From: Psilocybe cubensis
Lineage: Eukaryota
Length of the DNA: 64,000 nt
NCBI GenBank assembly: GCA_017499595.2
Contig: CM038999.1
Coordinates: 3,162,001 to 3,226,000, forward strand
Reading direction: 5' to 3'
Part shown: positions 1 through 64,000 of the stretch, piece by piece
Layout of the letters: each line of letters begins with the position of its first letter
Position numbering within the stretch: the stretch's first letter is position 1
Position numbers and translations under genes: made by a program
Notes under the pieces: model-generated
Seen by the model: the letters and a program-made list of their open reading frames with translations, nothing else
Told to the model about the DNA's origin: nothing
Database searches by the model: none

Positions 1-1170
1 TTTTAGCTGGGAGCCTGGGTAGTCTTTCATTGACCTTGTGGTTTACCCCCGTTCTGTGTGTAACCCTGATATTTTTTTAAACTTCTGATATATTCATGCT
101 CAATTGAATTGGTTACAGATGGACTTTCCCTAGCTTCCTAAACAACTTGGTATGTCGTCACGACGTCATTCTGTCGAAATTGTTCAGAATGCTAATCCAT
201 CACACAGAGAGCCGAAGGAGTTGACACTGAAACCATCGTTAGGCTGACTAAATTTTCTGAACTTAATGTATGTCAAACTCACTTGAGTTGTTGATCTTCA
301 GGACTGAACCATTTATCAGTTGATTCGCGTTGTCTTCCGATTCTTGTTCACTGTTCCATTGCTGATCTTGGGAGTCGATGGCGTTCGTCCACACAATCAC
401 GTAAACGAAAGCATGCTATGGACAGGTTCGTAATGCCGATTAATGGTTGTGGAAAACAAAAATCTTCTAACGCTCAATTTTATAGATTTCTTGACCACCG
501 TTGCGGGTCTTGGCTGCTGCATTTCCTCCGGTATCACACTTGTTGTATGTCACGCTCCTTGAATGGATCCTTCCTTCATAACCTTATCCATGATTTCAGA
601 TTTTCTTCCCCAGGTCCATCGAGGGTGAAATTGCGGCGCGCGACGCTGCGAAGGAACGCAAGCGAACCCGATCAGCTGGGTACTCGGCCAGTGCGGCGGA
701 CATGGATTCACTACACAGGCAACCGACCACCTTCCAAAATAATCAGGTTTCTACCGGCGGCACTTACCTGCTCACCTCGTCGCCAGTCAAGCAGACGCTG
801 AGTCTCGATGGACATCATGATCAAAGCAACGACATTGCCTTCCATATTGGTCATAACACCTGGGACAACTTCGACGAAGAGCGTGATATCCCTGCGGCTT
901 TGCCTGCAATGAAACCCCTTCGGAAGAAACAAGGTCATGACATAGAAATGAGCACCGTGGATACGTTGTCAGAGAGCAACCTCTCTGCCCACAACTTGAG
1001 AGTGTCAGGTGTCAATCCTATGATTTCGAACTTTAGGTCACCAATTGGTCAGTCTTTGATTAACGATGATTGCTGTTGCTAGTTATTAAACAGGCCTTTT
1101 TATAGACTTCCGTGGGGTTGATGCAAGCGGAAACAATTCGCGTTTGACCTTCTCGAGTCGCAAGACATAA
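1..1170 (+). CDS. 3' part of an uncharacterised multi-pass membrane protein (spliced; begins before the window)
   Basis: GT-AG introns join hydrophobic exons (IRVVFRFLFTVPLLILGVDG; DFLTTVAGLGCCISSGITLV) to an exon at 600 (IFFPRSIEGEIAARD...) that runs in frame into ORF 702-1082. The last exon ends TAA at 1168-1170. Confidence 0.65.
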
Positions 1171-1662
1171 AATAGATCGTCGAAATTATTAACGGTTCAA
1201 AACTATTTACCATCACATCACAATGTCTATTTCTATGTTTCTCTACAAACTGCTGTCAGTCTCGCGCCTGGGAATGTAGCTACTACTATCACTACTGTCA
1301 CAACTTGACAATCGTACACTCCTTATCAAATACGTTTTTGTATTTCTACCATATACCATTGCATATTTACTTTATCGTTGAATTTATTTGTTGTCCCTTT
1401 TTATACCTACCCCAGGTTCCTTCGAAGCATGTGTGATTTTTTATCTCGATTGTTACCTATGACGTTGTAGCCCATTTGTTAGCACAGCGTCCAACGTCCA
1501 AGCCTTCCATGGAATGAGAGTCTACGGATGACCGGGCCGGTTCTCCGGACTTCCTAGAATCTTCAAGACTGTACTTCGACCATACCGACAACATAACAGA
1601 CTCCTAACCGATCTTTAATCGTCCCTATTCTTTCGTCGCCGATCCTTGGTTAAAACAATACT

Positions 1663-2260
1663 ATGTGGTAAGTATAGTTCTACTGCTTTTCTCTCTCTGC
1701 CTCTCCTACAAAGTTCATCAGCTGGATTCTCCCAGTACCAGCGTGATTGAACCATTTCACAACTAGCTGATGCGAACCTTCACAGCAAACACATCTTGAA
1801 CGCCCAGGTGTCCATTCGAGCACCATGTTGCAAACAGTGGTATGACTGTCCTGAATGCCACGCCGAATCTCAGTCGCATAAACTGGCAAAGACCACCGAG
1901 ATGGTGTTCATGTGCAAGAAATGCAAAAAGGCCTTTAGAAAGGACATGACTGTGTACGAAGAGAGCGACGAATTTTGTCCACATTGCGATAATCACTACG
2001 TGTGTTTCTATGCATTGTCACTTGTGTATTTTTACTGACTAATCTCCCAAGGTTATCGAGGCAAAGACGCCTCAAGCCGTACTTGCGGTTGAAGGTGAAG
2101 ATGCAAGAGTGGATGCTCGGTACGACCTTTCTTCCTTGTACATCCATACCTTCTCTTACCCGACGTGAACAGCATGCTCAAAGACGATCGCATGAAGCAA
2201 ATTCAAAAACAATCAGTCTTCGATTTAGATGACGACGATTTTGTAGATCGCCTAGGGTAA
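1663..2260 (+). CDS. CHY-type zinc finger protein, 4 exons
   Basis: Exons 1663-1667, 1786-1999, 2052-2119 and 2173-2260 give MCKHILNAQVSIRAPCCKQWYDCPECH...CKKCKK...CPHCDNHY, the CHY Cys/His pattern. Confidence 0.85.
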
Positions 2261-2815
2261 TACACACTCGTGGAATGAAATGGCACACATACCCACAGTA
2301 TGCGCGACAAAAAAGACATCTACAAGAACTACGCAAATGTTTCGCAAACTTTCAGGATCCTTCCGATGCTAGCTTTCTAAATGCTTTCATCTTGCCCCAT
2401 GGACGAAAAATACCTCCTGTCGGGTAAAGGTACCCACTCAGTGAAACAAAAGTACGACGGGGTAAAATGGTTAAACCTATCAAGGAACCCCGCTCAGGTC
2501 TAGTGGTTGAGGCTTTTGCTGAGTCAGGCATTAAATCCAGCTGAATGTATTCGGTTGCTTGCCCTCCGTATATAAGTTCATGGTGTCGAAATACCCGTTC
2601 AAGTATCGGAAATGACTTTCTTTGTCCATTGTTGCGTGACTTTCTTTTACATTTGTCCAACATACTTACGGTCAGAGCTAGCACGTCCGAGCACGCCGGA
2701 AAATGATGCATTTTGACGATATTGTTATTTGTGTACACATTCAACTTCACCGAATCCACACAGTGGCGCTGAAGGCTGACGTATCACACCCAAACAACCA
2801 TATTCGACGTAAGAA

Positions 2816-5751
2816 TCAGTTCCAATTATATTGTGCATACAGCCCTAGAACCTCGTTAGATAAAACCGAGCTGTACAACGACACGTCGGCGGTGACGAAA
2901 GTTTTGTCCGTTTGCACTGAGTTAAGGATCTGTAACAGATCCGTTTCAATGAAGGACACAAAGATGAGGTCGATTGGCGCGTCGTCAGCCACTACCGGGG
3001 GAATGGAACTGATGAATTCTGGGATCGAGTACGAAGGTAATGGCGCATGGAGAATGTCGTCCCCGACCCCTGGGCAAGCCTGTTTGAAAGTCATCCAATT
3101 AGGTCGGTCAGGAATAGGATTCAACGAACTGGAATCTCACATCGGTGGTCACGTAACCCAGTGTCAAGTTCTGCGCTGCCCTTCGCTCAAGCCCACCTCT
3201 TCTGTCCTGCTCTGCCAGCCAGCGATTATAAATCATATCAACATAACCACTCCCATAAAGTTCACGCTCTCTTGACTTCAAAAGACCTCGACTTTGGTTT
3301 TCACCGGCGTCGTTGAGACCTTGGAGAACTTTGCTGGCCACGGAAAAAGGCACGTTAGGTATAAACAAAAATGTATTGACGAAGGGTGAAGCTGTTAACT
3401 GGTCGTTCCTGGTAAATGGGCCTGAATAGATGTCGAATCTCTGCGCGCCGGAGTTGGTAATCACAAGGTTAGGTATTGAGGCTCTGGTGTTGTTGATAGC
3501 CAGTGCGGCGGGGACGGCCTGGATATCCTGTCAGAACATGACACTTTTGTTCAAGGCTAACAAGCTCGCACATTTTCGATATATAGGCTAAGAAGGCTAC
3601 CATTGGACGGGAATGGTGCCCTGATTGAATACCATCCTGTGAGACAGACGTGCAACAGCAAATGATATTTGGCTTACTGGCTGATCGTGAAATCGTGTGG
3701 AGCAATTCCAAACTGGAAGGAAAGGTCGAATTTCTCCGCCAATTGCTTCAAACCCATGGTTATGTTCTCTCCTTGAAGGGTATCATAATCAAATTCGTTC
3801 TTCCCGGTGTGGAACTAATTATGAAAGTTCAGTATTTATGGTCAATCAATACTAAAGGAACTCAAACTTTCCTGGAAGGTGGCACGATTTGGGTCCAGAT
3901 ACCTGCGGCTGAACGTAATATTTTCTTTACTGCCCTGATGATCTAATTTGGCACCTGCATTTTAGATGAGTTATGGCTTTCAATTCTGAAGATTTACACT
4001 ACTAACTCATCCATCCTGTCCAAGAGAGTACTGAGTCGGTGCCAGTCAGGTAAGAGTACTGGACTTACCTATAGTTTCCATATACCTTCCACTTTCCAGA
4101 GACATAGAACGGCCATCAAGTTGAACTGTAAGAATTTTGGGAAATTTTAATATAGATGCCAGAGCTACACTGGTGAAATGGAAACATACGGCAATCACGG
4201 ATATGTGTGTGTCCTACAAAGGTATATCAACGGTGAGGAGGATTCTCTGGTTTGATAAGGATAGAGACATGCCACCAAAAATAAGAATTGGCGTTGTGGG
4301 GTGAACAGCACGAACAGCGTTAAAGACGATGGACCCTAGATATGCAGTCAATAAACGGGAAATATAATATTTTTCTAACAAACCCACATTCAGAGTCAAG
4401 GTCAATTGGCATATGCCTAAATTAAAACCCAGTTCTGGTATTTAAAGTTGTCGCAAAGGAGATTATTCTCACCCAACAAGCAAGAAAAAATCCGGTTCTT
4501 CTTCAATTGCATCTACAAACTAGGGAATGCGGTAAGATTGAATGAAATAAGGCTAAAGATATTAATCGAACCCAGTTTTCTTTGACCATGTCGGAAACCT
4601 TCTGGATTGTCGTATTGTGGCTGTTCCTAGTGAAGTTGAACAAAACACCAAGAGATGTGACTTTTCGGCCCCTATGTCATTCACCATGAATGATTCGATA
4701 AAACACTGGAAACAACTGCGTACTTTCTGGTCTTGAATTTCGCAAACCGTTCTGGCAGCAGATCAAACGATGTTCCAACTTTTGGGAGGTCGTAGACGCA
4801 CCTCCAACAGGGACGCTAACTGCTTGTCCGTTCTCGTTGAAAACAGTGATATTGGCGTTTGAGGAGAGGTACCGTCCCTTCAAGCTCGGTGCGAAGTTAC
4901 GGTGCCTTAAGATTAAACTTTCAGAAAATAGCAATTGAATTACCTGAAAACAGCTTACATGTCCAGAGCGTTGGCGTAGACGTACAACTCATGGCTGGAA
5001 CCGTATTGAAGTGTTGAAAATCAAGTCTTTTAAAAATGCGAAGACAATGACTGACTTTCCAATGGCCATCACATCGTATGGAAGTTGTTTGATGAATTGG
5101 TTGGCCTAAAGAAATTATCAGTATAAGAAAACCAGGATATCTAGAGTCACAAAAAGCCGTACATCATGCGCATCTATTCCACCAGCAGGAAACCCATCTG
5201 TCAAGCCAGTACCTGGAGACATGAATAATCACCAAGGGAATAAACTTCATCAATTTGGGTATAAAGCCCCTACCATCGTGGAGGTCACCAGAATCGACGA
5301 GTAATAGATCCACGTCGCGTTCCTTTGCAGCGTTATGAGTCATTTCACCAAGGACACCATATAAACACATCACACACGATGGCAATTTCTTTCATGTGCG
5401 CAACAAAAGACGCGAAATCTCCCAAGGTGCCACTGCAAATACCCAAATGAATCAAGGGTTCCGATCACAGACTCATGAAAGCTCTTCGATATTAACGTAC
5501 CTGTAATTAGGCTCCGGGTAGGATGTTTTCTGGTGGCCAAGAAGCCATCCATGACTGTCGGTGGTGTGGATGATGTTGATATCTCCCCAGTCGAGCTGGC
5601 GAGTCGGAGGAGGTAACGGGATAGATGGAGTAAACACCTTGGCGTGAAACTGAGTATGTCCATCCTCGCAGGCAGTAGCACTAGAAACCGCCGCTGCCAG
5701 TAACGCAACCAGCCCTAGACTCGGAGAAAAGCTAGGAATGAACATGGGCAT
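2816..5751 (-). CDS. secreted calcineurin-like metallophosphoesterase / 5'-nucleotidase family (YHR202W-like), paralogue 1
   Basis: Signal peptide followed by [28 protein letters not shown] and GGHTH motifs over many short exons. Ends ...[13 protein letters not shown]. Confidence 0.85.
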
Positions 5752-6260
5752 AGCTCTGACCCGTCAAGAATCACAAAGCCTGCACCTCCTGTAAGAGGGG
5801 AACTATGGAAGCGGTCGACCTGTAACCGTAAGCTAGCAGCTTCATTGTGTTTGAACTTCGCGTATTGTTCGTCTAGCTCTTTGGGGATATCATGACATGA
5901 TGATACGACGGATCAAAAAGTCATTATCCACACTTCCGATAAGATTATTAGGGTGAGTGTATATATTACTCAGAAAAATGAATGTGTAATGGATCGTATA
6001 CATATCGTTTTGCATCTGCAAATTAACTTTGAGATGCACTGTTTTTTATCCCTGTCAGTGAAACTGAAAAAGTATGGAAGGCAGCCTCAATATATTTGCT
6101 TTGCGTCACCTTGTATAGTCAGTGGTCACAGGAGAATTCGACAAGAAGCGTTATTGATTCATATTGTCAACATCATATCGATACATTTGAATTCACGCAA
6201 CTACTACAGCGGCACATAGTAGTCGCGTCGCCTACAACCAACCATATCCAAACGCACGGA

Positions 6261-6303
6261 TCAATTCCAAGCTCTTTGGGCAAACAAGCCAAGGGCTTCG
6301 TTA
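6261..6303 (-). pseudogene. detached last 13 codons plus stop of metallophosphoesterase paralogue 2
   Basis: The reverse strand reads NEALGLFAQRAWN*, matching the C-termini of paralogues 1 ([13 protein letters not shown]) and 3 ([13 protein letters not shown]). It joins in frame to 17508 when the insertion is removed. Confidence 0.9.
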
Positions 6304-6556
6304 CACGGCGGGACCTTCGCCACTGTTTTTTTGGCGTCGATCGGAGTTACAAATAAATACGTTTAGATTTACAAAATAAAACCAAATTTAATACTGAAAA
6401 TTAGCATCCGTCGGCGATGTGTTTAGCCGCGTTAAAAATCACAAAATAACCAGTGCGTCAATGAGTCTCTGTTTTATAGCTTCAAATCCACTTCCTTACC
6501 ACAGTCGTGTTCTGATTCTTTTTTTTTGTGGCAGCTAATTTGACGGCAGCCTAATA

Positions 6557-9500
6557 ATGGTCTTCGGCATTGACCCTGCTGGTTAGTGACATCACTCTCG
6601 GTCCACCTTACTACTCGGCTGAATTAAGAATAGTCGTTCAACGACAAGTTGTACACGGTCAAACACTCTATTATTGCCGGGTCTGTCAAGATACAAAAGG
6701 TCGCCAAAAACACCACCTCAATGAGCACTTCAACACCACAAAACACCAAACAGCTCTGCAGGCATTTCATACCAAAGAGAAATCCTCTGCTTCTTCACAA
6801 ACCTCGTTGCCACCGGTTAACAAGTCCCTTTTGTTAGAGGACGCCTTACGTGCAATTCTTGTGTCTGCATCTCGTCAACCACACCAGCCTTTGTATCCTG
6901 CCAATGACCCTCGCCTTTCTAGGGTCTCGGCTGCACCTTCTTCAACCACTTTGTCGACGGTCTCTCCACTCACCAGGATTGACTGGAATCTATTCAACGA
7001 TGATGAAATTATGTCGGATCCATCTCCCATCGACTTTGCGTCTGCCCAAATATGTCAAGCTACTCTGGATTTTCTAAATTCTAATAACGAGAGTGATGGA
7101 TCTGATGATGGTGGTGGCAGTCCTCCGCTTTCTGAGAGTAGCAATGAGCAAGCCAATTCAGGTGTGTAACGTCTAAATAGCGCATATTGTTTGAGTCCTT
7201 AACTTTTAATCAGACACTGAACAAGTTGATAATGAATCTTTGCCCCGAAAACGTATGCGCGGTATTCACACCGACCCGGCTGAAGCTCGAAAATGGTATC
7301 TGTGGATTGATAAAATTGTGAGTCTTTGCCTGCCATCGGTTAGATTTTCTGCTCAATCAATAAATCAGACTTGTTCTCTTGATGTTTTGATGCACCTTCC
7401 ACGATCACTATTTTCACGTCGTCAGCTGGATTTATTTCTCTGGCTACTGCGTATCAATGGCGTCAACGATGTGCCTAGCGTTAAGGCTATGCAAGGCATT
7501 AACAAGGCATTGCAGAATTTGTGTGGAATTGAGACGAAGGAGTACAAGGGCAAGCTGGGCAATGTATACTTTGTAAATTCTCTGTCTCAAATTCTTGCCC
7601 AGGTATGAATCTATATGTTACAAATGAATACTTTTGATTTCTAACCAATCTGAATAGGAAATGTCTAATCCTCAAGTCCGACCGTTCCTTTACTTCTATC
7701 CTGAAGATACGGGCAAATCGATTAGCGAAACCTATCAAGCTTCGGGTTGGCTGCGTGAAATCAATCCTGAGGATGGTACTCCAATGATACGGCTCAATAA
7801 TAATGATTTTTTCATCTTTGAACCAACTATGCTGATTGATGGACGTTGCTGCATTCCTATTCAATGGTTTCTCCGAGAAGGTGTATTTTATGCCAAAGCC
7901 TGGCTTATGGAAGATACTCCTAGTGGTTGGGTTGTGTCCGAAGATCGCGAAATCAAAATCACGCAAAGCCAATTGCTAAAGAATTTTATTCAGTTGTCAA
8001 AGGATCACTTGTTGTATAACTTGTCACACCCTTCACGAATATTTGGTATGGACTATATTTTATATATTTTATTCAATTTCTTATAAGTAAACAGGTGTGC
8101 GATCCATTCGGGGCCTGGGCTGTCGAAATGGACACGTACAGATCCTACTATTGGCAATCGTTGGCGTGTATTAGCAAAGGGATACCGAGTCTATTCTCTG
8201 CCGCTATGGATGTACTGTGACGATACGTCGGGAAACCAGTCCAAGAAGTGGAATAAGCACAACAGCTACCTATTTATTCTAGCTGGTCTTCCTCGCAAAA
8301 AGAGTTCACAAGAATACAATATCCATTTTCTATGCACTTCAGATATTGCGCCACCTCTAGAAATGCTTGATGGTGTGGTTGATCAACTTCAGTAAGTTGT
8401 CACTATCTTATATTTGCTGCACATATTCTAATCATTTTAACTTTAGATTGGCTCAAAAACATGGTATTTGGGTATGGGACTGTATACACAAAGAGGCCGT
8501 TATGATTTTTCCACCTGTATTTGCACTTCTGGGTGACAACCCTATGCATAGCGAGTTTGCTTGTCATATTGGAATGCAAGGGAAATATTTTTGCCAGATT
8601 TGCTGGGCCAAAGGAGTTGACAGTCAAGAATGCCCACACAAAAATCTTCCACATGACAGTTGTGCTCGACCCAACTTTCCTACCCTTTCAATCCATAGTG
8701 ATGTTGATTCTGAAGATACCTTCACACGGCCTTCTCACAAACGGCGGAGGTACAAGGAGTCTATGGAGTCAATGCTTCGAAGGGTTAGTGATTTTATAAA
8801 GGTGCGTAAAAGTTGTTTTATAACAATTTATATTTTAATCACCTTTGATTCTAAGATTGGCAAACCGCGTCGCAAGAAAGAGACTATGGCTACTCTTGAC
8901 TCTTTTTTGGAGCAAGCTAAGATGATTGGCACAAAATCAAAACTTAGAGCTGCAAAAACGGAAACTGGCATCAAGGATGTTTTCCAGGACTTCTTTATTG
9001 AAAAGCTTTTCAAATCTTATAAGGGAAAAGTTTCTACTCAGGCAAAGGAAAAAGCTCTTAAAGCGGCTGTCGATAAGCTTCCTGGAGACATCAAAAGTCC
9101 CGTATGGAAACTTGGTGCGATTGAAATATTTTGCTTTAATTTACTAGCTAAATCTATATTCCAGGCTTGGATCCTCATCAGGACACTCCCGTCAAAATTC
9201 TGCATGTTGTATTGCTGGGTTTCGTTAAATATTTTTGGAGAGACCTAGTTCAAAATCAGGTTACTCCTGCTAAAAAGCAAACTTTGATTATTCGTTTAAA
9301 CAGCCTCAGTGTGGCAGGTCTAGGTATACCCACATTAAATGGCTCCACACTAGTGAACTATGCCGGGTCACTAACTGGTCGCGATTTCCGAATTATTGCT
9401 CAAGTAGCGCCATTTGTCATCTACAACATGGTTTCTCAGGAGGTTTATGATGCATGGGTGTCCCTATCTACGTTAGTTCCAGTTATTTGGCAGCCAGCAA

Positions 9501-10971
9501 TCTCTAACATTGATGAGTACCTGGTGCGTCTTCATTGTGTCTTTCTTTAAATTGTTTTATTAAATTAAATCATGTTTTAGCCCAGATTAGAGGCCGACAT
9601 CAAATACTTTTTGTTGAAAACGGCAACATGGACCTGCGCGTGGTTTAACAAAACCAAATTTCACATTATTCTTCATCTTCCAGAACATGTCCGTCGGTTT
9701 GGGCCAGCAATATTGTTTGCCACGGAATCGTTTGAGTCATTCAATGCTATTATCCGTGCAAAAAGCATTCACAGTAATCACCAAGCACCTTCACATGATA
9801 TTGCCCGTGGCTTTGCGCAAGGCAATCGGATTCGCCATCTTCTTAGTGGTGGTTTTTTTCTTCCACAAGAGCTTTATCAGTCTTGGAAAAAGGATCCAAC
9901 AAATGTGGCTAATTCAGAGTGGCGCACTGCTGGACCTGGAGGTCTTCACCTTATTGATGCTCCAGACTCAACACCAGCTAGCTATTTGGGACTGCAGAAA
10001 CCTGCTGCCAGTAAGGCTGGTAAGTTATATTTACAAATCTATACTACTAGTGAGCGGTCTAATGCAATGGCCTAGGTTCATGCAAATCTAATGGCACAGA
10101 TCCTCAACCATTTCATCGCACATTATGTGGCCAAAAGCTTCCCAACATTGTGCTCAATACTGCAGCCAGCCAACAACTGTATGTAACCAATTCCCAGGTC
10201 TATCTGAGAAACGAGGATCTATGCACCATAGGACAGTTTGTCATTGCCCAAATTCATCCATCCCAGCCGCCTCTGATAGGGTGTGTTCGAGAGATCTTGC
10301 AGCAGGTTGGCTCTCCAAACCATCTTCAAAACCGGCCCGATGGTATTCTTATTCAAACAGCTTTACACCAACCGCCGTCGCACATATTGCCTGCTGGACA
10401 ACTGCAGCCAGTTTTTATGCTCCGTCTGATTCTTCAGCAGGAATGGTCCTTCATTCCGTGGAGTTGCCTTCTTTGCACCGTAAATACTCAACATGACTGT
10501 CAACGTCATGGATGCCAGGCAAATGGGCTACAATACATCTATCAAGAGCAAATACAAACTGATCAGACTAAGGCAACAATACTGCATCAAAACTCATTGG
10601 ATGATATGCTCCTCCTCAATATGTGTCAAATGCGCGATGCTGCTCATCTCCAAAGTTTTCACCTCCACTCTGCCCCGTTAAACGAAGATGCTATAATTCA
10701 AAGAAGTGTGGCTCAAGCCATTGTTCAACGGAAGGTAGGAGAAGCCTCCCAATCAAGTACTTCCAAACCAACCAAAACACCAACAGCCGCCTTGAGACAA
10801 CATGCCCAGAGCCCCTTGGGCACCCCTACTCTAGCAGCCACACCTTCTGGGGGTGTCAGTTTGCCTCAACATGCTTCAGCAGGAACATCTTCTGGAGGTG
10901 TTAGTTCACCTCGACGTAGCAGGCAAGCATCTGTGGTATATCCAGGTCAAATAACATTGGACTTTCGATAG
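6557..10971 (+). CDS. DDE transposase, CMC/EnSpm-like, with N-terminal C2H2-like zinc finger (multi-exon)
   Basis: Motifs CRVC...HFNTTKH, YCDDTSGNQSKKWNKH, LGDNPMHSEFACH...FCQIC, DPHQDTPVKILHVVLLG and KFHIILHLPEHVRRFGPAILFATESFESFN. The ORF fragments are linked by GT-AG introns. Frame continuity near 8046-8095 needs either a 42-nt intron or a 1-nt frameshift. Confidence 0.8.
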
Positions 10972-11024
10972 AAGTAAAACCATACTGTATTTATTTACTA
11001 GAATTCTACAAGAAGAATAGCAGA

Positions 11025-13497
11025 TCAAACTTGTCCAGAGACCTCAAACGCAGCTTTTGAAATAAGATCTTGTAAGGTGCACAACATGCCCAACCCCCTC
11101 TTCCATCGTGTTGGCCTAAGCTCCATTTGCTCTTGATAAAGCTTGGGGTTTGTACGTTTTAACTCCTTCTCGGTGCGGTAGCCATAATCAACCCATCTAA
11201 ACAGGCCACCTGAAGCATACTGAGTAAAGGAAGCACGCTCCTCTCCGTGTTCAATGCTGGTGTTTGAATGTTCTAGGACGGCGGACAGCATAAGGATGGT
11301 AGATCCTGCAGGGAACTCAATGGCCACTTTCAGGCCCCACACCACAAAGTGACCACCCTTTTTGGCATTGAATTTCCCTAAAGACTGGATGGCGCACCAG
11401 CCATATGGACAGTTTTTGATATCAAAATGCGGGATGGTGCAAACCACAGACCCTAGGTTGAAGGTGGCCGCCGGAAATATGCTGCGGCGAAACAGTCGGA
11501 CTAGCGTGGAGTCATTGGCGAATATCTTATCCATGTACAACTTATAGTGGTTGTACACTTTAGGGCTCCATGTAGCAAATGCACCTGTGGATGTGTTTAA
11601 AAACAGGTTCACAAAACAGGCATAGGAGTCACTTACTGCTGGCAAAACTGGCCATTTGTTGAATGCTTTCCGACTGCAAGAGCTTGGCAGTGATTTTGGG
11701 ATGGCGCTGGACGCGGTTGAGTGGAGAGTGTGTCCCTACACCGTGTGTAACGCCGATGTTGAGTGCGGGATAATGACCACGATTTTCTGAATAGTCTTTG
11801 TGTGTAAACACTGTGGTGTGTCCGGCCTCCCTCAGTAGATCAAATGCTTCCTCCGTGGCACGTTCGTATGCAGGGTCCTTAGGACGGCCTGCCAGAACCA
11901 TAAAAATACGTCCGTCTTCAGAAACAAACGGGACGGGGGTGCTATAGTGCATTAGCTTTAACTCCATCAAACTGAACAGATCAGAAGAGTTGTAACTCAC
12001 CATCTATCCCAAGGTATAATGCGGAACCCAAGGGCCTTGATGGCATCCAAGCTATATAGGTGACTTTTGTGGGGTTTTGTTGGTTTAGCACCATAGGCGC
12101 CTTGCGTGGCAGGCAAAGTGTCAAGCTTGACGTTGAGAGCCTCTGGCTGGCAGCTGGGAAGCATGCTTAAAAGACTGGGTTTTGGTGTGTGTCCGTGCTT
12201 ATTGTATTGTAACGTCCGCTGATACTTGCGGCTGCGATGACTGTTGGAAAGCCCATTGTATGGCCTTTTCAGGCTGGCGGTTTGCACGGATGGGTCTCGC
12301 TGAGGTAACGAAAGCGAAAGCTTGGTCGACGATTGCGAAGGTACAATCGGCGGTGTCAACATATTGTCAACCGATGGTGTCAACGCATCGTGGGCTGACA
12401 GCATCGACTCGCGGGTTGACGGGGTCGACGCGTTGTGGGCTGACGTCGTCGATTCGCGGGTTGACGGGATCGACACATCGTGGGCTGACGTCGTCGATTC
12501 GCGGGTTGACGGGGTCGACGCGTTATGGACTGACAGCATCGACTCGCGGGTTGACGGGGTCGACGCGTTGTGGGCTGACGTCGTCGATTCACGGGTTGAC
12601 GGGATCGACACGTCGTGGGCTGACGTCGTCGATTCGCGGGTTGATGGGGTCGACGCGTTATAGACTGACAGCATCGACTCGCGGGTTGACAGGGTCGACG
12701 CGTTGTGGGCTGACAGCATCGACTCGCAGGTTGACGGGGTCGATGCGTTGTGGGCTGACGTCGTCGATTCGCGGGTTGACGGCGTTGACACGTCGTGGAT
12801 CGACGTCATCGATTCACGGGTTGACGGGGTCGACACGTCGTGGATCAACGCCGTCGGCGTCGACGTATTGTTCGTAAACTGCATCCAGGTATCGTCCGTC
12901 GACCGATTCTTTGACGCATCGTGGATCGACGGCGTCCAGATGTTGTGAACGGATGGCGTCGACGTATCGTCGGTCGATGGAATCAAGACATCTATTGACA
13001 AGTACGTGAATGGGCAGATGACGAGTAGGCAAACATGGTGACTCACCTTGATCTAGATCTAACAAGTCTGTGTCCTCCCTTGCATCTGCTGCCCGCCAGG
13101 CAGAGATCAAGTCAAAAGCCAACGGATCCTCCCATACCTCAGGCTGACACTGGGCATACACCCTCCCAGATCATGTCTGCTTGAACAGATTTCCGATTTA
13201 AAACTTGGTATATGCATAGAAAAGTTTCCAAGGACGTACCGTATAGCGCGCCTATTGGCAGGCCGACATCTGTGCATGCAAAAACCAACGGTGAGCAGGG
13301 TTCTTGCAATCATGACACGCCCCAGCTCCTGCGTTGGCTGGCAGTTTGACAGACCCGGTCCAGGGGTGATCCCTCGCCTGGCAAGCCTCTAACCAACGCG
13401 AGAGCTGGGCCCTGTCGCGTTTCTGATATACGAACGTTTGCTTACCGGTGGGACGGGTATTTATACGAACGCGAATGAGGGGAATGTTGAACCTCAT
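11025..13497 (-). CDS. TET/JBP-family 2-oxoglutarate/Fe(II) dioxygenase; 5' exons appear to carry two stops
   Basis: Inferred exons 13497-13240, 13176-13047, 12991-12001, 11941-11637 and 11584-11025. The C-terminal domain has FPAATFN, PHFD (HxD), GGHFVVW, IEFPAGST, LEHSN (H) and ERASFTQY (RxS), the basidiomycete TET/JBP pattern. Confidence 0.85.
12387..12836 (-). repeat. 10 x 45-bp coding minisatellite (15-aa unit, e.g. ASTPSTRESTTSAHD)
   Basis: Visible in the DNA and in ORF 11997-13046. Units 5-7 recur almost exactly as units 8-10. Confidence 0.95.
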
Positions 13498-13507
13498 TAA
13501 ACAGATC

Positions 13508-13548
13508 AGGGGTCAGGTGATAGGGGTCAGGTGATAGGGGTCAGGTGA
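13508..13548. repeat. 3 x 14-bp tandem repeat AGGGGTCAGGTGAT just upstream of the TET/JBP gene
   Basis: Direct reading of the sequence. Confidence 0.9.
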
Positions 13549-13760
13549 CGTAGGTGGACGCGTTGCACCCGCGACACACTTCAACTGCTTTGACCTCAGA
13601 ACACCTGGTAATACGTCAGTCCGCTACAAACACAAACACCGCAGAGTAATGCAGGTCTCAGGAATACTACCCAGGTGCGTTATATTTCATGCATCCCTTT
13701 TGTAAGGCCAAATTGACAATATAGTATTGAAAGTGCTGCAGATTCTATTTCACAAACCGT

Positions 13761-14664
13761 CTAAACAATAGCAATGGGATTGTCAGACTGCAAAGGCTGA
13801 GGAGGAATGTAAACCGGTACGTTAATGCCATGGGACGTCAACGCTGCTTTCAGCTGTTGGCTCCAATGCCTCTCTTCTACCAGCATAATTGCTGTGTTGT
13901 GTTCCTGTCTGACATATGTCCTCAACTGCTCTTCTAGACCCTCCACCACCAACGTCAGGTATGCAGAGCGTTGTTTGGAATTCTTCACAGACCTAACCAA
14001 GTTTTTTACCGCCTTTTTAGTTGACTGGGCCTCCTGGCGTGCTGCGGCAAGGTCCAACCATGCCGTTCAAAGCTGATTCTTATAGGCCACAGCTTCTCTT
14101 GTTGCCTCGATGGCTATTTCACGCCAAACAGTAATCTCTGCCTCCAGATCGCGTCGGGAACGTGGATAGGCCCTGTTCAAGCTGATTGTGGTTTTGTTGC
14201 GGGGAACCTTGGAGGAATGGTCTAATAAAGTGGATGTGAGTGGTCTCAACCTTTCACAGCAATACTGTCAACTTATGAAACGCACCATTCTTTTCAGGCA
14301 TTTTGGATACAACCGGCTGGTCTTCGAGATCGCTTTGGCACGTTGATCCAGGGGTATCACCTAGTTGAGTTTGGATGGTGTAAGTTCAAGTGCATTCGTG
14401 ATAAGATTCTATTTACCAAGGCCGTAAAAACTGTAGTTGGGCAGACCATCAGTAACGTCAAGCCCTACGGGTGGGAGGTCAGGGTAGGTTATGCTGAGGT
14501 TTAACAAGGTTTGTTTACTGACCTGCATTCAGAGTTGACAGGTACTTTTTAGGTGCCTCATCGTCTTCATCTTGGTTGTGCTTCCTGAAACTTTTTTTTG
14601 GCGATGGAGTCTTAGGCGACAGCAGGCGGGATGGTAGACAATTGTCAAGAGTGTTGGTAGACAT
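13761..14664 (-). pseudogene. transposon cargo gene with coiled-coil C-terminus and an in-frame TGA
   Basis: Starts MSTNTLDNCLPSR with GT-AG introns. ORFs 14067-14249 and 13761-14057 share a frame and are separated by TGA at 14067-14069. The product is helical and charged (DLEAEITVWREIAIEATREA...LEEQLRTYVRQE). Confidence 0.6.
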
Positions 14665-14813
14665 GTTGAGCGGTTCAAGATAACGAAACCACACAAATAT
14701 CAGACTGATGGTTAAGGGAGTGAGAGAGTGAGACAAAAGGTGAGCAAACCTTTGGAATAACTTTGACGCCTCCTTTTTATGTGACGCATAGGTTTGTTGT
14801 TGTTGATGTGACA

Positions 14814-14871
14814 CGACGCGAATTGTTGATTGACCTCGAACGCGACGCGAATTGTTGATTGACCTCAAACG
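14814..14871. repeat. 2 x 29-bp tandem repeat between the divergent cargo genes
   Basis: CGACGCGAATTGTTGATTGACCTC(G/A)AACG occurs twice. Confidence 0.9.
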
Positions 14872-14962
14872 CGATGTGATTCGTTTGTTGTGGCAAACAT
14901 GGCAAATCAAACTTGGGGTATAAAAGCAAGGTAAGAGATGTTTGCTTGATTCTGAATCCACA

Positions 14963-16522
14963 ATGTCTCATTCTTCGATTGACCCAGCTTTTGCATCACA
15001 GCCTGTTTCTCGTGACGTGGACCGCCCAACTGGTACATAGCTGTTTATTGACAACCTGGTTCACCGATTCAACCTCACAAGCAACCACAGTGCAGATCTC
15101 ACTTTTCTTTATCAGGTAAACTTGTTTTTTACATAACGCCTACATCAAACTGCTTCTAACTCGTAAACCCGCAGATCTGTACAGCCGTGCCTGAAGAGCA
15201 ACCTCCTTAGACCGAAGTGATAAGTCGAATCATGATGTTGGCCTGCCAGTTTGGGGCCGAAGTTCGTCTGCATAAAGCACTGACTGCCACGCAAACACAT
15301 CTACAAGGACTCGGGCAGCTGAGCAGTTTTTTGGCTGATTATGAGCTGCAAAAAGATGAGAACTTTGTGTTATCAAATGCACAAAAGGTGAGTCATTGTT
15401 TGCCTTTATGAACACGGTGGTCTGAGCCAGCTTTTAGATGGCCATTAAATCAACCTGTATCAAAGAGCTTCTAAAGCCCTCTAGACAGTCCTTTAAGACG
15501 CTTCACATCGATGTTGAGGTGCGTTCTTTTCACTTTAATTGGCGGTCTAAAACAAATGCATTTGCAGGCAAAGATGAAAAAAAAGCCCGCAGACAATTAC
15601 CTTGACAACATCCTGAATCGGCTGGGACGTGAGGCCAAATGGATGGCGCATATACAAACCGTTTGTACAATTCAGAGAAACACGCTTCGAAAAGAGGTGT
15701 GTGGTTGTCCGGTTTACCATATGCCGTGTACTGATGTGTGAAATTAAAGATCATACAAAGCATAACTCCAGGCCCAAAGTTTACTTCTGTGCAAGAATTT
15801 GCGGCGGGCCTCATTGTGAAATATTGTCTGCCTACGTCAGAGTCTGGTGCAAATTCCAATACAGCTTACCTCTCAAAACATGTGTTATTGGTGTGTCTTC
15901 AATATTTCTGATTCAAAAAGTTTCACTAACGTGGCAATGTAAAGTGGCGGTTTTTCTGGGACCATTCATCTATGTTTTCGGCCTTTGAACTTGAGAAGGA
16001 TGACAACAACTCAGAAGAGGAGAACAATGACCAGGATTTTGGAACACCAAGCACCGACAACTCTAGCGATTCGGGTCATTCTGCTACCAAAAACGTAAAT
16101 TGCAAAAAACAAACATTCCCGCTGGGAAAACTCGCGGTCGGGTGGCTGATGGCGAAGACTATTGGTCCAAAGTTGATCAATGGCTCAAGAGGCTTGACGA
16201 TGAGCTGGGAGATAATACAGCTGAGTTGAAACAGTCCGAGTTTTCTCTTGTATTCTCAATGAGTTATGCTAAGCTTGTGAATAGATTTATTGCTGAATGT
16301 CTGGAGATGGACTCTCTCAGGACCAATAAAGGCTTAGATTTCTCAAGCCACCCTTCCGAGCGCTCTTTTACCAGCCCTAGCGATGTCACATCCGACCCAC
16401 AACCCACCACTATACAGTCCTTTCCTTCCAATTCTTCTTCGAGGCTGCCTGAACCTCATTTAAATTTTGGTAATGCAATTGCTCAATTATTTAGTGGTCC
16501 TTCAACAGGTAGACCTTTTTAG
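14963..16522 (+). pseudogene. uncharacterised spliced transposon cargo gene with two in-frame TAG stops
   Basis: ATG at 14963. Intron 15116-15174 keeps the frame into ORF 15217-15411. TAG stops lie at 15038-15040 and 15208-15210. Later exons include GEDYWSKVDQWLKRL. Confidence 0.6.
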
Positions 16523-17001
16523 CCACTAGACTCCACTACAATATAGTTATTAATTATGCGGAAATGTATGTGTAAACGCAACTAAATCTGAAGTTGATGT
16601 TGAGAACATGTAGCCCCTAATATTCAGTTTGCTAGTGTTTGGCACCGGTGATCATTTGATCAACAGCAACGAGTTATCGCTTTCATCTTTTCCTCCATGA
16701 TCTCGCACAGCGGCACCGTGTTTTCCGCCGTGCATTGTTAAGAGATCCAGCCCTTTCATGTACTAAAAGCCATGCACTGGAAAGATCCAGATTCCCAATA
16801 TGTGGGAACGCGTTGAGCGGCATGGTTGGGCATAGTTTTTTTTTGGTGACTGACATTTGATTTGTAGATCGCACACTGGTGCAAGAACCTGCTTATTGCT
16901 GAGTATTTTTAGACAGCTATCCATGGCGAAAATTACTTATTTTAACACCACAGGTTCAAGAATATGTGCTTTGAAGTTTGACAAGGTCCAAGAACACCAT
17001 T

Positions 17002-17155
17002 GCCGGAATCGATAGCCATCGTTGACACCATAGTTTGGCTCTGGAGAATGGGTGATAGTTGGATGCGCAACACAACATCGTCAACGCCATAGCCGGAATC
17101 GATCGCCATTGTCGACACCATAGTTTGGCTCTGTGGAATGGGTATTTGTGGATGC
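17002..17155. repeat. imperfect direct duplication of about 65 bp, 90-bp period
   Basis: GCCGGAATCGAT..CCAT.GT.GACACCATAGTTTGGCTCTG at 17002 and at 17092. Confidence 0.85.
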
Positions 17156-17342
17156 AATAACCCAGTGAGTACTTTATAGGATAGACGTTAGATTAGTAGT
17201 TATTTAGCTTCAGCTTCATGCTCAATATATGGTGTTTTATTATAACCTAATCTTGTATGAAAGACCAAAAATAAAATTTCACAATGATATTATACTGTGA
17301 ATACATATGAAAAGCCTACAAAAAAATATGTATTTGCTAGAA

Positions 17343-17461
17343 TGTGGCTGACACAAACGGTGCTTGGCACTTATGTGGCAGCCACATGAATTTCGGCCTG
17401 TTGTGTCACCCACTGATATCGGATGGAGGTGGCAGACACATGTTTATTTGTGTCTGACATA
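17343..17461. repeat. subterminal 13-bp quasi-palindromic repeats at the right end of the transposon
   Basis: TGTGGCTGACACA (17343), TGTGGCAGCCACA (17374), TGTGTCACCCACT (17402), GGTGGCAGACACA (17428), TGTGTCTGACATA (17449). Confidence 0.8.
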
Positions 17462-20356
17462 CATCGGCCAAACACATCCAAAAATGTGTCCAGCGGCCGC
17501 CTGTGTAGCCAGAATCGGGCTATATAACGACACATCCGCGGTGGTGAACGTCTTGTCCGATTGCACTGAGTTGAGAATCTGTAACAGCTGTGTTTCGATG
17601 AAATCAACAAATACAAGGTCGATAGGTGCATCGTCAGCTACTGTGGGTGGCACAGAACCGATAAAGTCGGGTGTCGGGAAGAAAGGTAATGGAGCATGGA
17701 GAACATCGTCTCCGACACCTGGGCAAGCCTGGAGCGGTCATAAACGTCATCAGTGGCACGAAACAGAGAGTAATATTCTGATTGCTTACATCGCTGGTAA
17801 CGTATCCAAGTGTCAAGTTTTGCGCGGCCCTTCTCTCGATCCCGCTCCTTCTATCCTGTTCCTCCAGCCAGCGGTTGTAAACCATATCGACGTGACCGCG
17901 ACCATAAAGCTCACGCTCTCTCTCCTCCAAAAGTTCTCGTCTTTCGTTCGCACCGGCTTCATTGAGGGCGGGGAGAACTTTGTTGGCAATGGAGAATGGC
18001 ACATTAGGGATGAACAAGAACGAATCGTCGAATGGCGACGCTGTCAGCTGGTCGTTCTTGGTGAAAGGTCCGGCGTATATGTCAAATCGCTGCGAGCCCG
18101 AGTTGGTAATCATGATGTTGGGTATCGAAGCTCTGGTGTTATTGATAGCTAAAGCAACGGGGACGGCCTAGGACCTTCGTTAGAACATCATTCGAATACA
18201 CAATCATTGAGCTCATACATTTTCAATGAACAGACTAAGAAGAGAATCGTTGGATGGGAATGGCGCCCTGGGTAATATAATTGTATGAGATCGGCCATAC
18301 AGTAATATAACAAGTTGGCCTTACTGGCTGATTGTGAAATCGTGAGGAGCAGTTCCAAATTGGAAGGAAAGATCGAATTTCTTGGCTAGATTGTTCAATC
18401 CTTTAGTTATGCTCTCTCCTTGAAGGGTGTCGAAATTGAAGCTGTTCTTTCTGGTATGGAACTACAACAACAGGATTGAAGCCTTATAACAAAGTACATG
18501 AACGAAAACGCAAGCTTACCTCAAAAGTTACTCGATTGGGGTCAAGATACCTACGACTGAACGTGATGTTCTTTTTGCTCCCCTTTTTATCCAATTTGGC
18601 GCCTGCGTTTAGGTTAGATACGCGTCTTTAACTCCAAAGGGTTTGGAAACTCACTGAGCCACCCTGGAAAAGCGGAATAATAAGTACTTCAACTCGGCCT
18701 GAGATATGAAAGTTGAATTTACCAATGGTTTCCATGTACCTTCCACTCTCCAGTGACATTGAACGACCATCGAGTTGAACTTCAAAAAAGTCAGTGTTCA
18801 AGCAAATATAACACTTGCAACAATATGGACATACGGCAGTCGCGAATATGGGTGTGTCCTACAAATGAATGAAGCTCAAAAACCATCATAAACAATAATG
18901 GTAGAACCTACCACCAAGGATCAGAATGGGCGTGGTGGGATGAACAGCACGAACAGCATTGAAAACAAGAGGCCCTGTTAGATATACATGATCAGACTTG
19001 AGTCTTGTTGGCGCATTCAGGAGACTCACAATCGTCACGAGCAATTGGCATATGCCTTGAAGGAGGTCAGAAGCGAAGATAGCCCTTTTTAACTACAAAC
19101 TCACCCAACGAGCAAGAAAAAGTCTGGCTCTTCCTTGATAGCTTCTGCAAACTAAGTGGCACGTTTTAAGATAAAAAAAAAGACTCAAGATGATATATCC
19201 ATACCCAAGTTTCTTTCACCATATCCGAAACTTTCTGCACCTTCGTATTGTGGTCGTTTCCAGTGAAATCGAACAAAACACCGAGAGAAGTGACTTTACG
19301 ACCCCTATGATATAGTTGAATAATTGCTAAAATAATTCAAAGAAACAGCGCACTTTCTCGTCTTGAACTTAGCGAATCGTTCTGGAAATATTGTAAGTTT
19401 CATGCAGCATATCAGGACAAAATGACTCACCTCCAACAGGTACACTGACTACCTGTCCTTTTTCATTGAGAACCGTAATGTTGACGTTGGAGGACAAGTA
19501 GCGTCCCTTCAGACTCGGTGCAAAGTTTTGATGCCTAAATTCGTATGGTTAGGAATCAGGACTGAATTGGTCGATAGCGGCGTACATGTCGAGGGCATTG
19601 GCATAGATATACAGCTCGTGACTTCGATGGAATGCGGGTTCAGAAAACAATATGTATATGTCTAAGAGACAATAAAGACTGACTTTCCGATGGCCATTAT
19701 ATCGTACGGCAATTGTTTGATGAATTGGTTGGCCTAGAAAATCTCATAATTAGCTGATGCTGTGAGCGCAATCAAACAGCACCGTACATCATGCGCATCA
19801 ATGCCACCAGCTGGGAACCCATCGGTCAAGCCAGTGCCTATGATATTTGCCAACATTTAGAAATGTAGACTCGAATAGTCGATTGATTTTTCCGCACCGT
19901 CATGAAGGTCACCAGAATCGACAAGTAAAAGATCTGTGTCGCGTTCCTTCAAAAAGTTATTTGCAACTTATCTAGGAAGAGACAAATATTCGACGTACAA
20001 TGGCCAATTCCTTCATATGGGTCACAAAAGATGCAAAGTCCCCAAAGGTACCGCTAACAGTACACAAGAGCATAAGCATCATTATCCATAGCATCAAAGT
20101 AAAGCGACACGTACCTGTAATTAGGCTCTGGGAAAGACGATTTCTGATGTCCAAGAAGCCATCCATGACTATCAGTGGTGTGGATAATGTTGATGTCGCC
20201 CCATTCGAGCTGGCGCGTTGGTGGGGTCAACTGGACAGACGGGGTAGTCCTCTTCGCGTGATCGTGAGCATGACCATCTTCACACGCGCTGGTCGTAGAA
20301 ACCGCGGCCAAAGACCCAAGAAGTCCTAGGACGAAGCTGGGTGTGAGCAACAACAT
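17444..20356 (-). CDS. metallophosphoesterase paralogue 2, C-terminus replaced by transposon-derived sequence
   Basis: Same motifs and exon structure as paralogue 1. After YSPILA it reads into the element ([20 protein letters not shown]). Confidence 0.85.
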
Positions 20357-21605
20357 ACTCTCGACTCTAGGCTCTGAATGGGCAACCCGTCAAGGAAGCG
20401 AGTGAACACCACGTACAACGAAGCGATCGGTCGGGGAAGCTTCTTATATAAACATTTCTATCCCCCTTCCAAAACACAACGTTAACTATGGAGAGAATCA
20501 CGATGGCGCGGGATAAAAATAGAACGTTGTCGACGATAGAGCATATGGTGCGTTGGCTTTTTCGCATCTTTTTTCGTCCGCGTAATAATGTGTTTATGCC
20601 AAAATTTCCTTATCCCTGGACACGGAGCTGTCAGATAATGTCAGATGGGGCGCAGACGATGTGGAAAGTGGATGTTAAAGCCGACCTGATTGGACACCTT
20701 TGGAAGGTAAAACTGCTTGGAGACGCTAGCCGACATCTCATTGTGAAACCGTGCCCAACACGAAACGCCTACAAGTTTTCGACTTGCCCATATCGAGAAA
20801 GATCTTTTATTCATTCGCAAGTCCTCGTCTCCGTATATCATGCGCCTATAAACACGAACACGAACACGGAATCTTCGGCGTTAGATTACTGGAAGGAGGC
20901 TACAATTCCCATGTCCCATGCAGATCCAATGTCCCCACTTGCACCCGAGGCGAATGTGACACCCTCAAGCGTACACTTTGGACAGCCGGAGACTGCGTAG
21001 TAGTAACCTCGACCTCGTAGTTGCTAGATGTCAAGATGCCACAATAATCCCGCCCTCCATAAGTACGCCGCCTTCCCATGATACGAAGATTTTTTTCGAT
21101 AAATTGGAAACGCAACGCACGTTTACATCAGTGCGCTACTTATGCACACTCTCGCTCACGTTCGTTTGCCATGTTTTTTTGACAGCCACCTCCGCCCTAT
21201 CTTCATACCTGTCCCAAACCTGTCCCAAGTTCTTCAGCTGACCACGACACCCGAACCAAGTCGTTCGAATCATAACTTCATCACACTGACAGTGCCAAAA
21301 CTGCTTTACAGAGAGAAACGCACATGTATGTTGCGCCTTTATTGATTTGTATCAAAGCAAAAGGCATTAAGGTAGCGTTAAAAAGTAGAACGAACAGATG
21401 TCAGAAGGGTGATGAGTCTCAAGGCTCAAGATCATAAATATCAATGACGTAAAAACGTGATCCCAAGTCAGAATCAAACTCCGACACTACTCCGTCCCAT
21501 GACTCCCATCAAGCATGACACAACACGCGTCGCGTCGCGTCTCATTCCGCCCCTAAACGCGGCATCACACCAACACCCACCAACACCTAGGTCATCGCAT
21601 CCAAC

Positions 21606-24600
21606 TCAATTCCACGCAGCCTGCGCATACAGCCCCAAAACCTGCGTCGCCAGCACTGGGCTGTACGAAAACACATCATCAGGGGTATACTCCGTCGTCG
21701 TCTGTGCCGAATTCAAAATCTGCAGTACCGCCGGCTCGTCAAAGTCGCGGAAGACGAGGTCGATGGGCGCGTCGTCCGCCAGCTGCGGCGGGACCGAGCT
21801 GACGTAGTCCGGAACATCAAACGAGGGTAGAGGCGCGTGGATGATGTCGTCGCCTATTCCTGGACAAGACTACCGACATAGTTGTAGTTGGGTGAAATGA
21901 TAGAACGCGGGGGAGAAAATCTTACGTCGGAGGTGACATATCCAAGCGTCAAATTCGCCGCTTCCCGCCTCTCAACACCATACCTCCTAAACGCCTCATC
22001 CAACCTACGCTTATACTCCAACGTCCCATGATAATGCCTCTTCACATTCGCCTGCTCAGGGTCATTCAGCGCAGGGACAACCCGATTCGCCAGCCCAAGC
22101 GGTACATTAGGGATGTACACAAACCCATTAGTAAAAGGTGAAATTGTCAGCTGGTCGTTCTTTGTGAATTCTCCAGCGTAGATGTCGAAGCGCAGCGATC
22201 CGGTGTTGGAGATGATGAGATTGGGGATTGAGGCTCGGGTGTTGTTGATGGCTAATGCTACTGGAACGGCCTAGATCGGTCATTCAGTTAAATGTACAAC
22301 TGTAAGTTTGAGAAGAGGGTTCGGCACCTGTTCAATAAAGAGACGCGGAAGAGACGTCTCAGAAGTGTACGGCGATCTTACAGAAAGAATAAGTTTAAAG
22401 CAACATAAATCCACAAAGCGGGAAAAAGGCCTACCGGCTTATAGTAAAATCATGCGGCGCAGTACCAAACAAGAACGACAAATCAAATCGCTGAGCCAAA
22501 GCGTTCAGGCCCTTCGTGATACTCTTCCTCAGAGGTGTATCAAAGTTGTGTTCAGTTTTTCTCGTGTGGAACTAGAAAATAAAAGTATAAACTTTATGAA
22601 AAATGAAATGAAGGAAAAAAAAGTGTACTTCATACGTGACACGATTGGGATCAAGATATCTACGGCTGAACGTGATATTCTTCGTACTCCCTTTCTTATC
22701 AAGTTTCGCGCCTGTAAATGCATCAGTCAACTCCAGAGACCATACATCATCCAAAAAGTACAACGTACTTAGCCATCCTATAAAACCATAAATCAGCTTA
22801 AGATACAAGCAGAAACCCACTCTCCACTTTCGAACTCACCAACAGTTTCCATATACCTTCCACTCTCCAACGACATCGAACGACCATCAAACTGCACTAC
22901 AAAAAAATAAAAAAAAAGTCTATCAGACACCCCAAACAAAAACAGAAGGTCGTGTACATACAACAATCACGAATATGTGTATGGCCTAGCCAAAGAATCG
23001 CATAAGAGTCACAATCGACACCAAAACTAAAGATACGCATACCGCCAAAGATTAGAATTGGGGTGGTGGGATGGAGCGCGCGGATAGGATTGAACACCAG
23101 AGGCCCTATACCAAAAAATCAGCTCCAAGTTGGCACTCTCCAAAATGATATCTCTAAGAACACACAATCATCACGCGAAACAGGCATATGTCTATACAAT
23201 CAACATCAGATCTTTTTAACCTAAAACGAGGGGGGGAAAGGTGGACTGACCCAACAAGCAAGAAAAAGTCCGGTTCCTCCTGAATAGCTTCATGAAACTA
23301 CCACCAGATCATCAATACCGCGCGCTATACCTCCCAAAAACCAATAAACCTACCCACGACTCCTGAACCATATCCACCACCTTCTGCACCGTAGTATTCC
23401 GATCATTCGACGTAAAATCAAATAGAACACCCAACGACGTCACTTTCCGTCCTCTACCAACCAAAAACCAAAAGCAAAACAAAAGCGTTACAAAAAAAAA
23501 ACCAAAAGGCTTAGTATGTATATACGAAATATAGAAGCATTATAATTTATATACTTACTTTCTAGTTTTGAACTTTACAAACCGCTCTCCGATGGGCACA
23601 GAGACGACCTGGCCTGCGTCGTTGAGGAGGGTGATGTTCACGTTCGAAGTGAGGTATCGGCCTTTCAGACTCGGAGCGAAGTTTTGGTGCCTGTACACCG
23701 CGATATCGATTAGAATTTTGAGTGTTTGTTGAGTATCAGAATGGACATACATATCGAGCGCGTTGGGATATAAATACAGTTCGTGGCTACACAATTTTTA
23801 GATATACGAGGCTAGGTTAGAAGACGAAGACAGGTATGAATGCTTACTTTCCAATAGCCATCACATCGTAAGGAAGTTTTTTAATAAACTGGTTAGCCTA
23901 CCCAAAAAAATTCAGTCAGCGCAGACATCCGATCTGGTCCCTAGGACAATAAGCGTACATCATGCGCATCGATGCCACCAGGTGGAAACCCATCCGTCAG
24001 CCCAGTTCCTAAAATCAAAAAAGCCTCTCTCAGTACGGCACTTTAGACTGACACACAGAAAAACCAGAAAATAACATACCATCGTGCAAATCACCCGAAT
24101 CAATAAGCAGAAGATCCACGTCGCGTTCCTACGTCATCGTCATCGTTCAACAAAAGAGCACAAAGTCAGCAATCTCTTCTTTACAGCACATCAAGCAACG
24201 CAAAAGTTGGAAAGGTTAAATTAGAAACGAAGCTTACAAGTGCCAATTCCTTCATATGCGCCACGAACGATGCAAAATCTCCAAAATCACCACTAGAGGA
24301 AGCAGAAGAAAAAAAAATCACGATCAATACTACACATCCAAGAGTCCCCGCCCTCAAAGTCTAAAGACTCAAAGACTCAAAGACGAAGATCTGAAGTAAA
24401 CCAGAACCACATACCTATAGTTAGGCTCCGGGAAGGACGCCTTCTGGTGGCCCAACAACCACCCATGGCTATCCGTCGTATGTATAAAGTTGATATCGCC
24501 CCATTCGAGCGGGCGCGTCGGGGGCGCGAGCAGGATTGACGGCTCAGCTCGTCGCGCCGCGGCGTGAGTATGACTGTGTCCGTGATTCAGAGCGTGCTCG

Positions 24601-24695
24601 TGATCGTTGCTGTCGTGGTCTGGGCATGCAGAGACTACCGGGAAAGAGCGCAGGAGCTGGAGCAGCGCCAGGGTATAGGTGGTAGGTAAGAGCAT
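21606..24695 (-). CDS. secreted metallophosphoesterase paralogue 3
   Basis: Signal peptide, His-rich linker, [19 protein letters not shown] and GGHTH motifs. Ends [13 protein letters not shown]. Confidence 0.85.
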
Positions 24696-25263
24696 TGCGA
24701 CCGCGTTGCGGTAGATGTAGTGATAGTCACGTCAGAGCGCGCTGAGATTTCACCAGGAAATTGCAACGAAGAGTTTCCTCGAGCACTAAATCAAGCAAGC
24801 GAGCGAACTGAATGAAACGAAGAAAAGATGTGATCTAGCACTTATGTACGAAACGCGAAGCCCGTCAATATTTTGAGCAAAGAAGGGAAAGCGTGTGGGG
24901 GTGGCGGGTATAAATAGATACGGAGGGGCGGGTAACGCAGCCTGCGCCCCATCCCTGACCAATGACGACAGAAAACGCATAGAAGCCCCCGCAACCCGCG
25001 TGCATCACTTCCGTACGCGACACCGCCACGGCGCCAAAAGTCCCTTGAACCTTTCCTGATTTATGCAAAATCCCGTCGCAACAGGACATGTATAAATATT
25101 CCATATACCAGTGTACTTGGAATTCCCTCCCTTTGGACATGTTATCACGTTTTTTACCGACGAATACGCGTGGTGTGCTCGAGGATGCTCTCATGAATTA
25201 CTCCGTATTCATGGGAGCGGAGGTATACGAGATGAAGGCTATGGCATCTCCACCGTCTTTTGG

Positions 25264-25766
25264 TTAATATGTATGCGCGCTGCACAGGATAAAACGGTGT
25301 CTTCGTAGATCTTCGAGCTTGTAAACATCGTACGCGACTTCTTCGTAAGGATGAATCTGCGCTCCAGGTTATATTAGCCAGTCAAATAAATTAGAAAGGG
25401 CAAAGCGCACATTTTTAAGCTCCTTTATAGCCTGTTTCACCTCTTCCCTAGTGCTTGTCGCATCGCTCACGAGCACTTCGACTCTATCCTCTTCTACAAA
25501 CTCCAACTGACCAGCAGACCCAATGGTTGGATTCGCAGTTTGCTTGGGCATAAATTGACCTGCAAAGAGAGGCGTAACAAGTCTCAGAAACACAACCCTT
25601 TCCTCCGATACGCGCGCTGACCAGTTCCACGCGTGACAAACGCGCATCGCTCATATTCTCCAATATTGCCTAGCGTCTTTGGACAGGCGCGGAAGAGGTG
25701 GTCCAAAATCTTGCTCGTGCTTTCCTTTGGGGAGAAAAACACGAGTTTAAATCGCGTTATTGACAT
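25264..25766 (-). CDS. small NIF3/YqfO-related PII(GlnB)-like domain protein, 3 exons
   Basis: FKLVFFSP...GNIGEYERCAF...GTGQF.P...ANPTIG...LEFVEEDRVE...HPYEEVAYDVYKLED. Confidence 0.75.
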
Positions 25767-25912
25767 TGTAGATACAAAGCGAAATGAGAGGCAAGTGATT
25801 CAAACTCCGCTGTGAGCGATAACTTGTTACGGTACTGCTTACACGTTCGACGTGTCCAAGGTACGTCCTGCGCTGCCTCTCCAATTCTGACCGACCTCTG
25901 ATCTGTTCATAG

Positions 25913-26586
25913 ATGAATCTCTCACTATACAGCGTCCAAGCGTTCATTGTCCTCGACACCGAGGGCAACCGCGTGCTCGCGAAATACTACCGCCCCAAAA
26001 GCCATCCACAGGGCGAGTCCAAGAACCTGCTCACGCTGAAAGAGCAAAAGGCATTTGAGAAGGGGCTATGGCAGAAAACAAAGAAAGCCGGAGGTACACC
26101 GCTGCCCCCAGCTTATAGCCAATAACTAACAGACAGCTCACAGGCGACATCATCCTGTACGACTCGCATCTGATCGTGTACAAACACTCGCTCGACCTCA
26201 TCCTCTACTTCATCGCCGGCCCGACTGAGAACGAGCTCATGCTCTACTCCGCCCTCAGCTCTCTCACAGACGCACTCAGCATTCTCCTCCGCAACGCCCT
26301 CGAGAAGCGCGCCGTCCTCGAGAACCTCGATCTCGTCCTCCTCTGTCTCGACGAGACCATCGACGACGGGTCCGTCTCTCCTCTCCTCCCCTTCCATTCT
26401 TCCTCTACTCGTACTGACTTCTACGCATATTACAGAATCATCGTCGACACTGACTCGGCAGCTATCGCCTCGCGCGTGAGCCGCCCGCGCGCAGACACCA
26501 CCGAGATTGTCATCAACGAGCAGACACTCATGAGCGCATACCTCACCGTCAAAGAGAAGATGCAGCAGAGAATAGGTCAGCTATAG
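25913..26586 (+). CDS. RET3: coatomer subunit zeta (COPI)
   Basis: [26 protein letters not shown]...[10 protein letters not shown]...ENELML...[18 protein letters not shown]; 3 coding exons. Confidence 0.9.
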
Positions 26587-28085
26587 AATCTACGTCCCTG
26601 GCTTTGCTCTGCAACTGCAAAATCACCGCTCGGTCGGGTTGCATTCAAGCCATACCCCGACCCGCGTCCACCCCCCTCCGCTCCCTAGACCATCCCCCCA
26701 CCGTCGGCCTCTCCATATCCACTCGCACCCATCCACACCACCCAAACATGATATATCCACCCCACCACCCCTCGTTGATGTATCAACGAATATACAATCA
26801 CGCTGTATAATCAATCATTCCCACTACCCCCTCAAGGTCCCATATCTTTTGATTTCTCTTTTTTTTCTGTCTGTCTGTGCCAAAAATTTCATCCACATCA
26901 TACCCTATATGCGTTTCTCGTGAAACCTGGTACATCCAAACTATGAAGGTCTGACCCCTTGATTTTTGACTCTTACCTCTTACCTCCGCCTCTGCCTCAG
27001 ACTCAAAAATTCCGGATCCTCTATTTTCGACTGTGGAATGTAACGCATCCGCATCAGAGGGCGATCCCTATCCTACCTGATTCACGCTCGTGCCAGTCAG
27101 TCTTTAAAAAGAACAGCTGGAAGAATGGAAATGGAAGACTCACACACACGCATACCCCAGCGCCTCAAGATAGCAGCTGGCTATGGGTGGTGCATAACTG
27201 ATTGACTGATTGCATCTCGAGAACTATGAGTCTTTATAATTAATTACACAGATACCGTTCGAAGTTCGAAAGAAAGATTACCCATCAACTACTGGTATTA
27301 GACCAGTAGAACTGCAGCGGGGGTTATGATAACTATATCTATAGCCGTATCAAGTTCCATCTAAGAAACCATACATAGGGATACTATGATCGTGTCCAGT
27401 GTCCAGTGACATCCAACTTCGAAGTTCGAAGTTCATCCTTGTAAAAAAATATTTCAGTATGCAGTATGCAGTGCAATGTCAGCTTTTAATATCAATATCA
27501 ATATCAATGTTCACTGTAACAATCCATCCATCCATCCATTCGTCCATAGATCCGTGATCCATAATTCGATAGGTTCCATAGTTCTATCATCTTTAGTAGT
27601 AGTTCCATGTACGATTATCCAGGGGGGACATAATAGTTAACACATATCACAGTATTTTTTACTTCATCTCCGCGTCCATCTTATCATGTATCATACCGTT
27701 CCGCACCGTACTTCCATTCCACTTTACCCGTTCTTTGGGTTTGGCGCCTAAAGCTAATCTAGGAAAAGCACAATTATAATTCACGACTTACAACCAGAAA
27801 AATTTTTGAGCACTGTCCAGTGTCAATGTGACCAGACACCATTACTTTCTTACTAGTTAGTAGTGCATAGTGCAATTTACAACCCAATCCTTCAAGCTTC
27901 AATCTCACCCGACCTAATACTAACACAGCACACAGCACACTCACTGCCCATCCCCCAAATTCCACTCCACTCCAGAGCACAGCACAGCACATCACAAAAA
28001 ACGAAAACGAAAAAGAAAAAACCCGAAATTTTATTTGTACATAGCTACTTTAACTTCAGACAGACCATAATATAAATATTCCTAC

Positions 28086-28125
28086 AATGAATGAATGAAT
28101 GAATGAATGAAACAATGGATGAATG
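28086..28125. repeat. (AATG)n microsatellite within a low-complexity intergenic tract
   Basis: aatgaatgaatgaatgaatgaatg followed by degenerate copies. Confidence 0.8.
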
Positions 28126-29747
28126 GGATGATGGAGATATAATGTATTGTATTGTATCGTATTGCATTGCGAAATGTTGAAATGATAGAAGAGAAGAGAG
28201 AAAAAGTGAAAAAGATGGAAGGAAGGAAGTATATGCACAAGCGCCAAGGCCAATATCACTGCCAATGACTATGACAATGCCGATTCTTTTTGTTTCGTTT
28301 AGGTTAGGTTGGAAGAAGAGTCTCGCGCACGGAGACGGAGGGATGAAAGCGAAGTCAAATGAATGAAAGTGAAAATGAAATGAAATGAGCGATGTAAAAA
28401 GAGCGATAGATTGAGTGGGAGGGAAGAGATATAAAAAATACAACCACAACAGGCGGTCAAACAAAAGAAAGTGAAAGAGACAGAGCCATAGACACAGAGA
28501 AAGAAAAAGAAAGAAAAAAGAACGCATATACGCATACCCTCCAAACCACCCCAACACTCGACCCTCGTCATTCTTCTCGAGTTGAGTCGAGTTAGAATAT
28601 CGACGAGAAGGGGTCGACATAGCAGCCACCTCATCCCAGCTCAGAACTAGCCGCGACACACACACAATCCAACATCGGACGTCAGACGTCGAACACAAAC
28701 GGTCATGATACCCATAAAGAAGGATTCAAATCCATTTCCCAACCCTAAAACCCTACTTCGAGTCTCGAGTCTTCGCCAGCTCAATCTGCAATCCGCAAGC
28801 CGGGGGCGCCACAAGCCAATCTGCCGATAGCAATTCTGGTAGTTCTGGTAGTTCAGGTACTCTGAGTCGTAGCGGTGGTAGTGCTGACTGATCGTACTAC
28901 TAGTAGTAGTGGTGCTGGTAGTGCTAGTTGCGGTAGTGGGTAGTGGGTAGTGGGTAGTAGTAGCAGTGGTGGTAGCGGTGGTGCTAATGCCAAAAAGGAC
29001 CCAAAGCGGTAAAACCGACGATAGATAGGTATCCAAGATTCCCCATGAAGCGGCAAATGAAGAATGAAGAATGAAGCTATGAAGTGTCATCCGTAGTAAC
29101 GACACTTCCACTTCCACTTCCAGTCGGATGATACCCAGTGAGTACCGTCGTCGGAAGTCGTTCCGTGGGTCGCGAATGGTAGGTAGGTAGGGAGCTACGG
29201 CGCCGAAAGCGCAATGAACATATGTCGAATAGTAGAATAGTGGGATAGCGGATTTGAATATGCACAAGCATAAGCATAACGAGCACCCCCCAGATCTAGA
29301 GGAATTCGGAATTATGCGATATGAATATGATTTATCAAAGTGCTGGATTGGGAGTTGATGAAAATGTGCGGGAGCAGGGTAAAAAAACCTAAATGTAAAA
29401 TGTTAAATGTAAAACGTCAAAGGGCAACGGCGAGAGCAACGGTCAAAGGCTGGGTATTGGTCTTGTGCTTGAGCTTGTGCGTGTGCAGGGCATGATGTGA
29501 TAGAATACGATGCGATCGATGGGGATGGGGGACGGGGATGAGGATGAGGGGTGATAATACATATGATACAGATGAATGTGTGTGAGTTGGGAGATGAATG
29601 GATTCGAAAAAGTCGGGAAGATGGGATACGCAGAGGGCTTGGATGACGGGCAAACCGCTGCGCTTGTTGCTGATGCAGGATGGTCGGATGGGCTGGGCTG
29701 GGCTAGTGCGTAGTCCGCACGTTCATTCACCTCGACGCAAAGACATG

Positions 29748-30019
29748 CTATAGAATAGCGCTGAACCACGGGCTATATTAGACAATCTTAATCAGCACTT
29801 TTCACCACAACTCAACCGTATCACTCACTTGGTCTGTAACGCACGCACGTCGAGGTATCCCATGAACTGGCAGACCGCAACCGTCGAAAGCACGGACGTC
29901 CAGAAGACGGCGACGACGGCGGCGAGGCGGGTCTTGCCCGAGCGGTTGTAGGCGTCTGTCGCCCAGACCTCCGAGTCTGAGAGTTCGGGGTGGATGTAGA
30001 GCTTTTGTGCTGCGCGCAT
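29748..30019 (-). CDS. small (about 71 aa) single-pass membrane protein, 2 exons
   Basis: GC-rich coding-like ORF MRAAQKLYIHPELSD...LAAVVAVFWTSVLSTVAVCQF. Intron 29829-29773 (GTGAGT...CTGAT...TAG) leads to NPWFSAIL*. Confidence 0.55.
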
Positions 30020-33000
30020 GTTTTAGTTGGTTTGGTTTGAGGTTGTGGGGTGTGGGGGTTTAGCTCAATGTAATGTGGGGTCCAGGCACAAGTTTGTTCT
30101 GAGTCTGTGCGGCAAGGTCAAAGCGTGGCCTTGATATATGAACAAGGTTAAGCTTGTATTCGGATGGGTGGTTAGATGGAAGGAAAGAGCAAGCCAGGTG
30201 GTTTAAATGGCGGTGGGGAGCGGCTGAAACGCGCAGAGACGTGGATCACGAGCGTGATGAAACCGTCTTGGGACAATCACAATCACAATCACAATCAACA
30301 GAAGACTGCAGGATCCTCGCTAGAAAATGCGGTCGTCGTCTGTCGGTTTTTTCCAGAACTTGAACACAAGGCGTGCAGATCCTCAAAAGTCGAGCTCTCT
30401 CGTCGAAGCTCGCGTAGACCTCGGTGGGTGCTGGCAGACGCGTGGTATACTTTAATATAGAGATTCGGCAAGGATGGATGGATTGTAAAATGAGAAAGCC
30501 CTGGTTTTATATACGCCCGAATCCGAATAGTAATAGCGTCAAAGGAGAGACCAGCTGACTGAGCCGGAATAATAGCCAGCGGCCATTTTAGTCCTCTCCT
30601 CCGACCCGACTCGTTACTCCGCCCTCTCGGTCCTCCATCCAACTCTTACACCGACCCATTTTGACAATCCACATCACACCTCTGGCATCTACCTACAGCT
30701 CTCTTTCTCTCTATCTAAGCGAACTAGCGAATATCCGACGCTTGTCAACAACTGGGATCGACGTCTGGCTAGCTAGCAAGCCGCGGCACAGGGCATCTAG
30801 TGATAGTCGATCAAAGCGCGCTTGTCCATGACTCGGCCACCCAAGTCCTCTCCTAGCCTTCCACCCCCCAGCCTGACGACCAGAGCGGAAACACGATCGA
30901 CCTCGGGTGTGCTTCTGCCCCTTTGGACGCGCCATACTGCACTCGGGGTCGCAGGATGTGACGATCGCACCACCGTAACATGCCCGAAGCAGCCTGGCTC
31001 TGTTCAAACAAAACATAAATATGTATCCAATTTTTTCACAGTACATTCGAGACCGTCTAGATCGCAAAGATCGTTATGTACTGGCACTGACATCTACGAT
31101 GTATCCGCGTCCTATCTCTTTCCACGATCAACGAGGAATCCATCTGTATATATGCGCATTATCAGAAAAAACTGGCACGCGAATATCTTCCACTGCTCGG
31201 GTCTCTTCACCGCCGGAGACAACCAACCCCTACAATCTCCACCACATACCTAATAAAAAAATAAGTGTTTACCACTATGACAAAACTTATTTGCCCAAAC
31301 CGATTCATCCTTTGTCATCGTCCTTGAACTTAATACTATAACGATTAACTCGCTATACTATCCCATTTTCCAGCCTAAATTCCTCACACAAAGATAACAG
31401 ACATTAAAAAACACAAAAAGGCACTAAACCGTATTCCGTCATAGAGTCACAGACGAGTGAGTGCCGCGCGCCAGACATATGACAGACATAGCCGGCACGC
31501 TACACAAACCCCACAAACAGACAGCAAGAATGACGGAAGAAAAAGTCCAACGAACTCTACCCACAACGATGAAACGACAAACTTGAAGCACTTGCACACT
31601 CCTTGAAAATAATTTACATGTGAAAAATGACAAAAAAAGACACATCAGTGTGTGTGTGCTTGAACCCTTTTCCACCCATCCCACATGTATATGAACGCTG
31701 TTACGCTACCGAACTTCCACTTCCACTTCTCCTTACTCACTAGCTAGCTTTTAATTTTATTAAATAACCATTAGACGACGTCGAACCCTGAGATCTGAGA
31801 AGTCAGAACCCAACCAAAAACCCTAGCCCAAGGCGTCCAACTCAACTACCAATTGCCAATTGCCAGTTGTCAATTGTCAGTTGACGATAGTCTCGTACGT
31901 ATGTATAGCTATTACAACTCATCATATAATATAAAAATACCTCACCGTTACAATAATTCACACTGCATCAAACCGTTTATCACACCGACATAGCCATAAT
32001 ACGTGTGTAGCATCTACCATCCGAATCCGATATCCGCCTTCACCTTGCAAAGTTTAGCGTCGCGTACCTACTACGAAATTCGAAAGTGACCCAAGGACTC
32101 CGGAGATTAAACAAAGACACAAGAAATACGCACATACACCTCTTGACATAAGAAACATAAGCAGGGTCATACCATGATCTAGGAGCAGTACGTTGGGAGT
32201 ACGTCACCGCGGGGAGATAAAGGAGAAAACGAACGGCAGATGATATAGAGATGGGTAAGGTATGTTATGTACAAGAAGCATCACATCATAATCATATCAC
32301 AAATGACAAAAATCAGATCAAAAAAAAGGCATACTAGTAGGAAACGCCCACCCTGCAACTCCAACTCCAACTCCAAGAACAACAACTACTACCAACTACT
32401 ATGACTAATTTACACAACACAACGCAACACAAACGCAAATGCAACGGAACTGACTAAAGTCTAAGAAGCAAGTAACAAGAATGCAAGAATCCAACAGACA
32501 CCATCAACAAGACAATTGAAGCCACCACAAAAACAACAAGCGCACGAACAAGCGCACGAATAACCACACAAGCGCAAGCACGAGCACGAGCACAAGCGCA
32601 GCTCGATGACGACACAAATGTCCCTTTGCCTTTCTCCGCATGCGTTTCATTACAATTATTTGTCTTCACAGCTTCACGGATATGATTGCAGATTGTAAAT
32701 GATGATCCGGAAAAAAAAAGGGGAGAGGGGGGGACACGACACGACACGAGCCGGCTCGAGTACGAGTACGTATGAATCCTCTTCCGTCTTGATTACCATC
32801 GCCGTTGCGATAGAAGCTGACATAGTGCGGAATTTGGAGGGTGTAAAAGGAGGCAGGGATGCGGGAGGTAGGTAGGGGTGGGAGGCGGGAGGAAGAAAGT
32901 GAGGCAGGGAGGGAGGCAGGGAGGTGTAGGTAGTACAACATACAAAAAAACGGGTAGCGTAAAAAAGGAAGGAAGGAGTAAAATTCAAATTGTGAATGAG

Positions 33001-33349
33001 ATGGATATCACGTAATCTTCGAAGAAGAAGAAGAAGAAGAAGAAAGAAAGAAAGAAAAAAAAAAGGCGGAGAAAATCAATAAAATAAAATCCCAACTCCA
33101 GATAAAGCATCCAGGTAACATAGTGGAGAGATATCGTATCATGGCATATCATCAAAGCAAAGAAGCAAGCAAACAGGGAACGAAAAAAAAAGAAAAGAAA
33201 ATCGAGTAAAATATCCACAGCCGAAATCAGGTAAAAAAACAGGTCGAGGCAAATGTGATCAGAGAAGACAATCGAGCACTGGCAAAACGATGTTGTGATG
33301 TTGTTATCGTTGTAGTGCAGGTTTGCCCCGCCGGTAAAAAAAAACCACC

Positions 33350-36300
33350 TCAGAACAAGCAGACGAAATTGCTCGGGAACACATTCCTTCCCTTCTGCCT
33401 ACGCGCCTCATCAAGCAGCTCACCACTCCACCACCCATCCTCCGGCGTAGCCGTAACAGCAATAATATCTCCCGCCTGGAAGTCAAACTCCTCATCAATC
33501 GTCGCTGTGTAATCATACAACGCTTTCACTAAAGAAAAAAGGTTCAAGGGTAAGCAAAATATAATGATATTGAAAACACAGAATGGACACGCACCATAGA
33601 AGAGAACGTTGCTCCCGTCATCCGTAATCTGTGGAGGTGGTTGCGGGGACGGCGATCGTCCAACAGGACTAGGATCACGCGCATATGCAAGCTGGCTAGG
33701 CTGTTGCTGCTGTTGCTGATACCCTCTCAGTTGTTGGGGCTGCTGCTGTTGCTGTTGCACAACACGTCCTTGCTGCTGGACTTGCTGGACCGGTTGTTGC
33801 TGAGGCGGCGTCTGATTGCCATAATACCCCCTCTGCACACCATTCATACCCATATTGCCATACACCGCCTGTTGTTGTGGCTGTTGCTGCTGTGGTGCAC
33901 CATACCTCTGCTGCTGCTGTTGCTGAGGTGGAACCTGGTATTGCTGAGCCGGCGGCTGGTTATACACCGGCGGCACACTCTGTTGCTGCTGCTGCTGGAC
34001 ATAACTAGGCTGCGGCGAGGGCGTCTGGTACGCGGCTTGCGGCGGTGGTGGAGGGGTCATCCCTGCATACCCCTGAACGGGTGCGGCGAGCGGGTTGACA
34101 TAGCTATTCCTACGCTGCACTGGCTGTTGCTGAATGGGCGATGGCTGCTGTTGCACCGGCGGCGGGGGCGGCTGGTACGTTGGCTGCACTGTCTGAGGTG
34201 GAATCACTTGCCTAGGTATCTGATGCTGCTGCTGCTGCTGCTGCAGTTGTTGTTGCTGCTGATACCTCTGTGCCATCTCATCGTGTAGCACCCGCCCGCT
34301 TGGATCGAGAGCGATACCAACAGTATTCGGACTCGGCGCGCGCGCAACGCCCGGTCCGGCCTGTGTTGGAGAAGCAAGGCTGTTCCTTCCTGTTATGCCA
34401 ACGCTGTTATTAGGTGCAGGACTCGGGCCTCTAGAAATAGGTTGTGGACTGTTGCTCCTCGAACCACCATGGGCACCAATACCCGCGTGCCCCAGCTGAC
34501 TGGGTGGCCTAGCAAGGTTTTGCCCAGCATTGGCAGGAGCCGCAATTGACCCCTGGCTCATAGTATGCGCATGTTCCCTATTAACACTGTTGCTGCGACT
34601 AATCGACTTTCTCTCGCCAGGTAATGATTGTTGATAATCAGCCAACACTTCCTGCACAATCTCTGCTCCAACAGGTGTACCAGATTTGGGAAGCATAAAG
34701 GCTGCAGTGGGAGCTGCAGGCGAAACTGGCCTCGACGCGGACGGATGGGCGCCAACGACAATTTCAGCCGAGTTTCTATAGTCGCGAGCAGGCGAAGGCG
34801 AGCGATTTTGGGACCCGGATCCTCCTGCATGCGCAGAGCTCCCTCCAGGCAACGACAACGATGAGGACGCTGGTCCTACACTACGTGACGAAATCGAAGG
34901 CGTAGATGCATGCCCCGGTTTCGGCTCCGCGCCAGTAGAACCCGTCTTTGGCTTGTGTAGGGTGTTTCGCCTGACACTTCCAGATGTTGAGACAGCGTTC
35001 TTCAGTTCTTCTAGCTGCTTCATCAATGGGTCGACACCGCCATTCTGCTTCGAAGGAGATGCGGTTGTATTCTGACGTGATGCCGATGAGCCCGAAGCTT
35101 GCTGTTGAGGATCATTATTGAGATCGACTTTGTACGCCTGGTTGCCAACCTTGATGTACGTCTCCGCTGTGGGGTCAATAGTCTCGGCGTGTGGATCCTG
35201 GAGCACTCTTTGCAATTGCTGCTGCTGTGTAAATGGTGGCGATACAGTAGACTGCCTACGAACAGCTTGTTGAGAGGAAGCAGCTGCTGAGTTCGACCCA
35301 ACACTCGATGTTGCATGATGAGAAGAGTTTCCATTGATATGCGGTTGTTGAGACTGAGAACTAGATCCAGCACCATTACGAGTAGGTTGACGAGAGACTT
35401 CAGAGTCTGATATATAAGAATCTGCTCTTCGGGTGCCTCCCCCTCCGGCACCGATGCCAGCTGTATTGATAGATGGCTCGTCATCCGGAGGCATAGAGCT
35501 TGATCGTAAAGGAAGTTCACGTGTGGTCGCACGAGCAAAGTTGGCAATCCGGCTAGTAGGACGAGCTGATGACGATGGAATCGCATCCGGAGCCTGATAG
35601 TTGACGAAAGCGGGAGGGTCAGGAATTTGGTTGCCTGTACCATAGTCCCGAACGAAGTTTTCCATGTCCTTGTCGGGTTCAACCTGCTCAAGGGCCACTC
35701 GTATATGTTCACAAGACTTGGGGAAACGAGTTTGAGTTTGTAATTAGTCAGGACCATTGCAACTCACCTCGTCATCAGCAACACAGACAGTAGAAACAGC
35801 GTTTGCATAACCCCAAATGTTGTCCTTCATAAATTCCATTCGTTGCTCCTCGAGATCTTGACAACTGTCGCAAAAGCTTTTCCAATCCTGTTCCCATTTC
35901 TGAACGGTATCCTGTAGGGCTTTGGAGAAACTTGCAAATTCCCGTTCGTTAGTTTGAACCGTCTGTTGTGTCCTTTCCAGCTTGAGTTGGATCTTTTCGA
36001 GATCTTTTCCTTGGACCAACGATGCCTGCGCAGTAAAAGAATTGATCCTGAGACAATCTTGTTCATACTTTTCGCGTGCTTTGTTGACGTATGACTCTTG
36101 TGTCTGCTTCGTCTTGAATTCCTTCTCAATGGTCGTTTGATAGGTTTTCTTGTGATGTAGTTGGCGAGCATGAAAAGCTGCAGCGGGCCCCTCAAGTTCT
36201 GTTCGGATTTGTTGAGATAGATTGAGGTGATATCCGGCTTGACGATCCGTTTCGAGACGGACAGTGTCCAGTGAATTGCGGAGCTCCCTGCAGTTTGATC

Positions 36301-36839
36301 AAAGGACAATTCAGTATTACGATTCAAGATATACATATAAATACGGATATGATAAGCTATCCATATTAGATATCCATGAAATGAATATTGACCGAGGGTG
36401 CAGGGAAACACACCGCAGCCACGCGTAGTAGAATAAACACATATGTCGAAGCACAATGTGTGGGGTAACACACGTCGCCTGGCGGTTGTAGATAGGAGAA
36501 AAATTCACTGACCCAATTTCATCGCGTCCAAGGGTCATTTTAGCGAGTTTTGCTAATCGTTTTGCGTATTCGTCTTCGATGGCGGCTCTAGAAGCGGCGA
36601 TGGGTGAGCAGTCGGCGATGAGGTGGGACTGGACGAACTGACCTCTCCTTCCAGAACACTTTAAGCTCCTCCATAGTCCTAGTAGCACCCCTCATTCTCG
36701 CGAACAAGACATCGACGCCCCCATCGCCGATACCCCAGAATGAATTGCAGAAATCAAGCGATCGGTTTTGCGAGATGGGAGAGTTAGTACGCGCGAATTT
36801 TGATAGGGACGTCGTCGAAGGTTGCCTCCTTGCCGACAT
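33350..36839 (-). CDS. F-BAR (PCH) and SH3 cytokinesis protein, Cdc15/Imp2/Hof1 family
   Basis: N-terminal DFCNSFWG...ELKVFWKERAAIEDEYAKRL (FCH motif) and coiled coil, long Q/P/S-rich linker, C-terminal SH3 (KALYDY...FQAGDII...DGWW.G...FPSNFV). Confidence 0.9.
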
Positions 36840-38424
36840 AATGGTGAAGGAGGGCGAAAACAGTACAGAAATGAGAAAAGTAAAAGATATAGAAAGAGAC
36901 GACGAGAGAGATTGAACAAGGGTTCAAGTTGGGCGTTATGTTCTCGAGCGCCAGTTACCCTGCCTGCACGTGCCGATGTTACAACACAGCTTCCGGTTCA
37001 ACCGCTCAAGCTCCAGTGTCATTCGAATCACTACTTTTTTACCGCCATCTTGCCAGTAATCGACTCCTCTTGTCATTACTTTTGATTTTCGACTTTGGTA
37101 AGATGACTTCTCTCTCTCCTCCAAGCACAAGTACTAATGAACCGCATTTGTTTTACACATCTGTTCAGTGTTTAATTCACTGTCAGCAGAGTCTCGGCGC
37201 TCGAGCTCAGTATAGTCTTTCGTCAGGTTGATCATGATCATCAATACCAATGTTGGTGTCACAACAAACCAACAAACCTGCCTGCCAATGTAAATCCAAC
37301 CTTTTCTTGTATCTGCCCATCCCATGCCCTCACTAGCTGGAAGCTTCCAGCATCGCTTTTGAGCATCGTTCGGTGTTCAAGGTCTATTCCTAGTGTGGGC
37401 GGACTTTTGATGGATTCACAAATACACAATTCTCTGTGTTTCTTACCACTTGAACATGGCGTCAATGTCATTCCGCTGTCTCCGGGGCGGAACTGCCTGC
37501 ATCCGGACGTGCCGACTATCACCAGGTTTAAAAGGCAGCAATCCGAAGTTGAATGCGGCGAAGAACTCAGTTAGCAGTCCTATGAAGCCATATTGTATAC
37601 CGTCTTGGTGATCTCTCTTGTGCATGATTACTCCGAGTACACGTTCAAAGCGGCCTTGTATGCGCACCTGTGGCAAAATGAACCTCGATTTATGAAGTCA
37701 ACATTTTGATATCTTGAAACTATGCCAAGTCAGCGTCTTCACCCACTGACAAGCGATCCGACAACCTCCTTATCTGAACACCTTCATACCGAGATGCCCA
37801 CTTCACTGAAATATCGTTTTCTCTACAATCGCAAAGAAGTTAGGATCTCCAGACCATCGGATTCTTCCAAATTTCGGTAATTAAATAAATCATTATCCTA
37901 CTGTACAGGGAAGTGACTACACAACTGGTTCGTGTTTATCAGTGACGCTTCAATTGAGATTAAATATATTACAATTGCAGATTATCATAGCCGCGCTTTG
38001 AGAAACAATTAAAAAGGGCAAGAAAATCGACAGCAAACACAATATTGCACCGGGCAAATTTATACGTGGGCAGACATCGGAGACCTTCAAGGTAGTGTGG
38101 CTGATGATATGTTGGCCAACAGCTTCTCATGCGGGTGGAAATATCCTGATGTTTTCTTTCTCGCGATCAAGCATATCATCTTTGACGGGCGTCTCATGAA
38201 AGTACTGATGAGAATTGGAGTGCTGGCACTGATGCTGGCAATGAGTTCTAAAAAGGCGTCAGCAATCAGATCGGCACACCGATTTCTCTGAGACAATGTA
38301 CTTACAACCCTGCTCTTTGCATATGCTCCGCCAAAAACTGGACTATCTCCATGATATCTTCCTCGCTAAATGGAAATTAACCCAAGTTAGCCACATGCAC
38401 CAGCAAATATACCGTAAATGGCAT

Positions 38425-38967
38425 TTAAACATACTCGATTAAGTCATCCATTTCACCGGATTCCAGATCATCATCTGCAGCTCGAAGCCCATAACTACTC
38501 TGCCAGAGTGTGCCTGCCTTCCTCCATTTGATAATTGTCCAGCACAAGAGTTGAATATTAAGGATAGACTCCACTCCTGACAGTATACCCAGGACAATAT
38601 CTTTATCTTCCTCTGCGATTCCTTTGACGACCGCTCCGAATTTGAGAGTGAACACCGTCAACCAAAACATAGTGAATCCGAGGGTCCAGCCCACATGCGC
38701 GCCTTCGAGCGGGTCCATGTAAAATGTGCTTCTACCGTTGGTGCTCGCATGAGATCTTGAATTAACGAGACTCGATACTAGCAAGGTTGAATGGTAGCAG
38801 GCGGTGAAGAACATCAATGCGACAAATATTGGAAGCGACCGGGCTTCCGGAATTGTAAGACCAAGCGAAATGGCCGAGATAATTATGGACAACCAAAGAA
38901 AGAACGGCGGGAAGTTCTGTTTTTGAGCCATTTGTTGATCTCGTTCAGAATTTGAGGAAACCATCAT
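38425..38967 (-). CDS. uncharacterised membrane protein with about 4 TM segments
   Basis: Intronless 180-aa ORF with four hydrophobic stretches and an acidic tail. Confidence 0.55.
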   Translation of the reverse strand: MMVSSNSERDQQMAQKQNFPPFFLWLSIIISAISLGLTIPEARSLPIFVALMFFTACYHSTLLVSSLVNSRSHASTNGRSTFYMDPLEGAHVGWTLGFTMFWLTVFTLKFGAVVKGIAEEDKDIVLGILSGVESILNIQLLCWTIIKWRKAGTLWQSSYGLRAADDDLESGEMDDLIEYV

Positions 38968-39631
38968 CGAGTCTGTGAATCAATCCCCGTTCCCTGCTCT
39001 ATCTTATACTACCAACGCTCTTGCCTACTTTGGTTTATTGCGCCAATTTCGGTGGAAGTCGCTCTTACAATGGATGGGAATATGCATGGCACAATGAGCG
39101 CCTGATACGACTATGAATGATGCCCTGGAAACTATTCCGAAGGCGTGAGTCCCGAGTCACCAACAATGGCAAACCAGATATCGGTGTATTAAGATACTAA
39201 ACCGAGCTCAAGTACACCAATAGTACACCAATACTTGTATGTGTTGATGCTATGACTTCTTTGGCTTAGCAGAGCATACAGGTTACGTTATTACTACTAC
39301 ACCTATACTAATCATATTCATATTGTCAATGAAAGTTAATATCATTATATTGCCCAACAATCATAACCTCTATCTATCAAAATGTCACGAAAATCCGACT
39401 ATTTTCGGACTACCAATCTCTCTGAAGCATTATGGAAAATATCACGTATTCACGGGCGCTTAACGACGTTGGATGATAGAAAAGTTCATCATCATTTCCA
39501 GGACGACTAGTGGATATCCAGAGTTTTACATATCTACATATAAAGCTTATACCGACGAGGCTTTGAAGCAATGTTGCCAATTTTATGCATGTATAAACAA
39601 ACACTTCAAGCTAACTGGTTATGAAAGGTAA

Positions 39632-40238
39632 CACGATGGGCACCTAACTGTCATGTGGCTATCTAACATGTTAGCTAGGTTGTTGCCATAATATTGTACT
39701 ATGTTAATTGTCATGTAATTGTTATGTTAACTGCAAGTTAACTGTCATGTTTTTTGGGTCACACTCTACCTTGTCACTCAAGACCCAGTAAGTCTCTGTG
39801 AACCGTGAATAGTCTTCAAGTCCCAAAGCTAGCAATCAAAAATGGAGTCTGGCAGTTACATAACCGGTCGACTTGGGGGCAATATGTGATTAAACCCTTT
39901 GTATTTTATTGTCAATAAATCTTGCAATTTAATTGCAATTTGATCAATCAAATCAATTCAGACAAATTACTGTTTTCTTAAGCCAATGCCCCTAGTGTTT
40001 AATATTGGCCAGGTGGTGTAGTGTTAATGTATACACTCTACATGTCCTTTCAATTTTCCCCCAAGTCAACCGGATATGCATCTGCTGGACCCCATGGTCT
40101 TGAGTGACAAGGCAGAGTGTGACTCAAAAAACATGACAGTTAACATAACAATTACATGACAATTAACATAGTACAATATTATGGCAACAACCTAGCTAAC
40201 ATGTTAGATAGCCACATGACAGTTAGGTGCCCATCGTG
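39632..40238. mobile_element. 607-bp non-autonomous foldback DNA transposon (MITE)
   Basis: Inverted repeats of about 143 bp (39632-39785 and 40096-40238) starting CACGATGGGCACC. TAA at 39629-39631 and at 40239-40241. No coding capacity. Confidence 0.92.
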
Positions 40239-41445
40239 TAAGTGAGTGTCTAAGCTTATTTTTAGATTACCAACGGACGTGAATAGGCGGTGACGAGTAT
40301 GGCGCCATATCACGATATCATTGGGGTTTACAAGCGGCATAACGCGTATTATTATCCATATTCTTATATACGGTGAATTGATAGAAGCTACAAGTTCGCA
40401 AGAGATTTTTAGCGCTGGTCACTCGAACAAGTAGGTGACTACAAAACGTAACCCAAGTGCATGTCGTATACATAGTTTCCGAGACTAAAGCTTGATACTT
40501 GTCTATAGGTACTACTGGGTACCTGAGTGCACAAAGTGATATCTTTAAACATGTTGGTACCTCAGTCATTTTCCTGGGGACATTTATAATATCCTGCCCG
40601 GGTCACGATAATCGTATTTTGAGATTGGGCTAATATTGCTATCTACCATACCTTGTTTCTAAAGCACTCGATCCAAACCCTGAAATGATATCAAACCCAA
40701 ATTCCAAGTATCACACGTTCACAAATATCTCATACTCATATACGGATTGGAACCAGGCTGTTTGAGTCATAGCAGAGTAATAAGCAGGAATTTTCGGAAA
40801 TAACCCACCATTACTCGCTCCTGTTAAGTACTGCAGGTCATAGCCGAGGCACGGGCGCTAGTTTAAGATATTTACTGCTTGGCATTGCATTACCTGCTGT
40901 AAAACACCCAAATGGTTTTCCAGATTGTCTCATTAGATACCCATAATGGAGCTAACAATCTTGAGCTGATATACCACATACAGAATGATCGGTGAAAGTC
41001 AGAGAGAAAAAGATATATATCAGTTGATTACAACAGCTAGGGCAAGGTACTAATTAAAGCCTGCTTCACGAAAGAAAATTGAATTCAAAAACTCTAAAAT
41101 CTAATTGGTAGTCGATGGTGCGACCAGGCACTCCAGGTGAATACAATCCAGACTTGATCCCTAGGCGACTGAAGCTTTCGGTTTGACGGCACAAGGGGCT
41201 ATTGGTTGTTTTGGCCCAGCCATTTGGCCTGTAGCTCACGCTGTGCGGCGAAGTCGGCTATGTTACTATACGCCATTGAGAGTAGCTTCACCGCCGACGT
41301 GAGTATGCACTCGATGACTAGAACTTTGCCGAGCTTTTATAGCCCTTTGTACATGAAACACTAGAAGTTGATTCGAGAGGCGCCTGCAGAGTAATTTTCT
41401 GGCATTGATTGTTAAGAGATGCTAGTACCAGCACATGACCCAGGT

Positions 41446-42879
41446 TTATTGGACACGGCTTTCCCTTTCTTCTACAGAGATGTTGCTAGTCTGGTCATTG
41501 TTATGTGATGTACCTCTTGACAGTTCGGCAGAGCGTATGGCAAAGTGTCCATAGGCATCCATAGGTGAGCCAGGGTAAGAGCGGATTTCAGATAGCACAG
41601 TAAGACTGAGGAGTATGGTTGCTTGCGGAGTGATTGACTCCGTCGTCGTAGTTTGATCGTCTAAACTATTCTGAACCGGTGCTCCCATTGCAGCTACGGC
41701 CTTGTGACTCCTAGCAGAGTTAACACGAGGTCTTGCCGGGCGTTGTGCGGCTGCTTGCCACTTTCGTATAGTCTTGTATATGAGCATGGTCACCACGAGA
41801 ATGTTAGCGGCCAGCAATGATAGACACGCCTGACGTTATCAGCACAGTGATTAGTCAACGAAAGAGGAGAGTTTACCTGGATGTGTCCCATTGCGGTGAA
41901 AAGTAGCCTGGAGTCTGACCGTCGACGAAATGTTGTAGCGTAGTATAGGATAGCATACAATATAGATGCCAGTAGAGTCAGAATGCTGCTTGAAAATAGG
42001 GATAAGATAAGCAGCCGCTCGGTCGGCGGGAACTTGATGCGCCAGAGAAGAGTCAGTGGCCCTGCAATGAGAAACAGATCTGAAATAAATTCTACTGTAA
42101 AAAGTAGATCAAGTCATTCAACGACTGAAAGTGAAGTTAAATTTTGTAACGTACATGCAAACAATGTTGCAATCAGTCTTCCGAAAGATACAGTCGTCGT
42201 AGTGGTAAAGCAAGTTTCGATTTTGAGCTTCCACCAAGGCGAGCCGCGACAACCGAGCGTTGTTACCAATATGCTGGCAATGTAAAGAAGCGAGGTTGCC
42301 CCCGAAAGAACCAGTGCCAACTTTCTACATGGATTTCCTGGCATAAAAAGCCTGGCTAGTGTCAGAGACAACGATAACCGAGAGCCCCTAAAACATAAAA
42401 AAGATTGGTCAGGTATTTACGTGTTTCTACGTCAAGAAAATATAATACCAAAGCATTGAATAGCCAACAAAAAAATAGAGCCACCAGGAGAACAGGAAGG
42501 TGTTGCTATCTTCGTCGACAGTGTCCCAAGTGATAGTGTCTTTGGAAAAAATTAATATATGACCAACGATGGAGCGTTTATTGATGTTTAATGAGCCAAC
42601 TCACTGTGGTTTTTGAACTGCAACCAAAACAGTAGAATGCCTATAAAATTACAGACAATGGGGGGAATAACGGCATAGTCGTCCCACCACATAAGCTTTT
42701 TTCGCCAGCGTTGCGATACACGAATACACCCGGAAGAAATAGCTAGGGCATGAATAAACGTAAGGGATACTGAAGCAGAAGGATGTCAGCCAGGTGTAAT
42801 GACAGACGCAGTAGAATGAATTTGTTGCAGCATAGAACATACTTTTCCAGGCCAAAGTGTTTTGAGATTCAGACAGCAT
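41446..42879 (-). CDS. PTH11-like / fungal rhodopsin-domain membrane protein, paralogue A
   Basis: MLSESQNTLAWK|...RVSQRWRKKLMWWDDY...LSLTLARLF...DLFLIAGPLTLLWRIKFPPTERLLILSLFSSS...LAANILVV, then a Ser/Thr-rich tail. Confidence 0.7.
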
Positions 42880-45630
42880 ATTCTGTGGGCAAGGGTTCAA
42901 GGCAGAGTAGATAGACGCGGGAGTAAAAGTCGATATTTAAACTGAATGGCCGAGGAAATAACCAGAGGCAACCCTGAAGCCTGGTCCCTGTAACGACCAA
43001 ATACTTTTCAGAACCATATATATCTGAGAGAAGATCCCTTAGCCAAGGGCCTAACGATTGCCTACTTTATCTGACCTACCTGCGCTGTGCCGCATCGTGT
43101 ATCAAGGCCGGGTCAAAATGGGTATCTATGTGCGCAGTTTATCGCGTCAACCTCCCACTGAACTTGGACCTGCAGTCAGAAGCTGTCAGTCCTTATCCCA
43201 ATCAGCATCGAGCAAAAAACATACTCCTTCGCATATGGCATCAATCCGCAAAAACCGGCGTACAAAAAATTGAATGGGTGTATCTTGGGTGTATCGTGTG
43301 GACGTGGAAGAATTCTACAAGAATACCGGCGGTCTAGACCTAATCAGACAGTTTGAAGTCCGCTGGCAACGTCCGGCATGCCAGGGGTGGCGCCCGGCAG
43401 TCTCGACAGACTTTGTCGCAGACTCCAAAGTGGAGGATGCAAATACTCAAAGAATTGTATATGACAGAAGAACTGATAGCCAATTCCCGGCTAGGTTCAA
43501 GGTTTTGAAAATACTTAGCGTGATGTTGGGTTTTACACAATATGAGGCTTAGATGACTCACTATGTATAAGTTGTTCAGAACATCCACGAAATTGTTCTT
43601 GTAGCATTACTTCTCGCTCGATAAGAAAACATCCTATGACAAATACCACAAGAGAAATCAATCAAACACGGAACAAAGGCCGGAATAAGTGGATAGACGC
43701 CACAGAAAAAATGTTGAAACCCAATCATACACCATCCTGGCGATGTCCAGCAACTTCTGAATCGAAACGGATAACAGCGGAGTCCCAGAGAGCGAATGAT
43801 GATGAGAAAAACACTGTACGTCCATGATTGGCTAACTCCATGGCACGAAACCAAGGGGTGGAACCAATAATCAGACGCTAAAACGAGAAGACAAGCTGCC
43901 ATATTCCCAACATGGCGAAATTACTCAATGGCCCAGGATAGGCGTGTAGGATGAAGACATACTAGTAGAGCAGGGGGATGTCGCCGGCCGGTACGTGAAT
44001 GACAGGATTGAACCGGTGGCGCGCTTTGCTGCCAGGAACTCGTCGAGTGTTAAACGCACATGCTTCAAGCAAAGCAACCTCCGAAGTAGCCAGATATAAG
44101 TGTCGCAAAGGAAGTCAGACAGGAATTATAAAAGTGGATTGCTGTGGGAGGATATTTAGAGACTAGAGTTACATATGGCTATGGTATCGATATGTGTACG
44201 GATGAAAAGATATGACGATGATGACGATTGACTATGGAGAGAGGGACGACGGACGAGGGCCGAACTTGTTTGTTTCAAGTAACATACAGCAGCAGCACCA
44301 ATAAGCACGGCTGCCGTCCTGTTACGTATTATTTAACCAAAAAAGAGAGAGTTTGATAGCATTTTGGACACAGCGAGCAGTGAGCGAGTGAAAAGAGAGC
44401 CAAGGGACAGAGATCAGGGACGTTTGGGCTGGGTTTTCCGGAGGCCGGACCAACTGAGTCCACCGCCGCGGTGGAAGCTAGTGTATCCGGGTAGATAACA
44501 AGCAGCTGGCGGTATGCGAGAGGGAGAGACAGGGTTGCAGGAACGTTTGTTTGCGTTCCAATCTTGTTCGGGTCGTCGTCGTCGGTCGCAGTGGTCGCGC
44601 AAGATCGAGGGATGTAGGTGATCGTAGGACGCAAGGCACAGAAGAAAGAATAGAAAGAGATCCAAGAAAAAAAGAGCGGACGGCGGAAAACAAGCCCACC
44701 AAAAAGATAACCATTGAAAACTTGAAGTTGAATTGAAGCTTGAAGGAAAGAGGAAGGAGCAAAGCAAGAGTCATAATGATAACACAAACGTGTAAAATAA
44801 ACTTTGTTTTCTCGAAGAAAAGTTAAAGGAAGTAAATAAAAAATCGAGCGAAACAAAATGAAACTACAAGCATATTTTACGATAATAGTAAGCCCCAAAA
44901 AACACAAACCTAACCTACAAGTGAGTAAGTAAGTAAAGTAAGTCGGAAGGGAAAGGGAGATTGGGAGGGTAGAGGAGGATGAAATAATATCCCGAGGTTG
45001 TTGGACAGCCGTACTTTTATTTCTCCATTATTATCAACGTCCACAGGAGGGCGGAGGCGCCAACTTGAGAGGGAAGATGAAAGAGGGCGCAGGCGAGATG
45101 CTTTTTTGGGAGGGGAGGTTGCAGCGGATTATTGACTCGATTCGATTTGATATATCGCAGGATGTGTTTCGTAGCAAAGAGCGACTGCGGGTGAGAACGG
45201 CGAGAGAACAGGCAGGGAAACAGGCAAGCAGGCAGAGATATATGAAAAAGAAGGAAAGAAGGCATAGAGATACGCGGCCAGAGATTATGAAACAACGGTA
45301 AGGGTCTGTCGAGTCGGGAGGAGTGAGGTGGTGTGGCGTGGCGAATCAATAGGCGACAGCGATACGTGTGTAAAAAAGGGGTATCCGATAATTAAAAATC
45401 TTGTTTACACACAATAATCGCAATTAGAAAGAAAAAGAGAAGGTAAAGAGAAGGTCGAAGGTTTAAAAGGGAAAAGATTAGAACACGAAACAAACACGAG
45501 TGACATAATTCTGGGGTATGGTTAAGTAAAGGGAGATGAAGAAGGAAGAAGCAGAAAAAACCACAGGAACAGGAAATTGAAGGAAATACGAAGCAAAATT
45601 TCCCCCCTTTCCGTCCGGGCACTAGTGACT

Positions 45631-48057
45631 TTAGAGCGTGGCACCATTAGTCTGGATGCCGTCCACATGCATATCCACATGTTCGTCATCTCCGTTCAAA
45701 AACGCGGCGTCCGCGTCGTCGTTTCCATCACCCAGGGCGCCAACGCCAAGGCCGACACCCATAGCATCTCCACCGTTTGCGCCGTTGCCGCTCGCCATGC
45801 GCTTCGCTCCAGACCCTCCTTGCGGTCCAGAACGAGGTGGGTTCGCGCACCTATCCTTCCCATGCGCGATGCGCAGGTTAGCGTACTCCGGCTTGTTCTT
45901 AATTGCATCAATCGCCTTGATGGCGTTCGAAATGTTCGTAAAGTTGACGAACGCGCAATTCCTACGTTTAAAAAAACACATATACCATCAATTTCTTAAA
46001 ATAGAAATGTGAAAGAAACCAGAAACACGTACTTCTCCTTCAAAAAGTTGACCAGCTCAATATCCCCATACTCTCCAAAGTCACGCTTGAGCTTGTCTTC
46101 AGTGAATGCCTCGTAGTCCTCGACATTGCCAATGTACACATTCCTCGTGGCGCCAGAATGCACAGCGAGGGCGAGTGTCGGTGGGAGCGGTCCTGAGTTC
46201 TTGCCCCAACCGATCTTCAGGCGGCGGTTGTTCAGGGTCAGGCCCTGATACGACGCCACCTGGAAGAATGTGAATGCAGCTGCAGGGTCGACGAAGGTCA
46301 CGAACTAGAAGTACCAAAGGAAAGGGTCAAAATTAACTTGTTTGTTCGGGTCCCATATGGAACCTATACCGCAACAAGTGTTGCGGTAAACAGAAGAGAA
46401 AAAAAAGACGTACAGCAATGTGTTTATCCTGCATATACCTAATGCTCTGCAATACACCTCCGCGAATAGCATTGCACAAATCCTCCGTGGTTGTCTCGGG
46501 GTGAATGTTTCCAAGGTACACCGTCCTGTTCATTGCCTGTACACCCATGCCATTCGCCATGTTGCCCGCGCCCATTATGTCGACTGGCGTGAATGGCGCG
46601 CCAGTGTAGTTATTGAACGGAGCAAAGTTCGCCTGCTGGGGAGACATCGCTTGTTGTGCGACGAGCGACTGAGCCGCGGCGGCCTGTGCCTGTTGGGCAG
46701 CGGCCTGCTGCGATTTGGGGATGTATGCACATCGATCTTTGCCGTAGTTGACACGTTTGCCTGCCCAAGCGGGTTCTGTAGGCAGGGTGTTTACAACCTG
46801 TGCAAAAAATATTTACATTGTGTTAACAGAATAGAAAATAAAAATACTCACTTTGGTCGCAATGGAAATGCTCAAGAAGTGAACAAATCCAATGTTCTTA
46901 TCTCTGACAATCTTCACTTGGTCAATAAGACCAAATCGGCTCAGCTCATCGCGGAGCTGTTCCTCCGTCATGCCCTCGTCCAAACCGCCAACGTAGACGT
47001 TTCGGCTGGCGTTGCTCTGGCTGATGGCCAGGGCAACCTGAGCTGGTACTGGGGATGGCTTTCCCCAACCAATCTTCAATTCTTGGCCATGGAGCGACAG
47101 TTTTTTAATGGTCGCATCAGCATGGAACGCCGCAGCGGTGGCGCCGTCCAAGAAGGAGAGGAAGACGCACGACTTCTCCGGCAAGACGCGAATTGATTCG
47201 AGAGGGCCGAAATGGACAAGGTTTAACAGTTCGTCAACAGAGGCGGTCGCGGGGAGGTTGCCGACGTATACCGTACGACCAGTAGCATTGGACGAGGCAT
47301 TTAGTGCGGCAGTGAGCGCGACGGGAGAGTAGGCCCCGGCTTGAGCAGACGGAATGTTCAGGTTGAGCGAAGGCAACCTCTGCTGGGCAAAGTTCTGCGT
47401 TGGTGGCAACGTGCATAAGCTTGCCTTGTTGGCATGCGAGATAGGGGGTTCGGGTGCTCACCTGGGCGAAGTTACCCATTTGCCCGTTGTACGGGAAACT
47501 ACCGAGCATTCCCATGCCCGGCATACCCATACCCAGCATGTTGTAAGCATTGAAGGCGTTGTAGGTGCCATTAGGGCTGCCTTGCTGCTGTTGCTGTTGC
47601 TGCTGCTGTTGTTGCTGCTGTTGCTGCTGTTGTTGAACGGCAAATGCTGCTGCTGTGTTGGGGCTAAGCTGAGCATTCATCACATTCCCGTTAGTCTGAG
47701 TGTTGACCGCAAGAGAAGGGGTCGAGTATAGGGGACTGCCAGCAAACGAGGCCCCGTTGGCCTGGGAGCTATTGAACGCGGGTTGTGCGATGTTGGCGTT
47801 GGGCCCGTAGCCATAGTTGGCGAAAGCATCGCTGCGAGACGAGTTATTTTGAACAGCCGTGCCGTTGTTTTGAGCAGAAAAGGCGGAAGTGGGAGACCAA
47901 CGCGCTTTTTTAGCATCAGGGCCACCAGCGGTTTCCATAGAGCGCTGAAAAGGGGTTGTGAGCACGGAAAGGAGGAGAACACGGAGGCATATACCTTCAT
48001 CATATCGATTTCAAAGTAGGAAGGATATTGGACAAAGGCTGCTTGGGAGTCGTCCAT
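45631..48057 (-). CDS. four-RRM RNA-binding protein (S. pombe Nrd1 / S. cerevisiae Mrn1-like) with polyQ
   Basis: Four RNP2 motifs ([32 protein letters not shown]), two LKIGWGK motifs and a Q-run near 47582-47640. Confidence 0.88.
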
Positions 48058-49220
48058 TTGGTGGGGGGCAAGGGGTAGAACAGCGGGTAAAATGGAGGTG
48101 TATGTATGGCAACGGCGGGAATTATGGCAAAGAAAAGGGGAAAACGAGTTAGAGAAACGTAGATACTAACTTGTAGGGTAGAGAGCGTGTGGGCTGTTAA
48201 GCAGCAAAAGAGAGTGGTGGTTGGGGTAAAATAAAAAGACACGCACGCAAAAGAGAAGAAAAAGTTCAACAAGGAGAGAATTGAACGAAGACTCTGCGCA
48301 GAAAAGGGCGCTTAATGCGTGGATGAGGTGTCAACGACGGGAACAACGACGAAGACGCGGGGAACAACGACAAAAAACAAACGACCAAAGACGAACAACG
48401 ACAACAGCAGTCCAGCCCATTTTTCTCAAACACCTTGCCATTTCCATAAAACTATCCCACACACCCCTTGATGGCGCACGGACCCTACCTATTGTTTCCA
48501 TCAAACATTCTCGGATATCTCAATCAACTTTTCTCATTTCTTTCCAGTTGTTCACCTCTATACAACAGGTTGTCCTCACTAACGCTAATGGAAAAGGACC
48601 GGTAAACCTACAACACTGGCGTTGGATTTAGGGAGCGTTGACGGATAAACGGAGACAAGACGGAGTAATGCGAACACTGTCCGTGCCCGTTAATTGATTT
48701 CATCCAACATAAAACATATTCAGCGCCTACAAGCAATCTCTGAGCTCTGCCTGCTCCTGAATAGTATGCGACCGTCTCACACTGTCGCCGATAGGATTTA
48801 GCCTGGTCGCAAACTGCCGTCGCCCTCAAGTACATGTCGTCGGTATAAACTCCATATAGTCTTCCGGTGTGGGGATAATAATATCTTCTTCTTCAACTTT
48901 CTCCTTTCGTTGAAGTTTAGAACCAAGTTGGCGGAGATTGATGGCCCGTGACGGCCAAAAATAACCACCACAGAACGAGTTTTACACGGTGGCAGCATTG
49001 AAAACTTGCTTCCAGACACCCTGCTGTTCTTCTATGCCTGGTAGTCTAAGAGGTTGCCATTGAATACCGTTTATCCCCCTCATCGTCGTACCTTTGTAGC
49101 TTTTCCACAACATTTTTGCATCACGATCCAGAGTCCTTGGAATGAGGACCCTCTACTGCTAGAACCAGATCTATCCCACTTGAGGACTTATCTTCACCTT
49201 CGAGCGCCATTTCGCGTGTT

Positions 49221-50655
49221 ATGACTGTAAACCCCGCAGCATGGAAAGGTACGGTTCCGTTAATGACCTCCCCTCCTTCTATATTAACTCCCGAAATGAA
49301 GCTTGCATCACATTACTGCAAGTAGTATCAATAGGATCAACATTCGTGCGCCTAGGACACAGATGGGCCACGAAACGTATGTGGTGGGATGATTGGATTG
49401 CCATCATCCCTCTTCTTGGAAATATTCTGGATGTCGTTATTATGTGGTTGGATCTTGGCGGTGGGGGTGTGTTTCAATACTTGCTGCCTTTCCCGTTGGC
49501 TTGCTCATAACGAGGTACCAATGCTCCATCCGTTTCACAGTGGAGTCCAATTCTATGAACGTCTTATTCTCGCCTTGGTTTGGCACCTTTCTTTTTTACA
49601 TTATCGTATGGTACGTTCTTTTCTCTTGTGATCCAAAAAAAAAATAGACCAGTCAAGCTGCCTATTGCAGGGTTTCGAGAATCAGCCTTGCGCTCTCAAT
49701 AGCGCGAATCTTTCCCCCTCGGCACGCCTGTCGTCGTTTTGCATTCGCAATCACCACACTCTTTATCATTATTTTTATTGCGAATGTCTTAATGTCGACA
49801 TTTGATTGCTACAAACCGTCCAGTGCATGGTATAATATGGTTTTTAAAAATTGTGTAAATAATAAAGGTGCTTTGGTCGGCCTTTATGCCACCATGGTCT
49901 GTAAGTATCTTCGTGAGCTTTAAAGTTGGTTATTTCATTCAACTGACCCTGCTATTCAAAGTGGACCTTCTTTCAGATTTTTTGCTGGTCATTTCTCCGC
50001 TAACCATGCTGTGGAAAATCAAACTTCCACGGACGCAGCGCCGGCTAGTACTCGCCCTCTTCTCTAGCAGTCTGGTGCCCCTCCTTGCATCTGTTGTTTA
50101 CTGCGTGATTTGGGGTCTCAGCTCCCGAATCGGGCCAGACTTTTTATTGATCTTGAGAATAATGAGTCAATTGCAGGTGAGCGTTTTCAATTCGCGAATA
50201 AAGCTATCATCATCTCATATTCCTAGGCCGGTATTTCGTTACTTGTCTGCAACTTACTTGTTGTTACCATGCTGTTCTATCGCATTGTGCGAAGAGAGAT
50301 AGTTCCTGACCCCGCTGCCGAGCGCCCGCCTCAACCACAGGCAGCACCATCAACAGAGAAACAGATTTCAGAATCGACCAGAAATACCTCTACTCTACAA
50401 ACCCAGTTAAGGGTAGAGGAGGTTAACTTGGAAGCCCAGTCGACAATTATAACCCAACAGTCATCTTTGAGTCCGTCCTTGGTGTTAACCTCCATATACG
50501 ACGAATCTACCCAACAATCCTCTTTCCCCAACTCCTCTGTTCACGAATCGACATTCTCCCGCTACGATGAAGAAAATAATATCAATGCTTCTCAGTTCTC
50601 CTGGTCTTTCTCGGAAAAAAGTAAAGCCAGCCACTCACCATCTCTACCACCATGA
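49221..50655 (+). CDS. PTH11-like membrane protein, paralogue B
   Basis: MTVNPAAWK|...RLGHRWATKRMWWDDW...SRISLALSIARIFP...DFLLVISPLTMLWKIKLPRTQRRL. Confidence 0.72.
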
Positions 50656-51021
50656 CCTTGTTTCCATTCTGTATTTGCACTTTCCTCCCTGTAGTAACTT
50701 GGACTCTTCTGGACACATCTTTATGTAAGTAGTTATGGCCGCCGCGGACATAAACGATCGTTGTTGTACAAAGTTTCGAAGGATTGGCGTTCGGTAATTG
50801 CAAGAACTTCGTCTGATTGACTAGAAATCAGCCATAAAAGGCTACAAATTGGGTGAAAATACGGGTATTCATCGGTCTATAAATAAACTGACGCCTTAAA
50901 ATAGGTGAGCTCCTGGTCGTGAGATTCTTCACACCTTAGCCATTATGTCTTCTCTGCTCAATTCCTACTTATACCTCTAATTCATGGCCAAGTCAATTGA
51001 GAACCGCTTCCAACCAAAGCG

Positions 51022-52502
51022 ATGTCCCCGCCTCAACCCTCTCAACATACAGTAGCATGGGAAGGTGCGCTCGGATTAACCTGCTTATCCGTAATGCCAA
51101 TTCTAAATCAATAATTTTCTATCGCAGTATCCACTCTCCTTCTGCAGATAGTCTGTGCAGGGTCTACTACCGTACGCCTTGTGCATCGCTGGCGGACGAG
51201 GCGAATGTGGTGGGATGACTGGATTGTCTTCATCCCGCTCTCCGTAGATGTCTTTCTGGTCGTCATCGATTGGTTGGCAGCGACAGCTGTGGGTGAGAGT
51301 CATTGTGTCATGTGAAAAGAAACTCCATACAAACGGTCCAACTGCCTATTAGGAACATCTCAAAGCTTGCTCTTTTCCCCTTGGTTCGGTACGTTTATGT
51401 ACTTTACCGTTATATGGTGAGTGCCCCTGGGCACGCTGGGTTCCCATGCAACTTGAGCACTGAAAATCAACAGGATATCGCGAATTAGCCTTTCCTTGTC
51501 CATCGCCAGAATATTTCCACCAAGACACGCTTGCAGACGAATCGCGTTCGCTCTCACTGTGCTATTTATAGCACTCTACATACCAAACGTGCTCATGCCA
51601 ATATTCGAATGCGAGAACCAGCTGGTCAAGTGGTACCGCATGCCCCTCATTGACTGTGTCAAAAATCGACCAGCACCTTCTGCAGCAGTGTTCACATCAC
51701 TGGCGCGTAAGTGCATATCTAAATGACATGGACACGCATGCATTAACGGATCGCCGGACAAAGTGGACTTCGTCGCTGACATCTTGCTCATCGTCACACC
51801 GTTGACAATGCTCTGGAAAATCAAACTTCCGAAGCGCGAGCGGACCTTGATACTTACGCTTTTCTCGAGCAGTATATTGTCTTTGTTTGCATCTACAGCG
51901 TTCTGTATTGTTTGGGCCCTGAACGCTCGCTTCGGGGCGCAATCTCGCATGGTCATTCGAATGGTCGGACAAATAGAGGTATTTGCTAATGCGACAAAAA
52001 CTTCTCTATTCAGGTACTAAAGACGTAACACAACTTACAGGCTGCGATTGCTCTACTGGTATCCAACCTAGTCGTGGTCACAATGATGTTCTATTGCATT
52101 TTGACACGGGAGACCATTTCTGCAGAAGATAAAGAGGCGTCACCACGGACTGTATGTTCATTGCCTACTACATCACAGACAGAGGGTACTGGCGGGACCT
52201 CCCAAAAGGAAAGTTATACCAATGTAGCAACCGAAAAGGCCAAACCGAACGAGGCACCTGAAAGCGTAGAGTCACAGACAACATCGTCGTCGGAACAAGA
52301 TTCCACAACCGACATATCATTTACTACCATCTTTGAAGACTCCATACAGAACTCTTCAATGTTCTGCGACTCTTATAGCAAATCGTATGGCACGAGAAGT
52401 CAATTCTCCGGCATGTATGAAGAGGACGGTTACTCGTGCGGATCATCAGATTCCAGGTTTCCTGCATGGTCCTTCTCCACGAAAAGTGCAAAATCATCAT
52501 AA
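51022..52502 (+). CDS. PTH11-like membrane protein, paralogue C
   Basis: MSPPQPSQHTVAWE|...RLVHRWRTRRMWWDDW...SRISLSLSIARIFPPRHACRR...DILLIVTPLTMLWKIKLPKRERTL; same exon pattern as paralogue B. Confidence 0.72.
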
Positions 52503-53624
52503 CATCATGGACCTGTTATGTGTCTTTATCTCTGATACTGTAACAATAGTAATTGACTCGCAGTTTACTCTGATGGTTGTATTTTTATGAACACCGTATA
52601 ACTGTATTGGGATATGTACAACTGCCTAAATCTGACAAAAGAAATTGGTAAGAATCTGGAGAGGTAGTATGGGCGGTAGACGGCTTTAATCCTTCATCGT
52701 TACGTCGGTCAAGACTGTGTCAGTTTCCTTCTGATCATCAGAGGTGTCTAAAAATGCGTTGTACACAGGAGGAATCACCGCCCAAGGTGCTTTGACGGGA
52801 TCGACGACGGAGGGCGGGCAACCTTTTGCGATCTGGGACTGCGCGTAACACTCGACTCGAAGTTCCTAGCAGGTTGACATTAGCAACTGCTGGTACATCA
52901 GCAATGACAGGGGAGCACCTCAAAGCTAGAATGGTTAAGCGCCGGTGTGGCTGTAATACTTTGCAGGACCTGCCCGCCACCCGACTTATATCCTTGTGTA
53001 TTCCGATATTGTGCTACTCGCTTATTACCTGCAACGACGCGTCCAGACCTTGGAGTGTACTGAGGTTCGCGGAGCTGCTTTCGCGAAGTGTCATTTCGAG
53101 CAAGGATGTTTGGATCGTCCAAGAATTTGGCGCGATCGGATTTAACGTCTTCCCACGGGATTTCGAAAGAGATGTTCTCCGACACATAGAATGAGGTCAT
53201 CGCGGCAAACGGAGAACAGCTTCCAAGTTATTCTGGGCGTCAAGTGGGCGTTTACAGTTATTGGACTCGGGGTCAGAGGTGGGAGTTGAAAGCAAGTTGT
53301 GCCCTGCGCATCCTACTGACTCACGCTATAAATACCGTTGATGAGAGGCACATCAGTTTGCATCGTTTTGACGACTCTGGGCCCAAGCTTTCGCCTCGTG
53401 CCACAGGCCTACAATGCTACACCCGCGATCACGTGAAGACAAACGAAAAACGAGGAAACGAAGGACGATCGCGCTCAAAGGCAGAGGTGGAAATAGACAC
53501 AGTTTATCTGATGATAAACCATCGAATTTCCCAAAGAAGTCATACTCTTCGTTGTAGGGATAACAAAGGGTATATTGAGATCCATCAATACATACACGTC
53601 GAAAGCGGTTTTGCCGTCTACTTA

Positions 53625-54900
53625 TCACAGCGATTGGGGTTTTGTAGCAACCCAAAATTCAGCTTTGTATATCCAGCGCATCATGGCATTTTTGTCGCCA
53701 GTGTATTCGCATTCGATTGTTTTACGCGAACCAGCACCAGTTTTGCCAGCATTGAGTATGAATCCGATTTCTTCAACAGCGAGCAGTACCTCTTCAAGAC
53801 TGAGTTCAAGCTTGGCCTGTCCACCCCCTGTCCATAGCAGAGGCCCAAGGTTAACCCATGTTCCTCCTGGTTTCAATAGATTGTAGATGTGGTTTAAAGT
53901 AGCGAGGACGTCAAGAGAGGTGTCAATGAAAAAGAGCGTTATGATAAAGTCATAGCCTTTCAGATGAGAGGTGTGTGAGAGAGGTGCTTTCAGCTCCAAG
54001 AAATCGCCTTCGGCAAGATGAAAGTTCGAACTGAACCGAGGAAGAACGTCAGGAAAGGAAATTTGTCTGAACAACGATTCGTTGGTTAGTTGATGAGAGA
54101 ACCAATGGGCATAAGGGGCCAAATTGTGCTGGTTGACCGATTTTGTCGTCTTTTCAGAACAAAGAAATCTTAGAGCCAGGATCATAAAGTAGGATAACTC
54201 GTTCGCGGTGGTGTCGAAACCTAAACACGACCGTCGCTTAGAAAGAAGAGATAAAGCAATGGAGTGACTCACCAAGTTCAGATATTTCCCATGCCAATCT
54301 CCCAAGCCCACAACCAGGAACGAGTACTTTCAAGTCCTGTCTTGAGTTTGCAGGAACTTTTTGAAGGAGTTTAAGGATTGGTGCAAATATACGCGCCCGC
54401 TCGGGTTTGCCTTCACTACTCCAGTCCCGAACATAGTGCTTCAGCGATTCGCGGACCCTTCCAAGGTCCGCAGAATTTGGGTCGATAGGTGCATCGACAT
54501 TCGTCTTGAGAGACGGGAATTCGTCAAGGGCGAGTGATGTGATACCAGCGGTGATCGTGGCATTATTGGCAATTTCTTCTTGAAGTCGATCCAGTTTTTT
54601 CGGATAGCCGATCTTGAAACCAATCTTTTCATTAGCCCTTCCAAGTTTCCTGTAAGATGCGCGCATCTTGGAAAGTTCGCGTGCAGAAAGTTGAGCATAT
54701 TGGTCAAAGGAAAAGTAGGCTCGGGGCAGGGAGAAGTATCCATAGACAGGTCGTTTACGATACCCGACGGAGAGCAAGTCGCGCAAATTTGAGACGTTGA
54801 AGGAGAAATGCTTATATCCGATAACAAGAATGATTAGTGGGATAAAAGACGCTAGGAGTGTGTCGGAGGCCAAGATATACCGTATGTCAGAAAAAGACAT
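53625..54900 (-). CDS. N2227-like / carnosine N-methyltransferase (CARNMT1 family), 2 exons
   Basis: LKHYVRDWSSEG, VLVPGCGLGRLAWE (SAM-binding motif I), NELSYFM, TLFFIDT, LKPGGTWVNLGPLLW. Confidence 0.88.
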
Positions 54901-55585
54901 TGCGCCCGCGCGTTACGTGTTGTAGAAGCACTAACCACCGGCAAGTCAGCTATAGAGATGACTGATGTATAAGAAAGGTCTTTACCAAGGATCAAAATAA
55001 CAGAATATGAGAGCACTGGAAACTGTTCAGCTCAGTTGACAGTGAGAAGGCCTTGGTTTGCCGTGGTTGGTAAATTTTGGAGCTCCGATCCGTCGCGGAC
55101 TCACGGGTGGTCAAGAAATATCTCCTGGATGCATGTTCTTCCACTACGATCTGACATTTTACCATAATTCTCGCAACACCCCAACAAATTCTACCATTTG
55201 CAACCTTCATCACAGATGTTTGGACGACAGACAATTTCCAGGTTGCATCTTGTACCCTGAACAGCAGATTTAACATAATCCAAAACCTGTATTAAGCCAT
55301 GAAACAACGCCGCCCCCATGTTTTTATTTTACGCTAAACGTGGCAGCACTGTCTGTGCTACCCAACTTCGGATTATAATGACCTGACGCCACCAGAATCT
55401 AAGATTTGTATTCAGTCTCGTAAAAGGCGCCCATCCACACTATTGCCTGATGGCAGTACAAGGTCATCTCGGGACATGGTTTTGACTAAACACCGTGCTT
55501 TCTGGCAACAAGCATGGAGAACTACTTAATGAGATGCTTTGAAGGGACATATTTCGTGGCCGTAAATCCCCTGTGTCTCTTCAAT

Positions 55586-58500
55586 ATGTTCAAACTTCTA
55601 GCTTTATGTTCAGCCTTCATAGCTGCGACGGCAGTCCTCGCATTACCCACTGCTCAAGATGTACTTAAATCTCTCATTTACGTAGGATTCAACACACCGG
55701 ATCCTCAAATTCAATACGAACTTGACCTCAACAACACTATGGTTGATGCTTGGACAAACGAAGTGGTCAACACACACAACAAGTATCGTGCCCAATATCG
55801 CGCACCGCCCGTCACCTGGAGCAATGATCTCTACGCAGGTACACTTGCGTGGGCTAGGCAATGCCAATTCCGTCACAGGTTGGATAATCCAATATTTTCG
55901 TTTCATAAGATTAACTGATGCTAATGTTATGACATGACCTCTCCTCGTCTCCCTCTTTAGGTAGTTACCATTACCATATCGGGCTCGACCCCATTTTCCT
56001 ATAAAGGTCGAGCCCCTCCCTCTTGTACCTTAGTCTTGACCTTGTCAATACGACTCTCTTCTCGTTGTTTCGTCTCGCCTTTTGTGCCTCCAAGTCCTCG
56101 CCTGACATCAGGTCAAGACTAAAACCAAACGCTTACCTCCGTATTGTGTCTGAAGCGCCCTAAAAAGCGCATATACCTTCACGCCGCCGCGCCTTAAAAG
56201 CGCATATAGTCACCTCTTGTGTCTTGTCTCACGTTCTGTTCTTGCCCGCCACGGCTCGCTTGTTTTCTGCCGCTTTCGCTCGCTTCGCAAACCGTCATTC
56301 TCGCCGTGTACGACGCAGTCGTATCCATCTTTACTACCGCTCCGTACCTAAACCTCGTCCTTGGACGGGCCCCGTCGTCTTTCTTCTCTGTTTCGGCTCT
56401 TTCATAGAGGTTCCGTTCCGTGATCGCTACTCTATCGTATACAGTAAAAACCGTTCCATTTTCCTTTAATTCTCCCATCTATTACCTCATGCCGACTGCC
56501 TTACGCTCCGGTGCTAACGCGGGTCAGACTCCGTCCGACAATGCTGGCTCTACTCCGAACCCTGGTTCTGGCCAAGTTGCCGCACTGAACACTGTCAACC
56601 AGGGGTCGTCTGCAACAACCGACCCCTTGGGTGGCTCTTCTGGCTCTGCTGGTATTCCCCCTGCGACTGAGCGGCCTGTTTTCTTCACTCCTAGTAACTT
56701 ACGCTTCATCCTGAGCGACAATCGCAATGCCTTCATCGCCGCCATGGTCACAGCCTTGGACGAACTCAACACATTGCGAGGCCCCGCTCACACTCACGCT
56801 ACACCTCCACCTGCCCGCCGTGCACCCAAATTAAACAAGCCTCCCTCTTTCAATGGCTCCTCTGAAGACTGCCCTGATTTCCTTGCTATGGTCCGCGCAT
56901 ATATTTCAGCAAATCGTCAGGATTTCGACGACGTACGCACTCAGGTGTTGTTTTGTCTTTCACACTGCGGCTCCGGCGCGGCCCGCGACTGGCGTGTCCT
57001 CATGATGGAGGACATTGAGTCCGGCGATTACGTCATCACGACGTGGGACGACTTCGAGAAGTTATTCAAGCGCACCTTCTTGTCCCACTACACCGAGGAC
57101 GATGCCGCTCGTGGCATCGACACCATCAGGCAAGGCTCTACTCCGACCCAGGAGTTCCACATCGCCTTTGACGGTCTCGTACGACGCTCCGCATTCGATG
57201 ACAAAGCAATTGTCTTCCACTTCAAGCAGGCTCTGCGCCCCGACCTACTCAGGGAATGTACTCGGGTCTTCCCCGCACCCACAACGTGGCAGGAATGGCG
57301 TAGAGTCGCACTGGAGCAGTCTCACCGTCTCTCGGAGGTTGACGCTACCCTGGCGCATGCGCGACGCAACACGTATCATCCCCCCCATCTCCGTAACACC
57401 AACACCAACACCAACCCCACCCCAAACTACCCCACCGCCATCACCGTTCCTACTACCACTCCTAAACCAACTGTCGTTACCAGCACCACAACCCCTGCCC
57501 CACATGCAACACTTCCTCAACCCGCCCCTGTCGTCAACGCTCCACGCGCTCGCGTCGACCCCGCAACTGTTAACTGCCACAACTGTGGCACCCGGGGTCA
57601 TTTCGCCCGCAACTGTCCTCGCCCCTACGATGCCCAATTCCGCCGTAACTCTCGCAACCGCCTTTTACAAGCGCGCAATCTTGTCGAAGAATTTGCTGCC
57701 CTACCCGAGGAGGAAAGGGAGGAGATCTTCAAGGTTGTTGAGGGTGAAGAGGAGGATGGCGCTCAGGAGGATTTTGTACAAGCCGCCGAGTGTTGAATGT
57801 GTCCTCGACGGTTAAAGAGTTTCTGTCTGTATGTCTTACTGCAATACAACTGTTTCCTCATTCCACAACCACATTGCCTTCTAAGCTAAACTTACCCACA
57901 CCCCCTGCCCAACACCCTCAATGCCCCTTCCCATGCCCTCCCCCTCCCCGAGCCCTGTGCGAAGATGTGCCCGACGAGGAACCATCTCGCATTGCACCCT
58001 TGCCCATCGACGGGTCCATCCTGTGCCATATCGACGTGCAAACTGACACCCCCACCACTGTTACCACTACCCAAACACCCAACACCGCTGGCAACTCCCC
58101 AAAATCCGCCGCTTTGTCCCTGCTGCTACGCTGTAAGACCTCCTACCCTAACTACTCGTCCTGTCGCCGCATGTTATTCAAGTGGGTATCTAAGGAACGT
58201 TGGGATGAGATCGACGAATCACTCATTGATGCCCTCTGCTCTCTACCCGAGGATCTTGCCTTGCAGGTTCTGCGTCAACTCCGTCAACAGAAGGAGTACA
58301 TATCGCGCCTGGGTAGCAACTCTATGCACATCCCCATGTCCGTTCAGTCCTCTGCTGTTGCCGCCCCCGTCGATGTTGTTGCGCTGCTTGACAGCGGTGC
58401 CTCGGGCTGTTACATTGATACTAAGTTTGCTACCTTGCTCAATGCCGAACTGACGCAGTTACCCCACCCCATTGCGGTTTACAACGTCGACGGATCCCGT

Positions 58501-61500
58501 AATAGTGCGGGTTCAATCACCCACACTACTACCCTGCAGGTCACCATCGGCGACCACGTTGAAAACCTGCGGTTCTCCGTCACCAACACGGGCTCTTCCA
58601 AGATCATACTCGGGCTCTCCTGGCTTCGCTTCCACAATCCGAATATCAATTGGAAGCTCGCCAGGCTCTGCTTCTCTCGTTGTCCCTCATCCTGCGGCTC
58701 CGACGTCGTTCGTCAGACTCACCCCGATGCAAATGTACAATGCCGCATTGCGGCCTGTTCCGAGGTCCACGACGACGACGACGTTACCGAGGATGATGCC
58801 TCCCCCGACGACAACGCACCGACAGTAGAAGAATGGGCTCGTGCCATCCGTGAGTCAATTGATCCCGACGACGAGATGCTTTGCGTCGACATCAATGAGC
58901 TGACAAAACCGCACACACCTGAGCCCTCAATTGTGCATGAGTATCTACGTGCCCAACGCGAAGCCGCCTCGTACCCCGACCGTTACATCAAGGACTTTGC
59001 CCCCGTGTTTGAGAAGTCCGAGTTCGACAAGTTACCCCCTCGCCGACCCTGGGACCATGCCATCAACCTCCAGCCTGACGCCCACACCATCAAGGCGAAG
59101 ATCTACCCGCTGTCCCCCATAGAATCTGCCGCTGCCGATGAGTTTCTTAATGAAGAGTTGCGTACAGGCCGTATCCGACCATCGATCTCACCTTTTGCTT
59201 CACCCTTCTTCTTTGTGAAAAAGAAAGACGGCTCCTTACGCCCTGTCCAGGATTACCGCAAGCTCAACGAGATGACTATTCGCAACCGCTACCCATTACC
59301 CCTCATCTCGGAACTGATGGACAAACTCAAGGGGGCAAAATACTTCACCAAGCTCGATATCCGTTGGGGTTATAATAATGTGCGCATTCGCGAGGGCGAC
59401 GAGCACAAAGCGGCTTTTATCACCAACCGCGGCCTCTTCGAACCCCTCGTTATGTATTTCGGCCTCTGCAACTCTCCGGCCACCTTCCAAAACATGATGA
59501 ATGACTTGTTCAAAACGCTCATTGATGAAGGTCACGTCATCATTTACATGGATGATATTCTAATCTTCTCTAATGACCTTGCTGAACACCGCCGTCTCGT
59601 CAATAAGGTGTTACAGATCCTCAAGGACAACAACTTGTATCTGAAACCGGAGAAATGCGAATTCGAGAAGTCAGAGGTGGAGTTTCTAGGTGTCATTGTT
59701 TCCGAGGGTTGCCTGCGCATGGATCCCAAGAAGGTGGTAGCAATCAAGGAGTGGCCCGTTCCCAGGTCAAAAAAGGACGTTCAACAATTCCTCGGGTTCT
59801 GCAACTTTTACCGCCGTTTCATCCGCTCCTTCGCCAAACTCGCTGCCCCTCTCAACCGCCTCTGTGGTAAGTCTGCCTGGGTATGGTCCGACACACACAA
59901 CCTCGCCTTTGATCAACTCCGTTCTGCTGCCGCGTCCAGCCCCGTTCTTGCTTTGCCTCTTGACGACGCCCCTTTCCGCATTGAAGCCGACAGCTCTGGG
60001 TTTGCGACGGGGGCTGTTCTCTCCCAACTGCAGGACTCTGTCTGGCGACCCGTCGCCTTCTCTTCAAAGTCTCTTTCGGAGGTCGAGCGCAACTACGACA
60101 TCCACGACCGCGAGCTCCTGTCGATCATGCGCGCGTTGGAGGATTGGCGTCGCTATCTACACGGCTCCTCCACACCCGTTGAGATTTTATCTGACCACCG
60201 CAACCTCCAATATTTCATGACAAATCAAAAGCTTAACCGCCGTCAAGCCCGCTGGTCGTTGGAACTGTCTGAGTATAACTTCATCCTGGTGCACAAACCC
60301 GGTCCCACAATGGTGTGCGCCGATGCTCTCTCTCGCCGCCCCGATCACGAGAAGGGTTGTGAGGACAACGCCGATGTCATTCTGTTGAAAGCGCATCTCA
60401 TCCGCCAATCCCACGTCGACCTTCCCGACTCCCCGTTCCTCACTGAAATCAAGCAGCACAAACACCAGCTCGCCGAGATGTACGACCGTCATTGCAACTC
60501 CGACGGCTGGCTCTTTGCAGATGGGGTTGTTACCTGGCACAATCGGATCTACGTACCAGACAAAGGTGACCTCCGTCAACGCATCCTTCACGCCAACCAT
60601 GACTCTATCTCAGCGGGTCACCCTGGCCGGGCGAAGACCGTGGAGCTTGTACTTAGGGACTACTGGTGGCCGACTTTGTCTCGCGATGCCCATCGCTACG
60701 TCGACGGTTGTGCAGCTTGTCAGAAATGCAAACCACTGCGTCAAAGACCCCAGGGCCTCCTCACGCCAAACGCCATTCCGGACTGCAACTGGGATGTCAT
60801 ATCCGTCGACCTCATTGTCGACCTGCCGCGATCTTCAGGTTACGACGCAATCTTTGTGGTGGTCGACCGTCTCAGCAAAATGGTGCGAATCATGCCGTGT
60901 CGCAAGACAATTACTGCCGAGGGTTTGGCCAGGCTCTACCGGGACCATGTATGGAGATTCTTTGGCCTACCACGTCGCATCATCTCTGACAGAGGTTCGG
61001 TCTTCCTCGCCAACTTCATGAGGGCACTGAATGCGCTACTGGGCATCTCTGAGAACGCCTCTACCGCCTTCCGACCCCAAACCGACGGCCAGACCGAACG
61101 CGCCAACCAGGAAATCGAGCAATACCTCCGGATCTTTGTCAACAACCGGCAGACCGATTGGGCCGAGTGGCTGGCTTGCGCTGAGTTTGCCATTAACAAC
61201 AAGGTGAACACGTCAACAGGCTTCTCTCCGTTCTTCCTCAACTACGGTCGCGATCCACGCCGTCCATTGCAACCCGTCCGCTCTTCCCCAACCTCCGTTA
61301 AGAAAGCGAACGAGTTCGCTGCGAAAATGGGTGCCCTTGCCGCAGAATCCTCATCAGCACTCAAATTGGCCGCGGACGCAATGTCGAGAGCATACAACAA
61401 GTCACACAAAGCAGCCCCCGACCTCCAACCAGGCGACCTCGTGCTACTCGACGCATCCGACATCAAGACGAGCAGACCCTGTAAAAAACTCGACGACAAG

Positions 61501-62637
61501 CGCCATGGTCCATTCGAAGTCATCGAGAAAGTTGGTCTACAGTCTTACAGGCTCAAACTCCCAGCCGGTTGGCGAATACACAACGTTTTCCACGTTTCCA
61601 AGCTCCACCCCTTCCGGCCCGCTTCTTCACCCTTACAGGAACCCTCGCAACCCGCCCCCGATGTCGCGGTTGACTCCCCTACTCGCGCTGTTGCTTCAGT
61701 CCTCGACCACAAATTTCTACGCAATTCCACTCTCTTTTATGTCACTCTAGAAGGCCTCGACTCTAATCATTGTATTTGGGCTGCACGTAATACCCTCTTC
61801 GACCCTAATAATCTTATTAATATTTATCTTTCCTCCCAAAGCACGCCTCCCCCCGGCGACGTTTCTTAAGGAGGGGGTGATGTTATGACATGACCTCTCC
61901 TCGTCTCCCTCTTTAGGTAGTTACCATTACCATATCGGGCTCGACCCCATTTTCCTATAAAGGTCGAGCCCCTCCCTCTTGTACCTTAGTCTTGACCTTG
62001 TCAATACGACTCTCTTCTCGTTGTTTCGTCTCGCCTTTTGTGCCTCCAAGTCCTCGCCTGACAGCTAATCAGCATTCCTTCTAAACCATAGCGCCGGTGG
62101 AGGCAAATATGGTGAGAACCTTGTAAGCTACCGTAGGACCTCTTTAGCACTTCGTCTTTCTGAAAATCAAATTACCGATACTGTTTAGTTCGCTGGAACT
62201 GGAAACACTGGCCTTGGTCCAGGGGTCAAATCGTGGATGGATGAAGCATCGAAATATGACTGTGAGGCCCAGAATGAACATCACACGGCTGCGTTTGCTC
62301 ACGCAACTTATACAGGGAACAAACCGGGTTTCTCCTCGGGAACTGGTCACTTCACTCAGGTTGGTTTTGCCTGTTGTTATTATATAGGCTCAATTATCAT
62401 TTCACTCATATTGAAAAATTAGGTCGTGTGGAAGGGATCAAAGCAGGTTTTGTGTGCTTTAGCTAACTGTCCGGGTGGATCTATCTTTTCGCAACCATCA
62501 AAATACCTCGTATGTCGATACTCTCCTGCAGGAAACGTCATTGGGCAGTTCCCGTATGTATCTTACAGAACCACATCTGCATCGATCGCTACTTAACTTC
62601 TTTGTTCATCAGAGCAAATGTTGGCCGACATGTTTAA
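55586..62637 (+). CDS. secreted CAP/SCP/PR-1 (Pry-like) protein whose intron contains the retrotransposon
   Basis: Signal peptide and HNKYRAQY...VTWS...WARQCQFRH upstream of the element. GENL, GHFTQVVWK and VCRYSPAGNVIG exons lie downstream. TAA at 62635-62637. Confidence 0.88.
55925..56107 (+). repeat. 5' LTR
   Basis: Identical by eye to 61881-62063. TATAAA at 56000-56005. Confidence 0.97.
56489..57796 (+). CDS. gag: Gag (capsid plus CCHC zinc knuckle)
   Basis: PPSFNG, IRQGS and CHNCGTRGHFARNC motifs. Confidence 0.93.
   Translation: MPTALRSGANAGQTPSDNAGSTPNPGSGQVAALNTVNQGSSATTDPLGGSSGSAGIPPATERPVFFTPSNLRFILSDNRNAFIAAMVTALDELNTLRGPAHTHATPPPARRAPKLNKPPSFNGSSEDCPDFLAMVRAYISANRQDFDDVRTQVLFCLSHCGSGAARDWRVLMMEDIESGDYVITTWDDFEKLFKRTFLSHYTEDDAARGIDTIRQGSTPTQEFHIAFDGLVRRSAFDDKAIVFHFKQALRPDLLRECTRVFPAPTTWQEWRRVALEQSHRLSEVDATLAHARRNTYHPPHLRNTNTNTNPTPNYPTAITVPTTTPKPTVVTSTTTPAPHATLPQPAPVVNAPRARVDPATVNCHNCGTRGHFARNCPRPYDAQFRRNSRNRLLQARNLVEEFAALPEEEREEIFKVVEGEEEDGAQEDFVQAAEC
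57790..61869 (+). CDS. pol: Pol (protease, RT, RNase H, integrase, degenerate chromodomain), -1 frame relative to gag
   Basis: LLDSGASG, YMDDILI, ADSSG...YDIHDRELL, H...H...CAAC, ISVD/ISDRG/GQTERAN, HGPFEV...IHNVFHVS. Domain order PR-RT-RH-IN. Confidence 0.97.
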   Translation: MLNVSSTVKEFLSVCLTAIQLFPHSTTTLPSKLNLPTPPAQHPQCPFPCPPPPRALCEDVPDEEPSRIAPLPIDGSILCHIDVQTDTPTTVTTTQTPNTAGNSPKSAALSLLLRCKTSYPNYSSCRRMLFKWVSKERWDEIDESLIDALCSLPEDLALQVLRQLRQQKEYISRLGSNSMHIPMSVQSSAVAAPVDVVALLDSGASGCYIDTKFATLLNAELTQLPHPIAVYNVDGSRNSAGSITHTTTLQVTIGDHVENLRFSVTNTGSSKIILGLSWLRFHNPNINWKLARLCFSRCPSSCGSDVVRQTHPDANVQCRIAACSEVHDDDDVTEDDASPDDNAPTVEEWARAIRESIDPDDEMLCVDINELTKPHTPEPSIVHEYLRAQREAASYPDRYIKDFAPVFEKSEFDKLPPRRPWDHAINLQPDAHTIKAKIYPLSPIESAAADEFLNEELRTGRIRPSISPFASPFFFVKKKDGSLRPVQDYRKLNEMTIRNRYPLPLISELMDKLKGAKYFTKLDIRWGYNNVRIREGDEHKAAFITNRGLFEPLVMYFGLCNSPATFQNMMNDLFKTLIDEGHVIIYMDDILIFSNDLAEHRRLVNKVLQILKDNNLYLKPEKCEFEKSEVEFLGVIVSEGCLRMDPKKVVAIKEWPVPRSKKDVQQFLGFCNFYRRFIRSFAKLAAPLNRLCGKSAWVWSDTHNLAFDQLRSAAASSPVLALPLDDAPFRIEADSSGFATGAVLSQLQDSVWRPVAFSSKSLSEVERNYDIHDRELLSIMRALEDWRRYLHGSSTPVEILSDHRNLQYFMTNQKLNRRQARWSLELSEYNFILVHKPGPTMVCADALSRRPDHEKGCEDNADVILLKAHLIRQSHVDLPDSPFLTEIKQHKHQLAEMYDRHCNSDGWLFADGVVTWHNRIYVPDKGDLRQRILHANHDSISAGHPGRAKTVELVLRDYWWPTLSRDAHRYVDGCAACQKCKPLRQRPQGLLTPNAIPDCNWDVISVDLIVDLPRSSGYDAIFVVVDRLSKMVRIMPCRKTITAEGLARLYRDHVWRFFGLPRRIISDRGSVFLANFMRALNALLGISENASTAFRPQTDGQTERANQEIEQYLRIFVNNRQTDWAEWLACAEFAINNKVNTSTGFSPFFLNYGRDPRRPLQPVRSSPTSVKKANEFAAKMGALAAESSSALKLAADAMSRAYNKSHKAAPDLQPGDLVLLDASDIKTSRPCKKLDDKRHGPFEVIEKVGLQSYRLKLPAGWRIHNVFHVSKLHPFRPASSPLQEPSQPAPDVAVDSPTRAVASVLDHKFLRNSTLFYVTLEGLDSNHCIWAARNTLFDPNNLINIYLSSQSTPPPGDVS
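61881..62063 (+). repeat. 3' LTR
   Basis: Direct repeat of 55925-56107. Confidence 0.97.
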
Positions 62638-63493
62638 GTAGATATATCCCCCCAGTTTCATCACTGGTCTGTAAATCCAAATATGGAATTCAGATTAAGG
62701 ATATAGCTTACAACGGTATAATTTGGAAGGGACGTACCTGGTAGATTCCATTTTACTACCTGTACTGAAATATGCAAATATCGAGCGCTTTGTATCTTCA
62801 AAATTGTAGTCAGCATACCTAACTTTGCATAGAAGAATGTTTAAAAGGTTTAACCGCAGTACCAGTCTTGCAATTTGGACCGACTGTGGCAAGAAGCATC
62901 CGTAGTTGATCGTTCCCTTACATATTCATTCTAATAATTAGTATAAGGGCGGCTAAGCAGTGTTCAGGTTATACCTCCTACCAGAAAGTGACGGAGTTTA
63001 ACTCCAACTGGGATCTACGCACGAGCGAACGCGTTGCCACCGCGTCGCGTACACGGTAACAGTAGGTCACGTGAAACTACAAACTCATCAGCTGATCAGA
63101 AATTTCGCTTTGTGGTCCCTGTCATGGAGCTTGGTACCACCAACCTCACTTATTACTGTCTCTCTTAATCGATTCAACCCCCGAGTCGTGTTGATACCAA
63201 GTTGTTATCTTCATTTAACTCAACTTTTTATAATCCTCAGTCATCAATGTCGATGTTTATTGAAGCGAGTACACGTCAAACATGTGTTCAAGACAAGAAT
63301 ACTCGCCTTTTGAACTGCAAATGTCCACGCTCAGCCTATAATTGCCCAATTCTTCCCAGCTACTGCATTACACTACCTTTCTTTGGCTGGGATCATTCAC
63401 CCAAGACAAAATATCGAGGAACGCTATATAGAACTTGAGCATTTCTTGTTTACCAGCAGCTATCATTCCGATAACAAGTCCAAACTGTTACCA

Positions 63494-64000
63494 ATGCCGG
63501 ACTTCATTCAGGCTCTAATGTCTCTTGCGGTTATAATTGCCGTGTGGCAACTTAAACGATACCTTTCTGCCTCTACAGCATTGGATAATATTCCAGGCCC
63601 TCCGGGAGCATCTTGGGTGTTTGGTAAGGCTGATTTTGATATCATAGTACGCCATCTAACACGGGCACACTTTGTTAAGGCTCGATTATCGAACTTTTTA
63701 ACCCTGACGCATGGGGATTCCACGATAGGATTGCTCAGGAATGTAAGCAGGCTATCCCTTCTCTCCACATTTGGTCTGAATACTTTTCAAGATGGATCCA
63801 TTGTTCGAGTCAAGGGGGCCTTTGGGGTTCGTCGTGCTTCCTACAGCTAACACAAAACCGCCCTAATTCTCTAACGATACAAAAAGTCTAATCAACTTTA
63901 TGTTTATGATCCTAGCGTTGTTCATCACATCGTAGCAAAAGTGAGAAATACGGGAGTTCATTTAATTATATGCTCGATTTTTTTGACGATTTGAGGCATG
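63494..64000 (+). CDS. cytochrome P450, 5' exons (continues beyond the window)
   Basis: N-terminal membrane anchor, LDNIPGPP...WVFG hinge, then YGSIVRVKGAFG and LYVYDP. The haem-binding motif is outside the window. Confidence 0.75.

Follow-up and report, generated by a model that had tools for sequence, protein, structure and literature searches.

How did the middle gene of a tandem array of three come to have its last codons lying some 11 kb away from its body, and what has become of it since? The question is raised by a stretch of 64,000 nucleotides of the Psilocybe cubensis genome (NCBI GenBank assembly GCA_017499595.2, contig CM038999.1, positions 3,162,001 to 3,226,000 of the forward strand), hereafter the window, in which all coordinates are given. 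The answer developed below, and very probably the right one, is the recent insertion at a TA target of a cut-and-paste transposon, related to the RAG1/Transib/CACTA group (CMCT), into the last exon of the middle one of three nucleotidase-like genes.

The array lies on the minus strand and consists of (i) paralogue 1 (2816..5751), with all exons including a 23-nt micro-exon for GHTHIRDC and a start codon 553 bp from the left end of the transposon, (ii) paralogue 2, the body of which is found at 17508..20356, and (iii) paralogue 3 (21606..24695), with all exons and the native tail. Paralogue 2 encodes a secreted metallophosphatase of 5'-nucleotidase-like type, namely its body matches Pfam PF21953 (E 1.4e-36), its public gene model P0050, a chimera of host and transposon sequence, bears precomputed PF00149 and PF21953 matches, the GHTH-type motif (GHTHIRDC) is present, and the nearest solved chain to the host protein is 3c9f_A (E 8e-91), called "5'-nucleotidase" by its depositors. 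In X10, the sole RNA-like sequencing run examined, seven introns of paralogue 2 are spliced out in one contig, and paralogue 1 is spliced as well.

Reading the plus strand, the left junction (6303/6304) shows gcttcgtTA followed by CACGGCGGGACC, and the right junction (17505/17506) shows GGCCGCCTGTG followed by TAgccagaat. The transposon is thus bounded at 6304..17505 (11,202 bp, plus strand as numbered), with CAC...GTG termini and a copy of the duplicated target TA on either side, at 6302..6303 and 17506..17507. When slices 1-6303 and 17508 onward were joined by script and translated on the minus strand, the frame ended in ...SPILANEALGLFAQRAWN and a stop, collinear with the tails of paralogue 1 and paralogue 3. 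The displaced native end of paralogue 2 sits at 6261..6303 (minus strand), with 13 codons (NEALGLFAQRAWN) at 6264-6302 and the stop TGA at 6261-6263; in the occupied allele these 13 residues are swapped for 20 insert-derived ones, encoded on the minus strand at 17444..17507 with the stop at 17444-17446, while P0050 uses an alternative splice to 17250-17203 that gives a tail of 31 residues instead of 20. The sequence-only reading had held that the exact base of insertion can be recovered from the sequence, that a transposon split the middle one of three tandem paralogues, that 13 residues gave way to 20 from the insert and that the native 3'UTR was moved by 11 kb; the junction letters, the translations of the occupied and joined alleles, the collinearity with both paralogues and the gap of 11,204 bases between the gene body and its native end and 3' flank bear out each of these points.

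The lost tail is no ordinary stretch of the protein. Among 120 matches listed, 86 homologues are full-length (at least 560 aa), and 81 of these, across Agaricomycetes, have the motif G[LIVFC][YF]A[QEAL]xxWN as their C-terminal end, as does the joined reading; one of the five homologues without it is the public model of this same occupied allele, and a P. cyanescens protein ends ...SPILANEALGLYAQSAWN. Judged on sequence, the match of the joined tail to neighbours and family is far beyond chance. The chimeric allele might still give a working, or even a newly useful, secreted enzyme with an insert-derived tail of 20 or 31 residues, given that 13 of about 627 residues and no more are lost, that the catalytic metallophosphatase exons are intact and that automatic annotation accepted the chimeric model, but this is unlikely in view of the near-universal retention of the tail among those homologues and of the 11.2 kb that now separate the gene from its native 3' flank, so that a transcript must terminate inside the element. 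Since few parts of the family's proteins are as conserved as the 13 lost residues, a damaged allele is likelier than a useful new one; the occupied paralogue 2 allele would most likely be impaired, and what had been described as a new C-terminus is better taken as probably damaged. Paralogues 1 and 3 are intact with the conserved tail and paralogue 1 is spliced, which makes it plausible that redundancy within the array is the reason why the insertion was tolerated.

Whether the joined sequence exists in nature was the check proposed by the same reading, and the search succeeded in four out of four runs (X5, X8, X10 and X14), which come from four other studies. In each of them, precisely 11,204 bases are missing at the joint 6301>17506, where the letters TA fit either side and no letter lies between. 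The empty site is carried by one contig of 8,562 nt in X5, by one of 27,506 nt in X8, by 26 raw reads with 19 starts in X14, where 8 and 6 more short-overhang reads have loose ends spelling the opposite flank, and by one spliced contig of 1,514 nt in X10, which joins 6211-6301 directly to 17506-17727 and reads through the native C-terminus. A target-site duplication at the occupied site is thus matched by a single target at the empty one in all four runs.

Two ways of explaining the 11.2 kb without a recent insertion have to be set against these data. According to the first, a transposon copy was misplaced into the gene during assembly. The occupied junctions are indeed known from the assembly, the read evidence coming from other strains, and the occupied allele is supported by this one assembly and by public gene models derived from that assembly, the chimeric P0050 being located on the same 4.33 Mb contig and hence not independent; a mis-join, though, would not set a complete element with exact ends between two copies of a TA of which the empty site has one, nor would it otherwise preserve base-for-base colinearity on both flanks, and such an artefact is extremely improbable. 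According to the second, the insertion is old and was precisely excised in the four other strains. Cut-and-paste elements do excise, and the other runs examined are only four in number, but their empty sites are free of any footprint, the tail is intact in most of the family and in a P. cyanescens orthologue, and the near-identity of the window copy to several other copies points to recent movement, all of which leaves this account with hardly any likelihood.

As regards the ends of the transposon, neither a repeat search of the window nor a local alignment of the terminal 400 bp from either side revealed long terminal inverted repeats; read inward, the two ends have about nine bases in common, one inserted or deleted base apart. 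With so short a terminal inverted repeat, the ends are defined by reads and not by the repeat. X5 and X8 agree in having three contigs of the same extent, namely 6302-12424, 12805-14843 and 14850-17507, which halt exactly at the ends of the element, and unlike left flanks are attached to element copies on three contigs in X5, on four in X8 and, in X14, on 27 reads, with unlike right flanks on 24 X14 reads; the same ends are consequently found in independent copies. Within the 64-kb window itself, blastn and tblastn found no further copy.

The interior of the element comprises a transposase gene, a dioxygenase gene with an adjoining open reading frame (ORF), and a right-hand part of 2.5 kb (14968..17443) with repeats and ORFs without match, including one at 15530-15865 (minus strand) and one at 16067-16522 (plus strand), neither with a match in a Pfam search, the ESM Atlas giving no usable match for 16067-16519 either. 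The repeat search located repeats of 29 bp at 14811-14868, and at 16993-17143 a 61-nt sequence occurs twice as a direct repeat, with a start-to-start spacing of 90. One may ask whether such a layout is composite, e.g., a transposase element joined by separately inserted dioxygenase DNA, as the interruption of the X5 and X8 contigs at 12424/12805 and 14843/14850 and a right-hand part without recognisable gene could suggest. These breaks, however, coincide with 45-bp and 29-bp tandem repeats, the usual break points of short-read contigs, all three pieces recur in both X5 and X8 with identical outer ends, the whole 11,204 bases are missing as a single block from the empty site, and the species has a second copy of the dioxygenase on a different contig, so that a composite origin is very unlikely and the 11.2 kb is best regarded as one transposon.

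The transposase gene (6557..10971, plus strand) has several short introns and corresponds to the public model P0001 (1,283 aa), every exon of which is 100% identical. It encodes a DDE transposase, the motifs of which are D458/D459, D545, C564-x2-C567, H867-x3-H871 and E888/E891, and in an alignment of 28 sequences those from D545 onward are invariant or nearly so and are retained by the window copy, in agreement with the catalytic motifs of CMCT transposases. A sequence-profile search of the PDB returned no match for the transposase. At the level of predicted structure, the model of a relative, P0002, which is 56% identical to the window transposase and has a mean pLDDT of 68.9, found RAG1 (9jpu_A) as best Foldseek match (E 7e-6, about 520 columns), and matched HzTransib with E 6.7e-3; this predicted model thus has the RAG1/Transib-like fold of the CMCT clade.

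The second gene (11025..13269, minus strand) is predicted to encode a TET/JBP-like 2OG-Fe(II) dioxygenase, with the catalytic domain at 11028-12003, and in the public model P0169 the gene reaches as far as 14664. The region in between includes a helix-rich ORF (13767..14664, minus strand) without Pfam match, which would be a gene of its own or else the 5' part of P0169. The N-terminal part of the dioxygenase contains a 45-bp tandem repeat (12283..12912, minus strand), which encodes a 15-residue S/T-rich unit about 14 times over, a number that varies among element copies. By sequence, the dioxygenase aligns with Pfam Tet_JBP (PF12851) at E 4.8e-5 and 23.1 bits, under the gathering cut-off of 34.9, only one of 21 relatives matches that family at E <=0.01, and a sequence-profile search of the PDB gave nothing relevant. 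The HxD...H...R residues are conserved, however, H494, D496, H547 and R558 (P0170 numbering) being invariant or nearly so, and the predicted fold of P0170, which is 98% identical and is the second copy on another P. cubensis contig mentioned above, is closest to CcTet (E 6e-12), followed by NgTET1 (E 9e-9), TET2 (E 1e-7) and CMD1 (E 6e-7). The HxD...H triad, the 2OG-binding Arg and the double-stranded beta-helix of TET/JBP enzymes are thus all present. Compared by eye, the family has N and C at 5 and 11 residues past the first His.

The family of the element is multi-copy in the species. The transposase cluster at 90% identity has 13 distinct models, all from P. cubensis, five reading ...RIFGVRSNSGPG and eight reading ...CAIHSGPG, and P0191, P0192 and P0193 are found in 4, 2 and 1 GenBank accessions, respectively, with 0-2 mismatches per stretch relative to the window copy; such near-identity speaks for recent movement. 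An intron region (8046..8106, plus strand) marks a "type B" sub-lineage by a one-A difference, the window copy being without one A after 8105 that is present in the X5 and X8 contigs and in 20 of 44 X14 reads. In addition, the window copy has K, Y and L where the transposase otherwise has conserved E, H and P. With these substitutions and the missing A, the window copy may rely on the transposase of another copy. The sub-lineage inserted here, distinguished by a 1-base deletion and by G:C-to-A:T changes that affect conserved residues, would nonetheless occupy about seven loci at which the transposase is identical, and would thus either have been mobilised by sister copies or tolerate the changes.

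To which known group does the transposon belong? Here the comparison draws on the consulted parts of the catalogue of Kojima 2025 (PMC12730594), where the CMCT clade (CACTA/EnSpm-Mirage-Chapaev-Transib) is characterised by 5'-CA..TG-3' ends and duplications of 2-5 bp, which the CAC...GTG termini and the 2-bp TA duplication match. EnSpm-22_AB of Agaricus bisporus, a TET-positive element of the CMCT/EnSpm group, is similar in several respects (PMC12730594, Table S1), since its printed 5' end begins CACGGCGGG, by eye the same nine bases as the left end of the element, its host is likewise an agaric, and both elements carry a dioxygenase and measure about 9-11 kb, the comparison covering the 5' end, the dioxygenase type, the length and the host group; its dioxygenase, however, is listed as PE type, with an HxE hallmark, whereas that of the element is HxD. 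EnSpm/CACTA proper, with duplications of 3 bp (Kojima 2025, PMC12730594), does not fit, as the flanks tTA and TAg have only two letters in common. ESTA, a group of EnSpm-like transposons with TA duplications, is close by its features, namely a TA duplication, CAC... ends, a transposase RAG1-like by structure comparison and a TET/JBP cargo (PMC12730594), all of which the element shares, but in the parts consulted ESTA is described from rust fungi (Pucciniales) only, whereas the present host is an agaric. Plavaka A and B are, similarly to the element, large CMCT transposons of Agaricomycetes with 2-3 bp duplications, some bearing TET/JBP genes (Iyer 2014 as cited in PMC12730594), and are set aside by their ends, TGT..ACA and CATCA..TGATG (PMC12730594), as against CACGG...CTGTG here.

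The dioxygenase provides further points of comparison. Kyakuja/Zisupton elements with AG-type TET resemble the element in that its dioxygenase fold is closest to CcTet, and in one homologue, P0187, the protein is a fusion with domains of KDZ transposases. The KDZ group (Kyakuja-Dileera-Zisupton) is nonetheless rejected, as the KDZ transposase and CxC domains (PF18758 and PF18803) are found neither in the ORFs of the window nor in five relatives, the transposase has a RAG1-like fold and the duplication is 2 bp, not 7-8, that of Kyakuja being 7 bp (PMC12730594) as opposed to the TA of the element. AG-type TET has, by eye (PMC12730594), G/S and D where the dioxygenase of the element has N and C, and PE-type TET is excluded by its HxE hallmark (PMC12730594), the present family being HxD. 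In the parts consulted of PMC12730594, the TET reported in agarics from EnSpm and Plavaka elements is of PE type, and the AG type is Kyakuja-borne; a TET with HxD, unlike PE, and with N and C, unlike AG, would represent a separate capture of TET by a CMCT transposon. Outside these groups, Tc1/mariner fits by its TA duplication, but the transposase has no mariner-type Pfam match and a RAG1-like fold; a Helitron is rejected because none of three possible end placements gives 5'-TC...CTRR-3' between A and T; and no ORF of a Starship or tyrosine-recombinase element is present.

In the supplement of Kojima 2025 (PMC12730594), the transposase motifs have no match in the first 400 characters of each table cell, a negative of little weight, and the word Psilocybe is absent from the supplementary parts consulted. 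Literature searches found, by title or abstract, no paper about this element among those on P. cubensis transposable elements, and no match joining Psilocybe with TET/JBP. Presence/absence of DNA transposons among strains of an agaric has been described in Marasmius oreades (PMC9674265), as here, but in the parts consulted those variants are mostly hAT and LINE, the sole Plavaka-related one being judged not to be an excision. The type of event is already known, and the element is an addition to a known transposon clade. That it represents an uncatalogued and currently transposing agaric lineage, duplicating TA, CACGGCGGG-ended, RAG1-like and carrying an HxD-type TET captured independently by a CMCT transposon, is a tentative proposal, somewhat short of probable.

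Taken with what RAG1 and Transib do, the course of events could be as follows. The transposase would cut at the CAC ends, and integration with a 2-base stagger, once repaired, would yield the TA duplication. The frame of paralogue 2 from then on runs 20 codons into the element and stops, its conserved tail, stop and 3' flank having been moved by 11.2 kb. The dioxygenase might oxidise 5-methylcytosine in the element and thereby counter methylation-based silencing, a role that follows Kojima 2025 (PMC12730594) and the earlier work cited there, and the occupied allele persists as a strain-specific polymorphism.

For public annotation, the chimeric host-transposon protein P0050 deserves a flag in the protein set. 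For the array, the insertion has produced, in one of the three genes for secreted nucleotidase-like proteins, an allele that is natural and strain-specific and probably disables the gene; it is easy to genotype, and one could use it as a marker or, in the manner of a natural knock-out, to probe the role of the array. For transposon biology, the recent movement of a TET-carrying RAG1-like transposon in Psilocybe is directly documented by the pair of occupied and empty sites, both known to the base, which offers a tractable case for asking whether transposon-borne TET enzymes shield the element from methylation.

The window is eukaryotic DNA of fungal type. The transposon occupies positions 6304-17505 (11,202 bp), with a copy of TA at each side, in the last exon of the second of three paralogues read from the minus strand, namely paralogue 1 (about 5751 to 2819), paralogue 2 (body at 20356 to 17508) and paralogue 3 (about 24695 to 21609). 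The C-terminal domain of all three is PF21953 ("NAD nucleotidase C-terminal" in Pfam; E 1.4e-36 for paralogue 2), and among solved structures the closest relative (E 8e-91) is 3c9f_A, a chain that its depositors called "5'-nucleotidase". On the + strand of the assembly, the left junction (6303/6304) reads ...gcttcgtTA/CACGGCGGG... and the right junction (17505/17506) reads ...CCGCCTGTG/TAgccagaat.... Fusing the flanks with a single TA yields, on the minus strand, the native C-terminal tail, which matches the tails of both neighbouring paralogues; the sequence-only reading, according to which the site could be rebuilt to the base and the rebuilt tail was collinear with both neighbours, is thus borne out. 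Among the 120 matches listed, 86 homologues are of at least 560 aa and 81 of these terminate with the motif G[LIVFC][YF]A[QEAL]xxWN, so that the rebuilt end brings back a feature that ranks among the family's most conserved. The exceptions number five: P0050, three proteins with a slightly altered or extended motif, and P0135, whose tail is different. The reading frame of the occupied allele runs through 20 insert codons to a stop; as had been claimed, 13 native residues are exchanged for 20 insert-encoded ones and the native 3' end is moved 11 kb, the conserved tail, stop codon and 3' flank now lying 11.2 kb from the gene body. The public model P0050 ("Secreted protein [Psilocybe cubensis]", PF00149 and PF21953; 100% identity to paralogue 2) instead has a predicted splice within the element and closes with 31 foreign residues; it is encoded by the same 4.33 Mb contig as P0056, identical at 100% to paralogue 1. 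Of note, the P0056 model reads intron instead of the 23-nt micro-exon bearing the metallophosphatase motif GHTHIRDC (4150-4230), where the DNA of paralogue 1 is intact and the fault is in the model.

The empty site was found in other strains. Among runs sharing sampled words of 17508-20400, four contained all words and were possible sources, five scored 0.91-0.92 and two marked "RNA?" scored 0.38, besides two raw-read runs. Four runs from four other studies were aligned to positions 5000-19000, and all four carry the joint 6301>17506, which skips 11,204 bases, has two letters assignable to either flank and contains no inserted letters. In X5, it lies in one 8,562-nt contig spanning 5000-6301 and 17506-19000; in X8, the same two pieces are in one 27,506-nt contig. 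In the raw reads of X14, 26 reads with 19 start places cross it, eight more have a loose end behind 6303 starting with the right flank, and six a loose end before 17506 finishing with the left flank. In X10, marked "RNA?", a 1,514-nt contig bears the joint and misses seven intervals of 51-119 bases from paralogue 2, six of them bounded by CT..AC, i.e., GT..AG on the coding strand, which identifies it as spliced RNA. Since this contig is continuous from the body of paralogue 2 across the native tail as far as 6211, that strain expresses a paralogue 2 ending in the native C-terminus; paralogue 1 is likewise spliced in a second X10 contig. The remaining gap (18602-18722), with eight other letters between and CT..TA ends, is unlike the other six introns and may reflect either a difference between strains or alternative splicing.

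A single transposon makes up the insert. X5 and X8 each hold it in three contigs with the same ranges (6302-12424, 12805-14843 and 14850-17507), which terminate precisely at both TA copies and whose inner breaks coincide with 45-bp and 29-bp tandem repeats. The left end continues into unlike DNA in three X5 contigs, four X8 contigs and 27 X14 reads (agreement 0.7), and the right end does so in 24 X14 reads; further copies therefore exist elsewhere, with TA adjoining the same ends in each. No second copy was found within the window. Read inward, the two ends have only about nine bases in common (CAC-GGCGG vs CACAGGCGG), and neither a repeat search nor comparison of the two ends revealed a longer inverted repeat. 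As side observations, 14 window bases at 13508 are missing from the X5 and X8 contigs but from none of 21 X14 reads, and an extra A follows 16088 in X5, X8 and 10 of 23 X14 reads.

The transposase gene (6557-10971, + strand) matches P0001, a 1,283-aa Psilocybe cubensis model, at 100% in all exons, and relatives are widespread in agarics (at least 47). No Pfam transposase family matched the window ORFs or five relatives. Aligning 28 relatives shows no or almost no variation at D458/D459, D545, C564-x2-C567, H867-x3-H871 and E888/E891, all of which the window copy retains; the same arrangement is given for the CACTA/EnSpm-Mirage-Chapaev-Transib (CMCT) clade and RAG1 in the part consulted of the catalogue of dioxygenase-carrying transposons (Kojima, 2025; PMC12730594). 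The AlphaFold model of P0002, a 56% identical relative (mean pLDDT 68.9), finds RAG1 as its best fold match (9jpu_A; E 7e-6, about 520 columns) and also matches HzTransib (E 6.7e-3). Together, the CAC..GTG ends, 2-bp duplication, motifs and fold identify the element as a new member of the CMCT clade. In the same part of that catalogue (Kojima, 2025; PMC12730594), Plavaka A ends in TGT..ACA and Plavaka B in CATCA..TGATG, neither of which the element has, and EnSpm makes a 3-bp duplication instead of 2 bp; EnSpm-like elements with TA duplications (ESTA) share the duplicated TA but are described there from rusts only, whereas this element is from an agaric. EnSpm-22_AB of Agaricus, in the portion of the supplement consulted (PMC12730594), starts with the same nine bases (CACGGCGGG), as compared by eye at that end only. 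Separately, a beta-rich part of the P0002 model (residues about 830-980; C-terminal transposase stretch, window about 10100-10970) aligns in Foldseek with the BAH domains found in DNMT1 and in histone readers of plants (E 9e-4 over about 150 columns) and, on this modelled fold, is a possible module by which the transposase would read chromatin.

The element also carries a 2OG-Fe(II) dioxygenase domain (11028-12003, minus strand), preceded by a 45-bp tandem repeat (12283-12912) encoding about 14 copies of a 15-residue S/T-rich unit, the number of which differs between the window copy, similar to the public model P0169, and P0170. The domain's match to Pfam Tet_JBP (E 4.8e-5) lies below cut-off, and of 21 relatives just one matches it with E no higher than 0.01; HxD...H...R is conserved in the family. 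The model of P0170, a 98% identical copy (pLDDT >90 over most of residues 320-620), finds CcTet as its best fold match (E 6e-12), then NgTET1, TET2 and CMD1. Having HxD, the dioxygenase is not of the PE type, for which HxE is given as the hallmark in the part consulted of Kojima (2025; PMC12730594). By eye, CcTet and the Kyakuja-borne AG type have G/S and D at two positions where the element's family has N and C, and one homologue, P0187, is part of a fusion with KDZ transposase domains; from these features, the dioxygenase may be a separate capture. Neither a TA duplication in an agaric nor an HxD dioxygenase in a CMCT element is listed in the consulted part of the catalogue (Kojima, 2025; PMC12730594). 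ORFs in the remaining 3.5 kb gave no match.

P. cubensis is the source of all 13 distinct models in the 90% transposase cluster. Eight, including the window's (type B), read CAIHSGPG, AKGYRV and DTPVKILH; the other five read RIFGVRSNSGPG, AKGHRV and DTPVEILH. Type B has K, Y and L where E, H and P are conserved, the E of DTPVEILH being found in 23 of 27 wider-family relatives. An extra A after 8105, absent in the window copy, is present in the X5 and X8 contigs and 20 of 44 X14 reads. By frame arithmetic, the canonical 49-base intron (8046-8094) preserves the frame with it; without it, only an acceptor seven bases upstream (42-base intron; P0191, P0193) or a longer skip (P0001) does so. Public gene models circumvent the missing A (8046-8106) by three different routes. 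Among type B models, P0191 has 4 GenBank accessions, P0192 has 2 and P0193 has 1; each stretch of these models that maps to the window does so with 0-2 mismatches, which suggests that a single assembly contains about seven copies, almost identical to one another. Against the window element, X14 reads have G/C for window A/T at 92 places (A>G 43, T>C 49) vs 18 in reverse (G>A 12, C>T 6), and the CpG observed/expected ratio of the transposase region (0.65) is the window's lowest, vs 0.9-1.1. This suggests deamination-type mutation in the lineage of the window copy, and from the one-sided differences and low CpG ratio type B looks like a copy with many G:C-to-A:T changes that then spread.

No exon is lost from paralogues 1 and 3, which also retain the GHTHIRDC micro-exon and the conserved tail. 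In Psilocybe cyanescens, P0049 (1,212 aa) is an annotation merge of a paralogue-3-like and a paralogue-2-like gene, so that the array predates the split from P. cubensis. With both neighbours intact and the array older than the species, redundancy, as put forward by the sequence-only reading, is a fair candidate reason for the persistence of the insertion; clonal cultivation, or a second nucleus carrying the empty site, would explain it equally well. Paralogue 1 has its start codon 553 bp from the left end of the element, so that the promoter of that gene may be affected. The insertion is real, recent and strain-specific, was rebuilt correctly by the sequence-only reading, and is an event of an ordinary type.

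Follow-up and report, generated by a model that had tools for sequence, protein, structure and literature searches.

The locus raises the question of whether a gene for a TET/JBP-like dioxygenase travels inside the transposon in which it appears to lie and, if so, what kind of transposon carries it. It was found in a 64,000-nucleotide stretch of Psilocybe cubensis DNA (the window; contig CM038999.1, positions 3,162,001 to 3,226,000). The best overall explanation, which we hold with good confidence, is a CMCT-clade transposon with a TET cargo gene, the window copy belonging to a CpG-decayed subfamily.

Insertion, ends and host gene

6261 to 6303, minus strand: last 13 codons and stop of host nucleotidase gene B, cut off by the insertion
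6302 to 6303, unstranded: left copy of the TA target-site duplication (empty-site joint and contig starts of other copies)
6304 to 17505, plus strand: whole transposon, 11,202 bp, with 5'-CAC...GTG-3' ends (boundary sequence, empty site and restored host frame)
6304 to 6316, plus strand: left terminus; CAC and an imperfect GGCGG are all it has in common with the right end
17493 to 17505, minus strand: right terminus, in minus-strand reading
17506 to 17507, unstranded: right copy of the TA duplication (contig ends of other copies)
17508 to 18167, minus strand: 3' part of host gene B, now running into the element (NadN-like nucleotidase C-terminal domain, 126.8 bits)

When window positions 4500 to 19500 were compared with other sequencing runs, the empty-site joint 6301->17506 was present in one contig each from X5, X6 and X7, and 26 raw reads from X11 (17+9, with 19 distinct starts) span it; none of the four is marked as a run from which the window may derive. 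The empty allele skips 11,204 bases of the window with two letters ambiguous, and so retains a single TA, from which it follows that the element measures 11,202 bp (6304-17505) and is flanked by a 2-bp TA duplication. The left boundary (6302-6311) reads GT TA followed directly by CACGGCGG, and the right boundary (17498-17510) reads CGCCTGTG followed directly by TA GCC. The exact ends, the 11.2-kb length and the 2-bp duplication given in the preliminary description are borne out by the empty site in all four runs. No terminal inverted repeat beyond CAC/GTG and the imperfect GGCGG was found in a repeat search of the element ends, and no subterminal repeats were found in the element.

If the element is taken out, the right-hand nucleotidase ORF on the minus strand gains 13 codons and ends at a stop at 6263-6261, and the restored tail matches the C-terminus of a tandem paralog at ~2.8 kb. 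A deletion or an assembly artefact in place of an insertion is hardly credible: although X5, X6, X7 and X11 showed the joined form only, with possible window source runs outside the comparison, the joint is base-exact, leaves a single TA, re-establishes a reading frame that ends in the paralog-matching tail and recurs in three independent contigs and in reads with many distinct starts, and the same end bases are found in other copies of the element.

The window copy is located within the last exon of host gene B, at a TA dinucleotide 13 codons upstream of the NadN-like nucleotidase stop, a point missed in the preliminary description.

Copy number and gene content

13767 to 14664, minus strand: gene 3 ORF set, ~221 aa, helical, fused to TET in some public models
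15235 to 16519, plus strand: gene 4 ORF set (public model P0224, 202 aa, 2 exons)

Repeat contigs of X5, X6 and X7 run from 6302 to 17507, with differing loose ends beyond, and 27 and 24 X11 reads have loose ends at the two element boundaries. Contig word depth on the element compared with the flank was 83.4 vs 41.5 (X5), 44.8 vs 13 (X6) and 291.4 vs 83.9 (X7), and this repeat depth is even over the full 11.2 kb in all three runs. In the JR316 assembly of P. cubensis, each of the ten transposase accessions has a TET accession adjacent to it in number. The cluster at 90% contains 13 transposase models, and a single locus-tag run comprises JR316_0007966 (gene 4), 7968 (TET) and 7969 (transposase). 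The segment 6304-17505 is a cut-and-paste DNA transposon of P. cubensis, recently inserted and multicopy. Because of the empty site, the even depth in three runs and the 10/10 accession pairs, the TET gene is inside the mobile unit, as had been claimed.

Gene models also uphold the convergent arrangement noted earlier, with the transposase stop (10969-10971) and the dioxygenase stop (11025-11027, minus strand) 53 bp apart, and in one soil contig (L069) a TET relative is likewise convergent with the C-terminus of a member of the window's transposase family (E 2e-30; hmmsearch 7e-14). The two further genes that had been described are present as ORF sets, but genes 3 and 4 are annotated solely in P. 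cubensis records, and a search for relatives elsewhere found none.

The transposase and its placement

6557 to 10971, plus strand: transposase gene, 11 exons, stop at 10969-10971 (public model P0001, 1283 aa)
6669 to 6746, plus strand: N-terminal CxxC...HxxxxxH zinc-finger-like motif (coordinates by hand from the exon map)
8219 to 9736, plus strand: catalytic core, with DD (8219-8224), second D (8535-8537), CxxC (8592-8603), HxxxH (9662-9676) and E..E (9725-9736) (positions worked out manually on the exon map)

Each residue of P0001 maps exactly onto the window. The N-terminal motif, matched weakly by the Pfam model SF3a60_Prp9_C (19 bits), is probably a DNA-binding part of the protein. Among 79 aligned members, the catalytic residues are strongly conserved (D318 72/75, D319 73/75, D405 73/74, C424 and C427 70/70, H721 67/69, H725 63/67, E742 64/66, E745 66/68). 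The family is very large and basidiomycete, with 4000, 2276 and 747 representatives at E<=1e-3, E<=1e-10 and E<=1e-30, respectively, and includes a relative in Puccinia striiformis (E 1.8e-95). It is without a Pfam model: eight of eight near and eight of eight distant members had zero matches to any Pfam transposase family, the Plavaka, Transposase_21 and KDZ models included.

The protein retains the D..D..CxxC..HxxxH..E pattern typical of the CMCT clade (EnSpm/CACTA, Plavaka, ESTA, Transib), which supports, but does not prove, that this is a 1,100-1,300-aa DDE enzyme of that clade. Judged by its motifs, the termini and the length of the duplication, it is probably nearest, among described lineages, to the fungal 'EnSpm' (CAC..GTG ends) and 'ESTA' (TA duplications) elements as presented in Kojima 2025 (PMC12730594). 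The preliminary description had argued for a CMC/EnSpm lineage rather than KDZ. The motifs, the CA..TG ends, the 2-bp duplication and an hhalign probability of 0.2% against a KDZ-bearing protein agree with this, but profile searches gave no significant link to any named CMCT member, and a PDB search with the family profile brought up neither RAG1 nor Transib chains. The hallmarks of CACTA are absent from the element: its ends are not CACTA, its duplication is 2 bp rather than 3, and subterminal repeats were not found.

It is unlikely that the element is merely a divergent Plavaka, in which case the lineage would not be new. That Plavaka and TET genes are linked was already known in 2014. By language-model features, the Atlas clusters closest to the transposase are Plavaka (0.95, 192 shared features), ahead of Transposase_21 (0.89), and the ten best family-assigned matches all agree; PlavakaA makes 2-bp duplications, and the four catalytic blocks look alike by eye. 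Relatives from the same TET family also lie upstream of genuine Plavaka ORFs in 11 soil contigs out of 80, or out of 46 if only those extending for 1 kb or more downstream are counted. Yet PF18759, which reaches 51-55 bits on four of ten ORFs from the soil contigs, gives nothing on eight family members (E<=1) or on eight more distant ones (E<=0.01), and the family HMM detects none of the Plavaka ORFs of the soil contigs. The hhalign probability against Plavaka was 0.04%, rising to 3% (P 0.015) against a crude exon-chained Plavaka in which only the second D and CxxC are in register, and the CAC..GTG ends differ from the TGT..ACA of PlavakaA and the CATCA..TGATG of PlavakaB.

KDZ (Kyakuja-type) elements, the usual TET carriers in mushrooms, also have CA..TG ends without inverted repeats, and one TET relative (35% identity, E 3e-55) is fused to a KDZ transposase in a gene model, but with KDZ or CxC Pfam matches in 0/16 members, the low hhalign value and a duplication of 2 bp against 7-8, a KDZ identity is contradicted and extremely improbable.

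The TET/JBP-like dioxygenase

11025 to 13269, minus strand: TET/JBP-like dioxygenase gene, stop at 11025-11027, ancestral ATG at 13269
11235 to 11429, minus strand: active-site codons for His (11429-11427), Asp (11423-11421), second His (11270-11268) and Arg (11237-11235) (positions worked out manually on the exon map)
12379 to 12843, minus strand: 45-bp tandem repeat, 10.3 copies

Each unit of the 45-bp repeat is translated into 15 residues rich in Ser, Thr and Pro, within the disordered N-terminal region of the protein. In the AlphaFold model, pLDDT is <50 for residues 1-243, 54-91 for 260-320 and >=86 in 10-residue blocks from ~321 onward. Foldseek ranks CcTet (E 2e-12), NgTet1 (3e-9), and TET2 and CMD1 (about 2e-7 to 5e-7) ahead of FTO/AlkB (about 1e-4), and this predicted structure supports placing the dioxygenase among TET enzymes rather than other 2OG oxygenases, in line with the identity first proposed. 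Profile searches were less clear: the Pfam Tet_JBP model gave 23 bits on the window dioxygenase, below its cut-off of 34.9, and matched 2 of 20 family members at E<=0.01, and the family profile found no TET chain in the PDB.

The HxD, second His and RxS motifs, whose retention had been reported for the window, are present there and in all nine element-derived P. cubensis TET models. Conservation across the family is nearly complete (H495 19/19, D497 19/19, H548 20/20, R559 19/20, N500 19/19), and the 80 soil-contig relatives have HxD in 79 and Asn at +5 in all 80. The window protein has this Asn five residues past the first His, as does human TET2, in which it is described as hydrogen-bonding N4 of 5mC and excluding 6mA (PMC11040006). 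We infer that the dioxygenase may oxidise 5-methylcytosine on element DNA, countering silencing by CpG methylation.

Two subfamilies and decay of the window copy

8105, plus strand: additional A in the sister subfamily and in the X5-X7 contigs; 20/44 X11 reads carry the A
13173 to 13254, minus strand: two stop codons (TAG, TGA) in the first exons of TET, where the sister subfamily has Trp and Arg (compared with P0037)

The window copy is a member of the more numerous of two subfamilies; seven of the ten copies in JR316 belong to it, and their proteins are identical. The preliminary description had missed this membership in a mutation-scarred subfamily. Differences from the sister are almost exclusively G:C-to-A:T changes, mostly at CpG; in the X6 comparison, the window has A/T where the other has G/C at 93 sites and the reverse at 20. 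At 8105 the window subfamily requires a 42-nt intron to keep frame, and the sister has one additional A after 16088 in gene 4. The catalytic motifs of the dioxygenase are retained, but two in-frame stops fall within the region that the sister uses as its first pair of coding exons, and replacements occur at three conserved positions (Gly 15/19, Arg 17/18, Pro 18/19). Conserved residues are replaced in the window transposase as well, whereas the sister subfamily has a full TET gene with conserved residues kept. Because of the TET stops and the replacements in both enzymes, the window copy is probably weakened, non-autonomous or mobilised in trans.

Proposed course and role of the TET cargo

The element inserted at a TA in the NadN-like nucleotidase gene, duplicating the TA, and the intact sister subfamily may have moved the window copy, or both may have moved together. 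The TET product would oxidise 5mC on element DNA and so relieve CpG-methylation silencing. A strict need for TET in cis is argued against, since of the two subfamilies it is the one whose TET start is damaged that has proliferated more.

That TET is instead a decaying passenger from an old capture, useless to an element that spreads without it, is quite unlikely. Such a history would fit the two stops in the ancestral first exons and the replacements at three strongly conserved TET positions, the fact that the stop-bearing subfamily still makes up 7/10 JR316 copies and is the source of the polymorphic insertion, and the CpG-transition scars, which imply that any protection is incomplete at best. 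However, the ORF of the catalytic domain is open, with the triad and Arg in 9/9 element-derived models, the sister subfamily with its full gene could supply TET in trans, and genes of the TET family are found next to transposases of three different types, a recurrence that argues for the cargo having been selected repeatedly.

Comparison with known systems

The TET cargo has counterparts at several distances. Human TET2 and Naegleria NgTet1 share with the window protein the fold (Foldseek probability 1.00; target TM 0.45 and 0.62), the HxD...H triad and a polar +5 residue, which in TET2 and NgTet1 is described as binding N4 of 5mC (PMC11040006); identity is 11-16%, and they have no counterpart of the disordered, repeat-rich N-terminus. 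CcTet, at 11-12% identity in structural alignment, acts on both 5mC and 6mA and carries Gly and Asp at +5 and +11, where the window protein has Asn and Cys (PMC12730594, PMC11040006). Kyakuja/KDZ elements with AG-type TET, such as the CcTet context, are also mushroom transposons with a TET gene, CA..TG ends, no inverted repeats and a presumed anti-methylation role, but the transposase is unrelated (hhalign 0.2%) and duplications are 7 bp (PMC12730594).

Plavaka (PlavakaA/B) shares a CMCT-type mushroom transposase and 2-bp duplications (PMC12730594); it is nearest by language-model features, and TET relatives lie beside its ORFs in 11 soil contigs, but its Pfam model does not match, its ends differ and there is no HMM cross-detection. 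ESTA resembles the window element in its TA duplication, EnSpm-like transposase and TET cargo and, compared by description, differs in being described from rust fungi only and in having PU-type TETs (PMC12730594). The 'EnSpm' elements of Puccinia and Agaricus bisporus share CAC..GTG ends, a TET/JBP gene inside and a Plavaka-similar transposase without a clear database match, and Puccinia is common to both, given the P. striiformis relative; by description they are set apart by 3-bp duplications as opposed to the 2-bp TA, and by PU-type TETs, PE-type (HxE) in Agaricus, as opposed to HxD with Asn at +5 and Cys at +11 (PMC12730594).

The pairing of transposase and TET as a new kind, raised in the preliminary description, does not stand. 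The principle is not new, because Kojima 2025 (PMC12730594) describes TET-bearing EnSpm, ESTA (EnSpm-like, TA duplications) and Plavaka and proposes that same anti-silencing role. The transposon family, host and TET subtype of the window are absent from the main text of that paper, and the element is a new example of a principle already published, of a kind that was first catalogued in print in 2025.

Boundaries and insertion site of the element

The TET-bearing transposon begins at 6304 with CACGGCGG and ends at 17505 with CGCCTGTG, with TA on each side. Its left flank is present in nine public sequencing runs, of which four from three studies (X5, X6 and X7 as contigs, X11 as raw reads), chosen as runs without a flag as a possible source of the window, were compared with it over 4500-19500. 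One contig each in X5, X6 and X7 joins 6301 to 17506, as do 26 X11 reads with 19 distinct starts. This joint skips 11,204 bases, with two letters ambiguous between the sides, and because it carries a single TA it represents an empty site, giving an element of 11,202 bp and a TA duplication. The limits and the 2-bp duplication proposed in the preliminary description are matched exactly by the joint in all four runs. Direct evidence that the element moved recently comes from this empty allele, present in other strains.

Features of the element and of the surrounding window (position; strand; feature)
2864-5763; minus; NadN-like 5'-nucleotidase, first of two tandem paralogs
10969-10971; plus; stop of the transposase ORF (translation, exon map)
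11025-11027; minus; stop of the dioxygenase ORF (translation, exon map)
12379-12843; minus; 45-bp tandem repeat, 10.3 copies, encoding a 15-aa unit rich in Ser, Thr and Pro, within the disordered N-terminal half of TET
13508-13548; n/a; 14-bp tandem repeat, 2.9 copies, one unit fewer in the contigs of other strains
14814-14874; n/a; 29-bp tandem repeat, 2.1 copies
17508 to about 20400; minus; NadN-like 5'-nucleotidase, second tandem paralog (74% identity between the two over 496 aligned bases)
56408-61869; +; Ty3/Gypsy-type LTR retrotransposon whose gag (462 aa) and pol (1373 aa) frames are long and open

The element sits between the two NadN-like paralogs. When it is deleted in silico, the right-hand paralog's minus-strand reading frame gains 13 codons, with a stop at 6263-6261, and this tail matches the C-terminus of the other paralog. 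The restored tail indicates that the element inserted in the last exon of a host nucleotidase and displaced its last 13 codons; the frame of the truncated gene now extends 20 codons into the element. Both the sequence and the empty-site comparison give CAC..GTG termini (CACGG/CACAG) with a 2-bp TA duplication. No terminal inverted repeat was detected in a repeat search of the element, and when its two 400-bp ends were compared by BLAST, the sole match was one of 13/14 (E 0.053) that lay at a different distance from each terminus. The number of 7-10-mers common to both ends lies within the range of shuffled sequence, providing no indication of subterminal repeats.

In the Gypsy element farther along the window, the pol frame encodes protease, RT, RNase H, integrase and a Tf2-type SH3 domain.

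Genes of the element

The 1283-aa P. cubensis protein of the public transposase model P0001 is encoded identically in the window in 11 exon blocks (6557-10968), and an 871-aa P. cubensis model maps to 14664-11028 on the minus strand. From the positions of their stops, the transposase and dioxygenase genes are convergent and 53 bp apart, and the exon map thus reproduces the arrangement first read from the sequence. The count of the 15-aa unit in the TET protein varies among copies, with 7 and 5 unit-pattern matches in public models. The two additional ORF sets, genes 3 and 4, have no Pfam match, a best Atlas score of 0.86, which is at chance level, and no tblastn matches in the soil-metagenome contigs. 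A homologue search for gene 4, conducted among proteins of 83-265 aa only, recovered a single P. cubensis cluster.

Copy number and structure of other copies

In the X5, X6 and X7 contigs, word depth over the element is 2 to 3.5 times that of the flank and is even over the full length. Apart from breaks at the internal 45-bp and 29-bp repeats, the element contigs in these runs extend from 6302 to 17507 (TA, element and TA), beyond which their loose ends differ. X11 reads with loose ends number 27 at the 6302 boundary and 24 at the 17507 boundary. Contigs and reads that end at these positions indicate that the other copies share the same whole structure, ends and flanking TAs.

At 90%, the protein cluster that includes the transposase contains 13 distinct P. 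cubensis models, and the TET clusters contain nine. In the P. cubensis assembly JR316, the TET accession number is adjacent to the transposase accession in all ten listed copies; by locus tag, JR316_0007966 is gene 4, 7968 (two away) is the TET and 7969 (three away) is the transposase. Taken with the even full-length depth and the empty site, these pairs bear out the initial view that the TET gene lies inside the mobile unit, and related copies lacking the TET were not encountered among those listed. In Agrocybe chaxingu and Paramarasmius palmivorus, the two species in which both protein families have sequential locus tags, the transposase and TET tags are far apart and provide no sign of linkage. 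One JR316 transposase copy, P0062, is named "Heat-stable 19 kDa antigen", and its first ~150 residues are unlike those of the other copies; the model probably combines the transposase with a neighboring host gene.

The transposase family and its placement

When all cluster representatives were searched, the transposase family returned 4000 matches at E<=1e-3, 2276 at <=1e-10 and 747 at <=1e-30. Named relatives come from the Agaricales, Polyporales, Russulales, Cantharellales and Atheliales, along with one rust, Puccinia striiformis. None of eight near and eight distant members matched a Pfam transposase family, including KDZ, CxC, Plavaka and Transposase_21 (PF02992), and this large fungal family, with its thousands of cluster representatives, is missed by current domain libraries. 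A search of solved structures with P0001, the window TET exon and the family profiles A2, A3 and A4 produced nothing relevant. Residue conservation was counted in an alignment of 79 transposase members.

Conserved residues in the transposase family (residue; members with the residue)
D318; 72/75
D319; 73/75
D405; 73/74
C424 and C427 (CxxC); 70/70 each
H721; 67/69
H725; 63/67
E742; 64/66
E745; 66/68

The CMCT clade (EnSpm/CACTA-Mirage-Chapaev-Transib-Plavaka-ESTA) is described as having 5'-CA..TG-3' termini and target duplications of 2-5 bp (Kojima 2025, PMC12730594). The conserved residues of this clade are present in the family as D405, C424, C427, H721, H725 and E742, and the termini and duplication of the element agree with those of the clade.

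Within the clade, EnSpm/CACTA proper is characterized by CACTA termini, a 3-bp duplication, a Transposase_21 domain and subterminal repeats. The element does not fit this description, as its ends are CACGG/CACAG, its duplication is 2 bp, and neither a PF02992 match nor subterminal repeats were found. A Plavaka assignment draws on the nearest language-model neighbors of the transposase, which are Plavaka clusters (0.95) followed by Transposase_21 (0.89), the one positive link to an established CMCT member. Against it, hhalign gave 0.04% with an alignment of four Plavaka ORF sequences and 3% (P 0.015) with a crude Plavaka exon chain, where only the second-D and CxxC blocks aligned, and PF18759 matched 0/16 family members, whereas its positive control, four ORFs from soil contigs, scored 51-55 bits. 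A search of 6,318 soil-contig ORFs with the family HMM matched only the contig locus L069 and no Plavaka ORF. Plavaka termini are TGT..ACA (A) or CATCA..TGATG (B) (Kojima 2025, PMC12730594), neither of which corresponds to CAC..GTG. A KDZ (Kyakuja-Dileera-Zisupton) transposase can be dismissed, given the lack of KDZ/CxC Pfam matches in 16 members, an hhalign value of 0.2% with a KDZ-bearing protein and a duplication of 2 bp rather than 7-8.

From its motifs, ends and duplication length, the transposase is read here as CMCT-type and probably nearest the fungal lineages termed "EnSpm" (CAC..GTG) and "ESTA" (TA duplication). The preliminary placement in CMC/EnSpm rather than KDZ holds for its second half and, through the conserved residues, ends and duplication, probably for the broader clade, but not for EnSpm/CACTA proper, the hallmarks of which are absent.

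The dioxygenase

On the dioxygenase, Pfam Tet_JBP scores 23.1-23.2 bits, under the gathering score of 34.9, and matches 2/20 family members at E<=0.01, and HMM searches with the dioxygenase found no solved TET, including CcTet. In the AlphaFold model, mean pLDDT is >=86 in 10-residue blocks from about residue 321, drops to 54-58 near residues 301-320, and stays <50 over residues 1-243.

Foldseek matches of the modelled dioxygenase
CcTet; E 2e-12; structural identity 11-12%
NgTet1; E 3e-9; target TM 0.62
TET2; E 2e-7
CMD1; E 2e-7
FTO and other 2OG oxygenases; E from 1e-4

CcTet, NgTet1, TET2 and CMD1 occupy ranks 1-26 (E 2e-12 to 2e-6), and the predicted fold thus groups with TET enzymes and not, as had been allowed for at the outset, with non-TET 2OG oxygenases. 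The HxD...H triad and RxS noted in the window ORF extend across the family (H495 19/19, D497 19/19, H548 20/20 and R559 19/20, with S561 likewise kept in 19-20 of 19-20).

Two further positions, counted from the His and not from a joint alignment, are invariant: His+5 is Asn (19/19 family members, 80/80 soil contigs) and His+11 is Cys (18/18 and 80/80). Human TET2 has Asn at His+5, and NgTet1 and CMD1 have Asp; in these enzymes the residue forms a hydrogen bond to 5mC through N4 but would clash with 6mA, whereas CcTet, in which +5 is Gly and +11 is Asp, is active on both 5mC and 6mA (PMC11040006). By analogy, we infer that the window-family TET may have a 5mC-directed, TET2-like pocket.

Among the described fungal subtypes, the AG type is marked by Gly/Ser (+5) and Asp (+11), the PE type by HxE, and PU-type TETs are reported from rusts only (Kojima 2025, PMC12730594). 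The family does not fit the CcTet-like AG type, given its Asn and Cys, the lack of an HMM match to CcTet and the low structural identity, nor the PE type, as HxD is found in 19/19 family members and 79/80 soil contigs.

Two subfamilies and probable CpG decay

The window copy and 7/10 JR316 copies constitute one subfamily (type 1), and the other three copies, with a full TET gene, constitute its sister (type 2). Their transposases differ at 23 residues; most family members (>=60%) share the type-2 residue at 8/23 of these, for example a CxxC-motif Arg (66/69) and a Glu (73/78), and the type-1 residue at 0/23. In the TET, 3/6 differences fall at conserved residues, and the first exons of the window gene have TAG and TGA in place of type-2 Trp and Arg. 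A single A that type 2 carries after 8105, and another after 16088, are missing from type 1.

The changes are strongly directional. G-to-A or C-to-T in the type-1 direction accounts for 24/25 amino-acid-changing differences, with an ancestral CpG in 15/24, and relative to X6 the window carries A/T in place of G/C at 93 sites and the opposite at 20. The transposase gene has a CpG observed/expected ratio of 0.65, compared with 0.9-1.0 for the flanking sequence. Type 1 resembles a lineage in which CpG methylation and deamination were nevertheless followed by further spread, probably by means of type-2 enzymes.

The one-directional differences of the window copy resemble methylation-linked deamination of a TET-bearing element. 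Hypermutation is reportedly not detected in the group of fungi to which P. cubensis belongs.

The same TET family beside other transposases

Relatives of the window TET occur alongside several transposases. One with 35% identity is fused, in its gene model, to a KDZ transposase. In the survey main text, Plavaka elements are paired only with HxE (PE-type) TETs (Kojima 2025, PMC12730594). Of 80 soil-metagenome loci with window-TET relatives, 11 are followed 1.5-2.5 kb downstream by a Plavaka-like ORF in the same orientation, which corresponds to 11/46 loci having at least 1 kb of downstream sequence, and all 11 TETs are HxD (contigs L026, L029, L031, L032, L033, L041, L043, L054, L067, L068 and L076; Pfam 51-55 bits in the four scanned). 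The KDZ part of the public model P0054 matched 0/80 soil loci by tblastn.

At L069:5941-7832, a TET relative is convergent with C-terminal exons of the window transposase family, with stops 259 bp apart; the contig terminates before the remainder of the transposase. This convergent layout indicates that the Psilocybe pairing is not unique. Occurring beside KDZ, Plavaka and window-type transposases, the TET cargo has evidently moved between transposon types, as judged from sequence neighborhoods.

Relation to known TET-bearing transposons

Transposon-encoded TETs are thought to erase host methylation marks on mobile DNA. To our knowledge this has never been tested, and the published cases are all consensus reconstructions. 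With its precise boundaries, an empty allele in other strains and a host that is easily grown, the present copy makes the idea testable, and two near-identical subfamilies that differ in TET state and CpG-transition load offer a built-in contrast for methylation, expression and mobility.

Eleven TET-bearing transposon lineages have been listed, including EnSpm, ESTA and Plavaka, and escape from methylation silencing has been proposed as the role of their TETs (Kojima 2025, PMC12730594). The idea is thus already published, and the suggestion that the pairing represents a novel anti-silencing cassette is not supported. "Psilocybe" is absent from the main text of that survey (Kojima 2025, PMC12730594), and a full-text literature search found no other report of TET-bearing CMC-type transposons and none of this element, which may differ in lineage and TET subtype from those described.

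A combined reading is that the element represents an undescribed Agaricales TET-bearing CMCT lineage (CAC..GTG, strict TA, no Pfam model), with a fourth, TET2-like TET subtype (HxD, Asn+5, Cys+11) that has moved among at least three transposon types, namely Plavaka, KDZ and the window type; this is proposed tentatively, at somewhat below an even chance. If true, the element is still mobile in a cultivable mushroom, and its intact and CpG-scarred TET subfamilies constitute a natural experiment on methylation protection. In the published picture, mushroom HxD TETs are confined to Kyakuja/Zisupton, and Plavaka has HxE only (Kojima 2025, PMC12730594), which a fourth subtype, of HxD kind and spread across Plavaka, KDZ and the window type, would contradict. 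ESTA is defined as an EnSpm-like transposase with TA target duplication (Kojima 2025, PMC12730594), and the TA duplication of the element and the conserved residues of its transposase agree with this description.
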